64,000 bases of DNA from Patescibacteria group bacterium (GTDB lineage Bacteria; Patescibacteriota; Patescibacteriia; Patescibacteriales; UBA12465). Under the pieces are notes generated by a model. It was not told the DNA's origin. It did not search any database and was given only the letters and a program-made list of their open reading frames with translations. The stretch covers positions 5,183 through 69,182 of the forward strand of contig JBMOHE010000003.1 in assembly GCA_049318005.1 (NCBI GenBank), given 5' to 3'. How positions within the stretch are numbered: position 1 is the stretch's first letter; every line of letters begins with the position of its first letter. Of this stretch, positions 1 to 64,000 are shown piece by piece. The position numbers were made by a program, and so were the translations under genes.

Positions 1-1080
1 AATGAATATAGAAACTTTTTAATTTCAGAAAGCATAGATGAGGCGAAAGAAAAAATATCACACTATTTTGAATTAGCGAAGAAATATTTAGCCTCAACCT
101 TATTTTGCGAAGCGGTTGACCATCAAATAGTTAATGAACTAGTTGAGGATCTTGAAGTAAAGAATGTTAATGAATTTATTGAGACTTCAATATTGCCAAC
201 AAGACCGTCTTTCGTTAATCATCAAAACCAGCTTCTTCTAGATGATAAGGATATTACTTGGTCATTCACTAATTATTTTTCCGCTCCTGAAAAAGATGAG
301 AGATTAAAATTAGTTGAAAAAAAACGTAGTGAACTCATTGTGAAAGAAACGGAAGAGGAAATTGAAAAAAATGAAAAAGCTGCACAAGTAAATCAGGATC
401 TAGTTAATGTTTTAATTGAAAATAGTTCCTCTGAGCAAAAGAAACTTATAGAGTTTATTCAGGTTTCAATTAACATGCGAGATGAAAGAAAAGAATTTAT
501 TCTCAAGTTGTTTACGATGCTGGGAGATTCTTTGAGATATTTGGCAAAAGAGCTTAATATCTCTTATGATGCGATAAGTACCATGGTTGACGTAGAGATT
601 AATAAACTTGAAGACCCTTTATTCCTTGCGACTCTCAAAGAGAGATCAGAAAGAGGGGTTGTTATGATAAGTTATAATGATGGTTCGAAAGTTGGAGTAA
701 TTGATTATGATTTTGCAAAAAGTATAATTTTTGATGAATCAATTAAAGGGGATAGCTTAGAAGGGGTTTGCGCCAATAAGGGGAATTATATTGGTAAGGT
801 AAGAGTAATTATTTCTGAAAAAGATTTTCATCAATTTGAAGATGGGGAAATTTTAGTCACGGGTATGACCAGGGCGGAATACGTTCCTCTGATGAGAAAA
901 GCTGGAGCAATTGTTACGGATGAGGGCGGAGTTACTTGTCATGCGGCTATTATTTCAAGGGAATTAGGAAAGCCTTGTATTATAAACACAAGAATAGCTA
1001 CTCAAGTATTGAAAGATGGCGACGAAGTTGAAGTCGATGCTGATAATGGGGTTGTTAGAATTATAAAATCAGCTAAATAA
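1..1080 (+). CDS. PEP-utilising enzyme family protein, 5'-truncated at the window edge; C-terminal phosphohistidine swivel domain
   Basis: Frame 1 is open from nt 1, with no stop before the TTG at 193 used by the ORF track, so the gene begins upstream of the window. The C-terminus carries the PEP-utilising mobile-domain signature GGVTCHAAIISRELGKPCI. The ORF ends right after it, with no PEP/pyruvate TIM-barrel domain. Confidence 0.6.
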   Translation, partial: NEYRNFLISESIDEAKEKISHYFELAKKYLASTLFCEAVDHQIVNELVEDLEVKNVNEFIETSILPTRPSFVNHQNQLLLDDKDITWSFTNYFSAPEKDERLKLVEKKRSELIVKETEEEIEKNEKAAQVNQDLVNVLIENSSSEQKKLIEFIQVSINMRDERKEFILKLFTMLGDSLRYLAKELNISYDAISTMVDVEINKLEDPLFLATLKERSERGVVMISYNDGSKVGVIDYDFAKSIIFDESIKGDSLEGVCANKGNYIGKVRVIISEKDFHQFEDGEILVTGMTRAEYVPLMRKAGAIVTDEGGVTCHAAIISRELGKPCIINTRIATQVLKDGDEVEVDADNGVVRIIKSAK

Positions 1081-1105
1081 ATAATTAAAAAAAGAAGATA
1101 AAATA

Positions 1106-1137
1106 AAACACATCTTAAGTAAAGATGTGTTTTTGTT
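1106..1137. terminator. Bidirectional hairpin terminator between the PEP-enzyme gene (+) and tRNA-Glu (-)
   Basis: aaacacatctt/aagatgtgttt inverted repeat with a 5-nt loop. It is flanked by a T-run on the plus strand and an A-run (a T-run on the minus strand). Confidence 0.6.
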
Positions 1138-1212
1138 TGGTAGTCCCTAGGGGAATCGAACCCCTGTTAACAGGATGAAAACCTGACGTCCTAACCACTA
1201 GACGAAGGGACC
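1138..1212 (-). tRNA. tRNA-Glu (anticodon UUC) with encoded CCA
   Basis: The reverse complement folds by hand as a cloverleaf. Acceptor GGTCCCT/AGGGACT, D arm GTCT-AGTGGTTA-GGAC, anticodon arm TCAGG-TTTTCAT-CCTGT (UUC), variable TAAC, T arm AGGGG-TTCGATT-CCCCT, discriminator A, then CCA. Confidence 0.9.
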
Positions 1213-1277
1213 ATTTTTTTCAAAATAAAAATCTAATCGCTTAGATTCATTACTATTCTATATATAAAAGCCATTCC

Positions 1278-1306
1278 TGTCAATATTAAAAACTTAGTGC
1301 TATAAT
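1278..1306 (+). promoter_or_regulatory. Putative sigma70-type promoter with extended -10 (TGcTATAAT) for the patatin/PLD operon
   Basis: tgcTATAAT at 1298-1306 with a weak -35-like tgtcaa 17 nt upstream. The same gcTATAAT pattern recurs upstream of other genes in this window. Confidence 0.35.
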
Positions 1307-1342
1307 ATCTTTGTAATTAGGGGAAAATTAATTCTTTTTTGT

Positions 1343-2143
1343 ATGAAAAAAAATAAAACTATTGGTTTAGCCCTGGGTTCAGGCGGCTTCCGTGGCTTCG
1401 CGCATATTGGCGCGATAAGATCACTTGAAAAAAATGGCATCCCTATAAGCTATTTAAGTGGTTGCAGTATTGGCGCTTGGGTAGCTGCTTATTATTCTCT
1501 TTTTTTAGATATTAATAAACTAGAAGAGGACATGACTGCTAATCCACGAGAGAATATGCTTTTGCTTTTTGATTTAAGCTGGAATGGCGGATTCGTTGGT
1601 GGATCAAAATTTGCGGGTTTTTTAGAAAAAAATTTACAGCATAAAAAATTCTCTGACACAAAAATTCCCTTAAAAATAATAACAACTGATTTGATTTCCG
1701 GCATGCCTTATATATTTGAAAGCGGAGACGTTGCTCAAGCGGTTAGAGCGAGCACTTCCTTACCGATTCTTTTCAAACCGATGGAATATAAAAACAAGTT
1801 ATTAGTAGACGGGGGATTAATTAACCCCGTGCCTGGAGATTTAGTTAGAAAAATGGGGGCTGATATTGTTATTGGTGTAAATTTATATAATAAAAATGAA
1901 TTTATTAAACAAAATTTTCCGATTACAAAAGTTATTATTCGAAGTGCTAGAATCGGCTTACATAGTTTGGCGAAGATGGCGATGCGTGACGTGGACGTCG
2001 CTGTTGAACCTGATGTTTCAAAATATAACGAAGAGAGTAGTGTGTCACAGTATTTTACTAAAGATATCGCCAATGAAATAATTAGAATTGGAGAAAAGGC
2101 GATGGACAAAGCAATTCCTCAAATTAAAGAACTCTTAAAATAA
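1343..2143 (+). CDS. Patatin-like phospholipase
   Basis: Oxyanion motif GSGGFRG, nucleophile elbow GCSIG (GxSxG) and catalytic Asp motif VDGGL (DGG). Confidence 0.85.
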   Translation: MKKNKTIGLALGSGGFRGFAHIGAIRSLEKNGIPISYLSGCSIGAWVAAYYSLFLDINKLEEDMTANPRENMLLLFDLSWNGGFVGGSKFAGFLEKNLQHKKFSDTKIPLKIITTDLISGMPYIFESGDVAQAVRASTSLPILFKPMEYKNKLLVDGGLINPVPGDLVRKMGADIVIGVNLYNKNEFIKQNFPITKVIIRSARIGLHSLAKMAMRDVDVAVEPDVSKYNEESSVSQYFTKDIANEIIRIGEKAMDKAIPQIKELLK

Positions 2144-2144
2144 A

Positions 2145-3182
2145 ATGAAATATCGTTTATATACAACAACTCAAAAAGCTTGGGACGGAATGTTTAAAGG
2201 AATCGCCTCGGCTCAAAAATCAATTTACATTGAGATGTATATTTTTTTGGATGATACTCAGACCACTCATAACTTTCTTGGCTTATTAAAAGAGAAAGCC
2301 AAGGCGGGTGTTGAGGTTGTAATTATTGCCGATGCGATTGGTAGCTTTTATTTAAAGGGTTCAGCAGTTAACGAACTAAGGGCGGCGGGAATTGAATTCA
2401 TTTATTTTAGTCACTGGTTAAGACGTACTCATCGTAAAATAGTAATTATTGATAACAAGTTAGCTTTTATAGGTGGTGTTAATATTAAAGAACAGCTTAG
2501 ACATTGGCGTGATCTTCAAGTAAGAATTGATGGTCGGGTTGTGGTGCCGTTACTTCAATCCTTCGCCTATGTTTATGAAGATCTAGGTGGAAAAAAAGAA
2601 TCTATTTTGAAATACAGTCGCATGCCGCTAATTAAAAAAATTAAATCATGGATTACTGATACGATTATCGGTAAGAGTCGTCCTTATAGTTTAAATAATT
2701 ATTTTAAAGAAAAAATTGGGGCGGCTAAAACATCAGTTAAAATTGTTACGCCGTATCTTTTGCCACCTCGTCGTTTAATCGCGATGTTGGATGCAGCTTG
2801 TCTACGGGGAGTTAATGTGGAAATTTTAATTCCTAATGATACCGATGTTAAGGCACTAAATAAAGTTAACTATTTGAATGCCTGTCGCATGGCGGGCTTT
2901 GGTGTTAAATTTTATTTAATGCCAATGATGAATCACGCGAAAATTATGTTAATCGATGGGGATGAGGGCTTGATTGGTTCTCAGAATATGGATGTCTTAT
3001 CTTTCAACATGAACATGGAGGCCGGAGTTTTCTTTAAACAGAAGCAGGCGGTAAAAGATTTGGATAATTTATTTGAGCATTGGAAAAAAGAGGCGATTTA
3101 TTTTAATGCAGCCGAGAAAAAAATTACCTGGTACGATAAAATTTTATTAAGTATCATGAAATTATTTTTTCCGATTTTATAG
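2145..3182 (+). CDS. Phospholipase D superfamily protein (cardiolipin-synthase-like, two HKD motifs)
   Basis: HRKIVIIDNKLAFIGGVN and HAKIMLIDGDEGLIGSQN both match HxKxxxxD...G(G/S)xN. The start lies 1 nt after the patatin stop. Confidence 0.8.
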   Translation: MKYRLYTTTQKAWDGMFKGIASAQKSIYIEMYIFLDDTQTTHNFLGLLKEKAKAGVEVVIIADAIGSFYLKGSAVNELRAAGIEFIYFSHWLRRTHRKIVIIDNKLAFIGGVNIKEQLRHWRDLQVRIDGRVVVPLLQSFAYVYEDLGGKKESILKYSRMPLIKKIKSWITDTIIGKSRPYSLNNYFKEKIGAAKTSVKIVTPYLLPPRRLIAMLDAACLRGVNVEILIPNDTDVKALNKVNYLNACRMAGFGVKFYLMPMMNHAKIMLIDGDEGLIGSQNMDVLSFNMNMEAGVFFKQKQAVKDLDNLFEHWKKEAIYFNAAEKKITWYDKILLSIMKLFFPIL

Positions 3183-3208
3183 GATTATAAGGGTATATGC
3201 TTAACTTT

Positions 3209-3240
3209 CAAGACTAGGTCGCTCTAGTCTTGTTTTTTTT
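3209..3240 (+). terminator. Rho-independent terminator
   Basis: 9-bp stem caagactag/ctagtcttg, 6-nt loop, followed by T8. Confidence 0.75.
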
Positions 3241-3289
3241 CGAATATTCGGCTATAATAAATCTAATAATTTTTTAATTTTTAATTACC

Positions 3290-5782
3290 ATGGCAGGAAA
3301 TTTTATTAAGATTAAAGGAGCTCGTACAAATAATTTAAAAAATATTGATTTAGATATTCCTCGTGATAAATTAGTTGTTATTACGGGTTTATCTGGTTCA
3401 GGAAAATCCTCTTTAGCTTTTGATACTGTTTATGCTGAAGGACAACGTCGTTACGTTGAGTCCTTGTCTTCTTATGCGCGTCAGTTTGTTGGTTTAATGG
3501 ATAAGCCTGACGTTGATATGATTGAAGGTTTATCTCCTGCTATTTCTATTGATCAAAGAACAGTTGGCCATAATCCTCGCTCAACCGTTGGCACCGTAAC
3601 TGAAATTTATGATTATCTAAGATTGTTATATTCAAAATGTGGTCAGCCATATTGTCCTAATTGTAATGTTAAATTAAAAAAAGAAGCGGAAGAAAAAAAG
3701 ACAGAAAAGAAGGTTCGTGGACGTGATGTAAAATCGGTTAAGATGGAAAGATTTTTTACCTGTCCTGATTGTAATTATCGCCGAGCCGAACTAGAACCTA
3801 GGGACTTTTCTTTTAACTCTGGTCATGGTGCTTGTTCTGTTTGTGGAGGACTAGGAACTAAATCAGAAATCGATCCAGAGTTAGTTTTTAATGCTAATTT
3901 AAGTATTTTAGAAGGAGCGATAAAACCTTTATCCCACTCAAATTTAAGCGGCAACGGACTGTTCATGGAATTAAACGAACTCGCGACTCGCAACGCTTTT
4001 AGTTTAAGACCGGCCGTTAAAGATTTAAATCCTGAACATAAGAAATTAATTTTGCGCGGTGATAATCAGTTTGTCGGTTTACTAAAAAGTTTAGAAGATA
4101 AATATAATGAAACTAAGTCTAGTTTTGTTAAATCGGAAATTGAAAAAGTCATGCGTGTTTCGCTTTGTCCTGAATGTCACGGGGCTCGTTTAAAGCAGGA
4201 AATTTTATCGGTTAAAATTGATAACTTATCTGTTTTTGATATCACCAACAAGAGCATTAAAGATTTGCAAGTATTATTAAATAAATGGCTAAACGGAGGA
4301 TTAATTTTAAATGGCCAGACGAAAGTAGTTGAACCTATCGTTAAAGAAATGATTAAAAACTTAGAATTACTTTCTAACGTTGGTTTATATTATTTAACGT
4401 TAAGCCGCAGTGCATCTACTCTATCGGGCGGTGAAGCCCAAAGAATTAGACTAGCTTCTCAAGTAGGCTCTACTTTAAGCGGAGTTTTATATGTATTAGA
4501 TGAACCGTCTATCGGCTTGCATCAACGCGATAATGATAAATTAATTACAACTTTAAAAAATTTACGTGATAATGGGAACACCGTGATTGTTGTTGAGCAT
4601 GATGCTTCGACTATGTTAGCGGCTGACTGGTTAATTGATGTTGGCCCTGGTGCAGGTGAACATGGCGGGACTATTCTGTATTCTGGCGTTCCTGAAAACA
4701 TTAAAGACTGTAAAGAATCTTTAACTGGCGCATATTTATCCGGTAAAAAAGAAATTAAAGTGCCGGCCAAGTTTAGAGCTGGAAATGGCAAATCAATTAA
4801 AATTATTGGCGCGACTGAACATAATTTAAAAAATATTGATGTTGAAATTCCGCTTGGTAAATTAGTTGCGATTACTGGTGTTTCTGGGTCGGGTAAATCA
4901 ACTTTAATGACTGATATTTTAGCTAATGCTTTAAGCCGTAAATTCTATAGAGCTAAAGTTGAACCAGGCGCTCATAAAGAATTAACTGGTTTAGAACATA
5001 TAGATAAAGTAATTGATATCGATCAGTCGCCTATTGGTCGCACGCCTCGCTCTAACCCCGCAACCTATACTGGCCTATTTACTTATATCCGTGATTTATT
5101 TGCCGAACTTCCGGAAGCACGCGTTAAAGGTTTGGGCGCTGGCCATTTTTCTTTCAATGTTCCTGGTGGTCGCTGTGAAAACTGTGCGGGTGACGGAGTT
5201 ATAAAAGTTGAGATGCAATTTTTATCTGACGTTTATTTAACTTGTGACGTTTGCGGTGGAAAGAAATTTAAACCAAAAGTTTTAGAAGTTTTATATCAAG
5301 GTAAAAATATTTTTGAAGTATTAGAGATGACCGTTACCGAAGCCCATGAATTTTTTAAGAATCACTCCGCAATTAGTCAGAAATTAAAAACTTTAGAAGA
5401 AGTTGGGCTTGGTTATATTAGACTCGGTCAGAGTGCTACGACTTTTTCAGGCGGCGAAGCGCAGAGAATTAAACTCGCAACCGAATTATCTCGTCGTGCG
5501 ACTGGAAAAACTTTATATATTTTAGATGAGCCAACGACCGGTCTGCATTTCGCTGATATAGACAGACTCTTAAAAGTTTTAAACATGTTAGTTGATCAAG
5601 GAAATACGGTTTTAATCATTGAACATAATTTAGACGTTATAAAGTCCGTAGATTGGATTATAGATTTGGGTCCAGATGGCGGGGAATTAGGAGGAAATTT
5701 AGTGGCTGCCTGCAGTCCACTGGATATTATAAAAATACCCGCGAGTTTAACAGGAAAATATTTAAAAGAAATTCTTAAATAA
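3290..5782 (+). CDS. uvrA: Excinuclease ABC subunit A (short form, 830 aa)
   Basis: Two ABC modules with Walker [10 protein letters not shown] and GVSGSGKST, signature LSGGEAQR twice, and Walker B LYVLDEPS and LYILDEPT. Zn-finger CxxC pairs are present. The region between the first two CxxC pairs is only about 32 aa. Confidence 0.9.
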
Positions 5783-5785
5783 AAT

Positions 5786-5817
5786 AAAAACCCTTGAGAG
5801 TATCAAGGGTTTTTTGT
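5786..5817 (+). terminator. Rho-independent terminator after uvrA (copy 1 of a duplicated hairpin)
   Basis: aaaaacccttga-gagta-tcaagggttttt followed by more T. Confidence 0.8.
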
Positions 5818-5818
5818 A

Positions 5819-5847
5819 TTGACAGTCGGCATGTATAATTGTAGTAT
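5819..5847 (+). promoter_or_regulatory. Putative promoter of the 146-aa orphan gene
   Basis: TTGACA, a 17-nt spacer, then TAGTAT. A strong SD (taggagg) lies 7 nt before the ATG at 5908. Confidence 0.4.
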
Positions 5848-5907
5848 TTATAGTTAACAAACAAAGTACTTTCTAAATATAATATTAAAACCATAGGAGG
5901 CAATATA

Positions 5908-6348
5908 ATGAAAACCAGGAAAAATTTAGCGCCAGTAGAGCATATTATAGATTGTAATTTAGAGCCAAATAGCACTCTGAGCTGGAAAATTGTCAGACAT
6001 ATAAAAGGAGGAATTATAAATTTCGACGTAAACAAGGTGACCTTGTATTTATCAGAAAAGCAGCAGAAAGGAGAAATTCAGGGCGAAGCTTTAATGAGAG
6101 AATTAAATGGTCTGCCGGTTATGAACTCTAATGTACTGACATACTTAATCCATCACCCTGAAATAATTCCAAAAAAATGGAAGAATAAGAAAATCTATTT
6201 TTGGGGAACTATTTCATCTGGAGAAGTATATACTTTCGTTCATTGTCTTTGTTGGTTTGATGGAAAATGGGTGGTTCGTGCTAGCTCGCCAGATAGATAT
6301 TTTGGCCGCAATTGCCCAGCCATTCTTTACGATTATAAAAACCCTTGA
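5908..6348 (+). CDS. Hypothetical protein (146 aa)
   Basis: ORF with its own promoter-like element and an AGGAGG SD. I recognise no motif in it. Confidence 0.55.
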   Translation: MKTRKNLAPVEHIIDCNLEPNSTLSWKIVRHIKGGIINFDVNKVTLYLSEKQQKGEIQGEALMRELNGLPVMNSNVLTYLIHHPEIIPKKWKNKKIYFWGTISSGEVYTFVHCLCWFDGKWVVRASSPDRYFGRNCPAILYDYKNP

Positions 6349-6364
6349 GAATCAAGGGTTTTTT
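6337..6364. terminator. Bidirectional terminator (copy 2 of the duplicated hairpin)
   Basis: aaaaacccttga-gaa-tcaagggtttttt between convergent genes. It overlaps the last codons of the 146-aa ORF. Confidence 0.75.
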
Positions 6365-6378
6365 CATAAATAATAAAT

Positions 6379-6876
6379 TTATAAATCCGCCACAATCTTC
6401 AACTCCAAATTTTTATTACTAGTTTCTAAAATTGCGAAAGTCGCGGCGTTAAATACGCCCGCTAAAGTTCCTGGGTTAGCAATAATGAGTCCATCATCTT
6501 TCTCTAGCCAAGGTTTATGAGTATGGCCGTAAAAAATAAAGTCGAGTTTAAATGGAGCGAGCTCTTTTACTTTTCTAATTTTATCTGGTTCATGACAAAA
6601 ACCAATATTTACTCCAGCTATTTCGTTAACTGCAATCTCGCCGTAATAATTAATATTTGAGAATTTGCTTAAATCTTTTTCTTCGTAAAGGTCAGCGTTA
6701 CCTGAAACAATAAAAATCTCGCCTAAAAAGTTTTTAGCGAGATTTTTTACAGTATCTAAATTCGTTATATCACCACAGCAAATTAATTTACTTACTTCAT
6801 TTTCTTCGCAGTAGCTTAAACAGGTTTTTAAATTAGCTAAATTATCATGAATATCAGAAATAATTGCGATTAACAT
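6379..6876 (-). CDS. Metallophosphoesterase, YfcE/MJ0936 family
   Basis: Calcineurin-like motifs ISDIHDN, CGDI, GNAD and GHTH. Confidence 0.8.
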   Translation of the reverse strand: MLIAIISDIHDNLANLKTCLSYCEENEVSKLICCGDITNLDTVKNLAKNFLGEIFIVSGNADLYEEKDLSKFSNINYYGEIAVNEIAGVNIGFCHEPDKIRKVKELAPFKLDFIFYGHTHKPWLEKDDGLIIANPGTLAGVFNAATFAILETSNKNLELKIVADL

Positions 6877-6877
6877 A

Positions 6878-7453
6878 TTATTTCTTAGCGCGCAATTTTA
6901 TTTCATAAGTCATTTGCTCTAACTTACGTAAATGACCACGAGACTGATCGTATTTTGTTCTTAAATAGCCTGTCATGTCAAAATCAATTAACTGGCCCAT
7001 GATATCTTCAGCTAATTTTTTTATTTTTGCTACTTCAGAAAACTTTCCACTAGCGGCTTGGTTAGTTGCATAGCGAACAAGCTCTCCAATCATATCGCAA
7101 ATACCGCCTAAATAGGATTCATAGTCTAGAGTTAAACCTTTTACGGCTTCAATTGGTTTATTTTTAACAACTAAATATAAAGTTTTTCCTTCTAAGTATT
7201 CTTCAGCCGCGGCTTTATATGCGCCTTCGCGATGAAGTCTTTCAAAACCAAATCTTTCTTCTAAATTCTTTAAAGCTTTTTCTATTTCTTTAATTTTTGC
7301 CTCCGCGACTTTAAAATCTTGGCGTTGAAGAGCAAAAATAGTTTTCTTAGCTTCAAATAAAATATTATTAGAGGCGCTGATAATCTGGCGACGCTCTGAT
7401 TCGTTAGCTTGGTAATCTTTCTTTAATTGAACTAAAAATTTATCGTTAATCAT
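6878..7453 (-). CDS. Translin-family protein
   Basis: The C-terminal half aligns by eye to human translin. LDYESYLGGICDMIGELVR matches LDVEDYLSGVLILASELSR, GKFS matches GDYS, and LRTKYDQSRGHLRKLEQMTYE matches LRKRYDGLKYDVKKVEEVVYD. Confidence 0.6.
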   Translation of the reverse strand: MINDKFLVQLKKDYQANESERRQIISASNNILFEAKKTIFALQRQDFKVAEAKIKEIEKALKNLEERFGFERLHREGAYKAAAEEYLEGKTLYLVVKNKPIEAVKGLTLDYESYLGGICDMIGELVRYATNQAASGKFSEVAKIKKLAEDIMGQLIDFDMTGYLRTKYDQSRGHLRKLEQMTYEIKLRAKK

Positions 7454-7489
7454 ATATATTTTTGTTTATTCCGCCTTGGGCGGGTGTTA

Positions 7490-10400
7490 TTAAACTACTC
7501 GGAAAACTTCTTCAATGCTGGTTTCGCCATTTAAGGCTTTTAAAATACCATCTTGGAGCATCGAAATCGAGCCATCTTTAATAGATGCTTGCTCTACTTC
7601 AAAGTCAGTCGAATTTTCTTTTTGAATTAAAGTTTGAATTTCAGGAGTCATGGTAATTGTTTCATATAATCCTAAGCGTCCCTTATAACCAATCTTTCCA
7701 CATTTCTCGCAACCAACTCCGTGATAGAAAATTAATTTTTCAGGAATCTTAATTTCAGGATTATTTATCTGACCTAAAATATCTTGAACACGTTTTAAAT
7801 CTTCAGGGGATAATTCAACGGCCGCTTTGCAGTAAGGGCAGAGTTTTCGAACGAGACGCTGACCAATTGTAAATTCAATTGCATTGGCGAGTGTCTGTCT
7901 ATCAAGACCAAGGCCAGCAAAACGAGAAATCGCTCCAGCCGCGCTATTAGCATGGATAGTTGATAATACTAAGTGACCAGTTAAAGACGCTTCCATTGCA
8001 ATCTTAGCTGTTTCAGCATCACGGATTTCTCCTATCATCATGATATTAGGATTTTGACGAAGCAGAGAACGCATCGCTGCGGCAAAAGTATATCCGCCAG
8101 CTTCATCAATCTGAGTTTGCATGACGCCTGGTAGTTGATATTCAATCGGATCTTCAACGGTAATAATTTTTACATCCGGTTTATTTAATTTATTTAAGAT
8201 ACTATAAAGAGTCGTTGTTTTACCGCTACCGGTTGGACCAGTCGTAATAATAATACCGCGAGTTTTAGTCATCGCTTTCTCTAGCGCTTTAAGGGCGACT
8301 GAAGTAATACCTAATTTTTCCATTTCTAAATTAACCGCGTTAGTCGATAATAAGCGAATAACAATCGTTTCGCCGTAACCGCCAGCGATAATTGATAAAC
8401 GACAATCAAGCTTTTTATCAGGAAGATAAACACTAAAACGCCCATCAAAGGTTGCGCGTTTAATATTCGTAGCTTCGCCAGCTAGAATTTTTATTTCAGA
8501 TAATAATGGTAAGTAACTTGTTTTCGGTAGTTTCAAAATATCATGAAGCACACCATCAATACGGAAACGAATACTTACTTCTTTTTCAGTTGGCTCAATA
8601 TGAATATCGCCGGCATCATTAACAACCGCAAGGGCCATAACTAAATTAATCAATTCAGAGGTTGGGACTTCTTTGGCGTGTTCAGCAATTTTTTCTATAT
8701 TTTGGCTTAAATCTTTAGCCTTCGCATATTCTTCGGCTTTAATTTTAACACCACGACCAATAGTTTGAGAAATAACAATGTCGTAAAGTTCATTGATATA
8801 ATCAAAATTTCCAATTACTCGATAAACTTCCTCTAGTGATGTGCGACCCTCTATTACTTTCAAAACACCATCTTGAAGCATAGTTATCATTCCATTTTCA
8901 ATTGCTTGTTGAAGGATTTTAAATGAGGGAGCATTATCAATTGTTAATTGTTTTATCTTATCATCCATTGTAAATACTTCGTAGATTCCAAGACGGCCAT
9001 AATATCCTATAAAGTTGCAGGCCTCGCAACCAGCTCCGCCTTTATAAATTTTAGGAATAGTGGCTGGAATATTTAATCCCGCTTTTGGGGAAATAACCGC
9101 TAAAATTTTATTTATTTGTTCGCTTTCGTCATCATTTAAAACATGTTCTACTCGGCAATGTGGACAAACCTTTCTAAGAAGACGTTGGCCGATAACAGCA
9201 TTAATTGAAGGGACTAGAAAGTATGGCTTAACGCCCATATCAATTAACCGAGGAATTACTCCGGCAGCATCATTAGTATGAAGAGTTGATAGAACTAAAT
9301 GGCCAGTTAAAGATGCTTGAACAGCAATTTCCGCCGTTTCTAAATCACGAACTTCGCCAACCATAACAACGTTAGGATCTTGACGTAAGATAGAGCGTAA
9401 ACCGTCAGAAAAAGTATAGCCACGTTTTGTATCGACTTGGCTTTGGTTAATTCCTTTTAATTGATATTCAATTGGATCTTCGAGAGTAATTATTTTCGTG
9501 CCTGGTTGGTTAAGCTTGTTAATAACTGCGTATAAAGTAGTTGTTTTTCCGCTTCCAGTCGGACCGGTTGTTAGAATCAAGCCGTTTGGTTTGCTTATTT
9601 CTCTTTTTAAAATTGGAATTATTTCTGGACGAAAGCCTAATTCATCAAGGTCTAAAGAGGCGGTCGAGGAATCAAGCAAACGCATAACAACGCTCTCTCC
9701 GAAGGCAGTTGGCAGAAAAGAACTTCGAACATCTATATTCTTTTTTGATAAATGGATAGTATAGCGGCCATCTTGGGGCTTATCTTCAATATTAATTTTA
9801 ACGCGAGCTAGTATTTTCAAACGAGAAATAATTTTTTTCCATTTATCACGATTAATAATAGCCGCTTCTTGTAAAACGCCATCAATTCTTAATCTTATAA
9901 CAACGCCGGTTTCTTCAGCCTCAATATGGACATCACTCGCCCTAACTTTTAAAGCTGTCGCTAAAATTAAAGTAATGACATCGCTAATATTAACATCGTT
10001 TATTTTATCGTTTAAACTTTTATAACTTGAAATGTCGGCTTTAAATTGTTCAAGGCTAGCCTCGCTAATTTCGATGCCGCTATCATAACGTTTTACTTTT
10101 GGTACATTGGCGTATTCTTCAAGCGCGCGATCAAGGCTATTTTTTGAAATTAAATATATTTTTCCGGCCGCAAAATACTGTTCAGTTAAACGTTCAAGCT
10201 CGCTCTCTGTTCCAATAGTCTTTTCTAAACATCCGAGTCTAATATTTTTACCATCATAGTAGAAGCAAACCAGATTAAGTTCGCGAGCCACGTCTTCTGG
10301 TATTAAAACAATCGCATCTGGGCTTACCGGGAAACTAGCTAAATTAACATAATCAAGACAAAGCAGCTTCGCCTGCTTTTCTGTTTGTTTTTCTATTTCC

Positions 10401-10501
10401 TTGAGTTTAATTTCGGTTTGCTTTTTAGCAAAACGACCGGTGACACTTTCTTCGTCATCGGTCGGATTAATCAAGTTTTTTATTGAAGCTAAATCGCTCA
10501 T
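7490..10501 (-). CDS. Tandem-duplicated type II/IV secretion (PilB/GspE-like) ATPase, 1003 aa
   Basis: There are two complete ATPase modules in one ORF. Walker A GPTGSGKTTTLY occurs at nt 9542-9565 and 8216-8239. Asp box ITLEDPIEY and ITVEDPIEY. His box GHLVLSTLHTN and GHLVLSTIHAN. Tetracysteine motifs CPHC...CEAC and CPYC...CEKC. An N-terminal T2SSE_N-like region is present. Confidence 0.9.
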   Translation of the reverse strand: MSDLASIKNLINPTDDEESVTGRFAKKQTEIKLKEIEKQTEKQAKLLCLDYVNLASFPVSPDAIVLIPEDVARELNLVCFYYDGKNIRLGCLEKTIGTESELERLTEQYFAAGKIYLISKNSLDRALEEYANVPKVKRYDSGIEISEASLEQFKADISSYKSLNDKINDVNISDVITLILATALKVRASDVHIEAEETGVVIRLRIDGVLQEAAIINRDKWKKIISRLKILARVKINIEDKPQDGRYTIHLSKKNIDVRSSFLPTAFGESVVMRLLDSSTASLDLDELGFRPEIIPILKREISKPNGLILTTGPTGSGKTTTLYAVINKLNQPGTKIITLEDPIEYQLKGINQSQVDTKRGYTFSDGLRSILRQDPNVVMVGEVRDLETAEIAVQASLTGHLVLSTLHTNDAAGVIPRLIDMGVKPYFLVPSINAVIGQRLLRKVCPHCRVEHVLNDDESEQINKILAVISPKAGLNIPATIPKIYKGGAGCEACNFIGYYGRLGIYEVFTMDDKIKQLTIDNAPSFKILQQAIENGMITMLQDGVLKVIEGRTSLEEVYRVIGNFDYINELYDIVISQTIGRGVKIKAEEYAKAKDLSQNIEKIAEHAKEVPTSELINLVMALAVVNDAGDIHIEPTEKEVSIRFRIDGVLHDILKLPKTSYLPLLSEIKILAGEATNIKRATFDGRFSVYLPDKKLDCRLSIIAGGYGETIVIRLLSTNAVNLEMEKLGITSVALKALEKAMTKTRGIIITTGPTGSGKTTTLYSILNKLNKPDVKIITVEDPIEYQLPGVMQTQIDEAGGYTFAAAMRSLLRQNPNIMMIGEIRDAETAKIAMEASLTGHLVLSTIHANSAAGAISRFAGLGLDRQTLANAIEFTIGQRLVRKLCPYCKAAVELSPEDLKRVQDILGQINNPEIKIPEKLIFYHGVGCEKCGKIGYKGRLGLYETITMTPEIQTLIQKENSTDFEVEQASIKDGSISMLQDGILKALNGETSIEEVFRVV

Positions 10502-10504
10502 AGT

Positions 10505-11482
10505 CTATTTTTTTTGGAATATTCTTTCTAATTTAGCAGTAGCATTATTCTCCTTTAAATGTAAATATAAATCAGTCCAGACGGTAATTTGAAAAGTTGT
10601 TAGAATTGATCCAAAGGTTACTATAAATACTAAACATAAAAATAGAACTAGGAAGCTTAGCCAAGTTAGTGAGAAAATAAGACTTAGCCAAAGGAAAGGG
10701 AAGAAAATAATGGCAGCAATAATAAGAATAAGGGCGGTTGAGACAAAGCTTATGATAAAAAGAATTAGAGCAATCTCTAAACTGATTAGCCAGTTCTTCT
10801 TGAAAATTGAATAAGCCTTTTCCATTGATTGAACTAAGCTTTTATTTTCTAAAACGCGACAAGAGATTGCGTATTTTATAATCAAAGATAAAGAGACTGA
10901 CACAGGAACAAAGATTACAAACAAAATAGTATAAGCAATAACAAATGCATAGTTAGTGCTCATAACCATGAATAACAAAGGTAGACTGATAATAAAGAAG
11001 GCAAAGCTAATTAAAAGCTTTATCAAAATATTTAAACCTAAAACTGACCAAAAATGGGTATTGCCAATAGTTAAACCCTCACGAACTGTTAAATTCGAAA
11101 TTTTCTTTTTGCTACTTAATATTTTTTTGACATTATCAACTAGAGCGGCTTGAGAACTTATTGCTAGCCAGACAAAAACAGCTATTAAAGTTAGTGTTAA
11201 CAATAGAATTGTTATGGCATTAATAATGACAAGAAAGTTCTGGCCAGCTAAATTAATGATTCCAAACCAAACTAGTTGGCAGAACTCATTAATGGCTAGT
11301 AAGGTATTTAGACCTTGGTAAGAGCTATCTATAATTCCTTGGCCAAAGGTTTGAGTTATAAACTGGTATTCCATTGATCCGCCAGCGATTGCTAGTGACG
11401 CAAAAAGGCCAAAAAACCATAAATATTTATGATTCCAGACGATTGACCAGGCCTGTTTTAAAATTGAGCGATAAGAGAGCAT
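10505..11482 (-). CDS. Polytopic membrane protein, unknown function
   Basis: Multiple long hydrophobic segments. The stop lies 3 nt upstream of the pilB-like start, suggesting the same operon. Confidence 0.6.
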   Translation of the reverse strand: MLSYRSILKQAWSIVWNHKYLWFFGLFASLAIAGGSMEYQFITQTFGQGIIDSSYQGLNTLLAINEFCQLVWFGIINLAGQNFLVIINAITILLLTLTLIAVFVWLAISSQAALVDNVKKILSSKKKISNLTVREGLTIGNTHFWSVLGLNILIKLLISFAFFIISLPLLFMVMSTNYAFVIAYTILFVIFVPVSVSLSLIIKYAISCRVLENKSLVQSMEKAYSIFKKNWLISLEIALILFIISFVSTALILIIAAIIFFPFLWLSLIFSLTWLSFLVLFLCLVFIVTFGSILTTFQITVWTDLYLHLKENNATAKLERIFQKK

Positions 11483-11593
11483 ATGTTTTAAATTAATTGA
11501 AAAACTTAATAAAGTCTGATATTATTATAACATAATTTTATAATTAGTACCAAATAATAAAGCTCTAATTCAGAGTATTTTTAATATTTTTTT

Positions 11594-13294
11594 ATGTCGA
11601 CAGTTTTAGATAATTTAAAAAAGCAGATTTCTGACGAATTGAAACTAAAAAAAGCAATTTTTTCATATCCTCCTAGTGTCGATTTGGGAGATTTGAGTTT
11701 GGCTTGTTTTGAAATAGCCAAAGAGCAGAAATTAAATCCCGCTGAAGCGGCTAAAAATTTAGAGTTAAGGTTAAAAAGTAAAAAAAAGTTAAAAAAATAT
11801 TTTAGTGAAATAAAAGCGACTGGCCCATATTTAAATTTCTTTATAAATCCTGGATATTTAGCTAATCGAGTGATAACCAGAATAAAAAAAGATAAGAATA
11901 AATATGGTTTCAATAAATCAGGTAAATTAAAGAGGGTAATGATTGAGTATTCAAATGGCAATACTCACAAAGAGTATCACGTTGGTCATCTTCGAAATAT
12001 TTCCTACGGAGATTCTGTTAGTCGTTTATTTTCAGCCAATGGTTATAAAGCGATGCCTGTTTCATATATAAATGACTTTGGTATTCACGTCGCTAAAACC
12101 ATCTGGAACTGGCAAAGAGATAAAAAATATGAAAATAGCTATGAAAATAAGGGTTATCTACTCGGTAAATGTTATAGTGAGGCAGCCCAAGAACTAATAA
12201 GCCGCCCTGAACATAAAGAAAGAGTCATCTCTATTATGAAGGAAATAGAAAGCCGTCGTGGTAAGTCTTACGATTTATGGAAAGAAACTCGTTCTTGGAG
12301 CATAAATTATTTCGGAGCTATCTATAATGAGCTGGGAATTAAGTTTGACCATATTTTCTATGAGAGCGAGTTTATTGATGCGGGCTTAAAATTAGTCTCA
12401 GAATTAACTGCCTCGGGAGAACTTGTTAAGAGCGAGGGGGCAATTATCGCTAATTTAGAAAAATATAATTTAGGAGTCTTGCCAATTATAAGAACAGACG
12501 GGACGGCTCTTTATCCCGTCGCCGATTTTGCCTTGGCTCAAGAAAAATTCAAAAAATATAAAGTGGAAGAATCAATTTACGTGGTTGATGTTAGACAGGG
12601 TCTATATTTTCAGCAACTAGCCAAAATTTTTGAATTAATTGGCTATAAGCAGAAAATAAAACATTTAGGATATGACTTTGTTACCTTGCCGGACGGCATG
12701 ATGTCTTCTCGAACGGGGAATGTTATTACTTATGAAGAATTAAAAACCAAAATTTTTGAAAAGTTAAACGCTGAAACAAGATCGCGCCATGAAGATTGGA
12801 CAGATGACAGAGTTAAACAAGTCGCCTGGAACTTAACGGTTTCAACTATAAAATTTGAAATGCTTAAAGTTAGCGCTGATAAGATTATTGTTTTTAATTT
12901 TGAGGAAGCTTTGCGGTTTGATGGTTTTACGGCCTGTTATTTACAATATGGTTATGTCCGTTTGAAAAGTATTATTCGCCGTGAAGGCTTTAATTTTCTT
13001 GCCCCGGCACTCAATTTAAATGACCTAAAAGAGGCTAAAGAAAAAGAGTTGTTATTGAAATTGGCTCGTTACTCTGAAGTCATAAAAATTGCTAGTGAAA
13101 AAAATAATCCGAGCGAACTTGCTAAATATTTATTTGAGCTGGTACAATTATTCAACGATTATTATCATAATATCAACATTTTAAAATCTGAACCAAGAAC
13201 ACGTCGAGCCCGATTAGCCCTAGCTAAAGCGATCGCGCAGGTTATAGGTAACGGCTTTGACATTTTAGGTCTTAAAACAATTGAAGAAATGTAA
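11594..13294 (+). CDS. argS: Arginine--tRNA ligase
   Basis: Class I HIGH motif HVGHLRN, and the length and C-terminal anticodon-binding region typical of ArgRS. Confidence 0.9.
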   Translation: MSTVLDNLKKQISDELKLKKAIFSYPPSVDLGDLSLACFEIAKEQKLNPAEAAKNLELRLKSKKKLKKYFSEIKATGPYLNFFINPGYLANRVITRIKKDKNKYGFNKSGKLKRVMIEYSNGNTHKEYHVGHLRNISYGDSVSRLFSANGYKAMPVSYINDFGIHVAKTIWNWQRDKKYENSYENKGYLLGKCYSEAAQELISRPEHKERVISIMKEIESRRGKSYDLWKETRSWSINYFGAIYNELGIKFDHIFYESEFIDAGLKLVSELTASGELVKSEGAIIANLEKYNLGVLPIIRTDGTALYPVADFALAQEKFKKYKVEESIYVVDVRQGLYFQQLAKIFELIGYKQKIKHLGYDFVTLPDGMMSSRTGNVITYEELKTKIFEKLNAETRSRHEDWTDDRVKQVAWNLTVSTIKFEMLKVSADKIIVFNFEEALRFDGFTACYLQYGYVRLKSIIRREGFNFLAPALNLNDLKEAKEKELLLKLARYSEVIKIASEKNNPSELAKYLFELVQLFNDYYHNINILKSEPRTRRARLALAKAIAQVIGNGFDILGLKTIEEM

Positions 13295-13321
13295 ACTAAC
13301 TAGGAATTATAAAATAACTAT

Positions 13322-14710
13322 ATGAAGAAAAACGAAAAAGATAATCTGATGGATAAAATTGTATCGCTTTGTAAGCGTCGTGGTTTTGTTTTTCCATCTT
13401 CAGAAATTTATGATGGCTTTGCGGCTGTTTATGATATGGGGCCATACGGAGTGGAACTCGCAAATAATATTAAGAAAGAATGGTGGAGGGCTATGACTCA
13501 AGTTCGAGATGATATTGTTGGGCTTGATTCAGCAATTTTTATGAGCCCTAGAGTTTGGGAGGCATCTGGTCATGTAAAAGGTTTTTCTGATCCACTAACT
13601 GAATGTAAAAAATGCCATGGTCGTTTACGTCTTGATACTTTATTAGAAGAAGCCGGAATAATGGCGGATGAAAAAATGAGCGAAGAAGAAATTAATCAAA
13701 TTTTTTCTGATAATAAAGATAAAATTAAATGCCCATCATGTGGCGGACAAGATTTTACTCCTGGAAAAAAGTTTAATTTATTAGTTCAATCTAATTTAGG
13801 AAATTTTACGAGTGACTGGACTAAAGATCCAACTTATTTACGTGGCGAAACTTGCCAAGGTATTTATACTAACTATAAAAATGTTTTAGATTCAACTCGT
13901 GTTAAGATTCCGTTTGGCATTGCTCAAATTGGTAAAGCTTTTAGAAATGAAATTACGGCTCGTCAATTTATTTTTCGTACTCGTGAGTTTGAACAAATGG
14001 AAATGCAATATTTCGTTAAAGAAGAGGGCGAGATGGAACATTATGACGCTTGGAGAAAAACTAGATGGAATTTTTATTTGGATTTAGGTTTCAAAGAAGA
14101 AAATTTAAAATGGCATAAACATGAAAATTTAGTTTTTTATGCTAAAGAAGCTTATGATATTGAATATAATTTTCCATTTGGGTTTAAGGAGCTAGAAGGT
14201 ATTCATGCACGTGGAGATTATGATCTATCAGTTCATAGTAAGGCGTCAGGAAAAGAATTAAATTATCTAGACCCAGTTACTAACGAAAAATTTATTCCAC
14301 ATATCGTTGAAACTTCAGTCGGCGTTGGCAGAACTTTTTTAGCAGCGTTAACAGAATTTTATAGAGAGGAAGAAATGGAAGGAGATACTAGAATTGTTTT
14401 AGCTTTTCCGCCAAAGTTAGCCCCAATTAAAGTGGCTGTTTTCCCGTTATTAAAAAATAAACCAGAATTAGTTGCTAAGGCGCGTGAAGTTTTTGATTCG
14501 CTTAAGAAAAATTGGCGCTGTGAATTTGATGACAATGGTAATATTGGAAAACGTTATCGTCGTCAAGATGAAATTGGTACTCCTTATTGTGTAACTATCG
14601 ATTTCGAAAGTTTAGATAATAATGAAGTAACAATTCGTCATCGCGATGAGATGACGCAAGAAAGAATAAAAATTTCTGAGCTTGAAGAATATTTCCGCTT
14701 AAAAATTTAA
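13322..14710 (+). CDS. glyQS: Glycine--tRNA ligase (dimeric class II type)
   Basis: Class II motifs FRNEITARQFIFRTREFEQMEMQYF and ETSVGVGR, with a C-terminal anticodon-binding domain. Confidence 0.9.
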   Translation: MKKNEKDNLMDKIVSLCKRRGFVFPSSEIYDGFAAVYDMGPYGVELANNIKKEWWRAMTQVRDDIVGLDSAIFMSPRVWEASGHVKGFSDPLTECKKCHGRLRLDTLLEEAGIMADEKMSEEEINQIFSDNKDKIKCPSCGGQDFTPGKKFNLLVQSNLGNFTSDWTKDPTYLRGETCQGIYTNYKNVLDSTRVKIPFGIAQIGKAFRNEITARQFIFRTREFEQMEMQYFVKEEGEMEHYDAWRKTRWNFYLDLGFKEENLKWHKHENLVFYAKEAYDIEYNFPFGFKELEGIHARGDYDLSVHSKASGKELNYLDPVTNEKFIPHIVETSVGVGRTFLAALTEFYREEEMEGDTRIVLAFPPKLAPIKVAVFPLLKNKPELVAKAREVFDSLKKNWRCEFDDNGNIGKRYRRQDEIGTPYCVTIDFESLDNNEVTIRHRDEMTQERIKISELEEYFRLKI

Positions 14711-14762
14711 AAATAAAAATAGAAAAATAAAATTTAAAATATCTACTCAAGGTGTAATAAAC

Positions 14763-14801
14763 AAAAATTCTTAGCCGCAAAATAAGCTAAGAATTTTTTT
14801 T
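14763..14801 (+). terminator. Rho-independent terminator after glyQS
   Basis: aaaaattcttagc/gctaagaattttt stem with a 10-nt loop, then a T-run. Confidence 0.75.
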
Positions 14802-14823
14802 ATCTAAAAAAGCGAAAAAAGTA

Positions 14824-14852
14824 TTGCTACTTAAAACTATTAGTTGTATAAT
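14824..14852 (+). promoter_or_regulatory. Putative promoter of the histone-like gene
   Basis: TTGCTA, a 17-nt spacer, then TATAAT. Confidence 0.5.
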
Positions 14853-14933
14853 AAATATAGAAGATAAAAAATTATATAAAAAATTTTTTTTCAAAATAAA
14901 AATTTTAATTTACTTACGAAAGGGGGTGAGTTT

Positions 14934-15104
14934 ATGAAAAAGAAAACTGCTAAAAAAGTTGTAAAAAAAGTTGCAGCTAAAAAACCAGCTAAGAAAGTTG
15001 TAAAGAAGGCTGTTAAAAAAGTTGTAAAAAAAGTTGCAGCTAAAAAACCAGCTAAAAAAGTTGTAAAAAAGGCTGTTAAAAAAGTTGCAAAGAAAAAGAA
15101 ATAA
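14934..15104 (+). CDS. Lys/Ala/Val-rich histone H1-like DNA-binding protein (56 aa); below the ORF-track size cutoff
   Basis: Hand translation gives MKKKTAKKVVKKVAAKKPAKKVVKKAVKKVVKKVAAKKPAKKVVKKAVKKVAKKKK*. A strong SD (aaagggggtg) lies 6 nt upstream, with a promoter before and a terminator after. Confidence 0.7.
   Translation: MKKKTAKKVVKKVAAKKPAKKVVKKAVKKVVKKVAAKKPAKKVVKKAVKKVAKKKK
14952..15077 (+). repeat. 2 x 63-nt in-frame tandem repeat inside the histone-like gene
   Basis: Units 14952-15014 and 15015-15077 differ only at a few synonymous aag/aaa positions. Each encodes KKVVKKVAAKKPAKKVVKKAV. Confidence 0.85.
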
Positions 15105-15166
15105 AATTAATTAAAATTTATTAGTATTTTATTAGTAAATTTTATTATTTTAAAAATTATACAAAA

Positions 15167-15196
15167 AGCGTTCTGCGGAATCAGAGCGTTTTTTGT
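15167..15196 (+). terminator. Terminator after the histone-like gene
   Basis: agcgttctg/cagagcgtt stem (9 bp including 2 G-U pairs) followed by a T-run. Confidence 0.6.
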
Positions 15197-15218
15197 ATTA
15201 AAAAATATTTTGGATATG

Positions 15219-15248
15219 AAAAGAGGCTGTTCGGAATTGAACAGCCTC
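15219..15248 (-). terminator. Terminator of the minus-strand 246-aa gene
   Basis: 10-bp perfect stem gaggctgttc/gaacagcctc with a 6-nt loop, and a T-run on the minus strand. Confidence 0.6.
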
Positions 15249-15269
15249 GGCGTCTTTTTGTTTCGACAA

Positions 15270-16010
15270 TTAGCTGAATGCTTTTTTTAAAATAAGTGGA
15301 AAGCGATTGCCGAATCGATTTGATTCTGTGGCCGGCTCAACTTTCTTTACAACTTTTTTTAATTCAAGCTTCGACTCATTCTTCGAATCATTGATTTTGT
15401 AAACGATTTTTTTCGCCACAGTTAATTTTACTTCGGCTTCGGGCTTGTTGATAACTGTTCGCGGCTTAATTTCGTCAAAGCGAATTACTTTCTCTGTCTC
15501 AGGAATAGTAACTTCATTTTTTGATCCAGTGGCGGTTGTTCCTAAGCGAAGAATGTTTTTTGCTTCGTGCAATTTTTCTCCTGTTTCTTCGATGTCAATG
15601 ATAATCGTTTTTTCTCCACTGAGAAGGCAAACTTTTTCTTTGATGATTACCTTCGCTACGATTTCATTTCCGAAGGCGCTTTCAGTTACTAAAAAGTGAC
15701 GGATTACGCTTGGGCGTAGTTTGTTATCAGGCATTCGAACCGGGAAGTCGCCGTGAACATAATGACTATCAAGATCTGTCATTGTAAGTTTACTTAAGCT
15801 TTCGTCAATAAAGACCACGATCTTATGCTCAGGGATTAACTTGAGATATTTTGCATCTTTTCTTGGGATGCTTACTCTCACTAATTCGGCCGTCATGATT
15901 TCTTTAAAAACGGAGCTAATATAAGTGCGTTCATGTTTTTTGGCTAAATTCATTGCCAATTCAATTTTCTCCAGTACTTCAGTACTTGCCGTTACGGTGT
16001 TTGATTTCAT
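15270..16010 (-). CDS. Hypothetical protein (246 aa)
   Basis: Long ORF with a terminator downstream. I recognise no motif. Confidence 0.55.
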   Translation of the reverse strand: MKSNTVTASTEVLEKIELAMNLAKKHERTYISSVFKEIMTAELVRVSIPRKDAKYLKLIPEHKIVVFIDESLSKLTMTDLDSHYVHGDFPVRMPDNKLRPSVIRHFLVTESAFGNEIVAKVIIKEKVCLLSGEKTIIIDIEETGEKLHEAKNILRLGTTATGSKNEVTIPETEKVIRFDEIKPRTVINKPEAEVKLTVAKKIVYKINDSKNESKLELKKVVKKVEPATESNRFGNRFPLILKKAFS

Positions 16011-16214
16011 GTCTAATTTTTTTTATGGATTTTAATATTATTTTTTTAAACTACTATTTCCCAGAACTTAAAACTAATTAAGTCTAGGAAAGATAATTAT
16101 ACATCTTTTTTAATGTTTTGTCAAGGGTTGAATCTATGTCTTTAGATTATCTTTATCGCCAATAGCATATACTTACTATAATTCATAAAATTTATTTAAT
16201 ATTAGTATAATATT

Positions 16215-17039
16215 ATGAAAAAAGCAGCAATATATGTATTTATCGTGATTATTTCTATTAGTCTTGTACTATTTTCAATTTCTATGTTCTCGGGGCTATT
16301 TAAGCAAAAAACCGGAGTTATTTTTTTTGATGTTGGTCAGGGAGATTCGGCTCTCATAAAATTACCTAATAATAAAGTTATATTAATAGATGGAGGTCCG
16401 GACAAGCTTGTTATAAATCGCTTAGGCAAAGAGCTTCCGTATTTTAAGAGAGTAATTAATTATCTTATTATTAGCCATTTTCATGATGACCACGTTATCG
16501 GTTTTTTAGAACTAATCAAGCGCTATAAGGTTAAAAATATAATATATATAGAAGAGTCCGAGAAGCCAATTATTATAAAGGATTTGTTAAATCTAGCCAA
16601 GAAAGAAGGGGTCAATCTTATTCCCCTAAAAGATACATTAATAATAGACTATTCTTCAGACTGTTCTCTTAAGTTGATAAATCCAGAAATATTAGAGGTC
16701 CCCGATGATCCAAATAACTCGATTATAACAAAATTTAACTGCAGGGGAATTAAAGCGCTTTTTACTGGTGATAATCCGGAAAAGGTTGAGAAAGCTCTAA
16801 TAAACAAGGGAATTGATTTAAGCTCTGATGTCTTCAAGGCCTCTCATCATGGCTCTAAAAGTGCTAATAGTGAAGACTTTTTAAGGGCGATTGGTTTAAA
16901 ATTGCTTATTATTTCGGTTGGAGTTGATAATCGTTTTGGTCATCCCAGTTTTGATGTTTTAGATAGAGCAAAATACTTAAATATAACAATAAAAAGGACG
17001 GACGAGCTTGGCTCTATTAGAATCTCTGGTGGCGATTAA
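16215..17039 (+). CDS. ComEC/Rec2-related metallo-beta-lactamase domain protein with an N-terminal TM anchor
   Basis: An N-terminal hydrophobic helix is followed by FFDVGQGDSALI, HFHDDHVIG and ASHHGS, as in the C-terminal MBL domain of ComEC. Confidence 0.75.
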   Translation: MKKAAIYVFIVIISISLVLFSISMFSGLFKQKTGVIFFDVGQGDSALIKLPNNKVILIDGGPDKLVINRLGKELPYFKRVINYLIISHFHDDHVIGFLELIKRYKVKNIIYIEESEKPIIIKDLLNLAKKEGVNLIPLKDTLIIDYSSDCSLKLINPEILEVPDDPNNSIITKFNCRGIKALFTGDNPEKVEKALINKGIDLSSDVFKASHHGSKSANSEDFLRAIGLKLLIISVGVDNRFGHPSFDVLDRAKYLNITIKRTDELGSIRISGGD

Positions 17040-17056
17040 ACAAAGCTCAAAAAGTG

Positions 17057-17085
17057 TTGACAGATAGATTTAAATATGATACTAT
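17057..17085 (+). promoter_or_regulatory. Putative promoter
   Basis: TTGACA, a 17-nt spacer, then TACTAT, with an overlapping TATAAT 3 nt later. It lies inside the non-ATG N-terminal extension proposed by the ORF track. Confidence 0.4.
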
Positions 17086-17152
17086 AATTTATCAAAGAAT
17101 AACTTTGATTTGTAAATTAAAAATTAATATTCACCAAAAAAATAAGAAAATC

Positions 17153-18124
17153 ATGAAAAGATTATTTTTTCTTGCTTTGATCGTAGCTTTTTTTGTGCCA
17201 AGTAAAATTCTTGCCCAAGCTACAGTAACAAATGAAACAAATGCAGTGCTTGTACTAAAAAGCACTACGGGCTCAGGCGAATTAGTTGTTCAGCCAAATT
17301 CAAAAAACCGTGGATCATTTATCTCCTCTTCCGGGGCGTTTAATTTCGATCTTTATGCTTGCGAAGGGGCGAAAGAAATGTATGTCGCTACTTTCAAAAA
17401 AAATGTAAGCGCGGGGAGGTTTTCAATCACTAACAAAGATTTAACTGGAGACATTACTCCCGCTCCCGAATTTGGAAAAGAAAAAATTGTGACGCCACCA
17501 ATTCAGGAAACGGGTCAGTTATTTGTTTCCGAAAGACAGGTTGTTTATACTACCAAATTGGTGTTAAAAAACTCATCAAGTTATCGAGTTACAGCTTTGG
17601 ATGGAGTTCTTAACGGATTAGCCTTAGCTCCAAATCAAGCTTCGGTTGATTCATTTTCTCTTCCGACAGGTCAATTCGAAGTAACATTCAAACACGACGT
17701 TAACGCTGAAACGGAGCTTGGTTTAGGTGGCTCAACTAACAAGGCCAGAGACAAGGTTTCCTTAGGAAAAAGTTATAGGCAGTCGGTCTTTTCAACCATC
17801 ATTGTTCAAGGGCAAAAAGAACTTGTTATCAAAGATGATTACTTAAATTTTACTGAGTGTTTCTTTGTCACTACTTTTGCGAAGTCGAATATTCCGTTTA
17901 AAATTGTATTTACTGCCGGCCTCTGGAAAGGGCAGGCATTAAATCAGGGTGAATATACTCGTCGCGCAAAATTATCAGAGGGGTTTAACTCTTTGGCAAT
18001 TCAATATGTCGGAAGCGATGGTCTGAAGTATCAGGCCGATATAGAAGTGATTGTCACCGCTCGTGACAAACCACTAATATTGAGAGAAATCGATATTAAA
18101 AACAAAAAAATGATTAAACAATAA
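17153..18124 (+). CDS. Secreted hypothetical protein (start moved to the ATG at 17153)
   Basis: MKRLFFLALIVAFFVPSKILAQA is a classical signal peptide. The upstream TTG extension overlaps the promoter-like element. Confidence 0.6.
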   Translation: MKRLFFLALIVAFFVPSKILAQATVTNETNAVLVLKSTTGSGELVVQPNSKNRGSFISSSGAFNFDLYACEGAKEMYVATFKKNVSAGRFSITNKDLTGDITPAPEFGKEKIVTPPIQETGQLFVSERQVVYTTKLVLKNSSSYRVTALDGVLNGLALAPNQASVDSFSLPTGQFEVTFKHDVNAETELGLGGSTNKARDKVSLGKSYRQSVFSTIIVQGQKELVIKDDYLNFTECFFVTTFAKSNIPFKIVFTAGLWKGQALNQGEYTRRAKLSEGFNSLAIQYVGSDGLKYQADIEVIVTARDKPLILREIDIKNKKMIKQ

Positions 18125-18143
18125 ACAAAAATATTGCTTAATC

Positions 18144-18171
18144 GGGCTCCCCTTAAAAGGAGCCTTTTTTA
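18144..18171 (+). terminator. Rho-independent terminator
   Basis: ggctcc/ggagcc stem followed by T6. Confidence 0.55.
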
Positions 18172-18262
18172 TTATTATTTATTATTGTTTGGTTGACCGT
18201 GACTAGTCATTTTGTTATACTAAAAATAAGGTTAAATGACCTATTTTTATTGTAAAAGATAT

Positions 18263-18907
18263 ATGATTATAACTTGGCAAGGGCATTCATGCTTTAAAAT
18301 TCAGGATAAAGTTGGCCCCGATGGAGTTACTCTGGTAACCGATCCATTCAACAAAGAAACTGGCTTAAAAGTTCCTAACTTTGAAGCCGATATTATAACT
18401 GTTTCCCATGATCATAAAGATCATAATAATATTGACGCTTTGCGCGGCAATCCTTTTGTTGTTTCTTGCGCTGGTGAATATGATTTTAAGAATGTTTTAA
18501 TTGAAGGGATTGATTCTTATCATGACGAAGTTAAAGGCAAGGAAAGGGGTTCTAATATAATGTATCGAATTGAAATTGACGATATTTCGGTTGCTCACTT
18601 AGGTGATTTAGGTGAAGTATTGGATAATGCCCAACTTGAAAAACTAGTAGGGACTGATGTGTTACTTATTCCAGTTGGAGGGAAATATACGCTCGATGCT
18701 AAGAAGGCAGTTGAAGTTATTTCTCAAATTGAACCGAGAATAGTTATTCCTATGCATTATAAAACCGATGGTTTAAAATATGAGCTTGATTCAATTGATA
18801 AGTTTATCAAAGAAATTGGCTTAACCCCGGTTTACGAAGAAAAATTAAAAATTTCCAAAAAAGATCTTCCTCAGGAAGATATGGAACTTGTAATATTAAG
18901 TATTTAA
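18263..18907 (+). CDS. MBL-fold metal-dependent hydrolase (UPF0173-like)
   Basis: MIITWQGHSCFKI is the typical N-terminus of this family. SHDHKDH metal motif. The start is moved from 18236 to the internal ATG. Confidence 0.75.
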   Translation: MIITWQGHSCFKIQDKVGPDGVTLVTDPFNKETGLKVPNFEADIITVSHDHKDHNNIDALRGNPFVVSCAGEYDFKNVLIEGIDSYHDEVKGKERGSNIMYRIEIDDISVAHLGDLGEVLDNAQLEKLVGTDVLLIPVGGKYTLDAKKAVEVISQIEPRIVIPMHYKTDGLKYELDSIDKFIKEIGLTPVYEEKLKISKKDLPQEDMELVILSI

Positions 18908-18911
18908 ATTT

Positions 18912-19514
18912 ATGATCCACCCAAAAAAAGAAAGAACTTTAGTTATCCTTAAACCAGACGCCGTGCAACGTGGTTTAATTGGTGAAATTATTAAAAGAAT
19001 TGAGACGACCGGCTTAAAACTAGTTGCTTTAAAGATAGTTAACGCTACCGAAGATCAGCTTTGGAAACATTATAATAAAGATGACGAGTGGTATTTAAAA
19101 AAAGGAACCAATACTATTAATGATAGAAAAAATTTAGGTATGCCGGTTGAAAAAGAGGCTCTTGAATATGGTAAAGATATTATTCGCGCTCTTGTTAAGT
19201 TTATGAGTTGCGGACCAGTTGTTACTATGGTTTGGGAGGGGAATCAAGCAGTTGGAATCGTTAAAAAAATTGTTGGTTCGACTGAACCATTATCTTCGGC
19301 TAGCGGAACACTTCGCGGGGATTATACCCTAGATTCTTATGAGCTAGCGAGTCTTGATGATAGAGCGGTTAGAAACTTGATTCATTGTTCTGATCCAGTT
19401 AGTGACGCTGAAAGAGAAATTCCAATTTGGTTTAGTGATAACGAGGTATTAAATTATAAATTAGTAGCTGAACAAATTTTATATGATATAAATTTGGATG
19501 GCATTAAAGAATAA
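18912..19514 (+). CDS. ndk: Nucleoside diphosphate kinase (long form, 200 aa)
   Basis: ERTLVILKPDAVQRGLIGEII, SGPVVTMVWEG, and the active-site His in NLIHCSD. Confidence 0.85.
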   Translation: MIHPKKERTLVILKPDAVQRGLIGEIIKRIETTGLKLVALKIVNATEDQLWKHYNKDDEWYLKKGTNTINDRKNLGMPVEKEALEYGKDIIRALVKFMSCGPVVTMVWEGNQAVGIVKKIVGSTEPLSSASGTLRGDYTLDSYELASLDDRAVRNLIHCSDPVSDAEREIPIWFSDNEVLNYKLVAEQILYDINLDGIKE

Positions 19515-19534
19515 ATTAAAAATAATTTATAAGT

Positions 19535-20029
19535 ATGGAATCTGAAGTGGCTAAGAGAAACTTTTTAATTAAAGTCGGAGTTGGGGCAATTATGTCTTTA
19601 ATTCTTGTTTTTTGGTTTTTAAATATTAAAAATGTTTTTGTTGGAAATTCTGACCTAGAAAACAAAAAAAGTTCCGAAGAAGTCCTAAACTTAAAAGATG
19701 ATTTTAATGAAGTGGCTGATAAAATGACAAAAAGTTTAGAACAGATTGGCGCTACTAACGAAAAATTAAATTTGGCTAGCAGTTCCTTGGTTAATGAATT
19801 AATCATTGAAACAAATAAAATTGCTTCGTCTACTAATTCTGATACAATTTCTACTAGTACGACTGTGATTTCTACTAGTTCACTACCGATTATCTCTGAA
19901 ATTAAAACACCATCAAATAATGTAAAAAATAATTGCCCAGTGTACATAAATTGTATGCCTTCGGTTGGCGCTGCTCGTCCTTGTACGATTCCGCCTGGCT
20001 GTGAGGGGGTAACGCTAATCGCTTATTAA
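19535..20029 (+). CDS. Hypothetical membrane-anchored protein with a Cys-containing C-terminus
   Basis: N-terminal TM helix (VGVGAIMSLILVFWFL). It is co-directional with its neighbours and is preferred over the antisense ORF 19516-19947. Confidence 0.5.
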   Translation: MESEVAKRNFLIKVGVGAIMSLILVFWFLNIKNVFVGNSDLENKKSSEEVLNLKDDFNEVADKMTKSLEQIGATNEKLNLASSSLVNELIIETNKIASSTNSDTISTSTTVISTSSLPIISEIKTPSNNVKNNCPVYINCMPSVGAARPCTIPPGCEGVTLIAY

Positions 20030-20038
20030 TTTTTGTTT

Positions 20039-22594
20039 ATGCCTAAATTAGATAAAGAAAAAATAGATAAAGAAAAAATAGATAAAGAAAAAAAAGAAAA
20101 TATTCAAGATGACGAAGCAAAAGTTATTCCGAATTCTCGTCGTCAAACTGAATATGGAATAATTGAAGACCAGCCGCTTGTTGATGAAATGAGTAAGTCT
20201 TATTTGGAATATGCGATGAGCGTTATTGTTTCGCGCGCCTTGCCTGACGTTCGTGACGGCATGAAGCCAGTTCATAGACGTATTTTATATGCGATGTGGA
20301 GTATTGGTTTAAGAGCTAATGTAAAATTTAGAAAATCAGCGACTGTCGTCGGTGAAGTTTTGGGTAAATACCATCCCCATGGAGATACTGCTGTTTACGA
20401 TTCAATGGTTCGTATGGCTCAAGATTTTTCGATGCGTTATCCGCTTGTTCGTGGCCAAGGTAACTTTGGCTCAATGGACGGCGATAATGCAGCGGCCATG
20501 CGTTATACCGAAGCTAAACTTTCTGCGATTTCCGAAGAAATGCTTTTTGATATTGATAAGGATACAGTTGATTTTATTCCTAACTATGATGGCAGTCATA
20601 AAGAGCCAAGAGTTTTACCAGCTAAATTACCAAATTTATTATTAAATGGAACTATGGGTATTGCCGTCGGCATGGCGACCAATATTCCGCCTCATAATTT
20701 AAGAGAATTAGCTGGCGCAATCGATCATTTAATTGAAAATCCAGAAGCTAGTATTGAAGATTTAATGAAGTTTGTTAAAGGTCCTGATTTTCCAACTGGC
20801 GGTATTATTTATGATAAGAAGGAAATTTTAGCCGCTTACGCAACTGGAAAAGGCGGAGTTGTTTTGCGTGGTAAAGCGGATATTGAAGAAATGAAAGGTG
20901 GTAGTTTTCAAATTATAGTTTCAGAAATACCTTATCAAGTTAATAAGGCTGATCTGGTCGAAAAAATTGCTGACCTAGTTAAAGATAAAAAAATTGAAGG
21001 CATTAAGGCTTTGCGCGACGAATCTGATAAGGATGGTGTCCGTATTGTTATGGAGCTTAAAAAAGATTCATATCCAAAAAAGATTTTAAATAGTTTATAT
21101 AAACACACTTCACTGCAAACAACCTTCCATTTAAACATGTTGGCGTTAGTTGATGGTATTCAGCCAAAAGTTTTGACGTTAAAAATGATTCTTGAAGAAT
21201 ATATTAAGCATCGTCAAGAAATTGTTCGTCGTCGAACTCTATTTGATTTAAATAAGGCTAAAGATAGAGCCCATATCCTTGAAGGTTTAATGATCGCCTT
21301 AAAGAATATTGATGAAGTAATTAAAACAATTAAAGCTTCTAAAGATAAAGAGATTGCTAAACAAAATTTAATTAAGAAATTTAAATTATCTGAGCGCCAA
21401 GCAGTTGCTATTTTAGAAATGCGCCTTCAGAATTTAGCCAACCTTGAACAGCTAAGAGTTGAAACTGAGTTGAAAGAAAAAATGGCGCTTATTAAAGAGC
21501 TAGAAGCTATTCTTAAGTCAGTTGCCAGAATGAAGACGATTGTTAAAGACGAGTTGACTGCTTTAGTTGATAAATATGGTGATGATAGAAAAACTACCGT
21601 CGTTGCTCATGGTGTTGGTGAATTTAGCATGGAAGATTTAGTTCCTAATGAAGAAACGGTTGTTATGATGACTCGCGATGGCTACATTAAGAGACTTGAG
21701 CCAGATACTTTTAAAGTCCAGGCTAGAGGCGGGAAGGGTGTTATGGGATTAACCACTAAAGAAGAAGATACGGTTGAATTCATGTTTACTTCCCAGACCC
21801 ATAACGATATTTTATTCTTTACTACTAAGGGTAGAGCTTTCCAATTAAAAGTTTATGAAATTCCACAAGCTTCAAGAATAGCGAAGGGAACACCGGTTGT
21901 TAATTTTCTTCAGTTAATTGGCGGAGAGCAAATCTCTTCAATTCTACCACTTGATAAGGCGGTCTTTAGTAAATATCTTTTCTTTGCAACTGAGAAGGGC
22001 TTAGTTAAAAAAGTTGAGTTAGCAGCTTTTTCTAATGTTCGTCGCTCTGGATTGATTGCAATTAAAATCAAAGATGATGATAAACTTATTTGGGTTAAAC
22101 CAACTTCTGGTAGTGACCATATAGAGCTAGTAACTGCTAATGGTCAGGCAATTAGATTCAAAGAAACCGATGTTCGTGATATGGGTCGTGGTGCGGCTGG
22201 GGTTCACGGTATTCGTCTTCATAAAGATGATAAGGTTATCGGTATTGGAATCGCAAAGACTGATAAAGAAAAGAAAAGAAATTACCAAATCTTAACTATC
22301 ATGGCACATGGTTTTGGTAAAAGAACCGAATTAAGTTCTTATAAGGTTCAGGGGCGTGGTGGTAGCGGTATTAAGACCGCCAAAGTAACTGATAAGACTG
22401 GTAAAATTACTAACGCTTTCCTCGTCAATGCTGATTCGATGGAAGAAAGAGATATAATTATTATTTCTGAAAATGGCCAGGTAATTAGAACCCCGTTTAA
22501 GACAGTTAGCGTTTTAGGTCGCGATACCCAAGGGGTTAGAATTATGAGATTTAAAGAAGATAATGATAGAGTCGCGGGTGTTACTTGGGTTTAG
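20039..22594 (+). CDS. gyrA: DNA gyrase subunit A
   Basis: [26 protein letters not shown], and the active-site region [11 protein letters not shown]-terminal beta-pinwheel repeats. The ATG at 20039 is preferred to the TTG at 20033. Confidence 0.9.
20051..20093 (+). repeat. 15-nt tandem repeat (about 2.8 copies) at the gyrA 5' end
   Basis: gataaagaaaaaata appears twice plus a partial copy, encoding [14 protein letters not shown]. Confidence 0.8.
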
Positions 22595-22602
22595 AATTAA
22601 TT

Positions 22603-23079
22603 ATGATGAAAGATTCTATAAAAGAAAATATAAGAGAAAATATTAAGCCAAGAAAATTTCTTAAAGATTTTCGTGAGTTTGCCGTAAAAGGAAATGTGGT
22701 TGATTTGGCAGTCGCGGTTGTTATTGGTGCGGCTTTCGGTAAGATAGTTTCTTCTTTGGTCGCTGATGTTGTTATGCCTCTGGTTAGCGTTTTAATAGGT
22801 GGTGTAAATTTTTCTAATCTTAAATGGACTTTGAAAGAAGTTGTTTTAGGAGATAACGGTATCGTTAAAAATGCGGCCGTGACTATAAACATCGGAGCTT
22901 TTCTTCAAAATATATTTGATTTTGTTATCATTGCGCTTGCTGTGTTCTTGATGGTTAAAATTATTGGTCGTCTTAAAAAACAATTATTAAAAGAAGAGGC
23001 ATGTGGCGAGGTTGCGCCGGCGCCTTTAACTAAGGACCAAGAGTTGTTAGCAGAAATCAGAGATCTATTAAAAAAATAA
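22603..23079 (+). CDS. mscL: Large-conductance mechanosensitive channel
   Basis: [37 protein letters not shown] is the MscL TM1 signature. The start is set to the ATG at 22603. Confidence 0.85.
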
Positions 23080-23085
23080 ATTAAA

Positions 23086-24219
23086 ATGAATACAACTGTT
23101 TTAATTCTTGTTTCAGTTTTAATATTAGCTGGCCTCGTGGCGGTAATTTTTTTATTGTTAAGTCGTAAAGAAAATACTGGTGGCGACCTTAAGCTTGATG
23201 CACTAGCTGAACGTTTGATTCAGCAATCAGAAAAATTATCTCAATTATCGTCTCAAAATAGTGAATTGCGTCAGGAATTAGATAAAAAATTATCGGAAAC
23301 TCATAGAACTAATCAAGAACAGTTTGGCCAAACGACCAGAATTGTTCAAAATATTAGCGCACAATCAGCTAAGTTAATCTCTGATGTTACTGAAAAGTTA
23401 ACTAAACTCGATGAGACAAATAAACAGGTCGTTAATTTTTCCGCTCAACTTCAGAACTTGCAGGATATTTTAAAAAATCCAAAACAACGCGGCGTTCTTG
23501 GCGAATATTTTTTAGAAGAAACTTTAAAAAATGTTTTGCCCCCTGGTTCTTACGAGATGCAGTATAAAATGGGCAAGGACGAAAAAACCGGGAAAGACTT
23601 AATTGTTGATGCGGTTGTGTTTGTTAAAGATAAAGTTATTCCGATTGACGCTAAATTCTCCCTAGAAAATTATGAGAGAATTTTAAATGCGACCGACGCG
23701 GAATCAAGAGAAAAATTTGAAGCTGTTTTCAAGCAGGATTTAAAAAATAGAATTGATGAGACTGCAAAATATGTATTACCCGAGAGAAAAACCATGGAAT
23801 TCGCTTTCATGTTTATTCCGTCCGAGGCTATCTACTATGATTTACTAGTTAATAAAGTTGGCGCGGTTAAAGTTAATACTCGTGATTTAATTGAATATGC
23901 TTTTCGTGATAAAAAGGTTATTATTGTTTCGCCAACTTCGTTCCTGGCTTATTTGCAAACAGTTTTACAAGGCTTAAAAGCAATGCAAATTGAGGAAAAG
24001 GCCAAGGAGATACGGGTTAATATTGAAAAATTAGGTAAGCACATGAACAGCTATGATGATTTTATGAAAAAACTCGGCACTAGCATGTCGACAACCGTAA
24101 ATCATTATAATAATGCTTACCTAGAATTTAAAAAAATTGATAAGGATGTGACTAAAATTACCGATAAAGAAAGCAAAATTGAGCCTTTAAAAATAGATAG
24201 ACCGAAAAATGTTTCCTAG
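23086..24219 (+). CDS. rmuC: DNA recombination protein RmuC
   Basis: N-terminal TM anchor, a long coiled coil, and the C-terminal RmuC nuclease-like region (VDAVV...PIDAKF...FMFIPSE). Confidence 0.8.
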   Translation: MNTTVLILVSVLILAGLVAVIFLLLSRKENTGGDLKLDALAERLIQQSEKLSQLSSQNSELRQELDKKLSETHRTNQEQFGQTTRIVQNISAQSAKLISDVTEKLTKLDETNKQVVNFSAQLQNLQDILKNPKQRGVLGEYFLEETLKNVLPPGSYEMQYKMGKDEKTGKDLIVDAVVFVKDKVIPIDAKFSLENYERILNATDAESREKFEAVFKQDLKNRIDETAKYVLPERKTMEFAFMFIPSEAIYYDLLVNKVGAVKVNTRDLIEYAFRDKKVIIVSPTSFLAYLQTVLQGLKAMQIEEKAKEIRVNIEKLGKHMNSYDDFMKKLGTSMSTTVNHYNNAYLEFKKIDKDVTKITDKESKIEPLKIDRPKNVS

Positions 24220-25105
24220 TGAGCTAAAAACTGAAGAGCAAATATCAGAAGCAATCATTGGCGTGATTGTTTTCTTTGATTTATTCGATTACCCGCTCAG
24301 TGCTTATGAGATTTGGAAATATTTAGACAAGAAAACGAGCTTAATTATTATAGTTAAGTCATTAGAAAATTTAAAAATAATTGGTAAAAAAAATGGCCTC
24401 TTTTTTCTGGCCGGAAGAGAGGAAATTATTGATATTCGTCAGAAAAGACATAATTATTCACTGCGAAAAATTAAAATTGCCAATCGTTTTAGTAAACTTT
24501 TCTCCCTTTTGCCATACGTGAAAACAGTTATTTTATCTAATTCTATTGGGCTTTACAATCTTCGAGATGGCAGTGACATAGATTTTTTTATTATTAGTTC
24601 TGCTAATCGGATTTGGCTAACAAGACTTTATTGCGCTGGAGTAGCCGCTTTATTAAATAGTCGACCAAGTTTTAAAAATAAACGCGATAAGATTTGTTTG
24701 AGTTTTTATATAAGTACTGAAAATTTAAATCTAGATAATTTAAAATTAGTTGGTGGAGATCCATATTTTTACTACTGGCTTAGAAGTTTTATTTTGTTGT
24801 ATAATAAAGATAAGACCTATGAAGATTTTTTGTCTGCTAATTGTTTGGAAAGATCACCAGACTCTTACGTTCCAGGGACCCTTGAAATTGATAGGAAAAA
24901 AGAATTTAAAATCAGTAGGTCTTTTGAAAATATTGCTAAGAAAATACAATTTTTAATTATGTCGCCAGCCTTAAAGCGGGCGATTAACAATTCAGTTGGC
25001 GTTGTTATTAATGATAAAGTTTTAAAACTTTATTTAACAGATAATCGCCAAGATTATAGAGAAAAATATGGAAACAAGATTAAACAAGTTCTTGCGCAAG
25101 ACTAA
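24209..25105 (+). CDS. Hypothetical protein, possible nucleotidyltransferase fold
   Basis: GS..DIDFFII resembles the minimal-NTase G[SG]...DxD motif. It overlaps rmuC by 11 nt and the next gene by 38 nt. Confidence 0.45.
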   Translation: MFPSELKTEEQISEAIIGVIVFFDLFDYPLSAYEIWKYLDKKTSLIIIVKSLENLKIIGKKNGLFFLAGREEIIDIRQKRHNYSLRKIKIANRFSKLFSLLPYVKTVILSNSIGLYNLRDGSDIDFFIISSANRIWLTRLYCAGVAALLNSRPSFKNKRDKICLSFYISTENLNLDNLKLVGGDPYFYYWLRSFILLYNKDKTYEDFLSANCLERSPDSYVPGTLEIDRKKEFKISRSFENIAKKIQFLIMSPALKRAINNSVGVVINDKVLKLYLTDNRQDYREKYGNKIKQVLAQD

Positions 25106-26369
25106 TGAATGTCTAATTTATTTATTTGTTTTTATTTTGCCTTGGCAAATTAAATTAATTATTCAGCCGGCTGAAACTAACTATTCAGAAATTAGTCTTT
25201 ACTTTAGTCATGCCTTGCTTCTAGTTATATTAATTATTTTTCTCTGGCTTCGCCTAAAGGCGAGCGATCACGAAGATGACTCAAAGCTAATTATTTATTC
25301 TTTGGCGGCCTTAGAGGTATTCGTCTTTATCTCTATATTTTTTGCTCCCGATAAATTATTAGCTTTTTATCGTTATTTTATTTTTCTAGTTGCACTTAGT
25401 TTATTTTTTATTGTTAGAATAGGTTCAGAACAAAAAAGTTATCAAGAAACTCTATTTGATAAAATTAATTTGGTATATTGTTTACTGGCTAGCGTTTTTC
25501 TTCATGCTTCTTTAGGAATTTACCAATTTTTAACACAAAGTACTTTTGCTTTTAAGTATTTAGGTTTAGCTGACCACAATCCAGAAACTCTAGGTACGGC
25601 AGTTGTTGAAACATTAAACGGTCGTTGGTTGCGAGCTTACGGAGGTCTTGATCACCCAAATATATTAGGGGGAGTTTTGGCTATTTCCTTAATTTTAGCT
25701 GCATATCTATTGGCTAAAAAGAAAATGCTAAACACTTCTAAGGAAATTTGGTCATCCATTTTTCTATTTATTTTTTACTTCATTTCTTTATACGCTTTAT
25801 TTTTCACTTTTTCTCGTAGCGCTTGGTTAGCTTTTGCCGTTGGCCTTGTTATCCTTTTAATTATTTTTATTATAAATAAAGACAAATGGATAGTAGGTCG
25901 TTTCATTGCTTTGTTATTTTTTTCAGCTATATTGATGATTATTGCTATCGCCCCTTTTCAGGAATTACTGATGGTTAGAGTTGAGGCTGAAACAAGATTG
26001 GAACAAAAATCGATAAAAGAACGGAATTCATATTTCGTTCAATCGCGAGATCTGTTACAGAATAATTTTTTATCGGGCGTCGGAATAGGAAACTATAGTT
26101 CGGCGGTCGCTTTGAGCGATAATAATAAAAAACCCGCCTGGGAATATCAGCCGGTTCATAATACTTTTTTGTTACTTTGGGTCGAGGGAGGATTTTTTTC
26201 TTTTATATCTTTCTTAATTTTTCTTTTCTTTTTAATAAAAAATGGTCGTCGAGAAATGTTTGCTTTTGCAATCCTGGTGCCGCTTATTGTTTTAATGTTT
26301 TTAGATCATTGGCTTATTAGTTTGCCTTTTGGTCTATTATTCTTGTTCTTAATTCTTGGGCTTATTTGA
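25068..26369 (+). CDS. O-antigen ligase / Wzy_C-family polytopic membrane protein
   Basis: More than 10 hydrophobic helices. TFSRSAWLAF and a HNTFLLLW-type loop are typical of O-antigen ligase-like proteins. Confidence 0.65.
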   Translation: METRLNKFLRKTNECLIYLFVFILPWQIKLIIQPAETNYSEISLYFSHALLLVILIIFLWLRLKASDHEDDSKLIIYSLAALEVFVFISIFFAPDKLLAFYRYFIFLVALSLFFIVRIGSEQKSYQETLFDKINLVYCLLASVFLHASLGIYQFLTQSTFAFKYLGLADHNPETLGTAVVETLNGRWLRAYGGLDHPNILGGVLAISLILAAYLLAKKKMLNTSKEIWSSIFLFIFYFISLYALFFTFSRSAWLAFAVGLVILLIIFIINKDKWIVGRFIALLFFSAILMIIAIAPFQELLMVRVEAETRLEQKSIKERNSYFVQSRDLLQNNFLSGVGIGNYSSAVALSDNNKKPAWEYQPVHNTFLLLWVEGGFFSFISFLIFLFFLIKNGRREMFAFAILVPLIVLMFLDHWLISLPFGLLFLFLILGLI

Positions 26370-26587
26370 TAATTATTTTGGAGAATTAATAAATCTCGTT
26401 CTAAATTTTTTAATATTTTGTTTAAGATAGCGGCATTAGGGCAGCTATCTTTTGTTATTTGCTGCTTTACCAGACTTAAAACAGCTGCGATTGTTCCAAA
26501 ATAATCATCATTTTCAACATGAAATTTTACACTCGCCTCATCTTTGACTAGCCAGGCAATTGGGGTTATTTTATATTTTTTTGGCAT
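26306..26587 (-). CDS. Hypothetical small protein (93 aa)
   Basis: ORF starting 18 nt downstream of radC on the same strand. No recognisable motif. Its 3' end overlaps the convergent gene. Confidence 0.4.
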   Translation of the reverse strand: MPKKYKITPIAWLVKDEASVKFHVENDDYFGTIAAVLSLVKQQITKDSCPNAAILNKILKNLERDLLILQNNYQISPRIKNKNNRPKGKLISQ

Positions 26588-26605
26588 AGTAATATATTTT
26601 TAATA

Positions 26606-27322
26606 CTAGATAATACTGGCAAATTTATTTTTCCCGATAATTAAATGATCTAGTACTTCAATATCCAATATTCGCCCAGCCTCTATTAATTTATTAGTTA
26701 TCTCAACGTCAGCTTTAGTTGCTTTGACGACGCCAGATGGATGGTTATGAGCGATAATTAAGGCAGCGGCTGAATATTCTAAAGCGGGGCGAAAGACTTC
26801 TCTCGGTTGAACGAGCGAAGCGTCTAGCGTTCCAATTGAAATTACTTCATCGTGAATCAATTGGTAGTGAGTATTTAAGTACAGACCTCTAAACTGTTCT
26901 TTATTAAGAGTGCCCATGTCTTTAAGATATTCATAGGCCTGCTTAGCGGTTCGAATAGTTATTGAGCCTCCAGGCTTTTTCTGATAAAAGCGACGACCAA
27001 GCTCAAAACAAGCAACAATCTGGCAGGCTTTGACCAAGGGTATTTTTAAATCCTTTTCTATTATGGTTGGATCTTTCTGATAGGCGATGCCTTTTTCGCC
27101 ATATTCTCTAATGAGACGGCTGGCCATGGAATAAACCTCTTCTTTCTTTGTGCCCACACCAAGAATAATCGATAATAATTCGACTGAGTTTAAAGCTCCG
27201 GCTCCATTTTGGACCATTTTTTCACGTGGCTTCTCATCATCGGGCATGTCCCTGACGGCCAAGATTTTATATTGCTTGCCGTGATTTAAGACAAAATTAT
27301 GATCGCTTATTTTATAGGGCAT
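26606..27322 (-). CDS. radC: RadC-family JAB/MPN domain protein
   Basis: HNHPSG JAMM motif and an N-terminal helix-hairpin-helix-like region. Confidence 0.85.
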   Translation of the reverse strand: MPYKISDHNFVLNHGKQYKILAVRDMPDDEKPREKMVQNGAGALNSVELLSIILGVGTKKEEVYSMASRLIREYGEKGIAYQKDPTIIEKDLKIPLVKACQIVACFELGRRFYQKKPGGSITIRTAKQAYEYLKDMGTLNKEQFRGLYLNTHYQLIHDEVISIGTLDASLVQPREVFRPALEYSAAALIIAHNHPSGVVKATKADVEITNKLIEAGRILDIEVLDHLIIGKNKFASII

Positions 27323-27421
27323 ATAATTAGTATTAATAAAAAGAGGAAAATAATTCCCACCTTTAAATTATAGCAAAAATGTGATAAATTTAGAACATCT
27401 TTAATAGATTAAAATAAATAT

Positions 27422-28687
27422 ATGAATAACTATAAAAAGTCATTTTTGCCAAATAAAGTGCCACTATTTACCATTCCGATTAAAGGAGCGAAAGTAACCA
27501 CGGTTTTGGTAATGTTCAAAACTGGTTCTAAATATGAAACTAGAGAAAATAATGGAATTTCTCATTTTTTAGAGCATATGTTTTTTAAAGGAACTAAGAA
27601 TCGTCTCGATACATTAGCTCTTTCTAGTGAAATAGACTCTTTGGGCGGAGAATATAATGCCTTTACTTCTAAAGAGTTCACTGGCTACTGGTTTAAAGTT
27701 ACTAGCAATAAATTGCCAAAGGTTTTTAATATTTTAAGTGACATGCTGTTCAATTCGAAGTTTGAAGCTGATGAAATAGAAAGAGAGAAGGGGGTAATTA
27801 TTGAAGAACTTAATATGTACGAAGATAATCCTCGCATGCATATTGAAGATGTTTTTGAGCAATGTCTTTATGGCGATGCTCCGGCTGGCTGGGAAACCAT
27901 AGGTACTAAAGAGAATATTAGAAGATTCAAGCGAGAAGATTTCATTAAATACTTTGAAGCGCAATATGGAGCTAAAAGTGCTCATATAATTGTTGCTGGA
28001 GCAGTTAAGCCAAGCGATAAAAAAATGATTACTAAGTTTTTTAGTGGTTTTGGTAATCATCAATATAGAATTAAGCCGGCTGTAGTTGAAAAACAAAAGA
28101 CCCCAGAGATTAAAGTTTTTCCAAAAAAGACTGATCAATTATTCTTATCATTAGGCGTTAGAACTGTGAAAATAGATCATGCTGATGAATTTAAACTAAA
28201 ATTACTTTCAATAATTTTAGGAGGTTCTATGAGTTCTCGTTTATTTATTAGTTTAAGAGAGAGAAATAGCTTGGCTTACTTTGTTATGAGTACTACAGAA
28301 TTTTATTCTGATTCCGGATATTTGACTACCGAAGCTGGCGTTCCAATTGAGAAGATTAATGAAGCGGTAAAAATTATTTTAAATGAATATAAAAAAATAT
28401 CAGAAGAATTAATTCCCGAGAAGGAACTTAAAAAAGCTAAAGATATTCTGCAAGGTAAAGTTGCTCTCCAAATGGAAGCTAGTGATAACCTAGCCAATTG
28501 GTACGCGCAGCAGGCTATTTATAGAAAGAAGCCAGTTACACCAGGCGATTTAGTTAAAAAAATAAAAAAAATAAGCTCTTCTGAGCTTAGAGAAATTGCT
28601 AAAAAATATTTTGTAAATAAAGGATTAAATTTAGCGATCATAGGTTCTGTCGATGAGAAAAAAATTAAACCAATTCTTAAATTTTAA
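27422..28687 (+). CDS. M16-family (pitrilysin-like) zinc peptidase
   Basis: Inverted zinc motif HFLEHMFFKGT (HxxEH). Confidence 0.85.
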   Translation: MNNYKKSFLPNKVPLFTIPIKGAKVTTVLVMFKTGSKYETRENNGISHFLEHMFFKGTKNRLDTLALSSEIDSLGGEYNAFTSKEFTGYWFKVTSNKLPKVFNILSDMLFNSKFEADEIEREKGVIIEELNMYEDNPRMHIEDVFEQCLYGDAPAGWETIGTKENIRRFKREDFIKYFEAQYGAKSAHIIVAGAVKPSDKKMITKFFSGFGNHQYRIKPAVVEKQKTPEIKVFPKKTDQLFLSLGVRTVKIDHADEFKLKLLSIILGGSMSSRLFISLRERNSLAYFVMSTTEFYSDSGYLTTEAGVPIEKINEAVKIILNEYKKISEELIPEKELKKAKDILQGKVALQMEASDNLANWYAQQAIYRKKPVTPGDLVKKIKKISSSELREIAKKYFVNKGLNLAIIGSVDEKKIKPILKF

Positions 28688-28701
28688 TAATAAGATTTAA
28701 A

Positions 28702-31700
28702 ATGAAATCAGAATTACTCGCCAAATTAAATAAAGCGCAAAAAGAAGCTGTCACTCATGACGAGGGACCGCTTTTGATTGTCGCTGGGGCCGGTACAGGG
28801 AAGACGACAGTTTTAATTAACCGCCTGGCCTATTTAATTATGGAGAAAAAGGTCCCTAGCGATGAGATTCTTTTATTAACCTTTACTGAGAAAGCGGCTG
28901 GCGAGATGGAGGAAAGGTCTGATAAGATTTTGCCCTATGGTTATACTGATTTATGGATTAATACTTTTCATGGCTTTGGTGAAAGATTGCTTCGTGAACA
29001 CGCGTTAGACGTCGGTTTAAGTGCTAACTTCAAACTATTAACCGCGACCGAACAATGGGTTTTAATTAAGAAAAATTTGGAGCGTTTTAATCTTGATTAT
29101 TACAAACCGCTTGGCAACCCAACTAAGTTTATTTCGGAATTAATAAGACATTTTTCAAGGTTAAATGATGAAAATATTTTAGTTGATGAATATCTTGAGT
29201 ATGCTAATAATTTAAAAGAGACTGACGAGGGGAATGCAGACGAAGACGATGAGGACGGAAGTATGGGCCTAGATAATGTTCGTGTTAAAGAATTAGCTAG
29301 CGCTTATGAAATATATAAACAGCTACTTCTTGAAAATAACTATTTAGATTTTGGTGATTTAATTGTTTATACAATTAAACTTTTTAAAGAACGACCAAAT
29401 ATTTTAAAATATTACCGATCTAAATTCAAATATTTGATGGTTGATGAGTTTCAGGATACTAATTTAGCACAGTATGAATTAGTAAAATTATTAGCAGCGC
29501 CAAAAAATAATTTAGTTGTTGTAGGAGACGATGATCAGGCGATTTATAAATTCCGTGGTGCTTCAATTTCTAATATCATGCAGTTTAAGGATGATTTTAA
29601 AGGAACCAAGGAATTAGTTTTAACAGAGAATTATCGCTCTCGTCAGGAAATTTTAGATCATGCTTATAAGTTTATTCAAAACAATAATCCTAATCGTCTT
29701 GAAGATAAATTAAAAATTGATAAACGTTTGATCGCCAAGGGTGATGTTAATAAAAAAGCAAAAAAAGAAGCGGCTTTAAAATTTTATAATTTTGAAACGG
29801 CTGCTGATGAAGTTGCCTTTGTTGCTCAGAAAATAGCCGAAACCTATGAGAAAAACCAAGAGAAGGGCGAAGAGGCTTTATGGTCAGATTTTGCGATTTT
29901 AGTAAGAGCTAACGAAACTGCCGATGCTTATGTCAAAGAGTTGAATCGCTATAATATTCCCAATCAGTTTATGTCTTGGCGCGGTTTATATTATAAGCCT
30001 TTAATTTTAGATATTTTGGCATATTTGCGACTTCTTGATAACTACCATGAATCAGCTGCTCTATTTAGGGTTTTGAATATGGAAATTTTTAAAGTTTCCC
30101 ATTTAGATCTTGTAACTATTAATAAAATGGCCGCGCGTAAAGTTTGGTCTTTATACGAAGCTTTATATAATATTGATAAAATTCCTGATATTAGCGAAGA
30201 GAGTTATAAAAATATTAAAAAACTATTAGATTTAATAGCTAGGCATTCGCTCATGGTCGCTACTCAAAAACCAACGAAGATATTTTTAACTTTTGCTTAT
30301 GAATCAGGTCTTCTTGAGGGCTTTGATCATGACAGAGATTTGGAACTGTATTCATATTTAAATCAGTTATATCAGAAAATAAAGCGCTTAGAAGAAAGTG
30401 AGCCCGACTTAAGACTAAAAGATTTTTTAAGTATTATAAATTTAGAATTAGAAGCGGGTGAAACTGGATCATTAAAATTAGATTTTGCCGATAATGAAAC
30501 GGTAAAGATTATGACCGTCCACGGGTCTAAGGGCTTAGAGTTTAAATATGTTTTTATTGTTAATTTGGTTGATAAAAAATTTCCGACTATTGCTAGGGGA
30601 GAAAAAATATCCTTGCCTGATGCTTTAGTTAAGGAAAAAATTATTGGTAGTTCTGATTTTCACTTAGAAGAAGAGCGCCGTTTGTTTTATGTAGCGGCGA
30701 CTCGTGCTAAAGAAGAGTTATATTTAAGTGGCGCTAAAGATTACGGCGGCGTTAGAGAGAAAAAACCATCTCGTTTTATAAGTGAGATGGAGCTTACTAG
30801 CTCAATCTTGCCAGAATTAAAACTTTCGCAAAAAAATGAGTTTTTACGCGATCTCCATTATTTAAATTCGCGTGAAATAGTTGCGAGCAGCGAAAAGATG
30901 GCCGCTGAAAAATACCCTCTTCCGGAAAAATTTTCATTTTCGCAGTTAGCGGCTTTCTCAACTTGTCCGCTGCAGTATAAATTTGCTTTTGTTCTAAAGA
31001 TTCCTGCCTCGACCGATAAATCTAGTTTAATTTTTGGTCGCGTACTTCATAATACTTTATATAATTTTTTATTACCGGTTTTAAGTGAGCGCCAGAAAAT
31101 GGAAGGTACTTTATTTGGGGATTCAGAAAGCGGAGAGAGTAAGAAAAAAATTTCACAGTATTTAAATGAAAAAAGACTCTTAGAAATTTACGAAGAATTT
31201 TGGGTAGCTGATGGTTATGACACAAAAAAAGAAAGAGACGACTATAAAAAGAAAGGAATAGATGCTTTACATAAATTTTGGGCCGCGTATAGTGCTAATC
31301 CGCCTAAAGAAATTTTCTTTTTAGAAAAAAAGTTTTCTTTTAAGATTGAAGGCGATATTATTAAAGGCGCGATTGATAGAATTGATAAACATGCTGATGG
31401 TAGTTTAGAAATTATTGATTATAAGACCGGAAAAACAAAAATAAAATTAGCTTATAGTGAAAAACGCCAGTTAATTCTTTATCAACTGTTTATTGAAGAA
31501 TTTTTGCGAGTGAAAGTTAGTGCTTTAAGTTATTATTATTTAGAAAGTGGTGAGAAGTTTACATTCACTGCGACCGCTAAAGATATAACTAAATTGAAAT
31601 TAGAAGTTAGAGATGAGATTGCGGCAATTAAAAAACGCGATTTTACGCCAACCCCATCACCTATGTGTGGCTTCTGCGATTTTAATTCAATTTGCGAATT

Positions 31701-31713
31701 TAAACAGCGTTAG
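28702..31713 (+). CDS. UvrD/PcrA-type superfamily 1 helicase fused to a C-terminal PD-(D/E)XK Cas4/AddB-like nuclease
   Basis: Walker A GAGTGKTT, DEFQDT, and VGDDDQAIYKFRGA. The C-terminus has CPLQYKF...DRID...IIDYKTGK...CGFCDFNSIC, which is a nuclease motif plus a 4-Cys cluster. Confidence 0.85.
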   Translation: MKSELLAKLNKAQKEAVTHDEGPLLIVAGAGTGKTTVLINRLAYLIMEKKVPSDEILLLTFTEKAAGEMEERSDKILPYGYTDLWINTFHGFGERLLREHALDVGLSANFKLLTATEQWVLIKKNLERFNLDYYKPLGNPTKFISELIRHFSRLNDENILVDEYLEYANNLKETDEGNADEDDEDGSMGLDNVRVKELASAYEIYKQLLLENNYLDFGDLIVYTIKLFKERPNILKYYRSKFKYLMVDEFQDTNLAQYELVKLLAAPKNNLVVVGDDDQAIYKFRGASISNIMQFKDDFKGTKELVLTENYRSRQEILDHAYKFIQNNNPNRLEDKLKIDKRLIAKGDVNKKAKKEAALKFYNFETAADEVAFVAQKIAETYEKNQEKGEEALWSDFAILVRANETADAYVKELNRYNIPNQFMSWRGLYYKPLILDILAYLRLLDNYHESAALFRVLNMEIFKVSHLDLVTINKMAARKVWSLYEALYNIDKIPDISEESYKNIKKLLDLIARHSLMVATQKPTKIFLTFAYESGLLEGFDHDRDLELYSYLNQLYQKIKRLEESEPDLRLKDFLSIINLELEAGETGSLKLDFADNETVKIMTVHGSKGLEFKYVFIVNLVDKKFPTIARGEKISLPDALVKEKIIGSSDFHLEEERRLFYVAATRAKEELYLSGAKDYGGVREKKPSRFISEMELTSSILPELKLSQKNEFLRDLHYLNSREIVASSEKMAAEKYPLPEKFSFSQLAAFSTCPLQYKFAFVLKIPASTDKSSLIFGRVLHNTLYNFLLPVLSERQKMEGTLFGDSESGESKKKISQYLNEKRLLEIYEEFWVADGYDTKKERDDYKKKGIDALHKFWAAYSANPPKEIFFLEKKFSFKIEGDIIKGAIDRIDKHADGSLEIIDYKTGKTKIKLAYSEKRQLILYQLFIEEFLRVKVSALSYYYLESGEKFTFTATAKDITKLKLEVRDEIAAIKKRDFTPTPSPMCGFCDFNSICEFKQR

Positions 31714-31728
31714 ATAAACTAAATATAT

Positions 31729-32748
31729 ATGGATACAAACGATAGATTAATTAGTCCGATTGAAAGACGTGGCGATGAGCAACTTGATTTGTCTTTGCGC
31801 CCAAAAACTTTAGGTGAATATATAGGACAAGAGAAAATTAAAGCTAATTTAGAAATAACGATTGCGGCTGCTAAAAAAAGAAATGAGCCGATTGAGCATG
31901 TTTTATTATATGGAGCTCCTGGACTCGGAAAAACTACTTTAGCTCACGTTATCGCCAATGAAATCGGGGCTAATATTAGAATTACTTCTGGCCCAGCGAT
32001 TGAAAAGAGCGGCGATTTAGCGGCGATTTTAACCAATCTTGAAGCGGGCGATATTTTATTTATTGATGAAATTCATAGACTTCATAAAACAATTGAGGAA
32101 ATTTTATACCCAGCCATGGAAGATTATGCTCTTGATATTGTTATGGGCAAAGGGCCAAGTGCGAGAACTTTACGTTTAGATTTACCGAAGTTTACTATTA
32201 TTGGGGCAACTACTTTAGCAAGTTTATTATCAGCTCCTCTTCGTGATCGTTTTGGTATTACGCATCATTTAAATTTTTATGAAACTGGAGATATTGAAAG
32301 AATTATTAAGCGTAGTGCAAAAATTTTGGGAGTAGAAATTGATGATGATGCTAAAAATGCGATTGCAACTCGTAGTCGCCGCACCCCTCGTATAGCAAAT
32401 AGATTATTAAAACGCGTTCGTGATTATTGTGACGTTAAAGGGGACGGAAAAATAAGTTTGAAAGATTGTTTAGAGGCTTTTAATATGCTTGAAGTTGACG
32501 AACTGGGGCTCGATTTAATCGACAGAAGAATACTTGAAACAATCGCTAATAAATTTAAAGGTGGACCAGTTGGTTTAAATACACTCGCTGCATCAACGGG
32601 TGAAGAAATGGATACAATCGAAAACATGTATGAGCCATATTTAATGCAACTCGGATTTTTAGATAGATCACCGCGCGGTAGAATTATTACTCACTTGGGT
32701 TATGAGCATTTAGGCTTGAAAGTTCCGGGAGCGGATAAGTTATTATAA
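31729..32748 (+). CDS. ruvB: Holliday junction branch migration ATPase RuvB
   Basis: [21 protein letters not shown] and [15 protein letters not shown]. Confidence 0.92.
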
Positions 32749-32753
32749 ATATA

Positions 32754-33371
32754 ATGAATTATAAAAATATAATTGGGATTTTAGCCGCCGTTATCGGTTT
32801 TATTGGTTATATACCATATTTCAGGGATATACTTTTGAAGAAGACTAAACCGCATTTATTCTCGTGGTTTATTTGGACCTTAATTAGCGGTATCGCTTTT
32901 TTTGCTCAGATGAATGAAGGAGCGGGCTCAGGAGCCTGGGTTGTTGGCTTAAGTTCAATTATCTGTTTTTCAATTGGCGTTCTCGCTCTTTTTCAAGGAG
33001 AAAGAAAAATAACTACCCCAGATTGGATAGCTTTGTCGGGGGCAATAATTGGCTTAACGTTATGGCAGGTAACTAGTAATCCTCTATTAGCAATTATTTT
33101 TGTAACTATCGCCGATGCCCTCGCTTTTATTCCATCTTTTAGAAAAGCTTATTATAAGCCGTATGAGGAAACGCAAATAACATGGTTAGTGTCTTCCTTT
33201 AAATTTATTCTTGCTCTTATCGCTACCGAATCCTACGGCTTAACGACTGTTTTGTATCCGCTATCCCTTGTTTTAACAAATGGTGGTTTTCTAGTAATGC
33301 TTTTAATACGTCGCAAAATTTTGAGCAAAGCTCAGATTAAAGAAGTCCCAGGAGTAGGTAAATTACTATAA
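32754..33371 (+). CDS. Polytopic membrane protein, unknown function
   Basis: About 6 hydrophobic helices. No motif recognised. Confidence 0.55.
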   Translation: MNYKNIIGILAAVIGFIGYIPYFRDILLKKTKPHLFSWFIWTLISGIAFFAQMNEGAGSGAWVVGLSSIICFSIGVLALFQGERKITTPDWIALSGAIIGLTLWQVTSNPLLAIIFVTIADALAFIPSFRKAYYKPYEETQITWLVSSFKFILALIATESYGLTTVLYPLSLVLTNGGFLVMLLIRRKILSKAQIKEVPGVGKLL

Positions 33372-33442
33372 ATAATTTTTTTCAAAGAAATTTTAAATCC
33401 AGGTTTTGCGAAGCAAAACAAACATTGAAACATAGGGCATGA

Positions 33443-33488
33443 GCCATAGATACTATTTTTTAAGAATTTAAAAAATAGTATCTATGGC
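33443..33488. repeat. Perfect 19-bp inverted repeat (hairpin) upstream of queA
   Basis: gccatagatactatttttt, an 8-nt loop, then aaaaaatagtatctatggc. A second small hairpin gttttgc-gaa-gcaaaac lies at 33403-33419. Confidence 0.8.
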
Positions 33489-33503
33489 GAATCCAGTTTA
33501 CAT

Positions 33504-34556
33504 ATGACAACGCTAGTCTCCGATTTTGATTACAACTTACCATCCGAGCTAATTGCTCAAAAACCAGTTAGACCGCGAGACCACTCGCGGCTTTTATTGT
33601 TAAATAAAAAAACAGGAGAAATAAATCATCAGCATTTTTACAATATTATAGACTATCTTAAGAAGGGTGACCTATTAGTTTTAAATAACTCCAAAGTTTT
33701 TCCAGCCCGTCTTCACGGATACAAGAAAGAAACTGGTGGTGCAATAGAAATTTTTCTTCACAAAAAATTGTTGGAAAATAATTGGGAGTGTCTGCTAAAA
33801 GGGAAGGTAAAAGAAGGATTAATAATCACTTTAACTAAAAATTTAGAAGCTGAAGTTAACAAAAATAATAATGACGGTACCTGGCAAGTTGCTTTTAGTT
33901 TAAGTGGCGAAAAATTTTGGTCGGCTATTAATAAAATTGGCGAAGTTCCTTTGCCACCTTATATAAAACGTGAAACTCAAAAAGCGAGCGATAAAAATAA
34001 TTATCAAACCGTTTTTGCAGCTAAAAATAAAGTTGGTTCCGCCGCCGCTCCTACCGCCGGCTTGCACATGACTAATAGTCTTTTAAAGAAAATTAAGGCT
34101 AAGGGCGTAAAAGTAGTAGAGTTAACTTTGCATGTTGGTATGGGAACTTTCGCTCCGATGAAAACGGAGAAAATTTCTGAGCATATTATGCATAGTGAGT
34201 TCGTGGAAATTAGTGCTGAAACCTTAAAAGCGGTTCTCGATACCAAAAAAAATCATGGTCGTGTAATTCCAGTAGGAACTACGAGTTGTCGTTCCTTGGA
34301 GTCAGTTGACTGGAAAAAGATAATTAGAAATAAAAAAGTAGCTCCCGAATCTTTTTGGACAGATATCTTTATTCATCCTGGCTATAAATTTAAGGTGGTT
34401 AACGCTTTAATTACTAACTTTCACTTACCAAAATCAACTCTATTAATGTTAGTTAGTTCTTTGGCGGGAGAAGTAAGCATAAAAAAAGCCTATTTAGACG
34501 CTGTAAATCACAAATATCGCTTCTTCAGTTATGGCGACGCGATGTTTATTTATTAA
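33504..34556 (+). CDS. queA: S-adenosylmethionine:tRNA ribosyltransferase-isomerase
   Basis: FDYNLPSELIAQ, LPPYIKR and AAPTAGLHMT. Confidence 0.9.
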   Translation: MTTLVSDFDYNLPSELIAQKPVRPRDHSRLLLLNKKTGEINHQHFYNIIDYLKKGDLLVLNNSKVFPARLHGYKKETGGAIEIFLHKKLLENNWECLLKGKVKEGLIITLTKNLEAEVNKNNNDGTWQVAFSLSGEKFWSAINKIGEVPLPPYIKRETQKASDKNNYQTVFAAKNKVGSAAAPTAGLHMTNSLLKKIKAKGVKVVELTLHVGMGTFAPMKTEKISEHIMHSEFVEISAETLKAVLDTKKNHGRVIPVGTTSCRSLESVDWKKIIRNKKVAPESFWTDIFIHPGYKFKVVNALITNFHLPKSTLLMLVSSLAGEVSIKKAYLDAVNHKYRFFSYGDAMFIY

Positions 34557-34576
34557 AATTAGCCAAAAAGCCCGAT

Positions 34577-34605
34577 TTGATTTTTTTGATTTTTTCTGTT
34601 ATACT
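34577..34605 (+). promoter_or_regulatory. Putative promoter of lepB
   Basis: TTGATT, a 17-nt spacer, then TATACT. Confidence 0.35.
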
Positions 34606-34664
34606 TCGAATAATTGTTGTCTATTTTATTATTATCTTAATTTTTCTTGGAAAAATAAAAGTTT

Positions 34665-35240
34665 ATGAAGAAGTTTTTTCTTTTTGTTTGGGAAATTCTA
34701 AAAGTTGGCTTAGTTTCGGCAGCGATTATAATTCCAATCCGTTATTTTTTAATCCAACCATTTTTTGTTAAGGGAGCTTCAATGGAGCCAAATTTTCATG
34801 ATAAAGAATATTTAATTATTGACGAGCTAACTTATAGACTCGAGACTCCTATTAGAGGGCAAGTTGTCGTTTTCCGTTATCCTCGTAATCCTCAAGAATA
34901 TTTTATTAAACGTATAATTGCTTTACCAGGAGAGGAGGTCCAATTAAAGGATGGTAAAGTAACCATTTTTAATTCTAATCATCCTAAGGGATTAACTTTA
35001 GAAGAAAAATATTTGCCTAAAGATTTAGCTACCTACCCAGTTAATCAAGATGAGGCGAAAGTTGTAGTTGGGCCTGATGAATATTATGTTTTAGGTGATA
35101 ATCGTAACGCCTCCAAAGATTCGAGATTTTTTGGGGTTGTAAATAAAAGTTTTTTAATTGGTAAAGTTTTATTTCGTGGATGGCCCTTTAACGAAGTAAC
35201 GGTTTTTAATAAATCTTATTGGCCACAATATAATAATTAA
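34665..35240 (+). CDS. lepB: Signal peptidase I
   Basis: N-terminal TM, catalytic Ser box GASMEPN, Lys box KRIIALPGE, and GDNRNASKDSR. Confidence 0.85.
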   Translation: MKKFFLFVWEILKVGLVSAAIIIPIRYFLIQPFFVKGASMEPNFHDKEYLIIDELTYRLETPIRGQVVVFRYPRNPQEYFIKRIIALPGEEVQLKDGKVTIFNSNHPKGLTLEEKYLPKDLATYPVNQDEAKVVVGPDEYYVLGDNRNASKDSRFFGVVNKSFLIGKVLFRGWPFNEVTVFNKSYWPQYNN

Positions 35241-35245
35241 TTTCT

Positions 35246-36634
35246 ATGCCTAGACACAAAAAAGTATTGCCAGAAATAAACTTAAAAAAGTCCGAAGATA
35301 AAGCTGAGAAAAAAACTCCTCGTCTTTTAGGAATGAAGGATATTGTTGGCTCAGAACAAATTTGTTATGACTACGTTGTTAATAAAGCTTTAAATTTAGC
35401 TAAGTTATATAGTTTTTCTTCAATAAAGACGCCTATTTTAGAGAGTTTTTCCTTATATAAGAAATCGACTCGTCGAAATAATGATAAAGAATTTTATTTT
35501 GTCGAGGCGGAAAAAAATGAAAAAAATATTTTACGTCCGGAATTAACTCAAGGTATAGTTCGCGCTTATATTGAAAATAATTTAGGAGAAAGCGGCTTAC
35601 CGGCTCGTTTATATTCTTTGGGTTCTGTCTTTCGCCATGAAAAATTACAGTCTGGACGTTATCGTGAGTCAACTCAATTTGATTTAGAAATTATTGGTGA
35701 AAAAAAAGCGATGGCGGAGGCAATTTTAATTACTATTGCTCATAATTTCTTTGAGGAATTAAATATCGGAACCCAGCTCCAGATTAATAGCATTGGTTCA
35801 GCTGAATGTCGTAAAGAATATTGTAATAAATTAACTGCTTTTTTTAAGGAGAGAGGTCGTCGTTCAAAACTATGCAATTCATGTAAAAATAATTTAGGCA
35901 AAACTTGTTTGAGTTTACTTGATTGCAAAGAAGATGCTTGTGTTAAGTTGCGTGAGGAGGCTCCGCAGATTGCTGATTATTTATCCGATGAGAGCCGAGA
36001 ACATTTTACTAGAACTTTAGAATTTTTAGATGAATTAAACATCACTTATAATTTTAACCCATATTTAGTGCGCGGTTTGAATTATTATAATGATACTATT
36101 TTTGAATTTTGGCCGACTAATGAAGACGGAACATCCCAGGGTAAATTAGCTCTTGGCGGTGGTGGTCGCTATGATTCTTTAGTAGAAGGACTTGGCGGCG
36201 CTTCAGTTCCGGCCGTTGGTTTAGCTCTTGGTATTGAAAGAACTGTCTCACGCCTAAAAGATAAGCACCTTTTGACAAATCCAGAAGAAGACGATATAGT
36301 ATTCATTGCCCAGTTAGGTGATCAAGCTAAATTAAAGGCTTTGCAGCTATTCCAAGAACTAAGACGAGCTGGATTTAATGTTCGTCAGTCATTTGCTTCA
36401 GATAGCTTAAAAGTTCAGCTTGAGGAAGCAGTTCTCATGAAAGCGAAAACTGCTTTAATATTAGGTAAAAAAGAGATAATGGACGGAACTATATTAATGA
36501 GAGAAATGGACTCTAGTGCTCAAGAAACAGTAGTTTATAAGAAAATTAAGGAGCGTTTAGCTAAAAAAGATAAATTAGTCGAAAAGAAATTAAATAATAA
36601 TAGAAAGGAAGGAGGGTTATATGGCGGATTTTAA
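35246..36634 (+). CDS. hisS: Histidine--tRNA ligase
   Basis: RPELTQGIVRAY, FRHEKLQSGRYRESTQFDLEIIG and GGGGRYDSLV...AVGLALGIER. Confidence 0.85.
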   Translation: MPRHKKVLPEINLKKSEDKAEKKTPRLLGMKDIVGSEQICYDYVVNKALNLAKLYSFSSIKTPILESFSLYKKSTRRNNDKEFYFVEAEKNEKNILRPELTQGIVRAYIENNLGESGLPARLYSLGSVFRHEKLQSGRYRESTQFDLEIIGEKKAMAEAILITIAHNFFEELNIGTQLQINSIGSAECRKEYCNKLTAFFKERGRRSKLCNSCKNNLGKTCLSLLDCKEDACVKLREEAPQIADYLSDESREHFTRTLEFLDELNITYNFNPYLVRGLNYYNDTIFEFWPTNEDGTSQGKLALGGGGRYDSLVEGLGGASVPAVGLALGIERTVSRLKDKHLLTNPEEDDIVFIAQLGDQAKLKALQLFQELRRAGFNVRQSFASDSLKVQLEEAVLMKAKTALILGKKEIMDGTILMREMDSSAQETVVYKKIKERLAKKDKLVEKKLNNNRKEGGLYGGF

Positions 36635-36854
36635 AAGAAAGCCTGGTGAAAGTTTCGAAAGTTTTTTACGAAAATTCAAAAAGGGCCTAAAAAACAGCAA
36701 AAGACTCGAAAAAGCTAGATCAAAGCAACATCTTGAATCGAAGCACACAAAACGTCTTCAGAAAAAGTATGCTTTAACTAGTTTGGCTTTGAGTAAGAAA
36801 AATGAACATTTGCGACGTATCGGTAAATTACCGGAGAGCACAATGAGAGCATAA
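36621..36854 (+). CDS. rpsU: 30S ribosomal protein S21
   Basis: A small, very basic protein. GESFESFLRKFKK...KHTKRLQKK fits the S21 pattern. It overlaps hisS by 14 nt. Confidence 0.6.
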   Translation: MADFKRKPGESFESFLRKFKKGLKNSKRLEKARSKQHLESKHTKRLQKKYALTSLALSKKNEHLRRIGKLPESTMRA

Positions 36855-36875
36855 TTAAAAAATTGTTCGTATATA

Positions 36876-36903
36876 AAAATCCTCCTAAATTAGGAGGATT
36901 TTT
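36876..36903. terminator. Bidirectional terminator between rpsU (+) and rel (-)
   Basis: aaaatcctcct-aaatt-aggaggatttt. Confidence 0.75.
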
Positions 36904-36910
36904 GTTTAGT

Positions 36911-38377
36911 TTATTTTTTTATTCCTGGGATAAATCTTTTAATTTTTTCGAATCCTGATTTCTTAGCAAACTGTTTAATTCTATCTCGAGCCCTTCTTGT
37001 TTTGGCAAACTTAAGCCAGTCTTTATTTGGGTACAGGCGATTTTTTTCAATAATTATTTGGACAAGATCGCCATTTTTTAATTCTTGATCAAGTTTTCCT
37101 AGCTTATCATTTATAATTACGCCCGAAGCTTTATTGCCAATGTTACTATGAACAGCATAGGCAAAATCGATTGGGCTAGCGCCTTCAGGTAATTCAAACA
37201 CATCTCCTTTAGGAGAGAATACAAAAATACGATCGCGAAAAATATCCATTTTAATATTTTTAACGAGTTCGCTAGTATTGGTTACTTCTTTTTGAATTTC
37301 AATAATTTCTTTTACCCATGAAGGTGGCTGATAACTTGGGTGACCCTTTTTTGATTTATAATACCAATGAGCCGAAAGACCGTAAATTGATTCCTCATGC
37401 ATTTCCTGGGTTCGAATTTGAAATTCGGCCAAGGTTCCGTCTGGACCAAAAATAGTGGTGTGTAGCGACCTGTACCCGTTTGGTTTTGGCACGGCAATAT
37501 AGTCTTTAAAACGATTAGGTTTTGGTTTCCAAAGAGTATGAATGATCCCTAGAGCTTTATAGCAGTCATTTATAGTTGGCACGATTACTCTTAGGCCAAA
37601 AACATCATATATTTCATCGAACTGCTTGTCTTTTTCTTGCATTTTTCGGTATATGCTATAGAGATGCTTAAAACGCGCTTCAATATCATAAGTAACGCCA
37701 GCTTCCTCGAGTTTAGGAATGAAAATATCTTTTATTTTTTGAAAAAAGCGATTGCGTTCAACTTTTCTTTCAACTTCATATTTGTATTCGATCTCATGAA
37801 ATTTATCTGGATATAAATACTTAAAACAAATATCTTCCATCTGCCATTTTAAGCGCCCAATTCCAAGTAAACCAGCGATAGGCGCATAAATTTCTAATGT
37901 TTCCTGAGCAATTCTTTTTTGTTTTTCAGGCGGTAAAATATCAAGCGTCCTTAAGTTATGAAGGCGGTCACAAAATTTAATAAAAATTACTCTTAAATCG
38001 CTAGTCATGGCGAGAAACATTCTTTTTAAATTTTCTCTATAACGTTCAATTCCGCGATATTTAATTTTTCCTAATTTAGTTACCCCTCTTACTAAGTTAT
38101 GGACCTCTGTCCCAAATAAGTCATTTATTTCTTCTAGATCATGACTAGTATCTTCAGGAACATCATGAAGTATTCCGGCGGTAACGGTCGCTAAATCAGC
38201 CTTAATTTCAGCCAGGATATAAGCAGTATGAAGTGGATGTTGAATATAAGGTTCTCCGCCTTTTCTCATCTGTCCTTCGTGGGCCATTTCGGCAAAATTA
38301 AAAGCTTTCTCGAGGATGGAAGTATCTTCTCCGGGATGATTTTCTTCGAATTTTTTTATTATCCTTTCAATCGTCAT
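36911..38377 (-). CDS. rel: Short RelA/SpoT homologue (HD hydrolase + synthetase + TGS; 488 aa)
   Basis: HD motif HDVPED, synthetase region YRSLHTTI...EFQIRT, and a TGS domain (IFVFSPKGDVFELPEGASPIDFAYAVH). The protein ends about 45 aa after TGS. Confidence 0.85.
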   Translation of the reverse strand: MTIERIIKKFEENHPGEDTSILEKAFNFAEMAHEGQMRKGGEPYIQHPLHTAYILAEIKADLATVTAGILHDVPEDTSHDLEEINDLFGTEVHNLVRGVTKLGKIKYRGIERYRENLKRMFLAMTSDLRVIFIKFCDRLHNLRTLDILPPEKQKRIAQETLEIYAPIAGLLGIGRLKWQMEDICFKYLYPDKFHEIEYKYEVERKVERNRFFQKIKDIFIPKLEEAGVTYDIEARFKHLYSIYRKMQEKDKQFDEIYDVFGLRVIVPTINDCYKALGIIHTLWKPKPNRFKDYIAVPKPNGYRSLHTTIFGPDGTLAEFQIRTQEMHEESIYGLSAHWYYKSKKGHPSYQPPSWVKEIIEIQKEVTNTSELVKNIKMDIFRDRIFVFSPKGDVFELPEGASPIDFAYAVHSNIGNKASGVIINDKLGKLDQELKNGDLVQIIIEKNRLYPNKDWLKFAKTRRARDRIKQFAKKSGFEKIKRFIPGIKK

Positions 38378-38471
38378 AAAACTGTTTTTCTTTTTTATTT
38401 ATTATGTTATAATAAATACAAATAAAGTATAACAAGGGAACAAATAATTTAAAAGTTTTTCATCTTTCAGA

Positions 38472-41264
38472 ATGACTAAAAAAATTAAATTAATTCTTTT
38501 TATTTTTGGCTTCATTGCTTTGGCATTTGTGGCTAATTTTGCTTTTGCTCAAAGTGGAAATGATACCTTCGGGATTGAAAAAACCAATACTGCACTAAAT
38601 GGTTCCTTGGGCATTTCTGGTACTGACCCAATTTTAGTTGCAAGCCGGGTTATCCAAATTGCTTTAAGCTTTTTAGGCATGCTGGCTTTAATTTTAACGA
38701 TTTATGCTGGGTTCCTTTGGATGACTTCTAATGGGGAAGAAGATAGAGTTACGAGAGCTAAGATGATTTTAAGAAACGCTGTTATTGGCCTTCTTATTAT
38801 TTTAGCCTCCTGGGCAATAGTAACTTTTGTAATTAGTAAGTTGGTTGGAGTGACTGGTGGTGGAGCTAATAATCCTGGCGCCTATACTGGTGGCAATTTT
38901 TCTGACCCTGGGACTGGAGCAATCGGTTCTTGTACGGTAGGTATTTTTTATCCCGAGAATGATCAAAAAGACGTTGCTAGAAATACTTCTATTATCATTA
39001 CGTTTAAAGAAGAAATAAAACTAGATACAGTTTGTATAAATGATTCGGGTGATGCTTGTGAATGCGGAATAATTGATAATGGAAAAACATGTAATAAAAT
39101 TAATCCTAAAACAATTAGAATATTTAAAACGGATTTAGGTGATGCTTGTTCAAGTGGATCATGTCCAAATACTAATGCCAACGCAACCGATGTAACCGTT
39201 TCAGTTTCAAGCGATAAAAAAACTTTAATTTTAACTCCCCTTTCTTATCTTGGTAGCCCAACTACAAACTTTTGGTATTCGGTAAAGATAGGTAGTGATT
39301 TAAAAAAGATTGATGGTTTGTCGATGTTTAAATCTTGTGCAAGTGATTATTTTGTTTGGAAGTTTGAAGTTAGTAATCGCTTAGACTTAACTCCTCCCCA
39401 GGTTGTGTATGGAAAAATATTTCCTCGGCCAGATAATCAAGAAGATGTTGCCAATGAAACACAGGCCGCTCTTCCTGCCAAGGCTTTGCTTTCCGTTAGC
39501 GCCTGTCCAAATACTTATAGCAGCTCAACTATAGTTAGTGTTACTCCTGACGGAAATTCTCCGGCCGCGAGCGCCTTGCCTTTGGCGTATAGTGGTGATT
39601 TGAAAAAATTTAGAGTAGTCGTTTCTAATGACTCAAAAGACAAAGTTCAGTTATTCGACGGCAATGATGATAAAAATTTATTAGGAGTAGCTGATTTCGA
39701 TGTACAAGGAAATGCTAAGTTTAATAATTTTTTTATTTTTAAGGCGGAAGATCGTAGTGTTGGCAACGCCTGGATAGTTAATGTAAAACCTGAAATTAAT
39801 GCCGACGCCTTAACTATCGGCGATGAAGTTTATACCTTTGTTTCTGGTCCTTTAGGAAATAATAACATTCCTGTTCCAAATAATTGTGGAACCATGAGTA
39901 ATGAAGAAAAAATGACTTTAGTTTCTACGGTTTATTCTGTTCTTAGTGGTGATCCATTAGTTAAGCCAGAGATAAACGCTAATGGAATAATGTTGATAGC
40001 TAAGGTCGCTGGAGTCAGCGGTAATAATATTAATCTTTCAACTACTAATCCTAGCGCTATCCAAGTTCAGGCTTTTAAAGACGGAATTGATTTTAAAAAT
40101 ATAGCAAAAACTCTTGATAAAAAAGATGTGCCAATGAATACTGTTATTCAAGTTAACTTTAGTGAGGCGATTAATCCTTTAAAAATTTCTGGTCTTGCCT
40201 CCGAGGTTAAAGATTATATTAAAGTTGTTAATTATGATTTTGCGACCGCCAAGGCTAGTAGCTCTCCTTGCACTTTGAATAAAGATTGTCGCTCATATAA
40301 ATGTGAAGGAGCTGTTGGAGCTAAGACTTGTATTGGCGATTATGTAAATGGAAAATTTTTAGTTAGTAATTCTTACAAAACAGTTGAGTTCGTTTCTGAT
40401 AATGAATGTGGCGTTAATGGATGTGGTGAAAAAATTTATTGCTTGCCAGCTGATAGCCATTTAACAGTAGAATTAAGATCCGCTGATTTAAAGGTTTGCT
40501 CAACTAACGATGATTGTTTAGCTTTGGCCCCTTATAGCGGTTGCGCTTCTACTACTTTAGGATATAAAACTTGTCAAAACACAGATGGCAAAAATTATCC
40601 AAGCGCAAATGGAGATCTAAATGGTGTTATTGACGCATCATTAAATTCCTTTGATGGTGATAGAAATACTTATTCTGATGGTCCGATAAATTATTTTAGT
40701 GATAACTACAGTTTGGCTGATCTTAATAATTTAAATAAAAAAGATAATTACAGATGGAATTTTTATGTTAATGATCAGATAAACACCACTCCACCACAGA
40801 TAGAAGAGATTACCCCTTCCCAAGGAAATATGGGAGTAAATCTTGCTGAGCCTATAAAAATTACTTGGAATACTTTAATGATGAACAGTAGTTTGACGAC
40901 TGGTAGCAGCATGGTGAAAAATGGATCAAGCACGGTTGAACATAAACTAATTAATTTGAAGAGTACGACGCCAACAGCGATTGGATATTGGGTTGAAAAT
41001 GATAATGTTGATACGGAGTACTCTAAAGGAGGGGTTATAATCCCTCTTGATGGAGAGCCAGATAAAACAATTTCTTATATAAAACACACCGCTTTTTCAG
41101 AAGCTATGTCTTACCGCGCTCAGGCTGGGTCAGGAATTAAAGATATTTATCAAAATTGCTTTAAGCCAAGCGCTGATAAGAATTGTCCCGTAACTGCCAC
41201 TAATCCATCTTGTTGTTTCGGAAAAGCAACTAGCACTCTAAGTGCTGATGGTAATTGCCAGTAG
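38472..41264 (+). CDS. Giant surface protein 1 (930 aa): signal peptide + VirB2/TrbC-like two-helix module + Cys-containing Ig-like ectodomain
   Basis: Signal peptide ending AFA-Q. Two hydrophobic helices flank YAGFLWMTSNGEEDRVTRAK. A Gly-rich linker follows, then SbsA-Ig-like segments (for example NTSIIITFKEEI, NTVIQVNFSEAI, EPIKITWNTLM) and multiple Cys pairs. Confidence 0.8.
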   Translation: MTKKIKLILFIFGFIALAFVANFAFAQSGNDTFGIEKTNTALNGSLGISGTDPILVASRVIQIALSFLGMLALILTIYAGFLWMTSNGEEDRVTRAKMILRNAVIGLLIILASWAIVTFVISKLVGVTGGGANNPGAYTGGNFSDPGTGAIGSCTVGIFYPENDQKDVARNTSIIITFKEEIKLDTVCINDSGDACECGIIDNGKTCNKINPKTIRIFKTDLGDACSSGSCPNTNANATDVTVSVSSDKKTLILTPLSYLGSPTTNFWYSVKIGSDLKKIDGLSMFKSCASDYFVWKFEVSNRLDLTPPQVVYGKIFPRPDNQEDVANETQAALPAKALLSVSACPNTYSSSTIVSVTPDGNSPAASALPLAYSGDLKKFRVVVSNDSKDKVQLFDGNDDKNLLGVADFDVQGNAKFNNFFIFKAEDRSVGNAWIVNVKPEINADALTIGDEVYTFVSGPLGNNNIPVPNNCGTMSNEEKMTLVSTVYSVLSGDPLVKPEINANGIMLIAKVAGVSGNNINLSTTNPSAIQVQAFKDGIDFKNIAKTLDKKDVPMNTVIQVNFSEAINPLKISGLASEVKDYIKVVNYDFATAKASSSPCTLNKDCRSYKCEGAVGAKTCIGDYVNGKFLVSNSYKTVEFVSDNECGVNGCGEKIYCLPADSHLTVELRSADLKVCSTNDDCLALAPYSGCASTTLGYKTCQNTDGKNYPSANGDLNGVIDASLNSFDGDRNTYSDGPINYFSDNYSLADLNNLNKKDNYRWNFYVNDQINTTPPQIEEITPSQGNMGVNLAEPIKITWNTLMMNSSLTTGSSMVKNGSSTVEHKLINLKSTTPTAIGYWVENDNVDTEYSKGGVIIPLDGEPDKTISYIKHTAFSEAMSYRAQAGSGIKDIYQNCFKPSADKNCPVTATNPSCCFGKATSTLSADGNCQ

Positions 41265-41269
41265 AATTT

Positions 41270-44200
41270 ATGTTTAAAAAAAATTCGAAAAAATTAATCG
41301 CCCTTTCCTTACTAATGAGTGGACTATTATTTGCGCGCTTTGCTTTGGCGCAAGATTTTGGTACGGAAATAGTTAATAATAGTTTAAATGGATCGCTAGG
41401 CACAATGACCGATCCTCGTGAGCTGGCCGGTAGAATAATAAATATAGCCCTCGGCTTTTTAAGTGTTGTTGCTGTTGGGTTTATTCTTTATGCCGGTTTT
41501 CTTTGGATGACTTCTAATGGCGAGGAGGACAGAATAACAAAAGCTAAACAAATTTTAAGAAGTGGCCTTATTGGTCTTGGTATAATTTTATCTTCTTGGG
41601 CGATTGCAAGTTTTGTAATTTTAAAATTAAGTGGAGCGATAGGTAGCGATGGAAATAGTAATGGTGGTGGCTGTTTAGAAAATACTGTTAGTCCTTGTGG
41701 TTGCGGAGGATCAATGATTTGTAGTAATGGATTTTATGGTGCTTGTGTGGGATCAAATTTAGATAATTGCTCTAATCCGCCAACTAGTTGTGATTCTAGC
41801 TCGACCCCTGGTTGTCAGGCGGCTAGTCAAATTTGTGCAGCTGGAGATTATTGTGATAATAGTTGTCTTTGCCAGACTAAGGCGGAACTAGGTGACTCTT
41901 GCGATGCTGACTTAAATAATCAAACCTGCGATGTTGATAATAATCGTTGCGCTGAATATTTAACTTGTAATCCTAATACTTGTTTATGTGATGGACCGCC
42001 GGCAATTACCGGCATGAGTCCTATCGGGGGTTTCTGTAGTAATGATGCTAGTAAATCTTGTGCGAAAGACGCTGATTGTGGAGAGGGAAATACTTGTAAT
42101 GATAACACCCCAAACGGCGCGGCTAATAATTTTATTACTATCTCAGGAACGAACTTTGGCGAATACTCAGCCACTAATAGTAAGATTGTATTTTTAGGAG
42201 GTGATCAGTCAAATTCAATTTCTGGTCCCGGTGAAAGCGAAGACCCGATTGGCCCTCCAATTGGCGTGCCCGCAACTGCGCGCGAAGCCGTTTCTCCCTC
42301 AGTTATCAATCCTTCATGTATTAGTTTTTGGCGCAACGATCAAATTGTTATTGCGGTTCCATCTGGTGTTCAAACCGGGCCGATAAAAGTTACTAACAAA
42401 GAAGGTTTGAGCGATATTACTAACGATAACTTTGGTCCTTCATTGCCTGATTTTGTTGCTAACGGAATAAGTCGTCCTGGTCTTTGTGATTTAGACCCGG
42501 TTAAAGGATCTTTAAGCTCAGAGGTTAACTATCAGGGCGTAAATTTATATTCAGGCAAAGCTTACTTCGGCAATTATAAAAGTAATGTTAGTGGTTTATA
42601 TTCAAATTTTAATGTCGCTTCGGGTTTATCTGGAACCTCGACAACCCCAAATATTCGCGAAGGTGAGTCCGGAAGTTTTGTTGAAACTGTTGTAAATGGA
42701 TCTTTACAAAAAAGTAATTATCTAAAATTCATAAAAGACAGAGAAGAAGGAGATGGTCCCTATATCATGTCTTTCTCGCCAATTGATGGTGCTCCTGGCC
42801 AATATGTAACTATTAAAGGATCTGGTTTCGGTGGCGCAAAGGGTGAAAATAAAGTTTATTTTGTTACAGGAAATAGTAAGATTGAAGCTTCTTATGCTTT
42901 TCCGGCAATTTGTGCTAATTCAGTTTGGGGAGAAAATCAAATAATTATTAAAGTTCCAGCACTTATCGCTAATGATAGTTATCAGCTTGAAGTTCAAATT
43001 GCCTCAACTACACTTTCTACTCAAAGATTGAATCCAAATACTTTTGGCGTTAATGATTCTCTTAAATTAAGACCAAGCTTGTGTAAAATGGACCCGGTCA
43101 CGGGACCAATTGATACCCCACTTATTCTTTGGGGAGAGTATTTTGGTAAAGTTGGTAGTAATGGCCTAGTTCAGTTTAATTTTAGACAGAATGCTAACGG
43201 AATAATTAAAAATGAAAATGAAGCCAATGTAATAAATACCAGCGTGCCAAAGATGGCGCTTACTGGTCCAGTTAAAGTTATTAATAATGAAAGCGGAAAT
43301 GAATTAAATTTTTCAGTTAGCGAATGCACAAAAAATGAGGAATGTAATAATCAAGTTTGTTGCCCTCAAAATACTTATAGAAAGGGTCGTTGTGTAAATG
43401 ATTTAAGCGAGTGCGTCGTAGATATCCCAACTTCAGTTTATGAGTGGAGTTTTAGTACTAGCTTTGACGCTAGCACAACACCAAAATTTTCTAGTTGCTT
43501 AGGTTTATCTAAATACTTGGGCTCTTGCTATCAAGGGGCTATGTGCCCTAATAGTGCTGGTGCCTGTTCATCACCTTCAACTAGTTATGATAAGGTCGTC
43601 GGTTCTTGCGACGTAACTTGTAATAATGTCCCTGGATGTAGTTCGGCAACTTGCGGCTATGATAAAGATTTAGATAAATGCGTTAATAAATCTACGGAAA
43701 AAGTTTGTGATCTATCTAGTTCTATTAGTTTTGAGGCTAGCGATTATTCAATTAAAGACGCTAAGCCAAATACAACTGAAAAAAAATGTAATAGCGAGGG
43801 AAAGTGGGAAATTAAAGCTCAAACTTCTTGCCCAATTGGCTGGACTAAGGGTCTGAATAATGCTTGTACTCAGGATGATTCTAGTTGTAATCTTTGTGCG
43901 GATAAATTAACTTGCGAAAAAGTTGGGACTACAAATAAATGTGTTTCAGAAAAATTATGTAAAGATAGTCAAGCGATTTGTCTTGATAATTTAGATAATT
44001 TAGCATCCCCTGACAACTGTATAATTAAAGTTGCTCCGAGTTGTGAGTGCTGTTGTCGTATAGGGAAAGACACTGAAGACTGCTGCGCCCCCTTAACTTG
44101 CGCTGGTAAATGTGGATCCGATGTAACGGCTAATTCTAATACTTATGGGTCATGTTCTGGATGTGCTGCAGTTGGTACAACGCAAGATGCTCATGACTCG

Positions 44201-47161
44201 GCCTGTAATTGCGCAAATAGTTCTGGTAAATATTGTTCAATTTCTTCTTCAACTCCGCAGGGAATTTGTACGGATTGTGCCGGGATTGATACTCAAGAAA
44301 GTTGCGGCGATCATTCTTCAGTCTGCTGCTTTGACGCAAACAAGACCGCTACAACAACTGATGATGTATGTCGTGGACTTGGTTCCAATAAAGTTTTGAG
44401 CGTAAATAAAAATGACAAAGCAAATTACGGATATTGTGCTTTCTTTAATTGCCAAGTTGCTCCAGCCGATCCATTAATTTGCGCTTCAACTACTCCGGTA
44501 AAAGTCGGCTCTTATACAATAGAAGGGGACTGTGTATCATCTTGCCTTAAAGGTAGTGATGATATTTGTGCTGGTCTTAAGACTAAAGATGCTTGTTCTA
44601 ATGAGAGCGCCTGTTGTTTTGATTCTGTAACAAAAAAGTGTAAGTCTGGAGGAAAAATTACCGCAGGAGTAGATAATGGTTATTGCGCTTATTATAATTG
44701 TAATGATGGCGATCATCTTTCCTGTTCCTTAGTTGCTTCAACAACTGGTAAATTTATTGACCCTGTAAAATGTGATGATAGTTGTGCTAACCCACCAACT
44801 GGTGCTGGTTTGGGCTGCATGACGTCGACTGCTTCTACCACTTGTAATTTTAATTTATGTACAGCGTCTGGACTTAGTTGTTTACAGGACACAGGCAATT
44901 CGCCTATTTCAATTGGCGGCGAATATCCTAGTTGCGGTACATGTTGTTGTCAGCCTAAAACTGATACAACTGCTGACTCTTGCAAGAGTCCACTAACTCC
45001 AAATCTTTTTTGTCAGGCTGACACTGGATCATGCTCCGGCGCTAGTCGTGGATTATGCTGTGGTTGTACTAGTGATAGTGATTGCGGAGGAGAAGTAACA
45101 ATTGGTTGTGGCCTTGATTCCTGTTGCCAGGCTCGTCCAAAAGTTTCTTCTACTCAGCCTTCTATAGATGCCACTAATATTTGTCGAAACGCGGCCATAA
45201 AAATTACTTTCAATCAGAAAATGGATACTAATAGTTTCCTAAATAATTTTATTTTATTTGAAGAAAAAACATATGGTAATGGCATCTGTCCTGCCGGTAC
45301 GTTTTTAGCTGATGCCAATGCCGTCTCGGAAATTGCTAGAGCGCAAAATAAAAATATCTTTGTTCGCCTTTGGGAGAATATAAAAACAAAGACAGCTGCG
45401 ATATTTAATCATAAAAATAGCCAAGCCTTGGGGGCAGCGCCAAGTGCAGATAAATTATATTGTTCAGTCCCAGGCACAGTTAGTTCTGAGGATAGTGGTC
45501 CTCAAACTAGCTTAGAGTTTACTCCCGAAAAAGCTCTTTCTCCAGCGACAAACTATTATGTAGTTGTTAAAGGGGACGAAACCTTAACTAGCAAGGCTGG
45601 TGTATTAAGCGCGTCTCAAATTGGAATGAATGAAGCAGGTTTCAGAGAGGCAACGGTGATTACTAATGGAGTTAATAAAAATTATACAACTAAATTTACA
45701 AATGCTGTTCACTTTAATAATTTAAGCTATAAAAATGCTTATAGTTATAAATTTACAACTTTATCTGACCAGGGGGTTTCGGCTGGAATCTGTGCAATTG
45801 AATATGTAACGCTTGGTCCAAGTTCTTATCTTTTCAAAACAACAACAAATGCATTAAACGAAAAAGATGATAATAGCGACGCTACTTTTGACACGGCAAT
45901 TGATGGTGATAAGGCTTTTACGGCCGCCGCTTATAGTTCTAATAACCAATTGCTTTACCCGGTTGTTGGTTACGCTTGGGATTGGAAGTGGATAGTTATA
46001 GATCCTTCAGTCGTCGATATTTCTACTAAACCGCTTAATCTTCCTGAGACCAGAAAGTTAATTACTGCTAAAACGGGAGTAACTGATGGACAAACAATAA
46101 TAAGAGCTACGATTGATATGAGCAAATATAGATCTGGTTGCGGAAGTTCTTGTAATGCTTTTGCGGTGGGCGACGGTCAGACTGCTTCTAGTGATATCTA
46201 TGTTTTTCTTTGCAGTAATCCTTGGCCGGCTGTAAAAGTTGATGGTACTTGGAGTCCTTGGAATGATGCGGGGGCAAATTGTTCTATGGGAGTAGCCAAT
46301 TCTTGTGATAATTTTAATTATAAATTCTATTATTGCCGAGATGCTGGTGGTCCGGGAACGCTGGATGACTTGCCGGCTATTAATAATTCTCCAATTACAC
46401 GTAGCGGAAATTTATTATGTAGTTTAGATAATACTCCTTGTTCAATAATTAATTCCCCATGTGGAGCGGAAAATAAGGGGGTTTGTCTTTGGAACATTCT
46501 TAAAGAATCGTATTTTTTCAGAGAAGCAATTTTAAGTGGAGCAACGATCAGCTCGGCTTATAGTACGGGCAAGGGAGGGGAAGTAAGAATCGTCTGGCAG
46601 TCCCCAGCCGCGAACGTTGCTTCTTACAAAGTTTATTATTTGCAATCAGGTAACGGCACCATGCTCTCTAAAGAATTTAAAGCGCTTGGGACTGGTGGAG
46701 TTTGTTCTAGCGGCTCAAATATTAATACTTGCAACACGATCATATCCGGTTTAAATAACACCCAAGACTACATTTTCAAAGTAAGTGTAATTTCTGTTAA
46801 TAAAACCGAAAGTTCTTTTTCCAATGAGCTTACTGCTAAACCAACTGATGTCTATCCGCCAGCCATACCAGCCGGGTTAAAGTTTGAAGTAATTGGAACA
46901 CAAATTAAATTTTCTTGGACACCAGACGCAGATAAAACAGTTGTTTATCGTCTTTACCATGGCGTTGCTTCAGGAAAGTATGCGGAATCATTTGATTCGG
47001 CTCCAGGCTTATCTACTATGACTTTAGACTTAAATATTTTGAAATCTGGCAAGAACTACTTTGCTCTTTCAGCTATTGATAACGCGAAGAATGAAAGTGC
47101 GAAGTCAATCGAAAAAATTGCCGATATGGTTAATGGCTTGATTGTTAACCCAGCTAACTAA
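41270..47161 (+). CDS. Giant surface protein 2 (about 1963 aa): paralogous VirB2/TrbC-like module + very Cys-rich region + IPT/TIG-like, Ig-like and FN3-like domains
   Basis: The ATG at 41270 lies 6 nt after the upstream stop. The N-terminal module YAGFLWMTSNGEEDRITKAK is paralogous to that of the 38472 gene. IPT/TIG-like repeats (FITISGTNFG, YVTIKGSGFGG, LILWGEYFG). Two C-terminal FN3-like segments (VRIVWQSP...YKVYY, IKFSWTPD...YRLYHG). Confidence 0.8.
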   Translation: MFKKNSKKLIALSLLMSGLLFARFALAQDFGTEIVNNSLNGSLGTMTDPRELAGRIINIALGFLSVVAVGFILYAGFLWMTSNGEEDRITKAKQILRSGLIGLGIILSSWAIASFVILKLSGAIGSDGNSNGGGCLENTVSPCGCGGSMICSNGFYGACVGSNLDNCSNPPTSCDSSSTPGCQAASQICAAGDYCDNSCLCQTKAELGDSCDADLNNQTCDVDNNRCAEYLTCNPNTCLCDGPPAITGMSPIGGFCSNDASKSCAKDADCGEGNTCNDNTPNGAANNFITISGTNFGEYSATNSKIVFLGGDQSNSISGPGESEDPIGPPIGVPATAREAVSPSVINPSCISFWRNDQIVIAVPSGVQTGPIKVTNKEGLSDITNDNFGPSLPDFVANGISRPGLCDLDPVKGSLSSEVNYQGVNLYSGKAYFGNYKSNVSGLYSNFNVASGLSGTSTTPNIREGESGSFVETVVNGSLQKSNYLKFIKDREEGDGPYIMSFSPIDGAPGQYVTIKGSGFGGAKGENKVYFVTGNSKIEASYAFPAICANSVWGENQIIIKVPALIANDSYQLEVQIASTTLSTQRLNPNTFGVNDSLKLRPSLCKMDPVTGPIDTPLILWGEYFGKVGSNGLVQFNFRQNANGIIKNENEANVINTSVPKMALTGPVKVINNESGNELNFSVSECTKNEECNNQVCCPQNTYRKGRCVNDLSECVVDIPTSVYEWSFSTSFDASTTPKFSSCLGLSKYLGSCYQGAMCPNSAGACSSPSTSYDKVVGSCDVTCNNVPGCSSATCGYDKDLDKCVNKSTEKVCDLSSSISFEASDYSIKDAKPNTTEKKCNSEGKWEIKAQTSCPIGWTKGLNNACTQDDSSCNLCADKLTCEKVGTTNKCVSEKLCKDSQAICLDNLDNLASPDNCIIKVAPSCECCCRIGKDTEDCCAPLTCAGKCGSDVTANSNTYGSCSGCAAVGTTQDAHDSACNCANSSGKYCSISSSTPQGICTDCAGIDTQESCGDHSSVCCFDANKTATTTDDVCRGLGSNKVLSVNKNDKANYGYCAFFNCQVAPADPLICASTTPVKVGSYTIEGDCVSSCLKGSDDICAGLKTKDACSNESACCFDSVTKKCKSGGKITAGVDNGYCAYYNCNDGDHLSCSLVASTTGKFIDPVKCDDSCANPPTGAGLGCMTSTASTTCNFNLCTASGLSCLQDTGNSPISIGGEYPSCGTCCCQPKTDTTADSCKSPLTPNLFCQADTGSCSGASRGLCCGCTSDSDCGGEVTIGCGLDSCCQARPKVSSTQPSIDATNICRNAAIKITFNQKMDTNSFLNNFILFEEKTYGNGICPAGTFLADANAVSEIARAQNKNIFVRLWENIKTKTAAIFNHKNSQALGAAPSADKLYCSVPGTVSSEDSGPQTSLEFTPEKALSPATNYYVVVKGDETLTSKAGVLSASQIGMNEAGFREATVITNGVNKNYTTKFTNAVHFNNLSYKNAYSYKFTTLSDQGVSAGICAIEYVTLGPSSYLFKTTTNALNEKDDNSDATFDTAIDGDKAFTAAAYSSNNQLLYPVVGYAWDWKWIVIDPSVVDISTKPLNLPETRKLITAKTGVTDGQTIIRATIDMSKYRSGCGSSCNAFAVGDGQTASSDIYVFLCSNPWPAVKVDGTWSPWNDAGANCSMGVANSCDNFNYKFYYCRDAGGPGTLDDLPAINNSPITRSGNLLCSLDNTPCSIINSPCGAENKGVCLWNILKESYFFREAILSGATISSAYSTGKGGEVRIVWQSPAANVASYKVYYLQSGNGTMLSKEFKALGTGGVCSSGSNINTCNTIISGLNNTQDYIFKVSVISVNKTESSFSNELTAKPTDVYPPAIPAGLKFEVIGTQIKFSWTPDADKTVVYRLYHGVASGKYAESFDSAPGLSTMTLDLNILKSGKNYFALSAIDNAKNESAKSIEKIADMVNGLIVNPAN

Positions 47162-47202
47162 ATAAGTAATTGCTTAAAATAGTAAAAAATTAATTTTCAT
47201 AT

Positions 47203-50200
47203 ATGAAAAAAAACAAACTGATTATTTTTTGGCTTATTGTTATTTTGTTTGTGCCACTTATTATTTTAAATGTCACTCTTGCCCAAACAAATACGTCTGC
47301 CAATAATTCTAGCGGCTCTTATGTGAATAGTAATGATGCTATCGGTGTAAGAATTATTCCAAATAATGATCATCTCAGTATTTCTAGCTGGTATAAAAGT
47401 AAGGGTTTCACTGGCGCGCCTCAAGCTTTGATAGTGGACGGTTATGAGGCTATTCGTGATGGTCGAACGGTTTATGTAAATGCAGCCAACGTTAAGGGAA
47501 AACAAATTTTTACAAATATTTATTTGATTTCATATAACCAGGATCCTTCAATAAAAACTATTGATATTCTTGGCCAAATTGTTAAAAACTGGAAATTCAA
47601 TACTGACTTAGTTGAGAGAACTAACCCAGCTCCAAGCTGTGAAATATCTTCTGTATCTTGCACGACAAATGCGGATTGTGTTTCCAACCAAATATGTAGC
47701 ACTTCGGCTAATGATTCACCTTATTCCTTTTCTACTCCTAATTCATGCCAATTAAAAACAACTAAATATTGTCTAACTGACAGTGACTGTCCTACGAGCT
47801 TTTTCTGTAGTAGTGCTAAAGCAAAAATAATTAGAGACATGAAAAGAATTAGCAAGACTGAAGATTTAAAAGAAGCCTTATATAAGTATAAATCAGCTAA
47901 GGGATATTACCCTAAATTATCAGCTGGGAGTTATTTAAGTAATCAAACTATCTCTGCTTGGCCAAGTTGGTCCGAATCTTTTTTATCAGAATTATCTCTG
48001 CCTAGTATTACAGATCCAGTTAATCGTTTAGGCGCTTGTCCTGGTTATGACGCTAAGACTTGTTGGAATAAAGATACAAGAAGATTTTATAGTGCGTCTA
48101 ATGGAAGTTTGCTATTACCAGCTGGAAGCTTTGGTTTTGTTTACAAAACTGATTCTCAAGGATCAACCTTTGATCTTTGCTCTGTTATGGAGACCAGGGA
48201 ACCGACAACCGATTTGAACTTTCAATTTTCACCGGCTATGCCAGTTAATTCAAATTGTGTTTTAGCAACTGGAGTATTATCTAACGGAACATTATCTAAT
48301 ACCGCGCCTCATATAACTAATTCCTATTTAATGGGTGATACTGGGCAGGAATTTAAAGGCTCGCTTGAGGTTGTTGATAATCAGAATAATCCAATGACTT
48401 GGGATTTTAATACAAGTGGAGTTAATTGGATTCAAGCCGGCTGGAGCGCGGCACCTACCCTAAAGGAGACGGCTAATCCTAATCAGAAGAAAATAACCGC
48501 GGTTAAAGCTGGTAACCCTGGCGTTTATCCGGTTAAACTAACGGTTACCGATGGAGTTAAAATCAATGGCCTAGTTGGGACTTTAAGCACAACTACTAAT
48601 ATAGTAATTGTTAATCCAAAATCATTTATTGAGGCTGAAAATGCTGAATATTTACTAAATCCAAAAACGACTTTTAATTATAGTTTTTATTTTTCAGATG
48701 ATAATTTGGTCGATTATAAAACGGCGTTTAAAGTGACAGCAATTAGTAGTAGTAATGCCTATAATCCCTTGAGTGCTCCAAGCTCTGTTGAAGCGGCAGG
48801 GATAAATCGTTATAAAGTAAATTACTTGGTAAAAATACCAGTTACAAGTAAATTTTATTTCGATGCTAATTATATTTATCGTTTAACGGTTAGTGATAAA
48901 TTTAGAGCGGAAACAACCAAGGATATAAAAATTGCCATTAAAAGCGCGGCCCCTAATTTGAATTTTAATTGTTCAAGCACTGGACGCTTGGGCTCAACTT
49001 ATTCTTGTTTACTTGGCCCTACTGAGCAGGCAGACCAAAAATTAACTTATTCTACTAATGGTTTAAATTTTGGAGGTTTAGTAATTACGAGTAACGCAAC
49101 TTCGTCATATTTAAGTTCTCAAGAAACTAATCTGCCAACTAGTGGTTCTAGTAGCACTACTGTAAGTATTAAAGTTACTAATGAATATGGCGCATCAACA
49201 ACAAAAGCTTTCAATTTAAGTCTTAAGACTTATTGTGGAGACGGAATTTTACAAGATAAAGAACCTAATACTGAGGCACGGGGTGGTATTTATAATGACG
49301 GTTATGAAGATTGTGATGGAACGGCCGGTGTTGCAACTTCGGTTTCAACTAGTTCGAGCAAACAATATGCTTGTACAACTTTTAACAAAAATACGCCTAA
49401 TCCAATTGTAACTAATGGATACTGCGTATTTAAGTCACCGGTTAATGGTGGCGGTTTCTGTGGTGACGGATATTGTCAAACAAAATATGAAAATAAGGAT
49501 AATTGTGATCAGGATTGTTTATCTATTTGTGTTCCTACTTGTGAGGCAAAGGGAAGTGATTGTGGTGATAATGGCTGCGGAGGAATTTGCGGGGAATGCA
49601 GTATAGGCGATGAATGTTTTGGGGGCAAGTGCTGTATGAAGGAGGCAACCATTAAAACTTCATTTTATTCAGGTAATCAGGCAGATGAAATAATTGAGGT
49701 TTATTTCAATGGCAAAAAAGGAGCCTTGTCTTCTAGCGGGAGTTTTGATGGGGTCGTTTCTCATGGTAAGAATGTTTTAGCAATTAAGGCAGATGGTTTT
49801 GAGTCTTTTGACAGAGCTATAGTTGCTAAACTTGACCAGATTTCCCAAACTATTAATCCAGTCACAAAACAAGCAAAAAACGCTTGTCGAGCCGTGACGA
49901 CCGATAATTTAAAAAATTGGAAATGTCGAAATACTATTAATAACGGAAGCTATATTACTCAAACTTGGGCAGATTTAGATTATAATGATTCTTCTTGGAC
50001 AAACCCAATAAATACTGGGACCACGACCCAAGGAGCAAATATTTGGGCCCTAGATTTTCTTGATGATGAACAATCAAAAACATCGCAGCAATTAACAACG
50101 GCTTATTGTCGCTATACTTTTACTGGAGACCAGTTAGATAGTGATCATTCAACTCCTGATTGCGCTGGTAAAGAATGTGGGCCAAACGGGGTTGGCGGCT

Positions 50201-51687
50201 CTTGTCGCCCAAATAATTGCCCGGCGATCAATATTGATTCAGCAAATAATAAACCTAACCAGAATTTTAAATGTAATGAGACTTTAGGAAAGTGTGAATG
50301 TACAAAAGATACGGCCGAAACAAGAAATGCTAACAATAACAAAATTGCTGGCCAAGAAGGCTCAGCTTGTGGAACTTTCAGTGATACTTGTAACGGCATG
50401 ACTAAGGCTGGAAATATTTGCGGGGAAGGCTTGTATTGCAATCTTTCAACTGCCAACAATAAAGCAAAAAATTATTATATTGGTGAGCATAGCTATGTTG
50501 CTCTTGGTATACAGATTTATGATAATACTTCAATTACTGAAAATGGTGGGGATCTTTCTCACAAGAATGACTACCAATTCATTACAAAGGGTTGTAATTC
50601 TAATGCGCCAGACAATACCTGCCAGAAGAAATGCTGGGACACTAGTATTACTAAAGAGTTGACCGTTAGACAAGGTGATATTCCTGAGACAACTACTTGT
50701 GCTCTTGCAAGTAAGAAGGAGGACCCTGATTGTGATGCTTCGGGCTACGCTAATCCAGCTTGTCCTAGCGATTGCGATGCAACGCGTACTGAGCTTACAG
50801 GAGGAAAAGGAATAAAGAATGACAGTTGCGTTAGAGGTTATTCTTGTTGGTTTGGCATGGCTACTTGTTATGAGTGGAATCGAAGATTGGCTTGGAGTTG
50901 CAGTGAAACAGTAACTACAAGAGCCTTTTTCGGTCAAAGTTGTGGCGCTGGCAATAATGCTATTGATGCTAGTGGTAACTGTACTTGTAAACCGATTGAT
51001 TGTGCTGGAAAGTGTGGGTCTAATGGATGCGGAGGTGTTTGTAATAACGGTTTATGTGGCGATTCTCAAATATGTAGTAGCGGCACTTGTGTAAGCTGTA
51101 GTCATGATTGTAGCGGTAAAGCTTGTGGTCAAGAAAATAGTTGTGGTGAAAAATGTTCTAGCGGTTCTTGCCCAACTTTGTCAAATGGAGTAGCGTTGAC
51201 TTGTGAAAATAATACTTGCACGTGTAAGCCTAATTGCGCCGGTAAGACCTGTGGCGCAGATGATAGTTGTGGAGGTAAATGTTATAATGTAAATAATACT
51301 TGTGGCGCAAGCCAATATTGTACAACCTTTGGATGTAGAGATAGCTTTGGAGCGTGCGAAAGTCAGACAGACAATTTGGACTATCAAGAAGTTTGTTGGT
51401 CTAAGGATAGCGAAGGGACTTGCCCGGCAAATAATCCGTATAAGTGCCTCTGGTTTACCGGCGGAACCTGTAGCAGCCTTAAAACTACTGGCCCCGCGCT
51501 TCAGGCTTGTGCAAGCATTTTAACTCGATCAGCCTGTAAAGCAGCAACCCCGACAAATTTATGCAGATGGATGTCTGACGGTTTCTGTACTAGCTTAGAA
51601 ATGAGCAAGAAATTAAGTTGCAAGATTAATCGCACTTTTGGTGACTGTGAAGCAGCCGCTGATTGCAGCTGGAATACTCTTGAATAA
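47203..51687 (+). CDS. Giant Cys-rich secreted protein 3 (1494 aa) with an embedded pseudopilin-like globular domain
   Basis: N-terminal signal/anchor. Residues about 205-330 (nt about 47815-48192) resemble type IV pilin/GspG globular domains (RDMKRISKTEDLKEALYKYKSAKGYYP...LPSITDPVN...FVYKTD...FDLCSVME). Repeated CxGKxCGxxxxCGGxC units and CGDG...CD repeats are also present. Confidence 0.8.
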   Translation: MKKNKLIIFWLIVILFVPLIILNVTLAQTNTSANNSSGSYVNSNDAIGVRIIPNNDHLSISSWYKSKGFTGAPQALIVDGYEAIRDGRTVYVNAANVKGKQIFTNIYLISYNQDPSIKTIDILGQIVKNWKFNTDLVERTNPAPSCEISSVSCTTNADCVSNQICSTSANDSPYSFSTPNSCQLKTTKYCLTDSDCPTSFFCSSAKAKIIRDMKRISKTEDLKEALYKYKSAKGYYPKLSAGSYLSNQTISAWPSWSESFLSELSLPSITDPVNRLGACPGYDAKTCWNKDTRRFYSASNGSLLLPAGSFGFVYKTDSQGSTFDLCSVMETREPTTDLNFQFSPAMPVNSNCVLATGVLSNGTLSNTAPHITNSYLMGDTGQEFKGSLEVVDNQNNPMTWDFNTSGVNWIQAGWSAAPTLKETANPNQKKITAVKAGNPGVYPVKLTVTDGVKINGLVGTLSTTTNIVIVNPKSFIEAENAEYLLNPKTTFNYSFYFSDDNLVDYKTAFKVTAISSSNAYNPLSAPSSVEAAGINRYKVNYLVKIPVTSKFYFDANYIYRLTVSDKFRAETTKDIKIAIKSAAPNLNFNCSSTGRLGSTYSCLLGPTEQADQKLTYSTNGLNFGGLVITSNATSSYLSSQETNLPTSGSSSTTVSIKVTNEYGASTTKAFNLSLKTYCGDGILQDKEPNTEARGGIYNDGYEDCDGTAGVATSVSTSSSKQYACTTFNKNTPNPIVTNGYCVFKSPVNGGGFCGDGYCQTKYENKDNCDQDCLSICVPTCEAKGSDCGDNGCGGICGECSIGDECFGGKCCMKEATIKTSFYSGNQADEIIEVYFNGKKGALSSSGSFDGVVSHGKNVLAIKADGFESFDRAIVAKLDQISQTINPVTKQAKNACRAVTTDNLKNWKCRNTINNGSYITQTWADLDYNDSSWTNPINTGTTTQGANIWALDFLDDEQSKTSQQLTTAYCRYTFTGDQLDSDHSTPDCAGKECGPNGVGGSCRPNNCPAINIDSANNKPNQNFKCNETLGKCECTKDTAETRNANNNKIAGQEGSACGTFSDTCNGMTKAGNICGEGLYCNLSTANNKAKNYYIGEHSYVALGIQIYDNTSITENGGDLSHKNDYQFITKGCNSNAPDNTCQKKCWDTSITKELTVRQGDIPETTTCALASKKEDPDCDASGYANPACPSDCDATRTELTGGKGIKNDSCVRGYSCWFGMATCYEWNRRLAWSCSETVTTRAFFGQSCGAGNNAIDASGNCTCKPIDCAGKCGSNGCGGVCNNGLCGDSQICSSGTCVSCSHDCSGKACGQENSCGEKCSSGSCPTLSNGVALTCENNTCTCKPNCAGKTCGADDSCGGKCYNVNNTCGASQYCTTFGCRDSFGACESQTDNLDYQEVCWSKDSEGTCPANNPYKCLWFTGGTCSSLKTTGPALQACASILTRSACKAATPTNLCRWMSDGFCTSLEMSKKLSCKINRTFGDCEAAADCSWNTLE

Positions 51688-51713
51688 TAATTTCACACTA
51701 TAAAATAATTTAT

Positions 51714-52043
51714 ATGAATATAAATCTAAAATTAGATAAGAAAAAAATAATTATTATTGGTTCGGTGGCCTTAATAATAATTTTAATTATTGTTTTCTCT
51801 ATCGTAATCTATCAAAAAAATAAATCAGCCGAAAATAATGGCGCAACTAAAACTGAAAAAATTTTTACGCCTGATTTTCTAAGCACTGAAGAAAAAACTA
51901 AGTTAGAAATTCCAACCGAGGTAAAAATTCAAGCGATGGCTAGAGATAAGAACGGTAAGGTTACTGTTTATAAAGTTATCAAGGGAACTTCTGATGTTGA
52001 AGATCCAGCTAAAGTTGAACCTATTAGCCCAAGATCTAAATAA
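51714..52043 (+). CDS. Small single-pass membrane protein
   Basis: One TM helix (IIIIGSVALIIILIIVFSIVIY). Co-directional with the cluster. Confidence 0.55.
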   Translation: MNINLKLDKKKIIIIGSVALIIILIIVFSIVIYQKNKSAENNGATKTEKIFTPDFLSTEEKTKLEIPTEVKIQAMARDKNGKVTVYKVIKGTSDVEDPAKVEPISPRSK

Positions 52044-52133
52044 ACAATTAAAACTTGCTGGTCAAGCAAAAAATTATTCGCTATAATTTAAATATTAATA
52101 AATAAGCCGCTTAAAGCGGTCACTCAAAAATAT

Positions 52134-52883
52134 ATGTTTAACGATCTTAATAATCCTAATGCCTCTGGTCATGCGGCCGTTGACGATATTTTTGCTGAAA
52201 CCGATAAAACGAACCAAAATAGCATGCCGTCAGACATTGAAACCCATAGAGTTGGTTTAGCAAATAATGGCAGTGTAGCGCCTTTGGTCAGCAATACTTT
52301 ATCTGAAAATATGGTTGAAACTCAAGGTGGTAAAAAAAATTATTTAAGAATTGTAATTATTGTTGTAATTGTTATAGCTATTTTAGGTGGTGCTTATTTT
52401 ACCTATTCTCAGTTTTTTGCGCCTAGTACTCAGGAAATAATTGCTACTACGACTCCTAAAGTTGAAAAGAAGGCTGTTGAGTCACCACTTGCTCCAAAAA
52501 CAGAGGATACTGGATTTGTTCCTGTTATCCCAGAGGCTGATCAAACTCCAGCCGTTGAATCAACTACTAGCGAAACGGATATAATTCCAAATACAGATGT
52601 TCCTACTACTGAAGATATAAATACTCCATCAGTCGATTTAGCTGTAGATTCAGATAGTGATGGCTTAACGGATGCTGAGGAGAAAATAGCCGGAACTAAT
52701 TCTAATGTTATTGATACTGATAATGACGGCCTAAGTGATTATGAGGAAGTAAAAATTTATTTAACTAACTCGCTTGCCGCCGATACTGATGGAGATTCTT
52801 ATTTAGATGGCGCCGAAGTTAAGGGTGGTTATGACCCTAATGTTAAGGGCGGAAAACTCCCTGGCAATACACCTAAAAATTAG
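52134..52883 (+). CDS. Single-pass membrane protein with thrombospondin type-3-like Ca-binding repeats
   Basis: A TM helix followed by DSDSDGLTDAEE, DTDNDGLSDYEE and DTDGDSYLDGAE. Confidence 0.7.
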   Translation: MFNDLNNPNASGHAAVDDIFAETDKTNQNSMPSDIETHRVGLANNGSVAPLVSNTLSENMVETQGGKKNYLRIVIIVVIVIAILGGAYFTYSQFFAPSTQEIIATTTPKVEKKAVESPLAPKTEDTGFVPVIPEADQTPAVESTTSETDIIPNTDVPTTEDINTPSVDLAVDSDSDGLTDAEEKIAGTNSNVIDTDNDGLSDYEEVKIYLTNSLAADTDGDSYLDGAEVKGGYDPNVKGGKLPGNTPKN

Positions 52884-52906
52884 TTTTTTTGGGTTTAATT
52901 TTCCTT

Positions 52907-53107
52907 ATGTTAAAAAGTAATAACTCTAAACCAAATTCGCGACCAAGTATGTTTGGCGGCAGCGTTAAAAGGCCGACTCTTTCCCTGAACCTACATACTA
53001 TGCCGCAAACAATTACTAGCCACTGGACAAGGTGGCTGGTTTTAGGTTTTGTTATTTTATCTATATTTGCGGTAGCCTCATTCTTGCTTTATTCTTTTAC
53101 GCAATAA
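52907..53107 (+). CDS. Small C-terminally anchored membrane protein (66 aa)
   Basis: ATG at 52907 with a C-terminal TM helix (WLVLGFVILSIFAVASFLLY). Weak call. Confidence 0.35.
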   Translation: MLKSNNSKPNSRPSMFGGSVKRPTLSLNLHTMPQTITSHWTRWLVLGFVILSIFAVASFLLYSFTQ

Positions 53108-53110
53108 TCT

Positions 53111-54157
53111 ATGTTTGGCGCTAAAAAGAAAATAAAAAAAAATGATGAAAGTGCGGAGATAACTCTAAAAGTTAATTCTGATTTGCTTGTGCGTAATATG
53201 CCCAGCTTAGCAAAGCTCACTAATACTTCGCTATCTTCGAACCTAAAACCAGCTCAAGCAAGCCATAATGTTCTATCCTCGATTGAAAGGCCGACTGGCA
53301 ATAAGCACCAGACGGTTGGAATATTGATTATTCTAGGCGGCTGCATTTTAATTGGAGCCTTGGTTTATTTGAGCTATATTTTTATTATTAAACCGCAAGC
53401 CGCTAGCAATGTTAAAAAAGTGGTAGCTCCTGAACCAGCTAAAAATAGCGTTATAAATATTAAACCGGCTACTAGCAGCGAAGAAATAATTACACCGGTA
53501 GCAAGTATCGTTGCGACTATTACGCCAACAGCTCTGGGTTTAGAAGATATCGCTTCGACGACTACTATGGCCGAAGAGTCGACTGGACGAAATAGTATTG
53601 ATTTACCACCTCTTCTCGATACTGATAGTGATGGCTTAATTGATGATGAGGAAACAGTTTTAGGCGCAAACCCTAATGCCGAAGATTCAAACAACAATAA
53701 TTATAAGGATGCAGCTGAGCTAGCTAATAACTATGATCCAGCCGGAAGCGGTAAAATTGAGACTAATAAATATTTAGCCAAATATGCCGACAATGCCAAT
53801 ACTTATGATTTTTTATATCCAAAAGATTGGGAATTTAGTATTTTAAATAATAATTCAATTATTATTTTTAATTCACCAGACGACTCAATTATCCAGGTTT
53901 CTGTCCAAGAAAATACTACTAAACAAGCTATTCTAGCTTGGTATAACGAGTCTTTCCCTGACAGCGCACTTACTAGTGACAGGTTAAAATCGACGGGTAC
54001 TTGGGATGGAGTTATGAGCGACGACGGTTTAAATTTTTATTTAACTGATAAAAAAAAGGCTAATATTTACGTAATTTCATATATTCCAGCCGTGATGAAT
54101 CGCCTTGCTTATCCAAATATATTTAAGCTAATGATAAACTCATTAGTAATAAAATAA
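53111..54157 (+). CDS. Single-pass membrane protein with one DxDxDG repeat and an unknown C-terminal domain
   Basis: TM helix (VGILIILGGCILIGALVYLSYIFII), then DTDSDGLIDDEE, then a globular C-terminal region of about 130 aa. Confidence 0.65.
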   Translation: MFGAKKKIKKNDESAEITLKVNSDLLVRNMPSLAKLTNTSLSSNLKPAQASHNVLSSIERPTGNKHQTVGILIILGGCILIGALVYLSYIFIIKPQAASNVKKVVAPEPAKNSVINIKPATSSEEIITPVASIVATITPTALGLEDIASTTTMAEESTGRNSIDLPPLLDTDSDGLIDDEETVLGANPNAEDSNNNNYKDAAELANNYDPAGSGKIETNKYLAKYADNANTYDFLYPKDWEFSILNNNSIIIFNSPDDSIIQVSVQENTTKQAILAWYNESFPDSALTSDRLKSTGTWDGVMSDDGLNFYLTDKKKANIYVISYIPAVMNRLAYPNIFKLMINSLVIK

Positions 54158-54158
54158 A

Positions 54159-54187
54159 TAGACAATCAGCCTAAATTTTGCTATAAA
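54159..54187 (+). promoter_or_regulatory. Putative promoter of the ncRNA/RT operon (extended -10)
   Basis: TAGACA at 54159-54164, a 17-nt spacer, then TGc-TATAAA at 54179-54187. The predicted TSS at about 54192-54196 coincides with the first base of the ncRNA closing helix. Confidence 0.45.
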
Positions 54188-54194
54188 TAAGATA

Positions 54195-54388
54195 TTAGCT
54201 AGCTTATAAAGTCGTCGTAGCCACCTAAATTTATTTAGGGTACCAAAAATTATAGTATTAGTCGTCTTATTCGTTGGTACCGTGGCGCCTAGTAGTATAA
54301 TTAGCACCCATCACTGGGTTCAATACTATTTTCGATTTGTGATGCGCCGTTTGGTGGCATCGCGCTACGGCGACTAGCTAGTTTTTTT
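54195..54388 (+). ncRNA. Structured non-coding RNA immediately upstream of the RT (retron msr-msd-like or DRT-type ncRNA candidate)
   Basis: A 247-nt gap with no ORF. The long-range closing helix is 54195-54221 paired with 54364-54381: 11 bp gtcgtcgtagc/gctacggcgac plus 6-7 bp tagctag/ctagcta, with a 5' bulge. Internal hairpins are 54224-54239 (cctaaa/tttagg), 54239-54281 (ggtaccaa/ttggtacc) and an extended imperfect hairpin at 54284-54348. It ends in T7 (54382-54388), 16 nt before the RT ATG. Confidence 0.55.
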
Positions 54389-54404
54389 ATAGTTAATATT
54401 TAAT

Positions 54405-55616
54405 ATGAAAAATCAGATTATTGATCTAGCGAATATTAAACAGGCTTACTTAGACCTTGCAAATCAATTTGAAGAAAAATTAAAGACGACCCGTTATACC
54501 GGGTTTGATTCTGTTAAGTTAACAGATGTTGATTATAAGGCTACCGGTATTTTAGATGAGGTTAGGTCTGATTTAGTAAATTCTGCACCGCTTACTCCAG
54601 TTAGATTAGTTAATATTTTAAAAAAAGACGGGAAAAAAAGGGAAGTTTTCATTTTGACTGTTAAGGATAGAATTAGAGCTAGGGCAATTTATCGAATTTT
54701 AGAACCACTGTTTGAGTTAAATTATAGTCCTTATCTTTTTTCCTATCGCTCAAGTCACCCCAGCGCCTATGCGGCTCGGAGCGTTGCTAGACGCTACCAT
54801 CGTTATTTTGGCCAGGATTATGTCATGACAATTGATATAAAAGATTATTTTAATTATCTTGACCATGATGTAATTAGAAAACAGCTCACTGCGCTTGGCA
54901 TAAAAAACGATGTTCTAGAAATGATTGAGCCATTTTTTAAGATAAAACTCTGGCAGAATGGCAAGCTAGTTACTTGGGATAAAGGAATCCCTCAAGGTAC
55001 TCCTTTCAACTCTTTATTTTCAAACTACTATTTAACAGATCTTGATAACGAGCTAGGCTCAAAGGTCTCTCTCTATAGGCGAGTCGGTGACGATTTAATT
55101 GCCTTTGATAAAAATAAGGAAAAATTAGAAGAAGTTTTTAATCTAGCTAAAAAAAGAATTACCGATCTCGGGCTAGTAATTCAGGATAAAAAAACTCATT
55201 TTGCTAAGAATACTGAGGAATTTTCCTATTTAGGTTATCTTTTTAAAGATAATTCTCTCCGTTTACGTTCTGGGCTAGTTCGAGAATTAAAAATTGCTTG
55301 GCATAAAGAATTAAAATATAATCATTCTAGTTTAGAAAAAAAAGTTTCAAAATTAAAAAGTTTGTGTTTTTTCTCAGAAAATAATTTTCAAACTCAGTTT
55401 TTAGAAATTTTAAAACAGCATCAACAGCTAGATGACGATGAGGGGGTTAAGCAGTTGTCTAATCAATTCTATAATTATGTAGCGGCTTATCTATTTGGTA
55501 AAGCGACGCCGAGAAATAGGCGTTTAGCCAAAGAAAAACTTAAAGAAATAAAAATACCTTCTTTTTATGAGTATTACTTGGCCTACAGACGGGGCAAAAA
55601 AAAGTCCGCGGCTTAA
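54405..55616 (+). CDS. Reverse transcriptase (403 aa), non-intron, non-DGR type
   Basis: RT motifs in order: 1/2 KKDGKKREVFILTVKDRIRARAIY; 3 SYRSSHPSAYAA; A YVMTIDIKDYFNYLDH; B GIPQGTPFNSLFSNYYL; C YRRVGDDLIAF (nt 55083-55094 encode VGDD); D/E KTHF...FSYLGYLF. An alpha-helical thumb-like tail follows. Confidence 0.9.
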   Translation: MKNQIIDLANIKQAYLDLANQFEEKLKTTRYTGFDSVKLTDVDYKATGILDEVRSDLVNSAPLTPVRLVNILKKDGKKREVFILTVKDRIRARAIYRILEPLFELNYSPYLFSYRSSHPSAYAARSVARRYHRYFGQDYVMTIDIKDYFNYLDHDVIRKQLTALGIKNDVLEMIEPFFKIKLWQNGKLVTWDKGIPQGTPFNSLFSNYYLTDLDNELGSKVSLYRRVGDDLIAFDKNKEKLEEVFNLAKKRITDLGLVIQDKKTHFAKNTEEFSYLGYLFKDNSLRLRSGLVRELKIAWHKELKYNHSSLEKKVSKLKSLCFFSENNFQTQFLEILKQHQQLDDDEGVKQLSNQFYNYVAAYLFGKATPRNRRLAKEKLKEIKIPSFYEYYLAYRRGKKKSAA

Positions 55617-57324
55617 ACTTTTTCAAGCACGACGAAGTATTAAATTTGAAAATGGGCGCCTAACTATTACCCGGTGGCAGTATAGGCGTTTAAAAAAATT
55701 TTACATTCAGCATAAAACTAAATTTTTTTGGTTATTTTTATGTTTAATAGTTCAGTCTCTGCTGGAAATTTCTTTGCCAGTTTTTAGCTCGGTAATTGTA
55801 AAAGAAGTAAATATTTTTATTTACAATAAGCAAATTGTCTCATATCTTTCCGTTTTGTTTTTAGGTGTGGCTGTTTATTTAGTTAGTGCCTTTCTATATT
55901 TATTAGTCGAAAAAACTTTAATTATTCAGTTAATTAATGAGCTTAGAGAACATTGGTTCAAATTATTTTTGTATCGCGCACCCAATCGAACTAATAGTCG
56001 CGATAAAGCAAAATTATTAGCGAAGGTTACTTATCATTTTTCTTTGCTCCAGGTAAGTTTAGGTGCCTCTATAGGTGGCGCTCTACGCTGGACTATAAAC
56101 TTTTTTGTTCTTTTAGCCTTTGCTTTAACTAGTAGCTGGTCTTTAGTTTTTTATGTTTTGGCCAGCTCTATTTTTAGCATAATTTTGTTAGTAATTGGTT
56201 ATTATATTGGTTTGTATTATTTAAGTCGTGAAGCCTCGCTTTCTAGCGCTATTATTAGCCATATTTCTGAACAAGCTGACCAAGTTTCATTACTACAAAA
56301 TCAAGCTAGAGAGAAGGAATCAATAAACCAAATGCGTCGCCTTGTAGCTCTCGACTCCGTTCTTAAAATACGAAGAACTCTTTGGATGAATTATGGCAAT
56401 AAACTTATATATTCTTTAATTGTTATTTCGACAGTCTTAGTCATAGTTGTGCCTAGCATTTTTCCTGATATTAATTTCGCGTCACTTCTGTCAGGAATAG
56501 ATATATTTTTTGGCTTGATAGTCGCCTTGCTAATTCGACAGCTATATTTAGGACTGAGAATCGGCTTGAATGCAGTGCCAACGCAAATCGGCCTTTCTTT
56601 GTCATTGCCGCAGCCCGAAAGTCCGAGGGTAAGACTGGACAAGGTTGGAGAATTTAAGGAAATTGTTTTTAAATCAAAAAAGTTTAAATTGACCCCTGGC
56701 GGTAGTTATTTTAAAAACGTTGAAATACTATTTAAGTCTGGTTGCGCGTATTTATTTTTTGGCGAGCTTGGATCAGGAAAAAATCAATTAGCAAAAATTT
56801 TTAGTGGTCGCTCAATAGAAGAGGGGAAGCCCTGGATAATCAGGCTTAATGGAGAAAGATATCTATATAAAGAATGGCGTAGAGTTTCTCGTCGAGCTTT
56901 TTTTGTAAGTGGCAAGATTGCTGGCGGAGCATCGCTCGCTGAAATTATTTCCGGAGAAGCAAAGACGAAAATTAAATCCGAACAAATTGAAAAAATTTGT
57001 CTTCTTATAGAAGAAATACCGGCCTTAAACTTTTTAAATAATATTCCAAAATTAATTGCGGCCAATATTGATCAAACATCTTTTACGGAAGCGGAAAAAG
57101 TTTTAGTGGAACTAGCTTATTGTTTAATTAGGGAGCCAAATTTAATCGTTATTGATGACTCAGTTTTTTATTTACCTGACCCAAGAATTAAAGAGATGTT
57201 AGAAATATTAGCGCCTCGTTTAAAAAAATCAATTATAATTTTATTTTCAAGACATAAATTAGACTATTTAGACTTTACTAATATTTATGAAATCAACAAA
57301 AAGTTTTTTAAAGAAAATTCCTAG
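55567..57324 (+). CDS. ABC-exporter-like membrane protein with a degenerate nucleotide-binding domain (585 aa)
   Basis: A basic N-terminus and about 6 TM helices arranged like type-I ABC exporter TMDs. The C-terminal NBD has Walker A GELGSGKN (nt 56761-56784) and Walker B LIVIDD (57142-57159). FTEAE stands in place of the LSGGQ signature. The H-loop-like segment is SRHKL. It overlaps the RT by 50 nt. Confidence 0.75.
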   Translation: MSITWPTDGAKKSPRLKLFQARRSIKFENGRLTITRWQYRRLKKFYIQHKTKFFWLFLCLIVQSLLEISLPVFSSVIVKEVNIFIYNKQIVSYLSVLFLGVAVYLVSAFLYLLVEKTLIIQLINELREHWFKLFLYRAPNRTNSRDKAKLLAKVTYHFSLLQVSLGASIGGALRWTINFFVLLAFALTSSWSLVFYVLASSIFSIILLVIGYYIGLYYLSREASLSSAIISHISEQADQVSLLQNQAREKESINQMRRLVALDSVLKIRRTLWMNYGNKLIYSLIVISTVLVIVVPSIFPDINFASLLSGIDIFFGLIVALLIRQLYLGLRIGLNAVPTQIGLSLSLPQPESPRVRLDKVGEFKEIVFKSKKFKLTPGGSYFKNVEILFKSGCAYLFFGELGSGKNQLAKIFSGRSIEEGKPWIIRLNGERYLYKEWRRVSRRAFFVSGKIAGGASLAEIISGEAKTKIKSEQIEKICLLIEEIPALNFLNNIPKLIAANIDQTSFTEAEKVLVELAYCLIREPNLIVIDDSVFYLPDPRIKEMLEILAPRLKKSIIILFSRHKLDYLDFTNIYEINKKFFKENS

Positions 57325-58771
57325 AATTCCAAAACGGATAGTTTTAATTTTTTTTGGCGTTATTATTCTTGTCATGTTGATTGCAGCATCAGTTTTTTGG
57401 TTAATTGATAGTAGATTATTTAACAATAAGTACGCGCCAAAGTATTCAGAAGAAGCTCCTCGCAACCTTGAAGCGGAAATTTTATTTAATAATAAAGTTG
57501 GTGAGAGCGAATTTTCAGCCGCCTTTGTTGGTCTGATCAGGAGTGCAAGTTCAAGTATTGATTTAGCAATGTATTCTCTTGATTCGACTGAAATTAGAGA
57601 TGAACTTTATAAGGCTGCTAATCGTGGGGTGATTGTCAGAGCAGTCGTTTCTTCAAATAAAAGAACCCAATACAATAATTTATTTAAAGACAAGCCAGCT
57701 AATGTCTTCTTAAGTGAGGAAAATTTGGGCCCCAAACAGAACGGCTTTATGCATAATAAATATATTATTAGTGATGCAAATAGTAGTAAAAAGACAATGA
57801 TTACAGGGTCTTTTAACTCAACTCGTCTTCAGGAGTTATATGATCCGAGCTTCATATTTAAGACTTATGATGAGACTATGATTAAATACTACGGCCAAGA
57901 ATTTGAACGTCTATTTTCCGGGAAATCTGGTTTGGCTAAATTTAATGATAAAACTTATAGTGCTTGGCAGGCGGATTTGAATTATAAAAATGGAAAAATG
58001 GAAATTTGGTGGAGCCCTGGTTCTGGCGAGGTAACTATAAAAAAAAGAATGCTCGAGCTCATTTATCAGGCCGAGGAATCTATTGATATCATGATTTGGC
58101 AGACGACGGATAAAGAAATCTCTCAAGCTCTAATTGATAAAGCGGCTAGCGGTGTTAAGGTAAGAATTATTGCTGATGACTCTAACGCCTGGCTCGATGT
58201 TTCCGCGCTTCCCCAGATAGTCGCCGCCAGTTTAAATTCTAATAACTTAATTATTGTTGATGACGCGGCCAGAACAGTTGATTTTTTAAATGAGATATTT
58301 AAAGACTCTCTAGTCGATAAAAATAACTTTAATTCTTTTCTGCATCACCATGCTTTAATAATTGATAAGAAAATCTTAATTTCTGGGAGTGGAAACTGGA
58401 GTTATAGTGCTAATTTCAGTAATGATGAAAACACATTAATTACTACAGTGCCCGATTTAATTAAATTGTATCAAGACTCATTTGATTTTAATTTTAATAA
58501 GTTACATAAACAAAGTTTAGAATTCAAATTAAGTCAGGAAGAGATAATCCTTCCCAATTTGAATTCTTATCTTGGTTATAATCTAGTTTTATTAGGAGAA
58601 GATTCAAAATCAGCGCCTATGACCCAGATTTGTTCAAGTGAAATAATCAGACTTAATGAATTTAAAATAAAAATTCCTGAAAATTGTAAAAATAAAGCTT
58701 TAAATATTTTTATTATTAATTCAACTGGTGAAGTTGAGGCTAATCGCTTGATTGGAAAAATTAATATTTAG
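57287..58771 (+). CDS. Membrane-anchored PLD-superfamily protein (two HKD-type lobes; nuclease or phospholipase)
   Basis: Basic N-terminus plus a TM helix (IVLIFFGVIILVMLIAASVFWLI). HKD1 is HNKYIISD...GSFN (nt 57752-57775). HKD2 is HHHALIID...GSGN (nt 58343-58366), with His in place of Lys. It overlaps the ABC-like gene by 38 nt. Confidence 0.8.
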   Translation: MKSTKSFLKKIPRIPKRIVLIFFGVIILVMLIAASVFWLIDSRLFNNKYAPKYSEEAPRNLEAEILFNNKVGESEFSAAFVGLIRSASSSIDLAMYSLDSTEIRDELYKAANRGVIVRAVVSSNKRTQYNNLFKDKPANVFLSEENLGPKQNGFMHNKYIISDANSSKKTMITGSFNSTRLQELYDPSFIFKTYDETMIKYYGQEFERLFSGKSGLAKFNDKTYSAWQADLNYKNGKMEIWWSPGSGEVTIKKRMLELIYQAEESIDIMIWQTTDKEISQALIDKAASGVKVRIIADDSNAWLDVSALPQIVAASLNSNNLIIVDDAARTVDFLNEIFKDSLVDKNNFNSFLHHHALIIDKKILISGSGNWSYSANFSNDENTLITTVPDLIKLYQDSFDFNFNKLHKQSLEFKLSQEEIILPNLNSYLGYNLVLLGEDSKSAPMTQICSSEIIRLNEFKIKIPENCKNKALNIFIINSTGEVEANRLIGKINI

Positions 58772-58796
58772 TCTTGCGCTTTAAAGTTTCATAAAT

Positions 58797-58831
58797 AAAA
58801 AAACGAGACGATTAGTTCGTCTCGTTTTTTA
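58797..58831. terminator. Bidirectional terminator closing the RT operon (+) and clpP (-)
   Basis: aaaaaaacgagacga-ttagt-tcgtctcgtttttt. Confidence 0.8.
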
Positions 58832-58846
58832 TTTTATTTATAGATT

Positions 58847-59425
58847 TTATTTTTTGATTATTTTATCAATTATTCCGTAAGCCTTAGCTTCGTCAGCGCT
58901 CATATAGTAATCTCTATCGCTATCTTTCTCGACTATCTCCGGCTTTTTTCCAGTATGAGCGGCAATGATTTTATTTAGTCTATCTTTTGTCTTTAAAATA
59001 TGAGCAGCGTGAATTTTAATGTCTGACGCTTGCCCTTCGGTTCCGCCCATGACTTGATGAATCATAACTTCGCTATTTGGTAACGCAAAACGTTTTCCTG
59101 GTTCTCCGGCCGCTAATAGAACCGAAGCCATCGAAGCGGCCATGCCTATGCAAATAGTCGTGACTGGTGATTTTATATATTGCATGGTGTCGTAAATTGC
59201 TAAACCGGCCGAAACTGACCCCCCGGGGGAATTAATATAGAATTTAATGTCTTTATCGCTATTTTCGGCATCAAGGAAGAGAAACTGGGCAATTACGATA
59301 TTAGCAGTATGATCGTCGATTGCTTCGCCCAAAAAGATGATTCTATCCTTTAAAAGACGGGAATATATATCGTAAGCACGCTCTATTTGGCCCTCTTTTT
59401 CAATAACTGTAGGTATTAATGGCAT
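58847..59425 (-). CDS. clpP: ATP-dependent Clp protease proteolytic subunit
   Basis: INSPGGSV, active-site Ser in GMAASMAS, and His in MIHQ. Confidence 0.92.
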
Positions 59426-59627
59426 ATTTTTACTTGTCCGCCTGGGGCGGATAATTATTTAATAACCCTATTATAAACAAAATACGCGTTTTTGTAAAGA
59501 TTTGTTGAGCTGTTTGGGTGCAGGGAGCTTGATTTTTATTTTTAACTATTCTAAGATTTTAGGGTCTGAAACTAATATAAAATAAATTCGACCATTTTTA
59601 GGTCGATTACATTTTTTTCATAATATT

Positions 59628-61178
59628 ATGTCATTTAAGCAAAAATTCTCGAAATTGTCTGAGCGGGCGAAAGCCGGGTGGATTTTAGGAATTATTATGA
59701 TTTTCGCAGTCATGGTTGCCTTAACCGTGGGTGGAAATATTTATAATAATTTTGCAAAAAATTTATCAAAAAAAACTAATCAAATTGTTTCTTTGCCACT
59801 TGTTACTGAAATTCCTTTCAGTCTTGGCTTAGATCTTCAGGGTGGTACTCATTTAGTTTATCAAGCTGATGTAAAAAATATTCCCGAAGCTGATAGAGCT
59901 GGGGCTTTAGAAGCAGCTCGTGATGTTATTGAGCGCCGAGTTAATGCTTTTGGCGTTAGTGAGCCGGTTGTTCAAGTAAATCAAGGCATAAATGGAGAAT
60001 ATCGTATTATTGCTGAACTAGCCGGAATTAAAGATGTTAATGAAGCGATTAAATTGATTGGTGAAACTCCTATTCTTGAATTTAAAGAACAGGGAACTGC
60101 CGTTGCAACAACGGGAACAACGTCATCTTCGACTGCTGAACTCACTCAAGATTGGAAGAACACGGAATTAACTGGAAAATATTTAAAGAGAGCTTCTTTA
60201 CAATTCAATCCTAATGATGGTTCACCTGAAGTTAATTTAGAGTTTAACGCTGAGGGGTCTAAAATGTTTGAAGAAATTACTGGCAGAAATATTGGCAAGC
60301 CAGTTGCTATTTTTCTTGATGGCTATCCTATTAGTGTGCCAACTGTTAATGATAAAATTACCGGTGGTTCAGCTAGCATCTCTGGACGCTTTAACGTTGA
60401 AGAAGCTAAACTTTTAGTTAAACGTTTAAATTCTGGAGCTTTGCCAGTTCCAATTAGTTTAATCTCTCAGAAAACTGTTGAAGCTAGTCTTGGCGCTAAA
60501 TCTATTGATAATAGCATGAAGGCGGGTTTAATCGGCTTGTTACTGGTTTCTATTTTCATGATTTTATATTATCGTCTACCAGGAGTCTTGTCAGTTTTAT
60601 CTTTATTAGTTTACGGCTTAACAGTTCTAGCTATTTTTAAAGCCTTGCCTGTTTGGTTAGCTTTAATTCTGGTTGTAACCATGATAGGTCTAATATTCTA
60701 TACTTTTAGTGAGCTTAAAATATTTAATGGAACTCTCGCTGTATTATTTTCAGTTATTGGGGTTTTATTATTCTTTTATGCTCAACAAGCAGTAACCTTA
60801 TCCTTATCTGGCGTCGCTGGGTTTATTCTTTCAATCGGCATTGCCGTTGATGCAAATATTTTAATCTTTGCTCGTACTCGAGAAGAATTAAAACTTGGGA
60901 AATCAGTTAGCCAGGCGATTGACAGTGGGTTTAAACGTGCTTGGCCATCAATTCGCGATGGTAACGTTTCGACTATTATTACTTGTTTAATTTTAATGTT
61001 CTTTGGAACATCTTCCGTTAAGGGTTTCGGAACAACCTTATTTATCGGTATTGCTGTATCTTTATTCAGTGCCATTGTTATCACCCATACTTTATTTGTT
61101 TTAATTCTAGGTGATTGGCTTGAAAAGAGAACTTGGCTACTTGGAGTTAAAAAAGCTAAGGTAGAAGAAAATAAATAA
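59628..61178 (+). CDS. secD: Protein translocase subunit SecD
   Basis: LGLDLQGG, a periplasmic P1 domain, and the C-terminal 6-TM bundle with GIAVDANILIF. Confidence 0.9.
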   Translation: MSFKQKFSKLSERAKAGWILGIIMIFAVMVALTVGGNIYNNFAKNLSKKTNQIVSLPLVTEIPFSLGLDLQGGTHLVYQADVKNIPEADRAGALEAARDVIERRVNAFGVSEPVVQVNQGINGEYRIIAELAGIKDVNEAIKLIGETPILEFKEQGTAVATTGTTSSSTAELTQDWKNTELTGKYLKRASLQFNPNDGSPEVNLEFNAEGSKMFEEITGRNIGKPVAIFLDGYPISVPTVNDKITGGSASISGRFNVEEAKLLVKRLNSGALPVPISLISQKTVEASLGAKSIDNSMKAGLIGLLLVSIFMILYYRLPGVLSVLSLLVYGLTVLAIFKALPVWLALILVVTMIGLIFYTFSELKIFNGTLAVLFSVIGVLLFFYAQQAVTLSLSGVAGFILSIGIAVDANILIFARTREELKLGKSVSQAIDSGFKRAWPSIRDGNVSTIITCLILMFFGTSSVKGFGTTLFIGIAVSLFSAIVITHTLFVLILGDWLEKRTWLLGVKKAKVEENK

Positions 61179-61189
61179 TAATTAATTAT

Positions 61190-62104
61190 ATGATTTATAA
61201 GATAATCCAAAAAAGAAAAATTTTCTTAACCCTATCAAGTCTAGCCGCTGCCGCTTCTATCTTCGCACTTTTTTTCTGGGGTTTGAATTTCGGTATCGAT
61301 TTTACAGGAGGAAGTTTGATGGAAGTCGAGTTTAGTAATTATAAACCTAGTGTTACTGAAGTTCAGGATAGCTTAAAAAATGTTGATCTTCATGGTTTAG
61401 TAATTCAGCCAACTGAAAATTCTGTTATTTTACGTTTTAAAGAAAATACGGAAGACGTCCATCAATTAGTTGCTAAAAATCTTCAGGAATTAGTTAAAAA
61501 TAAACAGGGGGCAAGCTTTAAGGAATTACAATTTGATTCAGTCGGCGCCTCTATTGGGCAAGAATTAAAAAGTAAATCATTCAATGCAACTGTGATTGTA
61601 TTTATAATGATTATTCTTTATATCTCCTGGGCGTTTAAAGGCGTATCTAAGCCAGTGGCTTCATGGAAATATGGCGTAGCTGCTATTATCGCCTTAATTC
61701 ATGATATTTTATTTATTCTCGGTGTGTTTTCAGTTCTTGGTCATTTTTATGGGATTGAAGTTAACACTCCGTTTATCGCCGCTGTTTTAACTGTGCTTGG
61801 TTATAGCGTAAGTGATACTATTATTGTATTCGATCGTATTCGTGAAAACTTACCGAAGAGCCATGAAGATTTTGAGAACACAGTTAATCGTAGCGTTAAC
61901 CAAACCTTAACCCGTTCAATTAATACCTCTTTCTCGGCTGTTTTAGCCCTACTAGCTATTTTATTCTTTGGTGGCAGTACTATTAAAGATTTTGCCCTTG
62001 CTCTAGCGATAGGTATTGCAGTTGGTACATATAGCTCTATCTTTATTGCTAGTCCAGTTCTTGTTGTTTGGGAGAAGTTAAAACAATCAAAAAAAATCGT
62101 TTAA
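61190..62104 (+). CDS. secF: Protein translocase subunit SecF
   Basis: GIDFTGG, HDILFILGVF, GYSVSDTIIVFDRIRE. Confidence 0.9.
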   Translation: MIYKIIQKRKIFLTLSSLAAAASIFALFFWGLNFGIDFTGGSLMEVEFSNYKPSVTEVQDSLKNVDLHGLVIQPTENSVILRFKENTEDVHQLVAKNLQELVKNKQGASFKELQFDSVGASIGQELKSKSFNATVIVFIMIILYISWAFKGVSKPVASWKYGVAAIIALIHDILFILGVFSVLGHFYGIEVNTPFIAAVLTVLGYSVSDTIIVFDRIRENLPKSHEDFENTVNRSVNQTLTRSINTSFSAVLALLAILFFGGSTIKDFALALAIGIAVGTYSSIFIASPVLVVWEKLKQSKKIV

Positions 62105-62120
62105 GAAAGACGAAAATATA

Positions 62121-62150
62121 AAAAAATGGGCTGTTTTCAGCCCATTTTTT
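62121..62150 (+). terminator. Rho-independent terminator after secF
   Basis: aaaatgggctg-tttt-cagcccatttt followed by more T. Confidence 0.8.
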
Positions 62151-62168
62151 ATTTGCTATAATAAGGAG

Positions 62169-64000
62169 ATGAAACATATTTTTAAATTGCGCGGGCGAGA
62201 AATAATTGATCTTTTAATAGAGTTTCTATACTTAGCGATAATTTTTATAGTTCCTTTGTATTTTTCTTTATTATTTCCGACGGAGAATATTTTTGAATTA
62301 AGCAAATCAGTTATTTTCAAAATTTTATTGTATCTAATTTTATTTTTATCTCTTATAAAATTAGCTTTTTATTATTCGGATGGAATTTTCAAGAACATTA
62401 AGAATAGCAAGGTACTCATAAAACTAAACAAACATCATTTGATTCCTGGCATTTTTATTTTAGGGTTAGGAGTTAGTCTTTTCTTCTCAATAAATTTGGC
62501 TCAGTCTTTTTTTGGTTCATATAGGAGTCAAGCAGGATATTTAAATTACTTGGCTTATTTTATCTGGTTTGTTCTGCTAGTTTTTAATATTAAAACAATC
62601 AATAACGAAATAAATGCAGATAACAAAAAAGAGTCCATTCAGAAAAAAATACAACATATTTTAATTACTATAACTTTGTCCGGTTTTTTGGTGGCCGTTT
62701 ATGGAATTTTACAAATTTTAGGAATAGATTTCTTAATATGGCAGGAGGATCCGATGCTAACTTTGAGAGCGGTTTCTACTTTTGGTCAACCAAATTTTTT
62801 AGCCTCATGGCTCTTACTGATTATCCCAATTAGTGCTTATTTAGTTTATGAGAGCAAAAATTTTTTAATTAGGTTTTTTTACCTTCTAGTTTTTTTCGCT
62901 CAATTAGCTTGTTTAATATCAACCTCGAGCCGTGGCGCTTTTGTTGCTTTAGCTATAGCAGCCCTTCTTTTAGGAGTTTATTTTATAAAATCTATAAATC
63001 TAAAGAGAGTTAATAAGATTTTTATTGGCCTGGCTTTATTAGTTATTTTCTTTTTGGGAATTATTGGGTTTAACCTCGTTTCACCTGGTCGCTTAAATAG
63101 TTTAAAGTCTTTTAATGAGGGAAGTTTGGCGGCGAGAATTAATTATTATTCTGCAGCCGTTGAGGCAATCGGATTAAGTCCGGTATTCGGTTATGGCTTA
63201 GAAAATAGCGAGCAAGTATTTATAAAATATTATCGAAGTGATTGGGGCATTTATGCTAAGGTTGGGACTTCAACTGATAGGGCTCATAATTTAATTCTCG
63301 ACATTCTTATGACGGTCGGTTTTTACGGTTTGATTTTGTTTGGTCTTTTATATTACTATCTTTTTCGTTTAGCCAAAGAAAATATTAAAGAAAAAAAATC
63401 TCCCTATTTATCGATTGCCATACTCTTTGGAGCTTTTGCTTATCTTATATCGCTAATGTTTAATTTTTCATTAGTCGCTGGTGAAATATATTTTTGGCTT
63501 TTTCTAGCTCTCTTATTGGTTATTAATTTGAGCTCAGAAAATAAAGATATAGTTGCTCTCAGTCATGAGGAAAGAAAGAGTCCGTCTAGTTTGGCAGTTA
63601 TTTTCATCGTTGGTTCATTTTTTCTTTCGGCATATTTAATTAATTATGAATTTAGAGTATTAAAAGCTGACCATTATTTTGGCGCGACTCATGAAAAGTT
63701 ATTAGATAGACAATATTATACCGCCCTTACTTTGTCTGAATACACAAATCAAGAAAAAACAAACCCAGTTAATCAAGAATATTACAATCGTATTCTAGCT
63801 AGTATTTTAAGCGACGCTTATGATAAAAAATTAGATTTAACGACAAAAATTGCTATTAAAAATAAACTAACAGACTTAGATAAAAAAATATTTGGTCCTG
63901 ACTATCAAAATATTTTAGTTAAAGCAAAAATTAGCGCCGCCTTAGATAATTTTCCGGAAGCAGAAAAATTATTTCAACAAGTAATAGCAATTAGCCCCTA
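62169..64000 (+). CDS. O-antigen ligase-like polytopic membrane protein with a C-terminal TPR-like extension; 3'-truncated by the window end (absent from the ORF track)
   Basis: Hand translation from the ATG at 62169 is stop-free to nt 64000. It has many TM helices, plus STSSRGAFVALA, GYGLEN and AHNLILDIL motifs typical of Wzy_C/O-antigen ligases. A helical repeat tail follows. Confidence 0.65.
   Translation, partial: MKHIFKLRGREIIDLLIEFLYLAIIFIVPLYFSLLFPTENIFELSKSVIFKILLYLILFLSLIKLAFYYSDGIFKNIKNSKVLIKLNKHHLIPGIFILGLGVSLFFSINLAQSFFGSYRSQAGYLNYLAYFIWFVLLVFNIKTINNEINADNKKESIQKKIQHILITITLSGFLVAVYGILQILGIDFLIWQEDPMLTLRAVSTFGQPNFLASWLLLIIPISAYLVYESKNFLIRFFYLLVFFAQLACLISTSSRGAFVALAIAALLLGVYFIKSINLKRVNKIFIGLALLVIFFLGIIGFNLVSPGRLNSLKSFNEGSLAARINYYSAAVEAIGLSPVFGYGLENSEQVFIKYYRSDWGIYAKVGTSTDRAHNLILDILMTVGFYGLILFGLLYYYLFRLAKENIKEKKSPYLSIAILFGAFAYLISLMFNFSLVAGEIYFWLFLALLLVINLSSENKDIVALSHEERKSPSSLAVIFIVGSFFLSAYLINYEFRVLKADHYFGATHEKLLDRQYYTALTLSEYTNQEKTNPVNQEYYNRILASILSDAYDKKLDLTTKIAIKNKLTDLDKKIFGPDYQNILVKAKISAALDNFPEAEKLFQQVIAISP

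Follow-up and report, generated by a model that had tools for sequence, protein, structure and literature searches.

ATPases of the PilB/GspE (PulE, EpsE)/PilF group (T2SSE; PDB 5TSH, 5OIU, 4KSR) are built from an N2D + CTD core with a common set of motifs and a Zn site, and carry an N-terminal N1/MshEN-like domain. All characterised members have one core per chain and form homohexamers. Engineered fusions such as EpsE-Hcp1 (PDB 4KSR/4KSS) were made to stabilise the hexamer, and Thermus thermophilus PilF (PDB 6F8L, 5OIU; ~900 aa) is enlarged by internal repetition of N-terminal GSPII/N1-type domains on a single ATPase core. In the PilB hexamer, the N2D of one subunit packs on the CTD of its neighbour as a rigid unit, N2D(n)-CTD(n+1), for which a C2-type rotary cycle and the roles of individual residues have been described (PMC5424180). 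How ATP hydrolysis by PilB-type hexamers drives pilin insertion is still debated, including the working symmetry (C2, C3 or C6), the rotational direction and the stoichiometry (dimer or trimer) of the platform (PMC5424180, PMC6858323, PMC10790770). In Acinetobacter baylyi, a single pilus machine requires two diverged, non-redundant PilB-class ATPases, PilB and TfpB, made as separate proteins for which roles at different times have been proposed; how both extension motors use the same platform there is an open question (PMC8213720). On the membrane-platform side, duplication is universal: PilC/GspF contains Cyto1 and Cyto2, with TadB/TadC as the split Tad counterpart, and in the 6:3 PulE:PulF model each Cyto domain binds one N2D (PMC10790770). 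Such a duplication makes a six-fold ring a trimer of two-module chains.

Here we describe a duplication on the motor side. The locus lies in a 64-kb stretch of DNA from a Patescibacteria group bacterium (the window), in which positions 7490..10501 (-) form a single unbroken ORF of 1003 aa in the ORF list, with an ATG start and the stop codon at 7490-7492. To our knowledge, such a motor-side duplication has not been described before. The product is a tandem PilB/GspE-type ATPase with the domain order N1 - N2D1 - CTD1 - linker - N2D2 - CTD2; an NCBI protein with 100% identity is named "GspE/PulE family protein [Patescibacteria group bacterium]". Pfam PF00437 (T2SSE) matches it twice, at aa 170-561 and ~612-1003, for a total of 780 bits against a cut-off of 24.9. 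Together with the full motif set in each half, this agrees with the first-pass annotation of this DNA, which had proposed two complete PilB/GspE modules in one polypeptide. Each module thus has the core, motifs and Zn site of PilB/GspE/PilF, whereas the chain as a whole differs in having two cores served by one N1; unlike in T. thermophilus PilF, it is the ATPase core itself that is repeated.

The coordinates of all parts were confirmed by re-translation. A putative MshEN/T2SSE_N-like N1 domain (aa 49-131; 10109..10357 (-)) was assigned from PF05157 and the AF2 model. The PF05157 match (22.4 bits, E = 1.2e-4) lies slightly below the 23.1-bit cut-off, the same family is also assigned to many homologues, and AF2 models the region as an alpha/beta domain (pLDDT 71-89). 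The PF05157 search placed a single copy in each chain, ahead of module 1, and none at module 2. The two motor modules, each N2D plus CTD, span aa 170-563 and aa 612-1003. In module 1, motif alignment located RLRIDG and the candidate arginine fingers R246 and R259 in the N2D (aa 170-282; 9656..9994 (-)). The CTD (aa 283-563; 8813..9655 (-)), supported by motifs and Foldseek matches, contains Walker A at aa 313-320 (nt 9542-9565), Asp box E341/E345, an atypical Walker B with catalytic E383, pore-loop D386/E388, His box H401/H408 and the Zn cysteines C446/C449/C492/C495. In module 2, the N2D (aa 612-724; 8330..8668 (-)) was aligned by RFRIDG and the candidate arginine fingers R688 and R701, and the CTD (aa 725-1003; 7493..8329 (-)) was placed from its motif positions: Walker A at aa 755-762 (nt 8216-8239), Asp box E783/E787, catalytic E825, D828/E830, His box H843/H850 and Zn cysteines C888/C891/C931/C934. 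The same strings recur in both halves, with GPTGSGKT beginning at aa 313 and 755, GHLVLST of the His box at aa 400 and 842, and CxxC pairs at 446/492 and 888/931. In Foldseek searches, the predicted fold of each module corresponded to the PilB core (5tsh, 5oiu, 6olj; target TM-scores 0.89-0.93).

The modules are joined by a linker (aa 564-611; 8669..8812 (-)) supported by a conserved motif, AF2 helices and dN/dS, over which a Pfam search gave no match. The ~45-aa linker of the first-pass annotation is present, but only ~20 aa of it (564-583) are unique to the fusion, the remainder being a copy of the connector between N1 and N2. The fusion-specific piece contains the conserved helix DYINELYDIVISQTIG, and the motif of helix 567-580, G-[DN]-x-x-Y-[IV]-x-x-[LM]-Y...R-G-[IV]-x-I, is kept across the diverged main two-module family. 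After this helix, the linker repeats the N1-N2 connecting strand and helices: AF2 predicts H567-580, E584-586, H589-598 and H602-611, the latter three elements running parallel to E142-144, H147-156 and H162-167 of module 1. Since detectable homology of the halves starts at aa 142/584, module 2 also has a copy of the connecting helices. That helix 567-580 was copied from the final helix of N1 (aa 120-132) was considered and dropped, as profile-profile comparison with hhalign returned E = 0.56 and aligned different pieces. The AF2 secondary structure of the two helices is parallel, and an alignment by eye looked possible.

Profile scores, cysteine pattern and tree position assign both modules to the extension (PilB/GspE) class, and neither is PilT-like. 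On their own, the modules score 500 and 441 bits with TIGR02533 (GspE) and 478 and 402 bits with TIGR02538 (PilB). In this they differ from PilB and GspE proper, because these values lie below the equivalog cut-offs of 630.25 and 675.65, which the whole protein exceeds only because the two module scores add up. With TIGR01420 (PilT/PilU), the modules reach 181 and 156 bits, below the family cut-off of 319.1. Both modules contain the tetracysteine Zn motif, which distinguishes the PilB/GspE clade from PilT/PilU and FlaI (PMC5424180). The AIRNLIRE-like motif of PilT/PilU was not found anywhere in the 1003-aa ATPase, and phylogenetic placement nested both halves among CPR PilB-type sequences. The first-pass annotation had suggested, as an example of specialisation, that extension and retraction might be merged here, with a PilB-like and a PilT-like half within one bidirectional motor. 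Tad pili do have a single ATPase that serves both functions (CpaF; PMC11300603, PMC12019362), and the 64-kb window holds no separate pilT gene; however, the window covers a small part of a roughly 1 Mb genome, so that this absence says little. As neither module is PilT-like by score, Zn cysteines, motif or tree position, the proposal is not supported, and we consider it very improbable.

A pairwise alignment of the halves gave 44% protein identity over 423 aa (aa 142-563 versus 584-1003, E = 1e-126) and 46.5% over the core. At the DNA level, blastn aligned one stretch of 335 nt at 68% identity and another of 101 nt at 70%, megablast produced no match, and the longest exact word in common was 12 nt. 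DNA halves that can barely be aligned exclude a repeat collapse or a chimeric assembly on sequence grounds. We also searched other genomes for the same fusion, using a close 15-sequence alignment of the junction as the query because the junctions of 12 diverged clusters were too variable; the scan consequently reports the Falkowbacteria-like family only. It matched the junction in 318 candidate GTDB species genomes. The best 80 of these 318 all cover the junction completely, so the fusion is present in 80 or more species-level genomes. A single ORF encodes the entire protein in 75 of the 80, and the junction is interrupted in none. That a sequencing or assembly error joined two adjacent genes, or that a repeat was collapsed or chimerically assembled, thus has negligible probability. 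We found nothing in its favour, and it conflicts with the diverged halves, with a junction unbroken in 80/80 independent assemblies, including the closed chromosomes CP066698.1 and OW818634.1, and with purifying selection on the linker itself (dN/dS 0-0.13). The first-pass annotation had inferred an old duplication and had named read-level evidence for a frameshift or stop between the halves as the finding that would speak against it; none interrupts the junction in the 80 genomes retrieved. The gene encodes a genuine single polypeptide that arose by internal tandem duplication of a CPR PilB/GspE-type motor core, and the duplicated unit comprised N2D, CTD and the N1-N2 connector, with N1 kept by the first module only.

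The residues known to be required for binding ATP, coordinating Mg, hydrolysis and sensing between subunits are all kept in both modules. Among 69 sequences extending down to 38% identity, with "nearly invariant" defined as 90% or more, the Walker A Lys (K319/K761), the Asp-box Glu, the catalytic Glu (E383/E825) and the second His-box His are invariant in each module. The first His-box His is invariant in module 1 (H401) and at least nearly so in module 2 (H843). The candidate arginine fingers R246/R259 and R688/R701 are conserved, with at least one invariant per module (R259 and R688 are invariant, R246 at least nearly), and by motif position they probably correspond to R271/R286 of PilB_Gm (PMC5424180). 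The acidic pore-loop-1 residues beside the catalytic Glu are likewise conserved in both modules. Purifying selection is equally strong on the two: dN/dS ranges from 0.008 to 0.024 in module 1 and from 0.014 to 0.033 in module 2 (dS 0.6-1.0 in the closest pairs), and members of the close family share on average 81% and 79% pairwise identity in the respective modules. The alignment revealed no loss of essential residues from either half, consistent with the earlier impression that both sites look catalytically intact.

Alternatively, one module could be a catalytically silent scaffold or regulator, with active and inactive sites alternating as in the alpha3beta3 ring of F1-ATPase. A state of this kind exists in P0138, an unrelated two-module protein whose module 1 has the Walker A sequence GPTGSGTTT (Lys to Thr), DAR for DGR and an altered Asp box. 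Module 2 has also lost motifs in diverged CPR members: the first Arg of RxRxDG in P0131, P0132 and P0133, the whole RxRxDG motif in P0129, and the Zn cysteines in P0123. In the window protein and its family, however, the catalytic residues of the two modules are without exception invariant or nearly so, and dN/dS is about 0.01-0.03 in each, which makes a silent module improbable here.

The AF2 monomer of the full-length protein (pTM 0.50) did not fix the inter-module geometry, and a model of CTD1-linker-N2D2 (aa 283-724; input alignment of 32 sequences) reached pLDDT 85.8 and pTM 0.67, too low to say that the domains pack. In line with the pseudo-hexamer of three chains suggested in the first-pass annotation, we favour an assembly in which three chains would form one six-module ring with modules 1 and 2 alternating. 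Taken as a whole, a tandem-duplicated PilB-type motor core, acting as three chains in an alternating six-module ring that drives filament assembly, is our best explanation, held with moderate confidence. Every packing unit of this ring would be heterotypic, with N2D1 on CTD2 and N2D2 on CTD1, and one of the two kinds would additionally be joined covalently through the linker. In a C2-type cycle, opposite positions share a state; with alternation, each such pair would always unite a module 1 with a module 2, and each ring position would go through every state of the cycle, which would explain why neither site has decayed. The ring would hold only three N1 domains. The pairing of N1 with GspL/PilM is presumed to be 1:1, and the departure from it counts against the alternating ring.

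Stacked rings are the main rival of the alternating ring. Here six chains would form a module 1 ring, with N1, facing the platform and a module 2 ring beneath it, the second ring adding power, processivity or regulation. Two homologous P-loop modules per chain are stacked as two rings in KaiC (RecA-type CI/CII) and p97, the latter a type II AAA+ protein like NSF and ClpB. The single ring of F1/V1 alpha3beta3 is built from alternating modules of two kinds, and in F1 they are separate chains with one set inactive. All of these belong to ATPase families other than that of the tandem ATPase, which resembles KaiC and p97 in having two modules in one chain and would resemble F1 if its modules alternate in one ring. 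Natural tandem ring ATPases mostly stack, and the order CTD1-linker-N2D2 would permit a head-to-tail stack whose top ring keeps six N1 domains as in canonical systems; the monomer models, too, show no confident CTD1-N2D2 packing. Module-specific fixed differences are enriched in N2D (15/38 doubly fixed positions versus 22/113 in the CTD, Fisher p = 0.017), which would fit the alternating ring. The many fixed differences between N2D2 and N2D1 would be expected if N2D2 no longer touches the platform; the enrichment is also expected with stacked rings, or from faster evolution of N2D by itself. On the other hand, module 2 is constrained as much as module 1 and retains the acidic pore-loop-1 residues D828/E830, which may be for catalytic reasons. 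Moreover, ring-ring interfaces are not known for these ATPases, two-module chains are absent from the PDB, and a newly duplicated protein could enter a three-chain ring without any new interface. We therefore regard stacked rings as rather unlikely.

The alternating ring would present two non-identical N2D surfaces in strict alternation, matching the published model of a PilC/GspF trimer, in which Cyto1 and Cyto2 alternate and each binds one N2D. The tandem motor may then be the ATPase-side mirror of the PilC duplication and follow the same logic: a C3 trimer of two-module PilB chains and one of two-domain PilC would be docked in fixed register, with N2D1 and N2D2 each specialised for one Cyto domain and three N1 anchors; we advance this possibility only tentatively. 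Compared with the separate motors of A. baylyi, the two diverged modules are covalently held at a fixed 1:1 ratio. If the ring alternates, a natural covalent dimer that fixes subunit order would go beyond the engineered fusions, with both sites apparently active and a 2 x 3 alternation built in. It would allow site-specific mutation of every second ring position, which is impossible in a homohexamer, and would give the PilT/VirB11 superfamily a naturally occurring hetero-ring with obligate alternation. The occurrence of the tandem motor in several lineages (the main family, P0128, P0130 and P0138) would further suggest that 3+3 rather than 6-fold symmetry is what matters functionally in type IV filament motors.

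A large CPR lineage carries the two-module architecture as a fixed trait. At 90% identity, the close family comprises 120 clusters, all of 1003-1007 aa and 73-100% identical over the full length. Deeper searches added ~13 two-module clusters at 39-64% identity from Falkowbacteria and Parcubacteria/Paceibacterota, and those NCBI members of the diverged clusters that carry organism names (2015 onwards) are named as Parcubacteria group or Paceibacterota. The tandem architecture is also a lineage marker. In the NJ tree, the module-2 clade has a bootstrap of only about 60%, and module-1 sequences are unresolved from single-module CPR PilBs. Mean identity between module 2 sequences (42.4%) is barely above that between modules 1 and 2 (41.7%). 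The main two-module family may have a single origin, which the common linker motif favours. In three further proteins, P0128, P0130 and P0138, the two modules pair as sisters in the tree (bootstrap 95, 100 and 97), with similarity raised along their whole length. This reflects either repeated duplication or whole-module gene conversion in an old fusion, which look alike. Fused P0122 and single-module P0146, from another CPR genome, occupy the same slot between a DHH gene and RuvB. These sequences have been public since 2015 as "General secretory pathway protein E" or "GspE/PulE family protein"; their architecture seems to have escaped comment, and our search found no published description of a tandem PilB-type motor.

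The gene neighbourhood is conserved. Upstream, 3 nt before the ATPase start, lies a gene for a 325-aa polytopic membrane protein (10505..11482 (-)) with ~5-6 predicted TM segments and no large cytoplasmic domains by hydropathy, and with no match in Pfam or NCBIfam. Among the 80 related genomes (the best 80 of 318), 77 have it beside the fused gene; it is missing from the contexts of more diverged fused clusters. It may or may not be functionally linked to the ATPase. A hidden platform protein was considered and rejected, given the lack of a family match and a topology unlike that of PilC. Downstream, after a 36-nt gap, is a gene for a Translin-family protein (6878..7453 (-); PF01997, 69 bits), followed after 1 nt by one for a YfcE-type metallophosphoesterase (6379..6876 (-); Metallophos_2, 101 bits; TIGR00040 yfcE, 76 bits, above cut-off). 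These are present at 78 and 77, respectively, of the same 80 loci, and a closed 977-kb chromosome has the same synteny around the fused gene.

In contrast to PilB/GspE/PilF, the fused gene lies outside pilus/T2SS clusters in every neighbourhood examined. The 64-kb window contains no pilC (T2SSF platform), pilM/N/O, pilin, prepilin peptidase or pilT gene; none of these genes lay beside the fused gene in the seven fused-gene neighbourhoods examined either. The link to a pilus machine is thus drawn by homology alone, and the ATPase probably drives the building of a filament that is type IV pilus-like or of the competence type. T4P genes occur widely among CPR (PMC6744442), and the gene that follows the single-module relative P0169 is pilin-like, with an N_methyl motif. 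The tandem motor may be an adaptation of pili that are thought to serve host attachment and DNA uptake in CPR. A second 1003-aa ORF in the window (28702-31713) encodes an AddA/UvrD-type helicase-nuclease, and its equal length is coincidental.

The gene at 7490–10501 on the minus strand is a single open frame that starts with ATG and runs without interruption for 1003 aa, as the first-pass annotation had described. Pfam T2SSE matches the product twice (780 bits in total; best stretch aa 170–561), and both modules (aa 170–563 and 612–1003) carry a Walker A motif (GPTGSGKT, aa 313 and 755), a His box (LTGHLVLST, aa 400 and 842) and CxxC pairs (446/492 in module 1, 888/931 in module 2); these sub-coordinates were confirmed by re-translation. 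The N-terminal segment (aa 49–131) scored 22.4 bits against the MshEN/N1 model, just under the threshold of 23.1. Aligned by BLASTP, the two halves (aa 142–563 and 584–1003) share 44% identity (E = 1e-126), and the trimmed cores of modules 1 and 2 share 46.5%. Their DNA gave two blastn matches (68% over 335 nt and 70% over 101 nt) and no megablast match, with a longest common exact word of 12 nt, bearing out the nucleotide-level divergence claimed earlier. The stretch between the modules (aa 564–611; nt 8669–8812, minus strand), originally read as a linker of about 45 aa, is present but new only in part: its portion beginning at aa 584 is homologous to the N1–N2 connector of module 1 (aa 142–169), which leaves a fusion-specific portion of about 20 aa that contains a conserved helix. 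When the AF2 model of the protein (mean pLDDT = 82.5) was compared with the PDB, PilB/PilF cores matched at target TM-scores between 0.89 and 0.93, and no PDB chain with two modules was found. In single-chain modelling the full chain reached a pTM of 0.50, and a CTD1-linker-N2D2 construct one of 0.67.

The fusion recurs well beyond this contig. A search of 5.8 billion proteins retrieved 120 clusters at 90% identity, all of 1003–1007 aa, 73–100% identical to the fused ATPase and with 100% query coverage. Members with an organism name belong to Patescibacteria or Candidatus Falkowbacteria, and their annotation goes no further than “GspE/PulE family protein” or “PilB”. One is encoded on the closed 977-kb chromosome CP066698.1, where the gene order (ArgRS, a 326-aa membrane protein, the fused ATPase, a Translin-family protein, a metallophosphoesterase and UvrA) matches that of the window. 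An alignment restricted to the junction (aa 520–665) was used to scan one genome per GTDB species and yielded 318 candidates confirmed by tblastn. In the best 80 of these 318, which include a second complete chromosome (OW818634.1), the entire junction is covered at 66–88% identity and is never interrupted. One ORF spans the whole protein in 75 of the 80 loci; four others are cut by contig ends, and in the fifth (locus L090) the ORF starts at aa 227. Because the junction is whole in all of the best 80 loci, closed chromosomes included, these alignments exclude a chimeric join, a missed stop or a missed frameshift for practical purposes, and the earlier view that the gene is no assembly artefact holds. 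The L090 ORF comprises aa 227–1003 only, with N1 and the start of N2D1 missing or frameshifted and the junction intact. The organism label ‘uncultured Gammaproteobacteria bacterium’ stands on many TPA_asm records in which this CPR gene occurs in Falkowbacteria-type synteny (loci L015, L016 and L018–L020, among others); it looks like a placeholder or an error.

The modules were scored separately against NCBIfam models. Module 1 with N1 reached 500 bits for GspE, 478 for PilB and 248 for ComGA, and module 2 reached 441, 402 and 239 bits, respectively. The PilT family scored 181 and 156 bits, below its cut-off of 319, and an AIRNLIRE-type motif is absent from both modules. Both halves are thus extension-class motors, which speaks against the initial suggestion that PilB- and PilT-like functions are merged in one chain. 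Since each module alone falls below the strict equivalog cut-offs for PilB and GspE, we place the fused ATPase within the wider T2SSE/PilB-GspE family, without calling it an orthologue of PilB or of GspE.

Residue conservation was assessed in an alignment of 69 two-module proteins, down to 38% identity, with ‘nearly invariant’ meaning 90% or more. Residue roles were taken from Geobacter PilB structures (E357, E395, D398/E400, H413/H420 and R271/R286; PMC5424180) and mapped by motif position. In module 1, the Walker A lysine K319, Asp box E341 and E345, the catalytic glutamate E383 of the atypical Walker B, His box H401 and H408, and Zn-site C446, C449, C492 and C495 are invariant; the same holds for the putative N2D arginine finger R259, while R246 is nearly invariant. 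In module 2, K761, E783, E787, E825, H850, the putative arginine fingers R688 and R701, and two of the Zn cysteines (C888 and C934) are invariant; H843, C891 and C931 are nearly invariant. Conservation extends to the acidic residues of pore loop 1, which come after the catalytic glutamate: D386 and E388 in module 1 and E830 in module 2 are nearly invariant, and D828 in module 2 is invariant. The motifs persist in both modules of the 12 most diverged main-family representatives, with few exceptions, all in module 2: homologues P0131, P0132 and P0133 lost the first Arg of RxRxDG, P0129 lost this entire motif, and P0123 lost the Zn cysteines. Among close orthologues (Nei-Gojobori, dS 0.6–1.0), dN/dS is 0.008–0.024 for module 1, 0.014–0.033 for module 2 and 0–0.13 for the linker, and pairs of sequences within the close family are on average 81% identical in the module 1 core, 79% in the module 2 core, 63% in the linker and 66% in N1. 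Neither half shows decay. The impression that both sites are catalytically intact is upheld at the level of sequence, and no loss of essential catalytic residues from one half was found in the 69-sequence alignment.

An exhaustive HMMER search of 1.84 billion representatives at 50% identity (E <= 1e-30) found 16,122 relatives. Two full modules were seen in 14 of the top-scoring ones, P0121–P0133 and P0138, of which P0121 represents the query's own cluster; P0121–P0133 are 978–1018 aa long and 39–64% identical to the query. Named members of the diverged clusters are assigned to “Parcubacteria group” (KKU82539.1, deposited in 2015) and “Candidatus Paceibacterota”. A linker motif, G-[DN]-x-x-Y-[IV]-E-x-[LM]-Y ... 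R-G-[IV]-x-I, is common to 12 of the 14, the query cluster counted. In an NJ tree the module 2 sequences of these 12 group in one moderately supported clade (bootstrap about 60%, 100 replicates), and the main-family module 1 sequences do not separate from single-module CPR PilBs. Module 2 evolves somewhat faster, with a mean pairwise identity of 42% versus 49% for module 1. In P0130, P0128 and P0138, each module has its closest relative in the other module of the chain: those of P0130 (L005:3226–6213) are 73% identical in protein and 76% in DNA over 1133 nt (bootstrap 100), those of P0128 (L009:10001–12985) are 55% identical in protein (bootstrap 95), and those of P0138 are sisters with a bootstrap of 97. 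This sisterhood would reflect either repeated duplication or whole-module gene conversion. The halves of P0130 and P0128 are far more alike than those of the window protein, and their linkers are shorter and different; the likeness of the halves suggests a recent renewed duplication or gene conversion of the whole module. The slot between a DHH-family gene and RuvB is taken by fused P0122 in one case and by single-module P0146 in another, so in at least that cluster the fused gene is the positional counterpart of an ordinary single-module PilB.

P0138 (1047 aa; L006:10001–13144, GCA_964384625.1 contig CAYLNH010000035.1) is a different two-module secretion ATPase from a genome that looks non-CPR, with sulfatases and an ECF sigma/anti-sigma pair as neighbours. 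Its T2SSF platform-type domain (78.5 bits) lies at the N-terminus and is followed first by a module whose Walker A is dead and then by an intact one. Module 1 reads GPTGSGTTT at Walker A, with the lysine lost, and DAR in place of DGR; the chain combines platform domain, pseudo-ATPase and ATPase.

How might the tandem protein assemble? Each chain has two intact motor cores under equal constraint and a single N1 domain. The PilB hexamer has been described as “beads on a string”, with a rigid unit formed by an N2D packed on the next subunit's CTD, and each module binds ATP between its own CTD and N2D (PMC5424180). Because the rigid unit already pairs an N2D with the neighbouring CTD, a fresh tandem duplicate could enter a PilB-type ring without a new interface, and the linker would tie one packing unit covalently. 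We lean towards a single ring built from three chains in which modules 1 and 2 alternate. Every packing unit would then be heterotypic, and C2-related positions would always comprise one module 1 and one module 2. Each ring position would still pass through all nucleotide states, which would explain why neither site has degenerated; P0138, whose module 1 has lost the Walker A lysine, contrasts with this. An AlphaFold-Multimer model with cross-linking has led to the proposal that the platform is a trimer with 6:3 stoichiometry, in which the internal duplicates Cyto1 and Cyto2 alternate in the platform ring and each binds one ATPase N2D (PMC10790770). A tandem motor would offer such a platform two different N2D partners in fixed register. 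Positions fixed in both modules yet differing between them are enriched in the N2D (15 of 38, versus 22 of 113 in the CTD; Fisher p = 0.017), which is consistent with the alternating ring. The same enrichment would also be predicted if module 2 formed a second, stacked ring, an arrangement akin to the two-ring ATPases KaiC and p97 that we regard as rather doubtful here, and it is expected simply from faster-evolving N2Ds. Other arrangements share the remaining probability.

The component parts of the fused ATPase are textbook PilB/GspE; the arrangement is not. A full-text literature search, with subscription journals mostly outside its coverage, found no description of a tandem PilB, GspE or PilT-like ATPase, and term searches of a 2024 review of PilB regulation, a CPR protein-family survey and a Saccharibacteria T4P paper found no mention of one; the sequences have been public since 2015 under generic names. 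In architecture, the fused ATPase comes closest to PilC/GspF with its internal duplication, to other tandem ring ATPases and to Thermus PilF, in which N-terminal domains, and not the ATPase core, are repeated. The nearest functional parallel is the pair PilB and TfpB of Acinetobacter baylyi, two non-redundant extension motors that are separate proteins there (PMC8213720). The fused ATPase would probably surprise specialists, and it may provide a natural handle on the debated working symmetry and on the stoichiometry of motor and platform.

The ATPase gene of the Falkowbacteria-like family lies in a conserved same-strand cluster with genes for a 325-aa polytopic membrane protein, a Translin-family protein and a YfcE-type phosphodiesterase, which are retained in 77, 78 and 77, respectively, of the best 80 of 318 genomes; the intergenic gaps in the window are 3, 36 and 1 nt. 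The membrane protein (10505–11482, minus strand; 3 nt upstream of the ATPase) has no Pfam or NCBIfam match, and we rejected it as a candidate for the platform protein PilC, whose topology it does not resemble. Neither the 64-kb window nor the surroundings of the fused genes examined contain a platform, PilM, pilin or PilT gene, and the role of the putative type IV filament assembly motor is therefore assigned by homology. Pilins are linked directly only to P0169, a single-module relative whose gene is followed by one with an N_methyl motif; in addition, T4P components are known to occur widely in CPR and are often co-localised there (PMC6744442). Diverged clusters have other neighbours, repeatedly DNA-metabolism genes: PolA and TsaE, DHH, RuvB/RuvC and PolX. 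In diverged lineages, RuvB repeatedly adjoins both fused and single-module CPR PilB genes, often with DHH or PolA/TsaE as well (loci L003, L007, L009 and L010). This recurrent adjacency may be conserved housekeeping synteny or hint at a link to DNA uptake and recombination, and the neighbourhoods give a weak hint of a bias to competence or DNA-uptake function.

Elsewhere in the window, three consecutive giant plus-strand ORFs probably encode large surface or adhesion proteins: those at 38472–41264 (930 aa) and 41255–47161 (1968 aa) start with a T4SS_pilin-like segment (PF18895) followed by Big_5, TIG and fn3, and that at 47203–51687 (1494 aa) has no Pfam match. About 2.7 kb downstream lies a reverse-transcriptase ORF (54405–55616, plus strand; RVT_1, 86.6 bits), which could belong to a group II intron, a retron or a diversity-generating retroelement. 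The plus-strand ORF at 28702–31713, a helicase of the AddA/UvrD type that ends in a PD-(D/E)XK nuclease, is also exactly 1003 aa long; the agreement with the ATPase is coincidental. GC skew in 2-kb bins is negative only between 6 and 10 kb, a region covering most of the minus-strand ATPase operon (6379–11482), and positive in all other bins, where most long ORFs are on the plus strand.

What the first reader, a model, noticed from the sequence alone, without database searches (positions are those of the whole stretch)
54159..58831. ncRNA + reverse transcriptase + ABC-like membrane ATPase + membrane-anchored PLD: a compact, translationally coupled operon that looks like an undescribed RT-based (defence-type) system
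Seen in the sequence: one promoter-like element (TAGACA-17-TGcTATAAA) and a ~190-nt ORF-free, highly base-paired RNA. Next come a 403-aa RT with all catalytic motifs, then a 585-aa ABC-exporter-like protein whose ATG lies 50 nt inside the RT ORF. Last is a 494-aa two-HKD PLD protein whose ATG lies 38 nt inside the ABC-like ORF. A strong bidirectional terminator follows at 58797-58831, so this reads as a single transcription unit bounded on both sides. Established knowledge: stand-alone bacterial RTs with an adjacent structured ncRNA and one or more effector genes are the hallmark of retrons and of UG/Abi (DRT) anti-phage systems. PLD-fold nucleases and membrane effectors are recurrent defence effectors. 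Inference: to my knowledge, none of the described retron types or DRT classes pairs the RT with a full-length ABC-exporter-like TMD-NBD protein plus a TM-anchored PLD. This would therefore be a new architecture, and in a CPR-like host where such systems are poorly charted. The locus sits directly after a surface-protein island, which is typical of accessory genome.
Basis: partly seen in the sequence, partly recalled or inferred. Interest (0 to 1): 0.92.

Follow-up and report, generated by a model that had tools for sequence, protein, structure and literature searches.

The report
Reverse transcriptase system spanning the membrane
A conserved four-part cassette in tiny CPR (Patescibacteria) bacteria couples a group-II-intron-type reverse transcriptase and its own pseudoknotted RNA to a crippled ABC exporter and a membrane-anchored nuclease-type PLD; I found no description of this combination, and it is probably a new anti-virus (or cell-envelope) system.

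Summary
The promoter, a ~195-nt ORF-free structured RNA, a 403-aa RT, a 585-aa ABC-like protein, a 494-aa PLD and a bidirectional terminator all sit at the stated coordinates, with the stated 50- and 38-nt overlaps. It is a real unit: in GTDB genomes, all 39 RT homologues with downstream DNA are followed by the ABC-like gene, and all 38 with enough DNA by the PLD. The three proteins co-diverge (r 0.92-0.95). The upstream RNA is conserved, with heavy covariation, in the 24 loci aligned; it has five nested helices and a pseudoknot.

- The RT is group-II-intron-type (TM 0.80 to GsI-IIC RT), not retron or UG/Abi, and there is no intron RNA.
- The ABC protein has the MsbA-like fold but has lost the catalytic Glu, the signature motif and the H-loop His.
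- The PLD is Nuc/Zucchini-like, with HKD plus an invariant HxHxxxxD. Its catalytic domain is predicted to lie outside the membrane.

PADLOC, Pfam, NCBIfam, Rfam and the literature searched describe no such system. A defence function is plausible by analogy only. The cassette evolves fast and occurs as divergent paralogues, but flanking genes are mostly pilins and surface proteins, not defence genes. Verdict: a new variant of the RT + ncRNA + effector kind; mechanism unproven.

The parts
54160..54188 (+). Promoter-like element: TAGACA (54160-54165), a 17-nt spacer, and an extended -10 TGcTATAAA (54180-54188).
   Evidence: Read directly. Both hexamers are conserved in L044, L045 and L046 (alignment A2). 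Not listed by the scan because of its T-at-position-6 rule. Function is inferred.
54190..54388 (+). Structured ncRNA of about 195 nt. It has a long closing helix P1, a small hairpin P2, a long hairpin P3, a short variable hairpin P4, a conserved hairpin P5 with a GCCGUUUGG loop, and then a U7 run. The 5' end is inferred from the promoter.
   Evidence: MFE z = -5.55. RNAalifold on 5 sequences gives 58 pairs, 20 of them compensatory. Covariance model R1 finds full-length copies just upstream of the RT in L032, L031, L013, L006 and L008. On 9 sequences 93.4% of cells are paired against 70% in shuffles, and 48/58 pairs show double changes. No Rfam family matches.
54198..54221 (+). P1 closing helix, 5' strand. 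It pairs with 54363-54381.
   Evidence: helices 1-2: 19 of 20 pairs with compensatory changes. A long-range closing helix of at least 16 bp is found in 24/39 loci against 11/195 shuffles.
54239..54244 (+). Pseudoknot 5' strand GGUACC, directly 3' of P2. It pairs with GGUACC at 54276-54281 in the P3 terminal loop.
   Evidence: Sequences read. The partner pairs are window GGUACC/GGUACC, L007 GGUACU/AGUACC, L032 GUAUUA/UAAUAC, L031 GCAUUA/UAAUGC, L013 GUUGUCG/CGACAAC and L006 GAUGUUA/UAACAUC. The same pseudoknot in RNA subgroup 2 was tested formally: 100% paired, 5/6 pairs compensatory.
54276..54281 (+). Pseudoknot 3' strand, in the terminal loop of P3.
   Evidence: As for the 5' strand.
54320..54337 (+). 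Conserved unpaired segment UCAAUACUAUUUUCGAUU (J4/5). It is a candidate functional or template region; that role is inferred only.
   Evidence: Invariant blocks in A3. UUUCGAUU recurs in L013 and L003.
54339..54363 (+). P5 hairpin with the conserved loop (G)CCGUUUGG, immediately 5' of the P1 3' strand.
   Evidence: Helix 6: 98.9% paired, 7/10 pairs compensatory. The equivalent hairpin in subgroup 2 is 95% paired, with 7/8 pairs compensatory.
54405..55616 (+). Group-II-intron-type reverse transcriptase of 403 aa (fingers, palm, thumb/X and a C-terminal helical domain). There is no endonuclease domain.
   Evidence: Pfam RVT_1. NCBIfam group_II_RT_mat scores 158 bits, below its 300-bit cut-off. 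Best PDB profile hit is GsI-IIC RT 6AR1 at 137 bits. The AF2 model has pLDDT 88, and Foldseek gives 6AR1 TM 0.80 over the full length.
55074..55094 (+). Catalytic box Y224-R-R-V-G-D229-D230 (VGDD instead of YADD).
   Evidence: Invariant or nearly invariant columns in the 25-sequence alignment A1.
55567..57324 (+). ABC half-transporter-like protein of 585 aa: a basic cytoplasmic N-tail, a 6-helix TMD and a degenerate NBD.
   Evidence: Weak Pfam ABC_membrane and ABC_tran hits, both below their gathering scores. The AF2 model has pLDDT 84, and Foldseek matches MsbA, TAP, PCAT1 and McjD over about 580 columns. The family holds only 88 clusters at E<=1e-10 among 1.84e9 representatives. The N-tail averages 43 aa with 11.4 K/R.
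56761..56784 (+). Walker A GELGSGKN (residues 399-406). The P-loop is largely conserved in the family.
   Evidence: G 31/41, G 35/41, K 30/41 (R 5) and S/T 34/41.
57142..57159 (+). Walker B LIVIDD (residues 526-531). The Asp is conserved, but the catalytic Glu is replaced (Asn in 32/41; Asp in the window).
   Evidence: The same call shows loss of the LSGGQ signature and of the H-loop His.
57287..58771 (+). Membrane-anchored tandem PLD-family protein of 494 aa, of the Nuc/NucT/Zucchini type.
   Evidence: Pfam PLDc_2 x2 at 134 bits. NCBIfam NucT and DrmC hits are below cut-off. The closest solved chains are MitoPLD/Zucchini, NucT and Nuc.
57338..57406 (+). N-terminal signal-anchor helix (residues ~18-40), preceded by 7 K/R.
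   Evidence: All 39 homologues have one N-terminal TM helix preceded by 2-11 K/R. The N-in/C-out topology is inferred from the positive-inside rule.
57752..57775 (+). PLD motif 1, H156-x-K158-xxxx-D163.
   Evidence: H, K and D are conserved in 39/39.
58343..58366 (+). PLD motif 2, H353-x-H355-xxxx-D360 (Lys replaced by His).
   Evidence: H, H and D are conserved in 39/39.
58631..58687 (+). Conserved Cys pair C449/C467 in the C-terminal extension of the long-form PLDs. It is a likely disulfide.
   Evidence: Present in all 13 long-form PLDs, while the catalytic domain is Cys-free in nearly all 39.
58798..58830 (.). Bidirectional intrinsic terminator shared with the convergent clpP gene.
   Evidence: 14-bp stem, 5 GC pairs, with T-runs on both strands.

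Best explanation
SHOWN: this is a conserved, co-evolving four-component module. (1) A ~200-300-nt ncRNA with its own promoter. Its 5' and 3' ends are clamped by a long helix followed by a U-run or a separate terminator. It also has a pseudoknot and a conserved GCCGUUUGG-loop hairpin. (2) A group-II-intron-type RT without an intron. (3) An MsbA-fold ABC half-transporter that keeps the P-loop and the Walker-B Asp but lacks the catalytic Glu, the signature motif and the H-loop His. (4) A single-pass membrane protein carrying a tandem Nuc/Zucchini-type PLD domain (HKD + HxHxxxxD). INFERRED: the RT binds the ncRNA and copies part of it into cDNA, as in retrons and class-2 DRTs. This RNP reports on or controls the state of the membrane pair through the cytoplasmic, ATP-binding but non-hydrolysing NBDs and the basic N-tail of the ABC-like protein. 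The ABC-like dimer acts as a switch or conduit rather than a pump. It gates the PLD phosphodiesterase, whose catalytic domain most likely sits on the outer face of the membrane. The most likely biological role is anti-phage or anti-MGE defence: an abortive-infection or envelope-level effector held in check or triggered by the RT-ncRNA-cDNA complex.
For: Unit: the ABC-like gene follows the RT in 39/39 GTDB loci with downstream DNA, and the PLD follows in 38/38. The genes overlap in almost all loci. The triad is kept even where the ABC-like protein is only 22-24% identical to the window's. Pairwise identities of the three proteins correlate at 0.92-0.95.
RNA: covariation in two independently aligned subgroups, including the pseudoknot; a family-wide closing helix; and ncRNA nucleotide identity of 82% against 68% for the RT gene.
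RT: group II type by HMM, PDB profile and fold, with the catalytic Asp pair invariant.
ABC: fold, motif decay, a small discrete family and a basic N-tail.
PLD: motifs and signal anchor, Cys pair, nuclease-type relatives.
Defence-like traits: the cassette is 58-66% identical between genomes whose flanking ClpP and SecD are 94-95% identical. Two MAGs each carry several divergent paralogues (RT 54-62% identical). The distribution is rare and patchy, including Omnitrophota and a Longimicrobiales chromosome. By established knowledge, most characterised stand-alone RT + ncRNA + effector loci are defence systems: retrons, DRT2, DRT3, DRT9 and DRT10 (PMC9226505, PMC12039810, PMC12632851).
Against: No cDNA, phenotype or expression data exist. 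The 148 surveyed flanking ORFs are mainly pilin-like (N_methyl/T2SSG), cupredoxin-like or giant surface proteins plus housekeeping genes, and defence-type hits are sporadic. In the window's lineage the cassette sits at a fixed chromosomal site. A PLD facing outward cannot attack phage DNA in the cytoplasm, and no known RT defence system has an extracytoplasmic effector. The RT belongs to the lineage that also gave G2L4, a DNA-repair enzyme. Only one family member was found on an IMG/VR contig, and it is not convincingly viral. The template region of the RNA could not be identified.
Confidence: 0.45

Rival explanations
1. A non-defence, envelope-linked function in nucleic-acid trafficking. The outward-facing Nuc/NucT-type PLD and the ABC-fold conduit would process, import or export nucleic acid. 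Examples are DNA/RNA scavenging or competence in nucleotide-auxotrophic CPR, or export and surface processing of RT-made DNA. The RT-ncRNA RNP would act on the cytoplasmic side.
For: The PLD is predicted to be extracytoplasmic and is closest to secreted or periplasmic nucleases (Nuc, NucT) and to Zucchini. Neighbours are enriched in type IV pilin-like proteins (N_methyl in 8 and T2SSG in 4 of 148), with single PilB/PilC/DprA-type genes and giant surface proteins. The chromosomal position is fixed in the window's lineage. An N-in single-pass partner with a large outer domain matches the topology of ABC-exporter adaptors (established knowledge).
Against: The NBD lacks the catalytic Glu, the signature motif and the H-loop His, so ATP-driven transport is unlikely. 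The system is rare (88 clusters in 1.84e9 representatives), which is not what a core CPR nutritional function would show. Pilin genes are abundant in CPR genomes, and many of the loci are phylogenetically non-independent. There is no precedent for an RT in uptake or export.
Confidence: 0.25
2. The upstream RNA is mainly a cis-regulatory leader, for example an RT autoregulation site like group II intron DIVa, or an attenuator. The RT then works on other substrates, such as DNA repair in the manner of G2L4. The ABC/PLD pair is merely a co-expressed partner.
For: The RNA ends in a U-run, or in a separate GC hairpin plus U-run, directly before the RT start codon: L021, L022, L028, L029 and L033, and the window. 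Group II RTs bind a stem-loop at their own start codon (established knowledge). The RT is group II type. G2L4 shows that such RTs can be domesticated for DNA repair (PMC12337344).
Against: The RNA has five nested helices and a pseudoknot conserved with covariation across RTs that share only ~35% identity. That is far more than an autoregulatory hairpin needs. It has its own promoter and terminator, like a free-standing RNA. Strict co-divergence with two membrane proteins is unexplained by a repair role.
Confidence: 0.12
3. A decayed or unusual mobile retroelement: a group II intron remnant, or a DGR that diversifies the adjacent surface proteins.
For: The RT is closest to group II intron RTs. 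DGRs dominate CPR RTs (PMC8632793). Surface and pilin-like proteins with CLec/FGE-sulfatase domains are among the neighbours.
Against: No group II intron RNA appears in Rfam at E<=1 across 53900-59000, nor at gathering score in the window and five loci. No A-tolerant template/variable repeat pair was found anywhere in the 64-kb window. The RT has PQG rather than the DGR-type motif, and bRT scores only 49.5 bits against 137 for group II. No Avd gene is present. Flanks are conserved in relatives, so there is no sign of mobility.
Confidence: 0.04
4. Chance adjacency of unrelated genes plus a fortuitously stable intergenic region.
For: None beyond the weak Pfam scores of the ABC-like protein.
Against: Synteny, overlapping reading frames, co-divergence and RNA covariation.
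Confidence: 0.01

Closest known systems
Retrons (ncRNA msr-msd + RT + effector; tripartite toxin/antitoxin-like defence)
   Same: A free-standing RT with an adjacent upstream ncRNA whose 5' and 3' ends are clamped by a long helix (like a1/a2). The RNA has a variable internal hairpin region. One or two effector genes lie in the same operon, and membrane effectors occur in some types.
   Different: The RT is not in the retron clade (retron models and structures score 26-54 bits against 137-158 for group II). The RNA has a pseudoknot and a different conserved core. No retron type pairs with a TMD-NBD ABC protein or a PLD (PMC7736814). msDNA and 2'-5' branching are unknown here.
Class 2 UG/Abi defence RTs (DRT2, DRT9, DRT10/UG17 with its SLATT membrane effector)
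   Same: A structured, pseudoknotted ncRNA upstream of an RT that is used as template. DRT10 adds a transmembrane effector, and its cDNA accumulation is proposed to trigger that effector (bioRxiv 10.64898/2026.04.29.721553). The PADLOC UG26 and UG17 models give the best named DRT hits (about 107 bits).
   Different: The scores are far below family level (NCBIfam Drt2 72 bits against a 390-bit cut-off). The fold is closest to GsI-IIC RT rather than DRT9 or DRT2 (TM 0.80 against 0.62-0.72). There is no SLATT. The effectors, an ABC-fold protein and a PLD, are unreported for any UG group.
Group II intron RT/maturases and domesticated group-II-like RTs (G2L4; CRISPR-associated RTs)
   Same: They are the best sequence and structure relatives and share the same domain layout as GsI-IIC RT. 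Like the G2L RTs, this one lacks the intron ribozyme.
   Different: There are no intron domains. The active site is VGDD rather than YADD or YIDD. The RT is obligatorily linked to a dedicated ~200-nt ncRNA and two membrane proteins. G2L4 is solitary and acts in DSB repair, and it scores only 45 bits.
Type IV (MsbA/TAP/PCAT-like) ABC exporters, including non-transporting ABC proteins with degenerate sites
   Same: The full TMD6-NBD half-transporter fold, with Walker A and the Walker-B Asp retained.
   Different: It shares 13-16% identity with the solved exporters that match its fold. The catalytic Glu, the LSGGQ signature and the H-loop His are all lost in what must be a homodimer, so both sites would be degenerate. 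It carries a 43-aa basic N-tail. It forms a separate small family.
Nuc / NucT / Zucchini (MitoPLD) nuclease-type PLD proteins; DrmC of DISARM
   Same: HKD-type PLD fold, and these are the best HMM and PDB relatives. Zucchini is also N-terminally membrane-anchored, and Nuc and NucT are exported enzymes.
   Different: This is a tandem (pseudo-dimeric) protein rather than a single-domain homodimer. The second motif is invariantly HxHxxxxD. There is an optional C-terminal Cys-pair domain. The substrate, nucleic acid or lipid, is unknown.

Membership tests
Retron | RT belongs to the retron/retron-like RT clade | tested here: not met
   Retron_St85 scores 54 bits against a 235-bit cut-off. Retron Ec86, Ec78 and Eco7 structures score 23-34 bits against 137 for group II. 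Fold TM is 0.47-0.50 against 0.80.
Retron | Adjacent ncRNA with terminal inverted repeats (a1/a2) enclosing msr and msd | tested here: inconclusive
   A long closing helix joins the 5' and 3' ends of the RNA. There is no identifiable msr/msd division or conserved priming G, and a pseudoknot is present.
Retron | Branched msDNA primed from a 2'-OH | not testable with these tools
   Needs cDNA or msDNA biochemistry.
UG/Abi (DRT) reverse transcriptases | RT falls in the UG/Abi lineage, matching a UG group model at family level | tested here: not met
   The best UG models are RT_UG26 at 108 bits and RT_UG17 at 106 bits, below the generic RT model at 145 bits. NCBIfam Drt2, Drt3a and Drt5 are all far below their cut-offs. 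No formal phylogeny was possible.
UG17/DRT10 | SLATT-5 effector gene next to the RT | tested here: not met
   The only partners are the ABC-like protein and the PLD. The definition is from bioRxiv 10.64898/2026.04.29.721553.
Mobile group II intron | RT/maturase of group II type | tested here: met
   TIGR04416 is the best model for 25/25 members, with best E 4.6e-49; the window RT scores 158 bits, below the 300-bit cut-off. GsI-IIC RT is the best match by sequence and by fold.
Mobile group II intron | Ribozyme domains I-VI flanking the ORF | tested here: not met
   There is no Intron_gpII or group-II-D1D4 hit at E<=1 in 53900-59000, nor at gathering score in the window and 5 loci. Only ~245 nt lie upstream of the RT, and two protein genes and a terminator lie downstream.
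G2L (group-II-like, intron-less RTs) | Group-II-related RT without intron RNA | tested here: met
   See the two rows above. Which published G2L clade it falls in, if any, could not be tested because no reference set was available.
G2L4 | YIDD active site; solitary gene | tested here: not met
   The active site is VGDD. G2L4 structures score 45 bits. The RT always sits in the four-part cassette.
Diversity-generating retroelement | TR/VR repeat pair with adenine-specific differences; Avd; DGR-type RT | tested here: not met
   No 40-nt segment of 54151-54404 matches elsewhere in the window at all non-A positions with at most 1 mismatch. bRT scores 49.5 bits. No Avd-like ORF is present.
ABC exporter (type IV fold) | TMD (6 helices) + NBD architecture | tested here: met
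   The AF2 model (pLDDT 84) matches MsbA, TAP, PCAT1 and McjD over about 580 columns.
ABC exporter (type IV fold) | Catalytically competent NBD: Walker A Lys, Walker B Asp-Glu, LSGGQ signature, H-loop His | tested here: not met
   Walker A is mostly kept. The Glu is replaced by Asn in 32/41. The signature motif is absent. The H-loop His is present in 3/41.
PLD superfamily | Two HxKxxxxD motifs forming one active site | tested here: inconclusive
   Motif 1 is canonical in 39/39. Motif 2 is HxHxxxxD in 39/39. Both catalytic His residues are present, so activity is plausible but unproven.
Known anti-phage defence system (PADLOC-DB v2.0.0) | Components match models of a catalogued system | tested here: not met
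   The ABC-like protein has 0 hits. The PLD gives only partial DrmC/MkoC domain hits. The RT gives only generic RT hits.

The most novel reading that the evidence does not exclude
A trans-envelope reverse-transcriptase system. A cytoplasmic group-II-type RT-ncRNA particle, or the cDNA it makes, is physically coupled through a non-hydrolysing ABC-fold conduit to a nuclease-type PLD on the outer face of the membrane. Under this reading, RT-made nucleic acid is exported or displayed, or incoming nucleic acid is gated and processed, at the cell surface of episymbiotic CPR bacteria. That biology is distinct from every retron, DRT, DGR or intron mechanism described.
Probability: 0.2. Interest if true: 0.95.

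Novelty: new variant of a known kind. Interest (0 to 1): 0.8.

Why it matters
It would add a new branch to the short list of domesticated prokaryotic RT systems. This one derives from the group II intron lineage rather than from retrons or UG/Abi, has a dedicated pseudoknotted RNA, and is the first to be wired to an ABC-fold membrane protein and a probably extracytoplasmic PLD. It is found mostly in Patescibacteria, where immunity and host-interaction mechanisms are poorly charted. The RT-RNA pair is compact (403 aa plus ~200 nt) and could be of biotechnological interest, as other ncRNA-templated RTs have been. The pseudo-ABC/PLD pair may be a new effector or signalling module. If the PLD truly acts outside the cell, the system challenges the view that RT-based systems act only on cytoplasmic targets.

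Tried and rejected
- The metagenome-contig scan with the single RT protein returned only one distant RT (L043), so that scan was wasted.
I therefore treated RNA subgroup 2 with a MAFFT-only alignment plus RNAalifold and pair counting instead.
- The DRT2-like 'neo' hypothesis (a stop-free ORF on a concatenated template) was uninformative. The longest circularly open segments in 12 ncRNAs did not exceed shuffles.
- The DGR hypothesis was rejected: there is no A-tolerant repeat of the RNA in the window.
- Group II intron RNA and any other Rfam family gave no hit. The only sub-threshold hit, RefA9, is simply the terminator.
- For phage carriage, the IMG/VR scan gave one family member (L047). It is flanked by giant ORFs of 1153 and 1405 aa (not annotated further), so there is no evidence of phage carriage.
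- The defence-island test on 148 flanking ORFs gave only sporadic defence-model hits and is inconclusive.
- Seven literature searches and seven papers searched for the key terms turned up no description of an RT + ABC-exporter-like + PLD system.

Full report
OBSERVATION. The ORF list gives the RT at 54405-55616 (403 aa), the ABC-like protein at 55567-57324 (585 aa) and the PLD at 57287-58771 (494 aa). The overlaps are 50 nt and 38 nt. A 14-bp bidirectional terminator lies at 58798-58830, shared with the convergent clpP gene. The promoter TAGACA-17-TGcTATAAA (54160-54188) can be read and is conserved in three relatives. The consensus scanner misses it only because of its rule for the last base of the -10 hexamer. 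The 215 nt before the RT start fold to -70.7 kcal/mol with z = -5.55.

IS IT ONE UNIT? Yes.
- A pattern scan of one genome per GTDB species returned 40 loci encoding RT homologues of 32-51% identity.
- tblastn shows the ABC-like gene directly after the RT in all 39 loci that have downstream DNA, and the PLD after it in all 38 with enough DNA. In two loci (L039, L040) the ABC-PLD pair is divergently transcribed from the RT.
- The reading frames overlap in nearly every locus.
- Two very distant ABC-like proteins (22-24% identity) are followed by an overlapping PLDc_2 gene. In L127 the ORF cut off upstream of one of them is the C-terminal part of an RT of this family.
- Pairwise identities of the three proteins across 39 loci correlate at 0.92-0.95, so they diverge as a unit.
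- The ABC-like family is small and discrete. It has 88 clusters (at 50% identity) at E<=1e-10 among 1.84 billion representatives, and genuine ABC transporters appear only above about 1e-9.

THE RNA.
- Among close relatives (RT 62-66% identical) the RNA is 82-84% identical. That is as conserved as the clpP coding sequence (82.6% nt) and far more than the RT gene (67-68% nt).
- RNAalifold on five sequences predicts 58 pairs, 20 with compensatory changes.
- A covariance model built from these finds full-length copies immediately upstream of the RT in five distant loci, including a Longimicrobiales chromosome (E from 9e-9 to 0.04).
- On nine sequences, 93.4% of cells are paired (70% in shuffles, 31-50% when partners are slid), and 48/58 pairs show double changes. 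The caveat is that this alignment was fitted to the model.
- A second RNA subgroup (15 loci) was aligned by MAFFT alone. RNAalifold there gives 56 pairs, 49 compensatory.
- Adding a pseudoknot between the segment just 3' of hairpin P2 and the loop of P3 gives 6 further pairs. These are 100% paired, and 5/6 are compensatory.
- The same pseudoknot exists in the window's subgroup with different sequences: GGUACC/GGUACC in the window, GGUACU/AGUACC in L007, GUUGUCG/CGACAAC in L013, and others.
- A closing helix of at least 16 bp joining the two ends of the RNA is found in 24/39 loci against 11/195 shuffles.
- The RNA ends in a U-run, and in five loci a separate GC hairpin plus U-run precedes the RT ATG. 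It therefore looks like a discrete transcript with read-through into the operon; this is inferred.
- Rfam has no matching family.

THE RT.
- NCBIfam's group II intron RT/maturase model is the top hit for all 25 family members tested; the window RT scores 158 bits, below the 300-bit cut-off.
- A family profile hits the GsI-IIC RT best among solved structures (137 bits). Next come other group II RTs and Cas6-RT-Cas1. DRT9 scores 78, DRT2 54, G2L4 45 and retron RTs 23-34 bits.
- The AF2 model (pLDDT 88) superposes on GsI-IIC RT over its whole length with TM 0.80.
- No intron RNA is present.
- The catalytic box is an invariant YRRVGDD.
- The RT is therefore a domesticated group-II-like RT, not a retron or UG/Abi RT. 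The best PADLOC UG models (UG26, UG17) score below the generic RT model. UG17/DRT10 is defined by a SLATT partner that is absent here.

THE ABC-LIKE PROTEIN.
- Pfam sees ABC_membrane and ABC_tran only below their thresholds.
- The AF2 model (pLDDT 84) matches MsbA, TAP, PCAT1 and McjD over about 580 columns.
- In 41 family members the P-loop is largely kept and the Walker-B Asp is invariant. The catalytic Glu is Asn in 32/41, the LSGGQ signature is gone, and the H-loop His is present in 3/41.
- A homodimer would thus have two degenerate sites. I infer ATP binding without normal hydrolysis, which makes it a switch or conduit rather than a pump.
- A ~43-aa N-terminal cytoplasmic tail with about 11 K/R is conserved. 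I suggest it contacts nucleic acid; this is inference.

THE PLD.
- It has two PLDc_2 domains. The closest named families are NucT and DrmC, and the closest solved chains are Zucchini/MitoPLD, NucT and Nuc. It belongs to the nuclease-type branch.
- Motif 1 is HxKxxxxD and motif 2 is HxHxxxxD, each invariant in 39/39.
- All homologues start with 2-11 K/R followed by one hydrophobic helix. By the positive-inside rule this is a signal anchor that places the catalytic domain outside.
- All 13 long-form proteins carry exactly one conserved Cys pair in an otherwise Cys-free ectodomain, which is what a structural disulfide in an exported protein would look like.
- I put about 70-75% on an extracytoplasmic PLD.

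CONTEXT.
- The window belongs to a Patescibacteria MAG.
- In three relatives the whole neighbourhood is syntenic: giant surface proteins, small TSP3-repeat membrane proteins, the cassette, then clpP and secDF.
- ClpP and SecD are 94-95% identical between the window and L044. RT, ABC and PLD are 58-66% identical and the upstream surface proteins 52-57%. The cassette is therefore part of a hypervariable island abutting conserved housekeeping genes.
- Two MAGs carry two or three divergent copies each (RT 54-62% identical).
- Neighbours across loci are mostly pilin-like N_methyl/T2SSG proteins, cupredoxin-like membrane proteins and giant surface proteins. Hits to defence models are sporadic.
- Only one IMG/VR contig carries a family member, and it does not look viral.

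MECHANISM.
- Shown: the four parts, their conservation, their co-divergence and the motif states.
- Inferred: the RT binds the ncRNA and copies part of it. The resulting RNP/cDNA is read by, or restrains, the ABC-like dimer via its NBDs and basic tail. The dimer in turn gates the PLD.
- By analogy with retrons and with DRT2, DRT9 and DRT10, and given the fast evolution, the divergent paralogues and the rare, patchy spread into Omnitrophota and Longimicrobiales, defence is the single most likely role (about 0.45).
- An outward-facing nuclease-type PLD and the pilin/surface neighbourhood keep a non-defence nucleic-acid trafficking or envelope role alive (about 0.25).
- A purely cis-regulatory RNA with a repair-type RT is less likely (about 0.12).
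- The intron-remnant and DGR readings were tested and essentially rejected.

NOVELTY. PADLOC-DB v2 has no model for the ABC-like protein and no system matching the triad. The UG/Abi survey, the retron classification, the myRT paper, the FEMS review and the DRT10 papers mention no PLD or ABC-exporter partner. The full-text searches for the combination found nothing. I rate it a new variant of the known kind 'domesticated RT + ncRNA + effector genes'. Its unusual traits are the group-II-type RT, the pseudo-ABC protein and the probably extracytoplasmic PLD. Interest is 0.8: the anatomy is solid and surprising, but the function is unproven.

Noticed in passing
window 38472-51687: Three giant secreted proteins of 930, 1968 and 1494 aa lie directly upstream of the island. 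The first two combine an N-terminal T4SS_pilin (VirB2/TrbC-like) domain with Big_5, TIG and fn3 domains. The third is very Cys-rich. They diverge as fast as the RT cassette (46-52% identity to relatives).
   Followed up: partly
window 51714-54157: A run of small single-TM proteins of 109, 249, 72 and 348 aa. The 249-aa and 348-aa proteins carry Asp-rich TSP3_bac-like repeats (weak or faint hits). The run is syntenic in L044-L046. The function is unknown, and a link to the cassette is not excluded.
   Followed up: partly
L012, L014, L016, L017, L019, L021-L023, L025, L026, L028, L029, L033, L035, L041 (gene next to the PLD): In 15 loci of RNA subgroup 2, a conserved ~198-aa single-TM protein without Pfam hits sits next to the cassette: directly after the PLD in 13 loci and just upstream in L014 and L035. 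One to two cupredoxin-like membrane proteins lie nearby. It could be a lineage-specific fifth component or simply inherited synteny.
   Followed up: partly
L010, L030, L034 (one MAG, CAYOAT01); L017, L023 (one MAG, JBAXPN01): Several divergent copies of the whole cassette occur in a single small genome (RT 54-62% identical). Two of the copies are about 20 kb apart on one contig.
   Followed up: partly
L017, L021, L035, L037 upstream RNAs: The variable P4 region of the ncRNA expands from ~15 nt in the window to long, near-perfect GC-rich hairpins of 40-100 nt in other loci. This is reminiscent of retron msd stems.
   Followed up: no
L004, L005, L014, L016, L018, L021, L025, L026, L033 record titles: Many TPA MAGs titled 'uncultured Gammaproteobacteria bacterium' carry this CPR-type cassette. 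For L014, L016, L018, L021, L025, L026 and L033 the flanking genes group with those of Patescibacteria loci. The taxon labels may be wrong.
   Followed up: no
window 23086-32748: A DNA-recombination/repair gene set lies upstream in the window: RmuC, a UvrD-type helicase fused to a PD-(D/E)XK nuclease (AddA-like), and RuvB. These are ordinary housekeeping genes, noted only for context.
   Followed up: no
window 58800-58857 (- strand): A sub-threshold Rfam hit to Enterococcus sRNA RefA9 (31.6 bits against a 49-bit gathering score). It is just the terminator hairpin and is not meaningful.
   Followed up: yes

What the first reader, a model, noticed from the sequence alone, without database searches (positions are those of the whole stretch)
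54195..54388. Retron-like fold of the upstream RNA: long-range closing helix ending in UAGC, short 5' hairpins, one long 3' hairpin, and a duplicated AGUCGUC box
Seen in the sequence: the 5' end (54195-54221) and 3' end (54364-54381) pair over about 17-18 bp. The inner part is 11 bp (GUCGUCGUAGC with GCUACGGCGAC, one G-U). The outer part is UAGCUAG with CUAGCUA, in two possible registers, with a 5-9-nt bulge. Inside the helix are hairpin 54224-54239 (6 bp, UUUA loop) and hairpin 54239-54281 (8-bp GGUACCAA/UUGGUACC stem). A long imperfect hairpin spans 54284-54348, built from GGCGC/GCGCC, AGUAGUAU/AUACUAUU and ACCCA/UGGGU with apex UCAC. Alternative pairings CAUCAC/GUGAUG and GAUGC/GCAUC compete with it. 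The heptamer AGUCGUC occurs twice (54210-54216 and 54260-54266), and both copies can pair with the same 3' segment GGCGACU (54369-54375). That suggests a conformational switch or a template-jump homology. Established knowledge: retron RNAs have flanking a1/a2 inverted repeats, a branching G in a conserved (U)AGC context at the inner end of that helix, short msr hairpins and a long msd hairpin, followed by the RT gene. Here UAGC (54218-54221) lies at the inner end of the closing helix and the order of elements matches. Caveat: the closing helix is followed by U7, so it could also act as a terminator/attenuator before the RT. The RNA could instead be an unrelated housekeeping sRNA such as 6S.
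Basis: partly seen in the sequence, partly recalled or inferred. Interest (0 to 1): 0.8.

Follow-up and report, generated by a model that had tools for sequence, protein, structure and literature searches.

The report
Pseudoknotted RNA partner of reverse transcriptase

Summary
Window 54197-54388 encodes a structured RNA (MFE -70 kcal/mol, z = -5.2). It has its own promoter-like site and a U7 tract, and lies directly upstream of a 403-aa reverse transcriptase (RT). Comparison with 40+ related loci gives this architecture:
- a long closing helix P1, a short hairpin P2 and a 19-bp helix P3
- a pseudoknot, GGUACC pairing with GGUACC in the P3 loop; all 204 cells are paired in 34 sequences, and every pair shows changes on both sides
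- a hairpin P4 at a site that is variable or swappable in relatives
- a single-stranded UCAAU motif
- a hairpin P5 with loop CCGUUUGG

The "long 3' hairpin", the AGUCGUC duplication and the UAGC "branch site" are not conserved.

The RT is group-II-intron-like (E = 1e-38 to solved intron RTs, against 1e-7 for retron Ec86). There is no intron ribozyme and no Rfam match.

RNA, RT, a degenerate MsbA-like ABC protein and a membrane-anchored Zucchini/Nuc-like PLD nuclease form one conserved cassette: the ABC gene is present in 42 of 42 informative loci and the PLD gene in 40 of 40.

Best reading: a dedicated scaffold or template RNA of a new RT system that resembles retron and DRT systems. Its function is inferred, not shown.

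The parts
54159..54187 (+). Promoter-like site of the RNA: TAGACA (54159-54164), 17-nt spacer, TGcTATAAA (54179-54187)
   Evidence: Read directly from the sequence. A TATAA(A/T) box sits 8-11 nt before the closing helix in L041, L042 and both RNA copies of L043. The consensus scan did not list it, because the hexamer ends in A. Inferred, not mapped.
54197..54221 (+). P1 5' strand: outer 54197-54204, bulge UAUAA 54205-54209, inner 54210-54221
   Evidence: 11 inner pairs; most show compensatory changes; a long-range closing helix in about 31 of 42 loci beats every shuffle.
54224..54239 (+). P2 hairpin (CCUAAA / UUUAGG, loop UUUA)
   Evidence: helix 1: 78% of cells paired despite length variation; CG/UA/GC/AU exchanges.
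54239..54246 (+). Pseudoknot 5' strand (G)GUACCA(A)
   Evidence: helix 2: columns 53-58 with 96-101, 100% of 204 cells paired, all 6 pairs changed on both sides.
54248..54302 (+). P3/P3a helix (54248-54266 with 54284-54302; G-G and U-C mismatches). Its loop 54267-54283 carries the pseudoknot 3' strand.
   Evidence: inverted repeat I5. helices 3 and 4: 86% and 79% of cells paired; 14 of 15 pairs changed on both sides.
54274..54281 (+). Pseudoknot 3' strand (U)UGGUAC(C) inside the P3 loop. In relatives it is the loop of a small hairpin, P3b.
   Evidence: helices 2 and 5. Sequences read.
54306..54319 (+). P4 hairpin ACCCA-UCAC-UGGGU. It corresponds to the last hairpin (loop ..AUCA..) of a region that is variable or expanded in relatives.
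   Evidence: One search shows the central segment exchanged between otherwise identical tandem copies in L043.
54320..54337 (+). Conserved single-stranded motif UCAAUACUAUUUUCGAUU. The main clade has ACUCAUUGUCA followed by an A/U-rich run.
   Evidence: It is unpaired. A role as template or RT-contact site is inference.
54339..54363 (+). P5 hairpin: GUGAUGC-G-CC GUUU GG-UG-GCAUCGC, with conserved loop CCGUUUGG
   Evidence: a stem flanks a CC(N3-6)GG loop in about 30 loci, with more than 15 different stem sequences; 70.5% of cells paired against 54% in shuffles and 36-46% when the partner is slid.
54364..54383 (+). P1 3' strand (inner 54364-54375, outer 54376-54383), continuous with P5
54382..54388 (+). 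U7 tract straight after and overlapping the end of P1; a probable transcript end
   Evidence: Read from the sequence. T runs or separate terminator hairpins lie between the RNA and the RT start in many loci. Not mapped.
54405..55616 (+). [quoted passage not shown] Motif C reads YRRVGDD and the catalytic Asp residues are conserved.
55567..57324 (+). Degenerate MsbA-like ABC half-transporter, 585 aa. Its ORF overlaps the end of the RT gene.
   Evidence: present in 42 of 42 informative loci. Walker B reads 'iDn' and no LSGGQ signature; only 69 clusters at E < 1e-30 among 1.84 billion representatives..
57287..58771 (+). PLD-family protein with two HKD-type motifs and an N-terminal membrane anchor, 494 aa (Zucchini/NucT/Nuc-like)
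   Evidence: present in 40 of 40 informative loci..

Best explanation

SHOWN
- The RNA folds into a conserved scaffold: a long closing helix P1, hairpin P2, helix P3 locked by a loop-to-5'-strand pseudoknot, hairpin P4, a conserved single-stranded motif, and hairpin P5 stacked on P1.
- It is genetically tied to the RT gene.
- The RT keeps its catalytic residues.
- The three genes overlap like an operon.

INFERRED
- The RNA is made as its own short, abundant transcript, from a promoter 10 nt upstream to the U tract after P1. Where P1 abuts the start codon, it may instead be cut out of the operon leader.
- The RT binds the P1/P2/pseudoknot/P5 scaffold.
- The RT uses an internal segment as template for a small cDNA. 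The candidates are the single-stranded UCAAU/ACUCAUUGUCA motif after hairpin P4, and/or the exchangeable P4 region.
- The resulting RNP or cDNA controls the two membrane proteins. The most likely setting is an accessory, defence-type system of the retron/DRT kind.

Priming is probably not from a 2'-OH of a branch G.
For: FOLD
- z = -5.18.
- 22 of 47 nested pairs have compensatory changes among 5 close relatives.
- Over 34 sequences, 84.8% of cells are paired, against 65% for shuffles and 33-47% for slid partners.
- The pseudoknot is 100% paired, with all 6 pairs changed on both sides.
- P5 is supported, and P1 in about 31 of 42 loci.

LINKAGE
- RNA-RT-ABC-PLD is found in every locus long enough to judge, in unrelated genomic neighbourhoods.
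- The RNA stays with the RT when the ABC and PLD genes are divergent (L037, L038).

RT
- It resembles intron RTs from RT0 to the thumb, and D144, D229 and D230 are invariant.

OWN TRANSCRIPTION UNIT
- A -10 box is conserved, and terminators or U tracts follow the RNA.

CASSETTE BEHAVIOUR
- The tandem RNA copies in L043 are 100% and about 97% identical in their flanks, but unrelated across the central ~50 nt.

ANALOGY
- DRT2, DRT9 and DRT10 pair a class 2 RT with an upstream ncRNA template. In DRT10 the template lies just downstream of a stem-loop, and the effector is a membrane protein (PMC12632851; bioRxiv 10.64898/2026.04.29.721553).
- Many relatives carry UCAUUGUCA(U/A)U directly after hairpin P4.

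ACCESSORY CHARACTER
- The ABC-like family is tiny, some genomes hold several copies, the taxonomic spread is patchy, and only 1 of 2.9 million viral contigs carries the RT.
Against: - There are no expression, binding or cDNA data of any kind.
- No template can be pinned down. The A-B-A'-like repeat is short, is not universal, and is absent in clear form from the window (UUC...UUC only).
- Motif C is VGDD rather than YxDD, so the polymerase properties may be unusual.
- The neighbourhoods examined are housekeeping genes, not defence islands. PADLOC has no model for the ABC-like protein.
- Synteny with close relatives (L041, L042) shows vertical inheritance.
- By the positive-inside rule the PLD domain may face outward. 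That fits poorly with a simple cytoplasmic toxin model.
- About a quarter of loci gave no clear P1 with the ungapped search. One locus (L022) shows no recognisable RNA upstream.
Confidence: 0.55

Rival explanations
1. A true retron. The RNA would be an msr-msd transcript whose a1/a2 helix positions a branching G. The RT would prime from its 2'-OH and copy the 3' half into msDNA, which holds the two effectors in check.
For: - The layout resembles a retron: a closing inverted repeat, short 5' hairpins, a variable region in the 3' half, then the RT and accessory genes.
- The variable or swappable P4 region recalls msd variability.
- Some sources label the homologues 'retron-type RT'.
Against: - The RT groups with group II intron RTs: 1e-38 against 1e-7 for Ec86. 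The retron St85 model gives 54 bits against a cut-off of 235, and PADLOC retron models score E = 1e-12 to 1e-17 against 7e-43 for the generic intron-type RT model.
- Motif 7 reads YLGY, not VTG.
- There is no conserved G at the inner end of P1. The main clade has AAAAC, and G54220 is an A in L042, L043 and L005.
- The nucleotides next to the 3' strand of P1, where retron reverse transcription would start, are the conserved P5 hairpin, not a variable msd.
- The effectors are not known retron effectors.
Confidence: 0.06
2. A purely cis-acting leader or attenuator. In this reading the structure is the 5' UTR of the RT-ABC-PLD operon. P1 plus the U tract terminates transcription, or hides the RT start site, and RT binding or a ligand tunes expression. 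This would resemble group II intron proteins binding domain IVa over their own start codon. The RNA would not be a template.
For: - U7 directly follows P1 in the window. Terminator hairpins follow the RNA in many loci.
- In about 10 loci the 3' strand of P1 ends 0-7 nt before the RT ATG, so it could mask the ribosome entry site.
- The RT is intron-like, and such RTs are known to autoregulate by binding RNA at their own start. That last point is established knowledge and was not tested here.
Against: - A P1 helix mostly 20-30 nt long (about 14-40), allowing a few mismatches, is too stable for a switch.
- The RNA has its own promoter-like box.
- It is duplicated in tandem, with each copy carrying its own promoter and a different central cassette. 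That makes little sense for a leader.
- A 190-330-nt pseudoknotted scaffold with several conserved single-stranded motifs is far more than an attenuator needs.
- The regulatory role and the template role are not mutually exclusive.
Confidence: 0.15
3. A decayed remnant of a group II intron RNA. The surviving piece would be the RT-binding part, retained only as an assembly or stability partner of a domesticated RT that works on other substrates, for example in DNA repair as G2L4 RTs do.
For: - The RT is intron-like from RT0 onward.
- G2L RTs are known to be domesticated for cellular functions (PMC12337344, listed; PMC8632793).
- P5 has an internal loop on its 3' side and lies just before the ORF.
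Against: - No Rfam intron model (domain V/VI or D1-D4 families) matches, even at E <= 10.
- There is no AGC triad or GNRA loop in P5.
- The RT ORF lies outside the RNA rather than in a domain IV loop.
- The RNA is flanked by coding genes, with only about 240 nt of space.
- Known G2L4 enzymes have no partner RNA.
- This reading does not explain the strict linkage to the ABC-like and PLD-like genes.
Confidence: 0.1
4. An unrelated housekeeping small RNA (6S, SRP, RNase P, tmRNA) or a chance fold in an AT-rich spacer.
For: None beyond its position in an intergenic region.
Against: - There is no Rfam hit.
- The fold has z = -5.2.
- Covariation is strong.
- The RNA co-occurs strictly with the RT in different genomic contexts.
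Confidence: 0.01

Closest known systems
DRT10 / UG17 (formerly G2L3): ncRNA + RT + SLATT membrane effector
   Same: - A tripartite logic of a structured ncRNA next to the RT plus a membrane effector.
[quoted passage not shown]
- The UG17 model is among the better defence-RT matches to this RT (106 bits).
- Many relatives of the window RNA carry a UCAUUGUCAUU repeat-like motif after a hairpin.
   Different: - The score is far below family level, and the RT is closer to true intron RTs (158 bits for the NCBIfam intron RT model; 1e-38 to solved intron RTs).
- There is no SLATT gene. The effectors are an ABC-like protein and a PLD-like protein.
- The RNA fold is different: a P1-closed scaffold with a pseudoknot.
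- The hosts are Patescibacteria, not Proteobacteria or Bacillota.
- cDNA synthesis is untested.
Retrons (msr-msd RNA + retron RT + effector)
   Same: - The RNA lies upstream of the RT and is closed by inverted repeats.
- Short hairpins lie 5' and a variable region lies 3'.
- Accessory effector genes sit in the same cassette.
   Different: - The RT is not of the retron clade.
- There is no conserved branching G.
- There is no conserved long msd hairpin.
- The RNA has a pseudoknot, and a conserved hairpin sits next to the 3' strand of the closing helix.
- The effectors are not among the known retron types.
DRT2 / DRT9 (class 2 UG RTs with an upstream ncRNA template)
   Same: - An RT without extra domains, paired with a conserved, highly structured ncRNA encoded 5' of the gene. 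In DRT2 and DRT9 that ncRNA is far more abundant than the RT mRNA (PMC9226505).
   Different: - Different RT lineage: DRT9 1e-22 and DRT2 1e-13, against 1e-38 for intron RTs.
- Different RNA.
- Two dedicated membrane proteins are present here.
Group II intron RTs and domesticated G2L RTs (G2L4, RT-Cas1)
   Same: - The RT domain, including RT0, aligns with GsI-IIC and other intron RTs over residues 2-325.
- There is no ribozyme, as in the G2L lineages (PMC8632793).
   Different: - No intron RNA domains.
- Motif C reads RVGDD rather than RYADD.
- The RT has a dedicated, non-intron partner RNA and a fixed pair of ABC-like and PLD-like genes. The G2L descriptions I could read mention neither.

Membership tests
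Retron | RT belongs to the retron RT clade (retron-specific profile; VTG in motif 7) | tested here: not met
   NCBIfam retron St85 model: 54 bits against a cut-off of 235. PADLOC retron models: E = 1e-12 to 1e-17, against 7e-43 for the intron-type RT model. Ec86: 1e-7, against 1e-38 for intron RTs. Motif 7 reads YLGY.
Retron | Flanking a1/a2 inverted repeats that close the ncRNA | tested here: met
   P1 is 20 bp in the window. In relatives the equivalent helix is about 14-40 nt, mostly 20-30, allowing a few mismatches.
Retron | Conserved branching G (AGC context) at the inner end of a1 | tested here: not met
   G54220 is replaced by A in L042, L043 and L005. The junction reads CUAA|AAAAC in the main clade.
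Retron | msDNA: a 2'-5' branched RNA-DNA copied from a long msd hairpin | not testable with these tools
   This needs biochemistry. The proposed long hairpin 54284-54348 is not supported by covariation.
Group II intron | Intron-type RT (RT0-7 and thumb/X) | tested here: met
   Profile against 7uim and 6ar1: E = 1e-38, residues 2-325. TIGR04416 gives 158 bits, below its whole-protein cut-off of 300.
Group II intron | Ribozyme domains I-VI around the ORF, which lies in domain IV | tested here: not met
   No Rfam intron family matches even at E <= 10 in 53000-56000. Only about 240 nt lie upstream, and an overlapping gene lies downstream.
G2L (group-II-like, ribozyme-less) RT lineage | Closest to intron RTs but without intron RNA | tested here: met
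   Placement in a named G2L clade (G2L4, G2L5 or others) was not tested, because no reference tree was available.
UG17 / DRT10 | RT scores as UG17 and is coupled to a SLATT gene | tested here: not met
   RT_UG17: 106 bits, a partial match and weaker than the intron models. The neighbours are ABC-like and PLD-like proteins, not SLATT.
Diversity-generating retroelement | Template/variable repeat pair and an Avd-type accessory gene | tested here: not met
   No direct repeat longer than 28 nt in 53900-55700. No DGR-type hits among the top protein-family matches.
Known Rfam RNA families (6S, SRP, RNase P, tmRNA, retron msr, riboswitches) | Covariance-model match | tested here: not met
   nothing in the region at E <= 10.

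The most novel reading that the evidence does not exclude
The RNA is a programmable scaffold. Its exchangeable central cassette (P4) would be copied by the intron-derived reverse transcriptase into cassette-specific single-stranded DNA. That DNA would be handed to the MsbA-like membrane protein and to the PLD nuclease, which probably faces outward. The whole would be a retroelement-derived device for DNA export or surface immunity in ultra-small episymbiotic bacteria, unlike any characterised retron or DRT.
Probability: 0.1. Interest if true: 0.9.

Novelty: new variant of a known kind. Interest (0 to 1): 0.75.

Why it matters
- Systems that pair a reverse transcriptase (RT) with a non-coding RNA (retrons, DRT2, DRT9, DRT10) have each revealed an unexpected way of making DNA, and have become genome-engineering tools. 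All characterised examples use retron or UG/Abi RTs.
- This would be a group-II-intron-derived RT with its own non-intron partner RNA, a very well supported pseudoknotted fold, and a fixed pair of unusual membrane partners. The lineage, Patescibacteria, is one whose biology and defences are largely unknown.
- It offers a compact cassette of about 4.6 kb that can be tested in a surrogate host.
- It adds an RNA family that is missing from Rfam.
- It is a possible intermediate in the story of how intron RTs were domesticated.

Tried and rejected
- Single-protein scan of genome contigs: it found no relatives. The alignment-based scan was needed.
- Full-length covariance model: R1, built from 5 close relatives, recovered only 12 loci. 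I therefore used plain MAFFT alignments of the 5' and 3' modules. These are not fitted to any structure.
- RNA.duplexfold for locating P1: it first timed out, then gave useless all-over pairings. I replaced it with an ungapped helix search with shuffles.
- P5 counting: it is diluted by a one-column register shift between clades. The window clade has a 2-nt 3' internal loop where the others have 3 nt.
- Housekeeping RNA: rejected.
- Intron ribozyme: rejected.
- DGR: rejected.
- AGUCGUC switch or template jump: rejected as not conserved.
- UAGC branch site: rejected.
- tRNA-linked mobile island as a general feature: only L043 shows a duplicated tRNA 3' end, and no third copy was found.
- Phage origin: 1 hit in 2.9 million viral contigs.
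- Literature: eight searches and four papers found no description of an RT-ABC-PLD cassette or of this RNA. Subscription-only papers were not searchable.
- A-B-A' template repeats: seen in many relatives but not universal, and I did not test them statistically. I keep this as a lead only.
Full report
WHAT IS THERE

The 247-nt spacer between the ORF ending at 54157 and the reverse transcriptase (RT) ORF starting at 54405 folds far better than chance. The minimum free energy is -70 kcal/mol, against -47.9 +/- 4.3 for 200 dinucleotide-preserving shuffles (z = -5.18). Rfam 15 has no match in 53000-56000 even at E <= 10. Its only gathering-level hit in the whole window is one tRNA.

THE GENES AROUND IT

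- The downstream ORF (54405-55616, 403 aa) is an RVT_1 reverse transcriptase.
- Its family profile matches solved group II intron RTs (7uim, 6ar1) at E = 1e-38, from the N-terminal RT0 motif to about residue 325. By comparison, DRT9 scores 1e-22, DRT2 1e-13 and retron Ec86 1e-7 (the single-sequence search gives the same ranking).
- The NCBIfam intron RT model gives 158 bits, below its 300-bit cut-off. The retron St85 model gives 54 bits against a cut-off of 235. The best PADLOC hits are a generic intron-type RT (7e-43), then UG26 and UG17 at about 1e-31.
- The family has about 400-aa members, mostly from Patescibacteria. Motif C reads YRRVGDD, D144, D229 and D230 are invariant, and motif 7 reads (F/Y)LGY.
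- No intron ribozyme is present. The RT is therefore a ribozyme-less, group-II-like (G2L-type) enzyme.
- Two further ORFs overlap like an operon:
  - a 585-aa protein with weak ABC_membrane and ABC_tran matches; its nearest solved relative is MsbA at 1e-7;
  - a 494-aa PLD-family protein with an N-terminal hydrophobic anchor; its nearest solved relatives are Zucchini/MitoPLD, NucT and Nuc.
- Across 43 related loci, the ABC-like gene is found in 42 of 42 and the PLD-like gene in 40 of 40 loci whose sequence extends far enough. In two of these loci (L037, L038) the pair lies divergently upstream.
- In the family alignment the ABC-like protein has a weakly conserved Walker A, a Walker B reading 'iDn' without the catalytic Glu, and no LSGGQ signature. 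The PLD-like protein keeps HxK(x)4D and GSxN in its first half. Its second half has HxH(x)4D...NDE.
- The ABC-like family is small and isolated: 69 clusters at E < 1e-30 among 1.84 billion representatives. Ordinary ABC transporters appear only at E > 1e-9.

THE RNA FOLD, FROM COMPARISON

Upstream regions of the related loci share an architecture, though often not the sequence.

1. P1, the closing helix.
   - In the window, 54210-54221 pairs with 54364-54375, and 54197-54204 pairs with 54376-54383. A 5-nt bulge lies on the 5' strand.
   - Compensatory changes in L041 and L042 fix this register.
   - An ungapped helix search between the last 120 nt before the RT start and the region 120-450 nt upstream finds a helix of about 14-40 nt (mostly 20-30), allowing a few mismatches, that spans 190-360 nt. 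It scores 37-65 in about 31 of 42 loci. Shuffles average about 23 and mostly peak at 25-34. The sequences are unrelated between clades.
2. P2, a short hairpin (54224-54239).
3. A pseudoknot.
   - The bases just after P2 (54240-54245, extendable to 54239-54246) pair with 54275-54280 (extendable to 54274-54281). That 3' strand lies in the terminal loop of helix P3/P3a (54248-54266 with 54284-54302).
   - In most relatives this loop is itself a small hairpin (P3b). Its 7-nt loop is almost entirely used by the pseudoknot, and it is preceded by an A-rich bulge.
4. P4, a hairpin with an ..AUCA.. loop (54306-54319). In relatives it is preceded by 0-100 nt of variable hairpins.
5. A conserved single-stranded motif: UCAAUAC... 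in the window clade and ACUCAUUGUCA in the main clade.
6. P5 (54339-54363), with loop CCGUUUGG and an asymmetric internal loop. It abuts the 3' strand of P1.
7. A U tract. In other loci there is instead a separate terminator hairpin before the RT start.

STATISTICS

- Among five close relatives, 22 of 47 nested pairs show changes on both sides.
- I aligned the 5' module of 34 sequences with plain MAFFT, so the alignment is not fitted to any structure. On it, 84.8% of cells form standard pairs, against 65.0 +/- 0.9% in column shuffles (0 of 500 reach the observed value) and 33-47% when partners are slid by 1-3 columns.
- In the same test, the six pseudoknot pairs are paired in all 204 cells. 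Each has 5-14 sequences changed on both sides (GC/UA/AU/CG exchanges). P3, P3a and P3b are paired in 86%, 79% and 71% of cells.
- The outer stem of P5 gives 70.5%, against 54% for shuffles and 36-46% for slid partners. This is despite a register shift between clades. A pattern search finds a stem around a CC(N3-6)GG loop in about 30 loci, with many different stem sequences.

- Right: the closing helix, the first hairpin, the GGUACC/GGUACC pairing, the GAUGC/GCAUC pairing and the ACCCA/UGGGU apex.
- Wrong: the 65-nt '3' hairpin'. Its arms belong to P3, to the single-stranded motif and to P5.
- Wrong: the duplicated AGUCGUC. It exists in the window, but the second copy is the 5' strand of P3a and reads AACCGCC or AACCGC in the nearest relatives. 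A switch or template-jump role is therefore not supported.
- Wrong: the UAGC branch site. It is not conserved, and the main clade has no G near the junction.
- Together with the RT's affiliation, this removes the defining retron features while keeping the general resemblance.

HINTS ABOUT FUNCTION

- The RNA looks like its own transcription unit. In the window, TAGACA-N17-TGcTATAAA ends 10 nt before P1. A TATAA(A/T) box occupies the same place in L041, L042 and both copies in L043.
- In about 10 loci the 3' strand of P1 ends 0-7 nt before the RT start codon. P1 may therefore also mask translation initiation, or serve as a processing site.
- Three loci carry two RNA genes in tandem (L043, L009, L039).
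  - In L043 the copies are 100% identical over the first 136 nt and about 97% identical over the last 75 nt. The central ~50 nt, at the P4 site, are unrelated. The scaffold therefore carries an exchangeable cassette.
  - The L039 copies differ by compensatory changes in P1, P3a, P4 and P5.
- Many relatives have UCAUUGUCA(U/A)U straight after hairpin P4. This recalls the A-B-A' template downstream of a stem-loop in DRT10 (PMC12632851). The pattern is short and not universal, so it is a lead only.
- Genomic contexts differ between lineages and look like housekeeping regions, with no integrases and no known defence genes.
- Some MAGs carry two or three cassettes. Hosts include a few non-Patescibacteria: Longimicrobiales, Flavobacteriaceae and Omnitrophota.
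- Only one of 2.9 million viral contigs carries the RT.
- Taken together this points to a rare, horizontally mobile, accessory cellular system.

INTERPRETATION

The fold, its conservation and the four-part linkage are shown. The rest is inferred by analogy with retrons and with the class 2 DRT systems (PMC9226505; PMC12632851; bioRxiv 10.64898/2026.04.29.721553).
- The RT binds the scaffold.
- The RT copies an internal segment into a small DNA: the single-stranded motif after P4 and/or the P4 cassette.
- The RNP or its product governs the MsbA-like and PLD-like membrane proteins.

I rate this reading at about 0.55. The rivals are:
- a purely cis-regulatory leader (0.15);
- an intron-RNA remnant that serves only as an assembly partner (0.10);
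- a true retron (0.06);
- a housekeeping RNA or a chance fold (0.01).

NOVELTY

Rfam, PADLOC, NCBIfam and Pfam have no model for the RNA, for the cassette or for the ABC-like protein. Eight full-text searches and four papers on UG/Abi, G2L, myRT and DRT10 gave no description of it. The G2L lineage is described there as largely uncharacterised, with other gene associations. Papers behind subscription walls could not be searched, so prior description cannot be excluded.

I class this as a new variant of a known kind (RT plus ncRNA plus effector systems). The RT lineage, the RNA fold and the effectors each differ from the characterised examples.

Noticed in passing
L043:3485-3731 and L043:3772-4001 (also L009:2538-2725 with 2768-2965, and L039:2390-2650 with 2687-2996): The partner RNA gene is duplicated in tandem. 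In L043 the two copies have identical scaffolds, but their central ~50-nt segments are unrelated, and each copy has its own -10 box.
   Followed up: partly
L043:3123-3196 and L043:3366-3410: A tRNA-Trp gene lies just upstream of the cassette. Its 3' end plus about 20 following bases are repeated about 190 nt downstream, which looks like an att-type integration scar. No third copy lies within the locus, and 11 other loci have no tRNA nearby.
   Followed up: partly
window 57287-58771 and homologues: The second HKD motif of the PLD-like protein conservatively reads HxH(x)4D instead of HxK(x)4D. The N-terminus (7 Lys/Arg, then a hydrophobic helix) suggests that the catalytic part faces outward.
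   Followed up: partly
window 55567-57324 and homologues: The ABC-like protein keeps a conserved transmembrane half, but its Walker B reads D-N/D without the catalytic Glu, and it has no LSGGQ signature. It probably binds but does not hydrolyse ATP. The family has only about 70-90 clusters in 1.84 billion representatives.
   Followed up: partly
L010, L014, L019-L021, L023, L026, L027, L031, L039 (3' modules listed): The motif UCA(U/A)UGUCA(U/A)(U/A/G) follows directly after a hairpin whose loop contains AUCA. These are two UCA-type units six bases apart, reminiscent of the A-B-A' template of DRT10. I did not test this statistically.
   Followed up: no
L010, L012, L015, L016, L021, L023, L024, L033, L039: The 3' strand of the closing helix ends 0-7 nt before the RT start codon. 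The helix could therefore also mask translation initiation, or mark an RNase III-type processing site.
   Followed up: no
Contigs CAYOAT010000007.1 (L008, L032), CAYOAT010000004.1 (L028), JBAXPN010000007.1 and JBAXPN010000014.1 (L015, L021): Single small-genome MAGs carry two or three complete cassettes with different RNAs.
   Followed up: no
L022:945-1275: This locus has the RT, ABC-like and PLD-like genes, but no recognisable partner RNA in the AT-rich 330 nt upstream.
   Followed up: no
window 41255-51687: Two very large ORFs (1968 and 1494 aa) lie upstream. The second is Cys-rich and begins with a signal-like N-terminus. It is syntenic in the closest relatives, L041 and L042.
   Followed up: no
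window 14939-15096: A 63-nt tandem repeat (2.5 copies, 92% matches) has an internal 12-nt A-rich periodicity.
   Followed up: no
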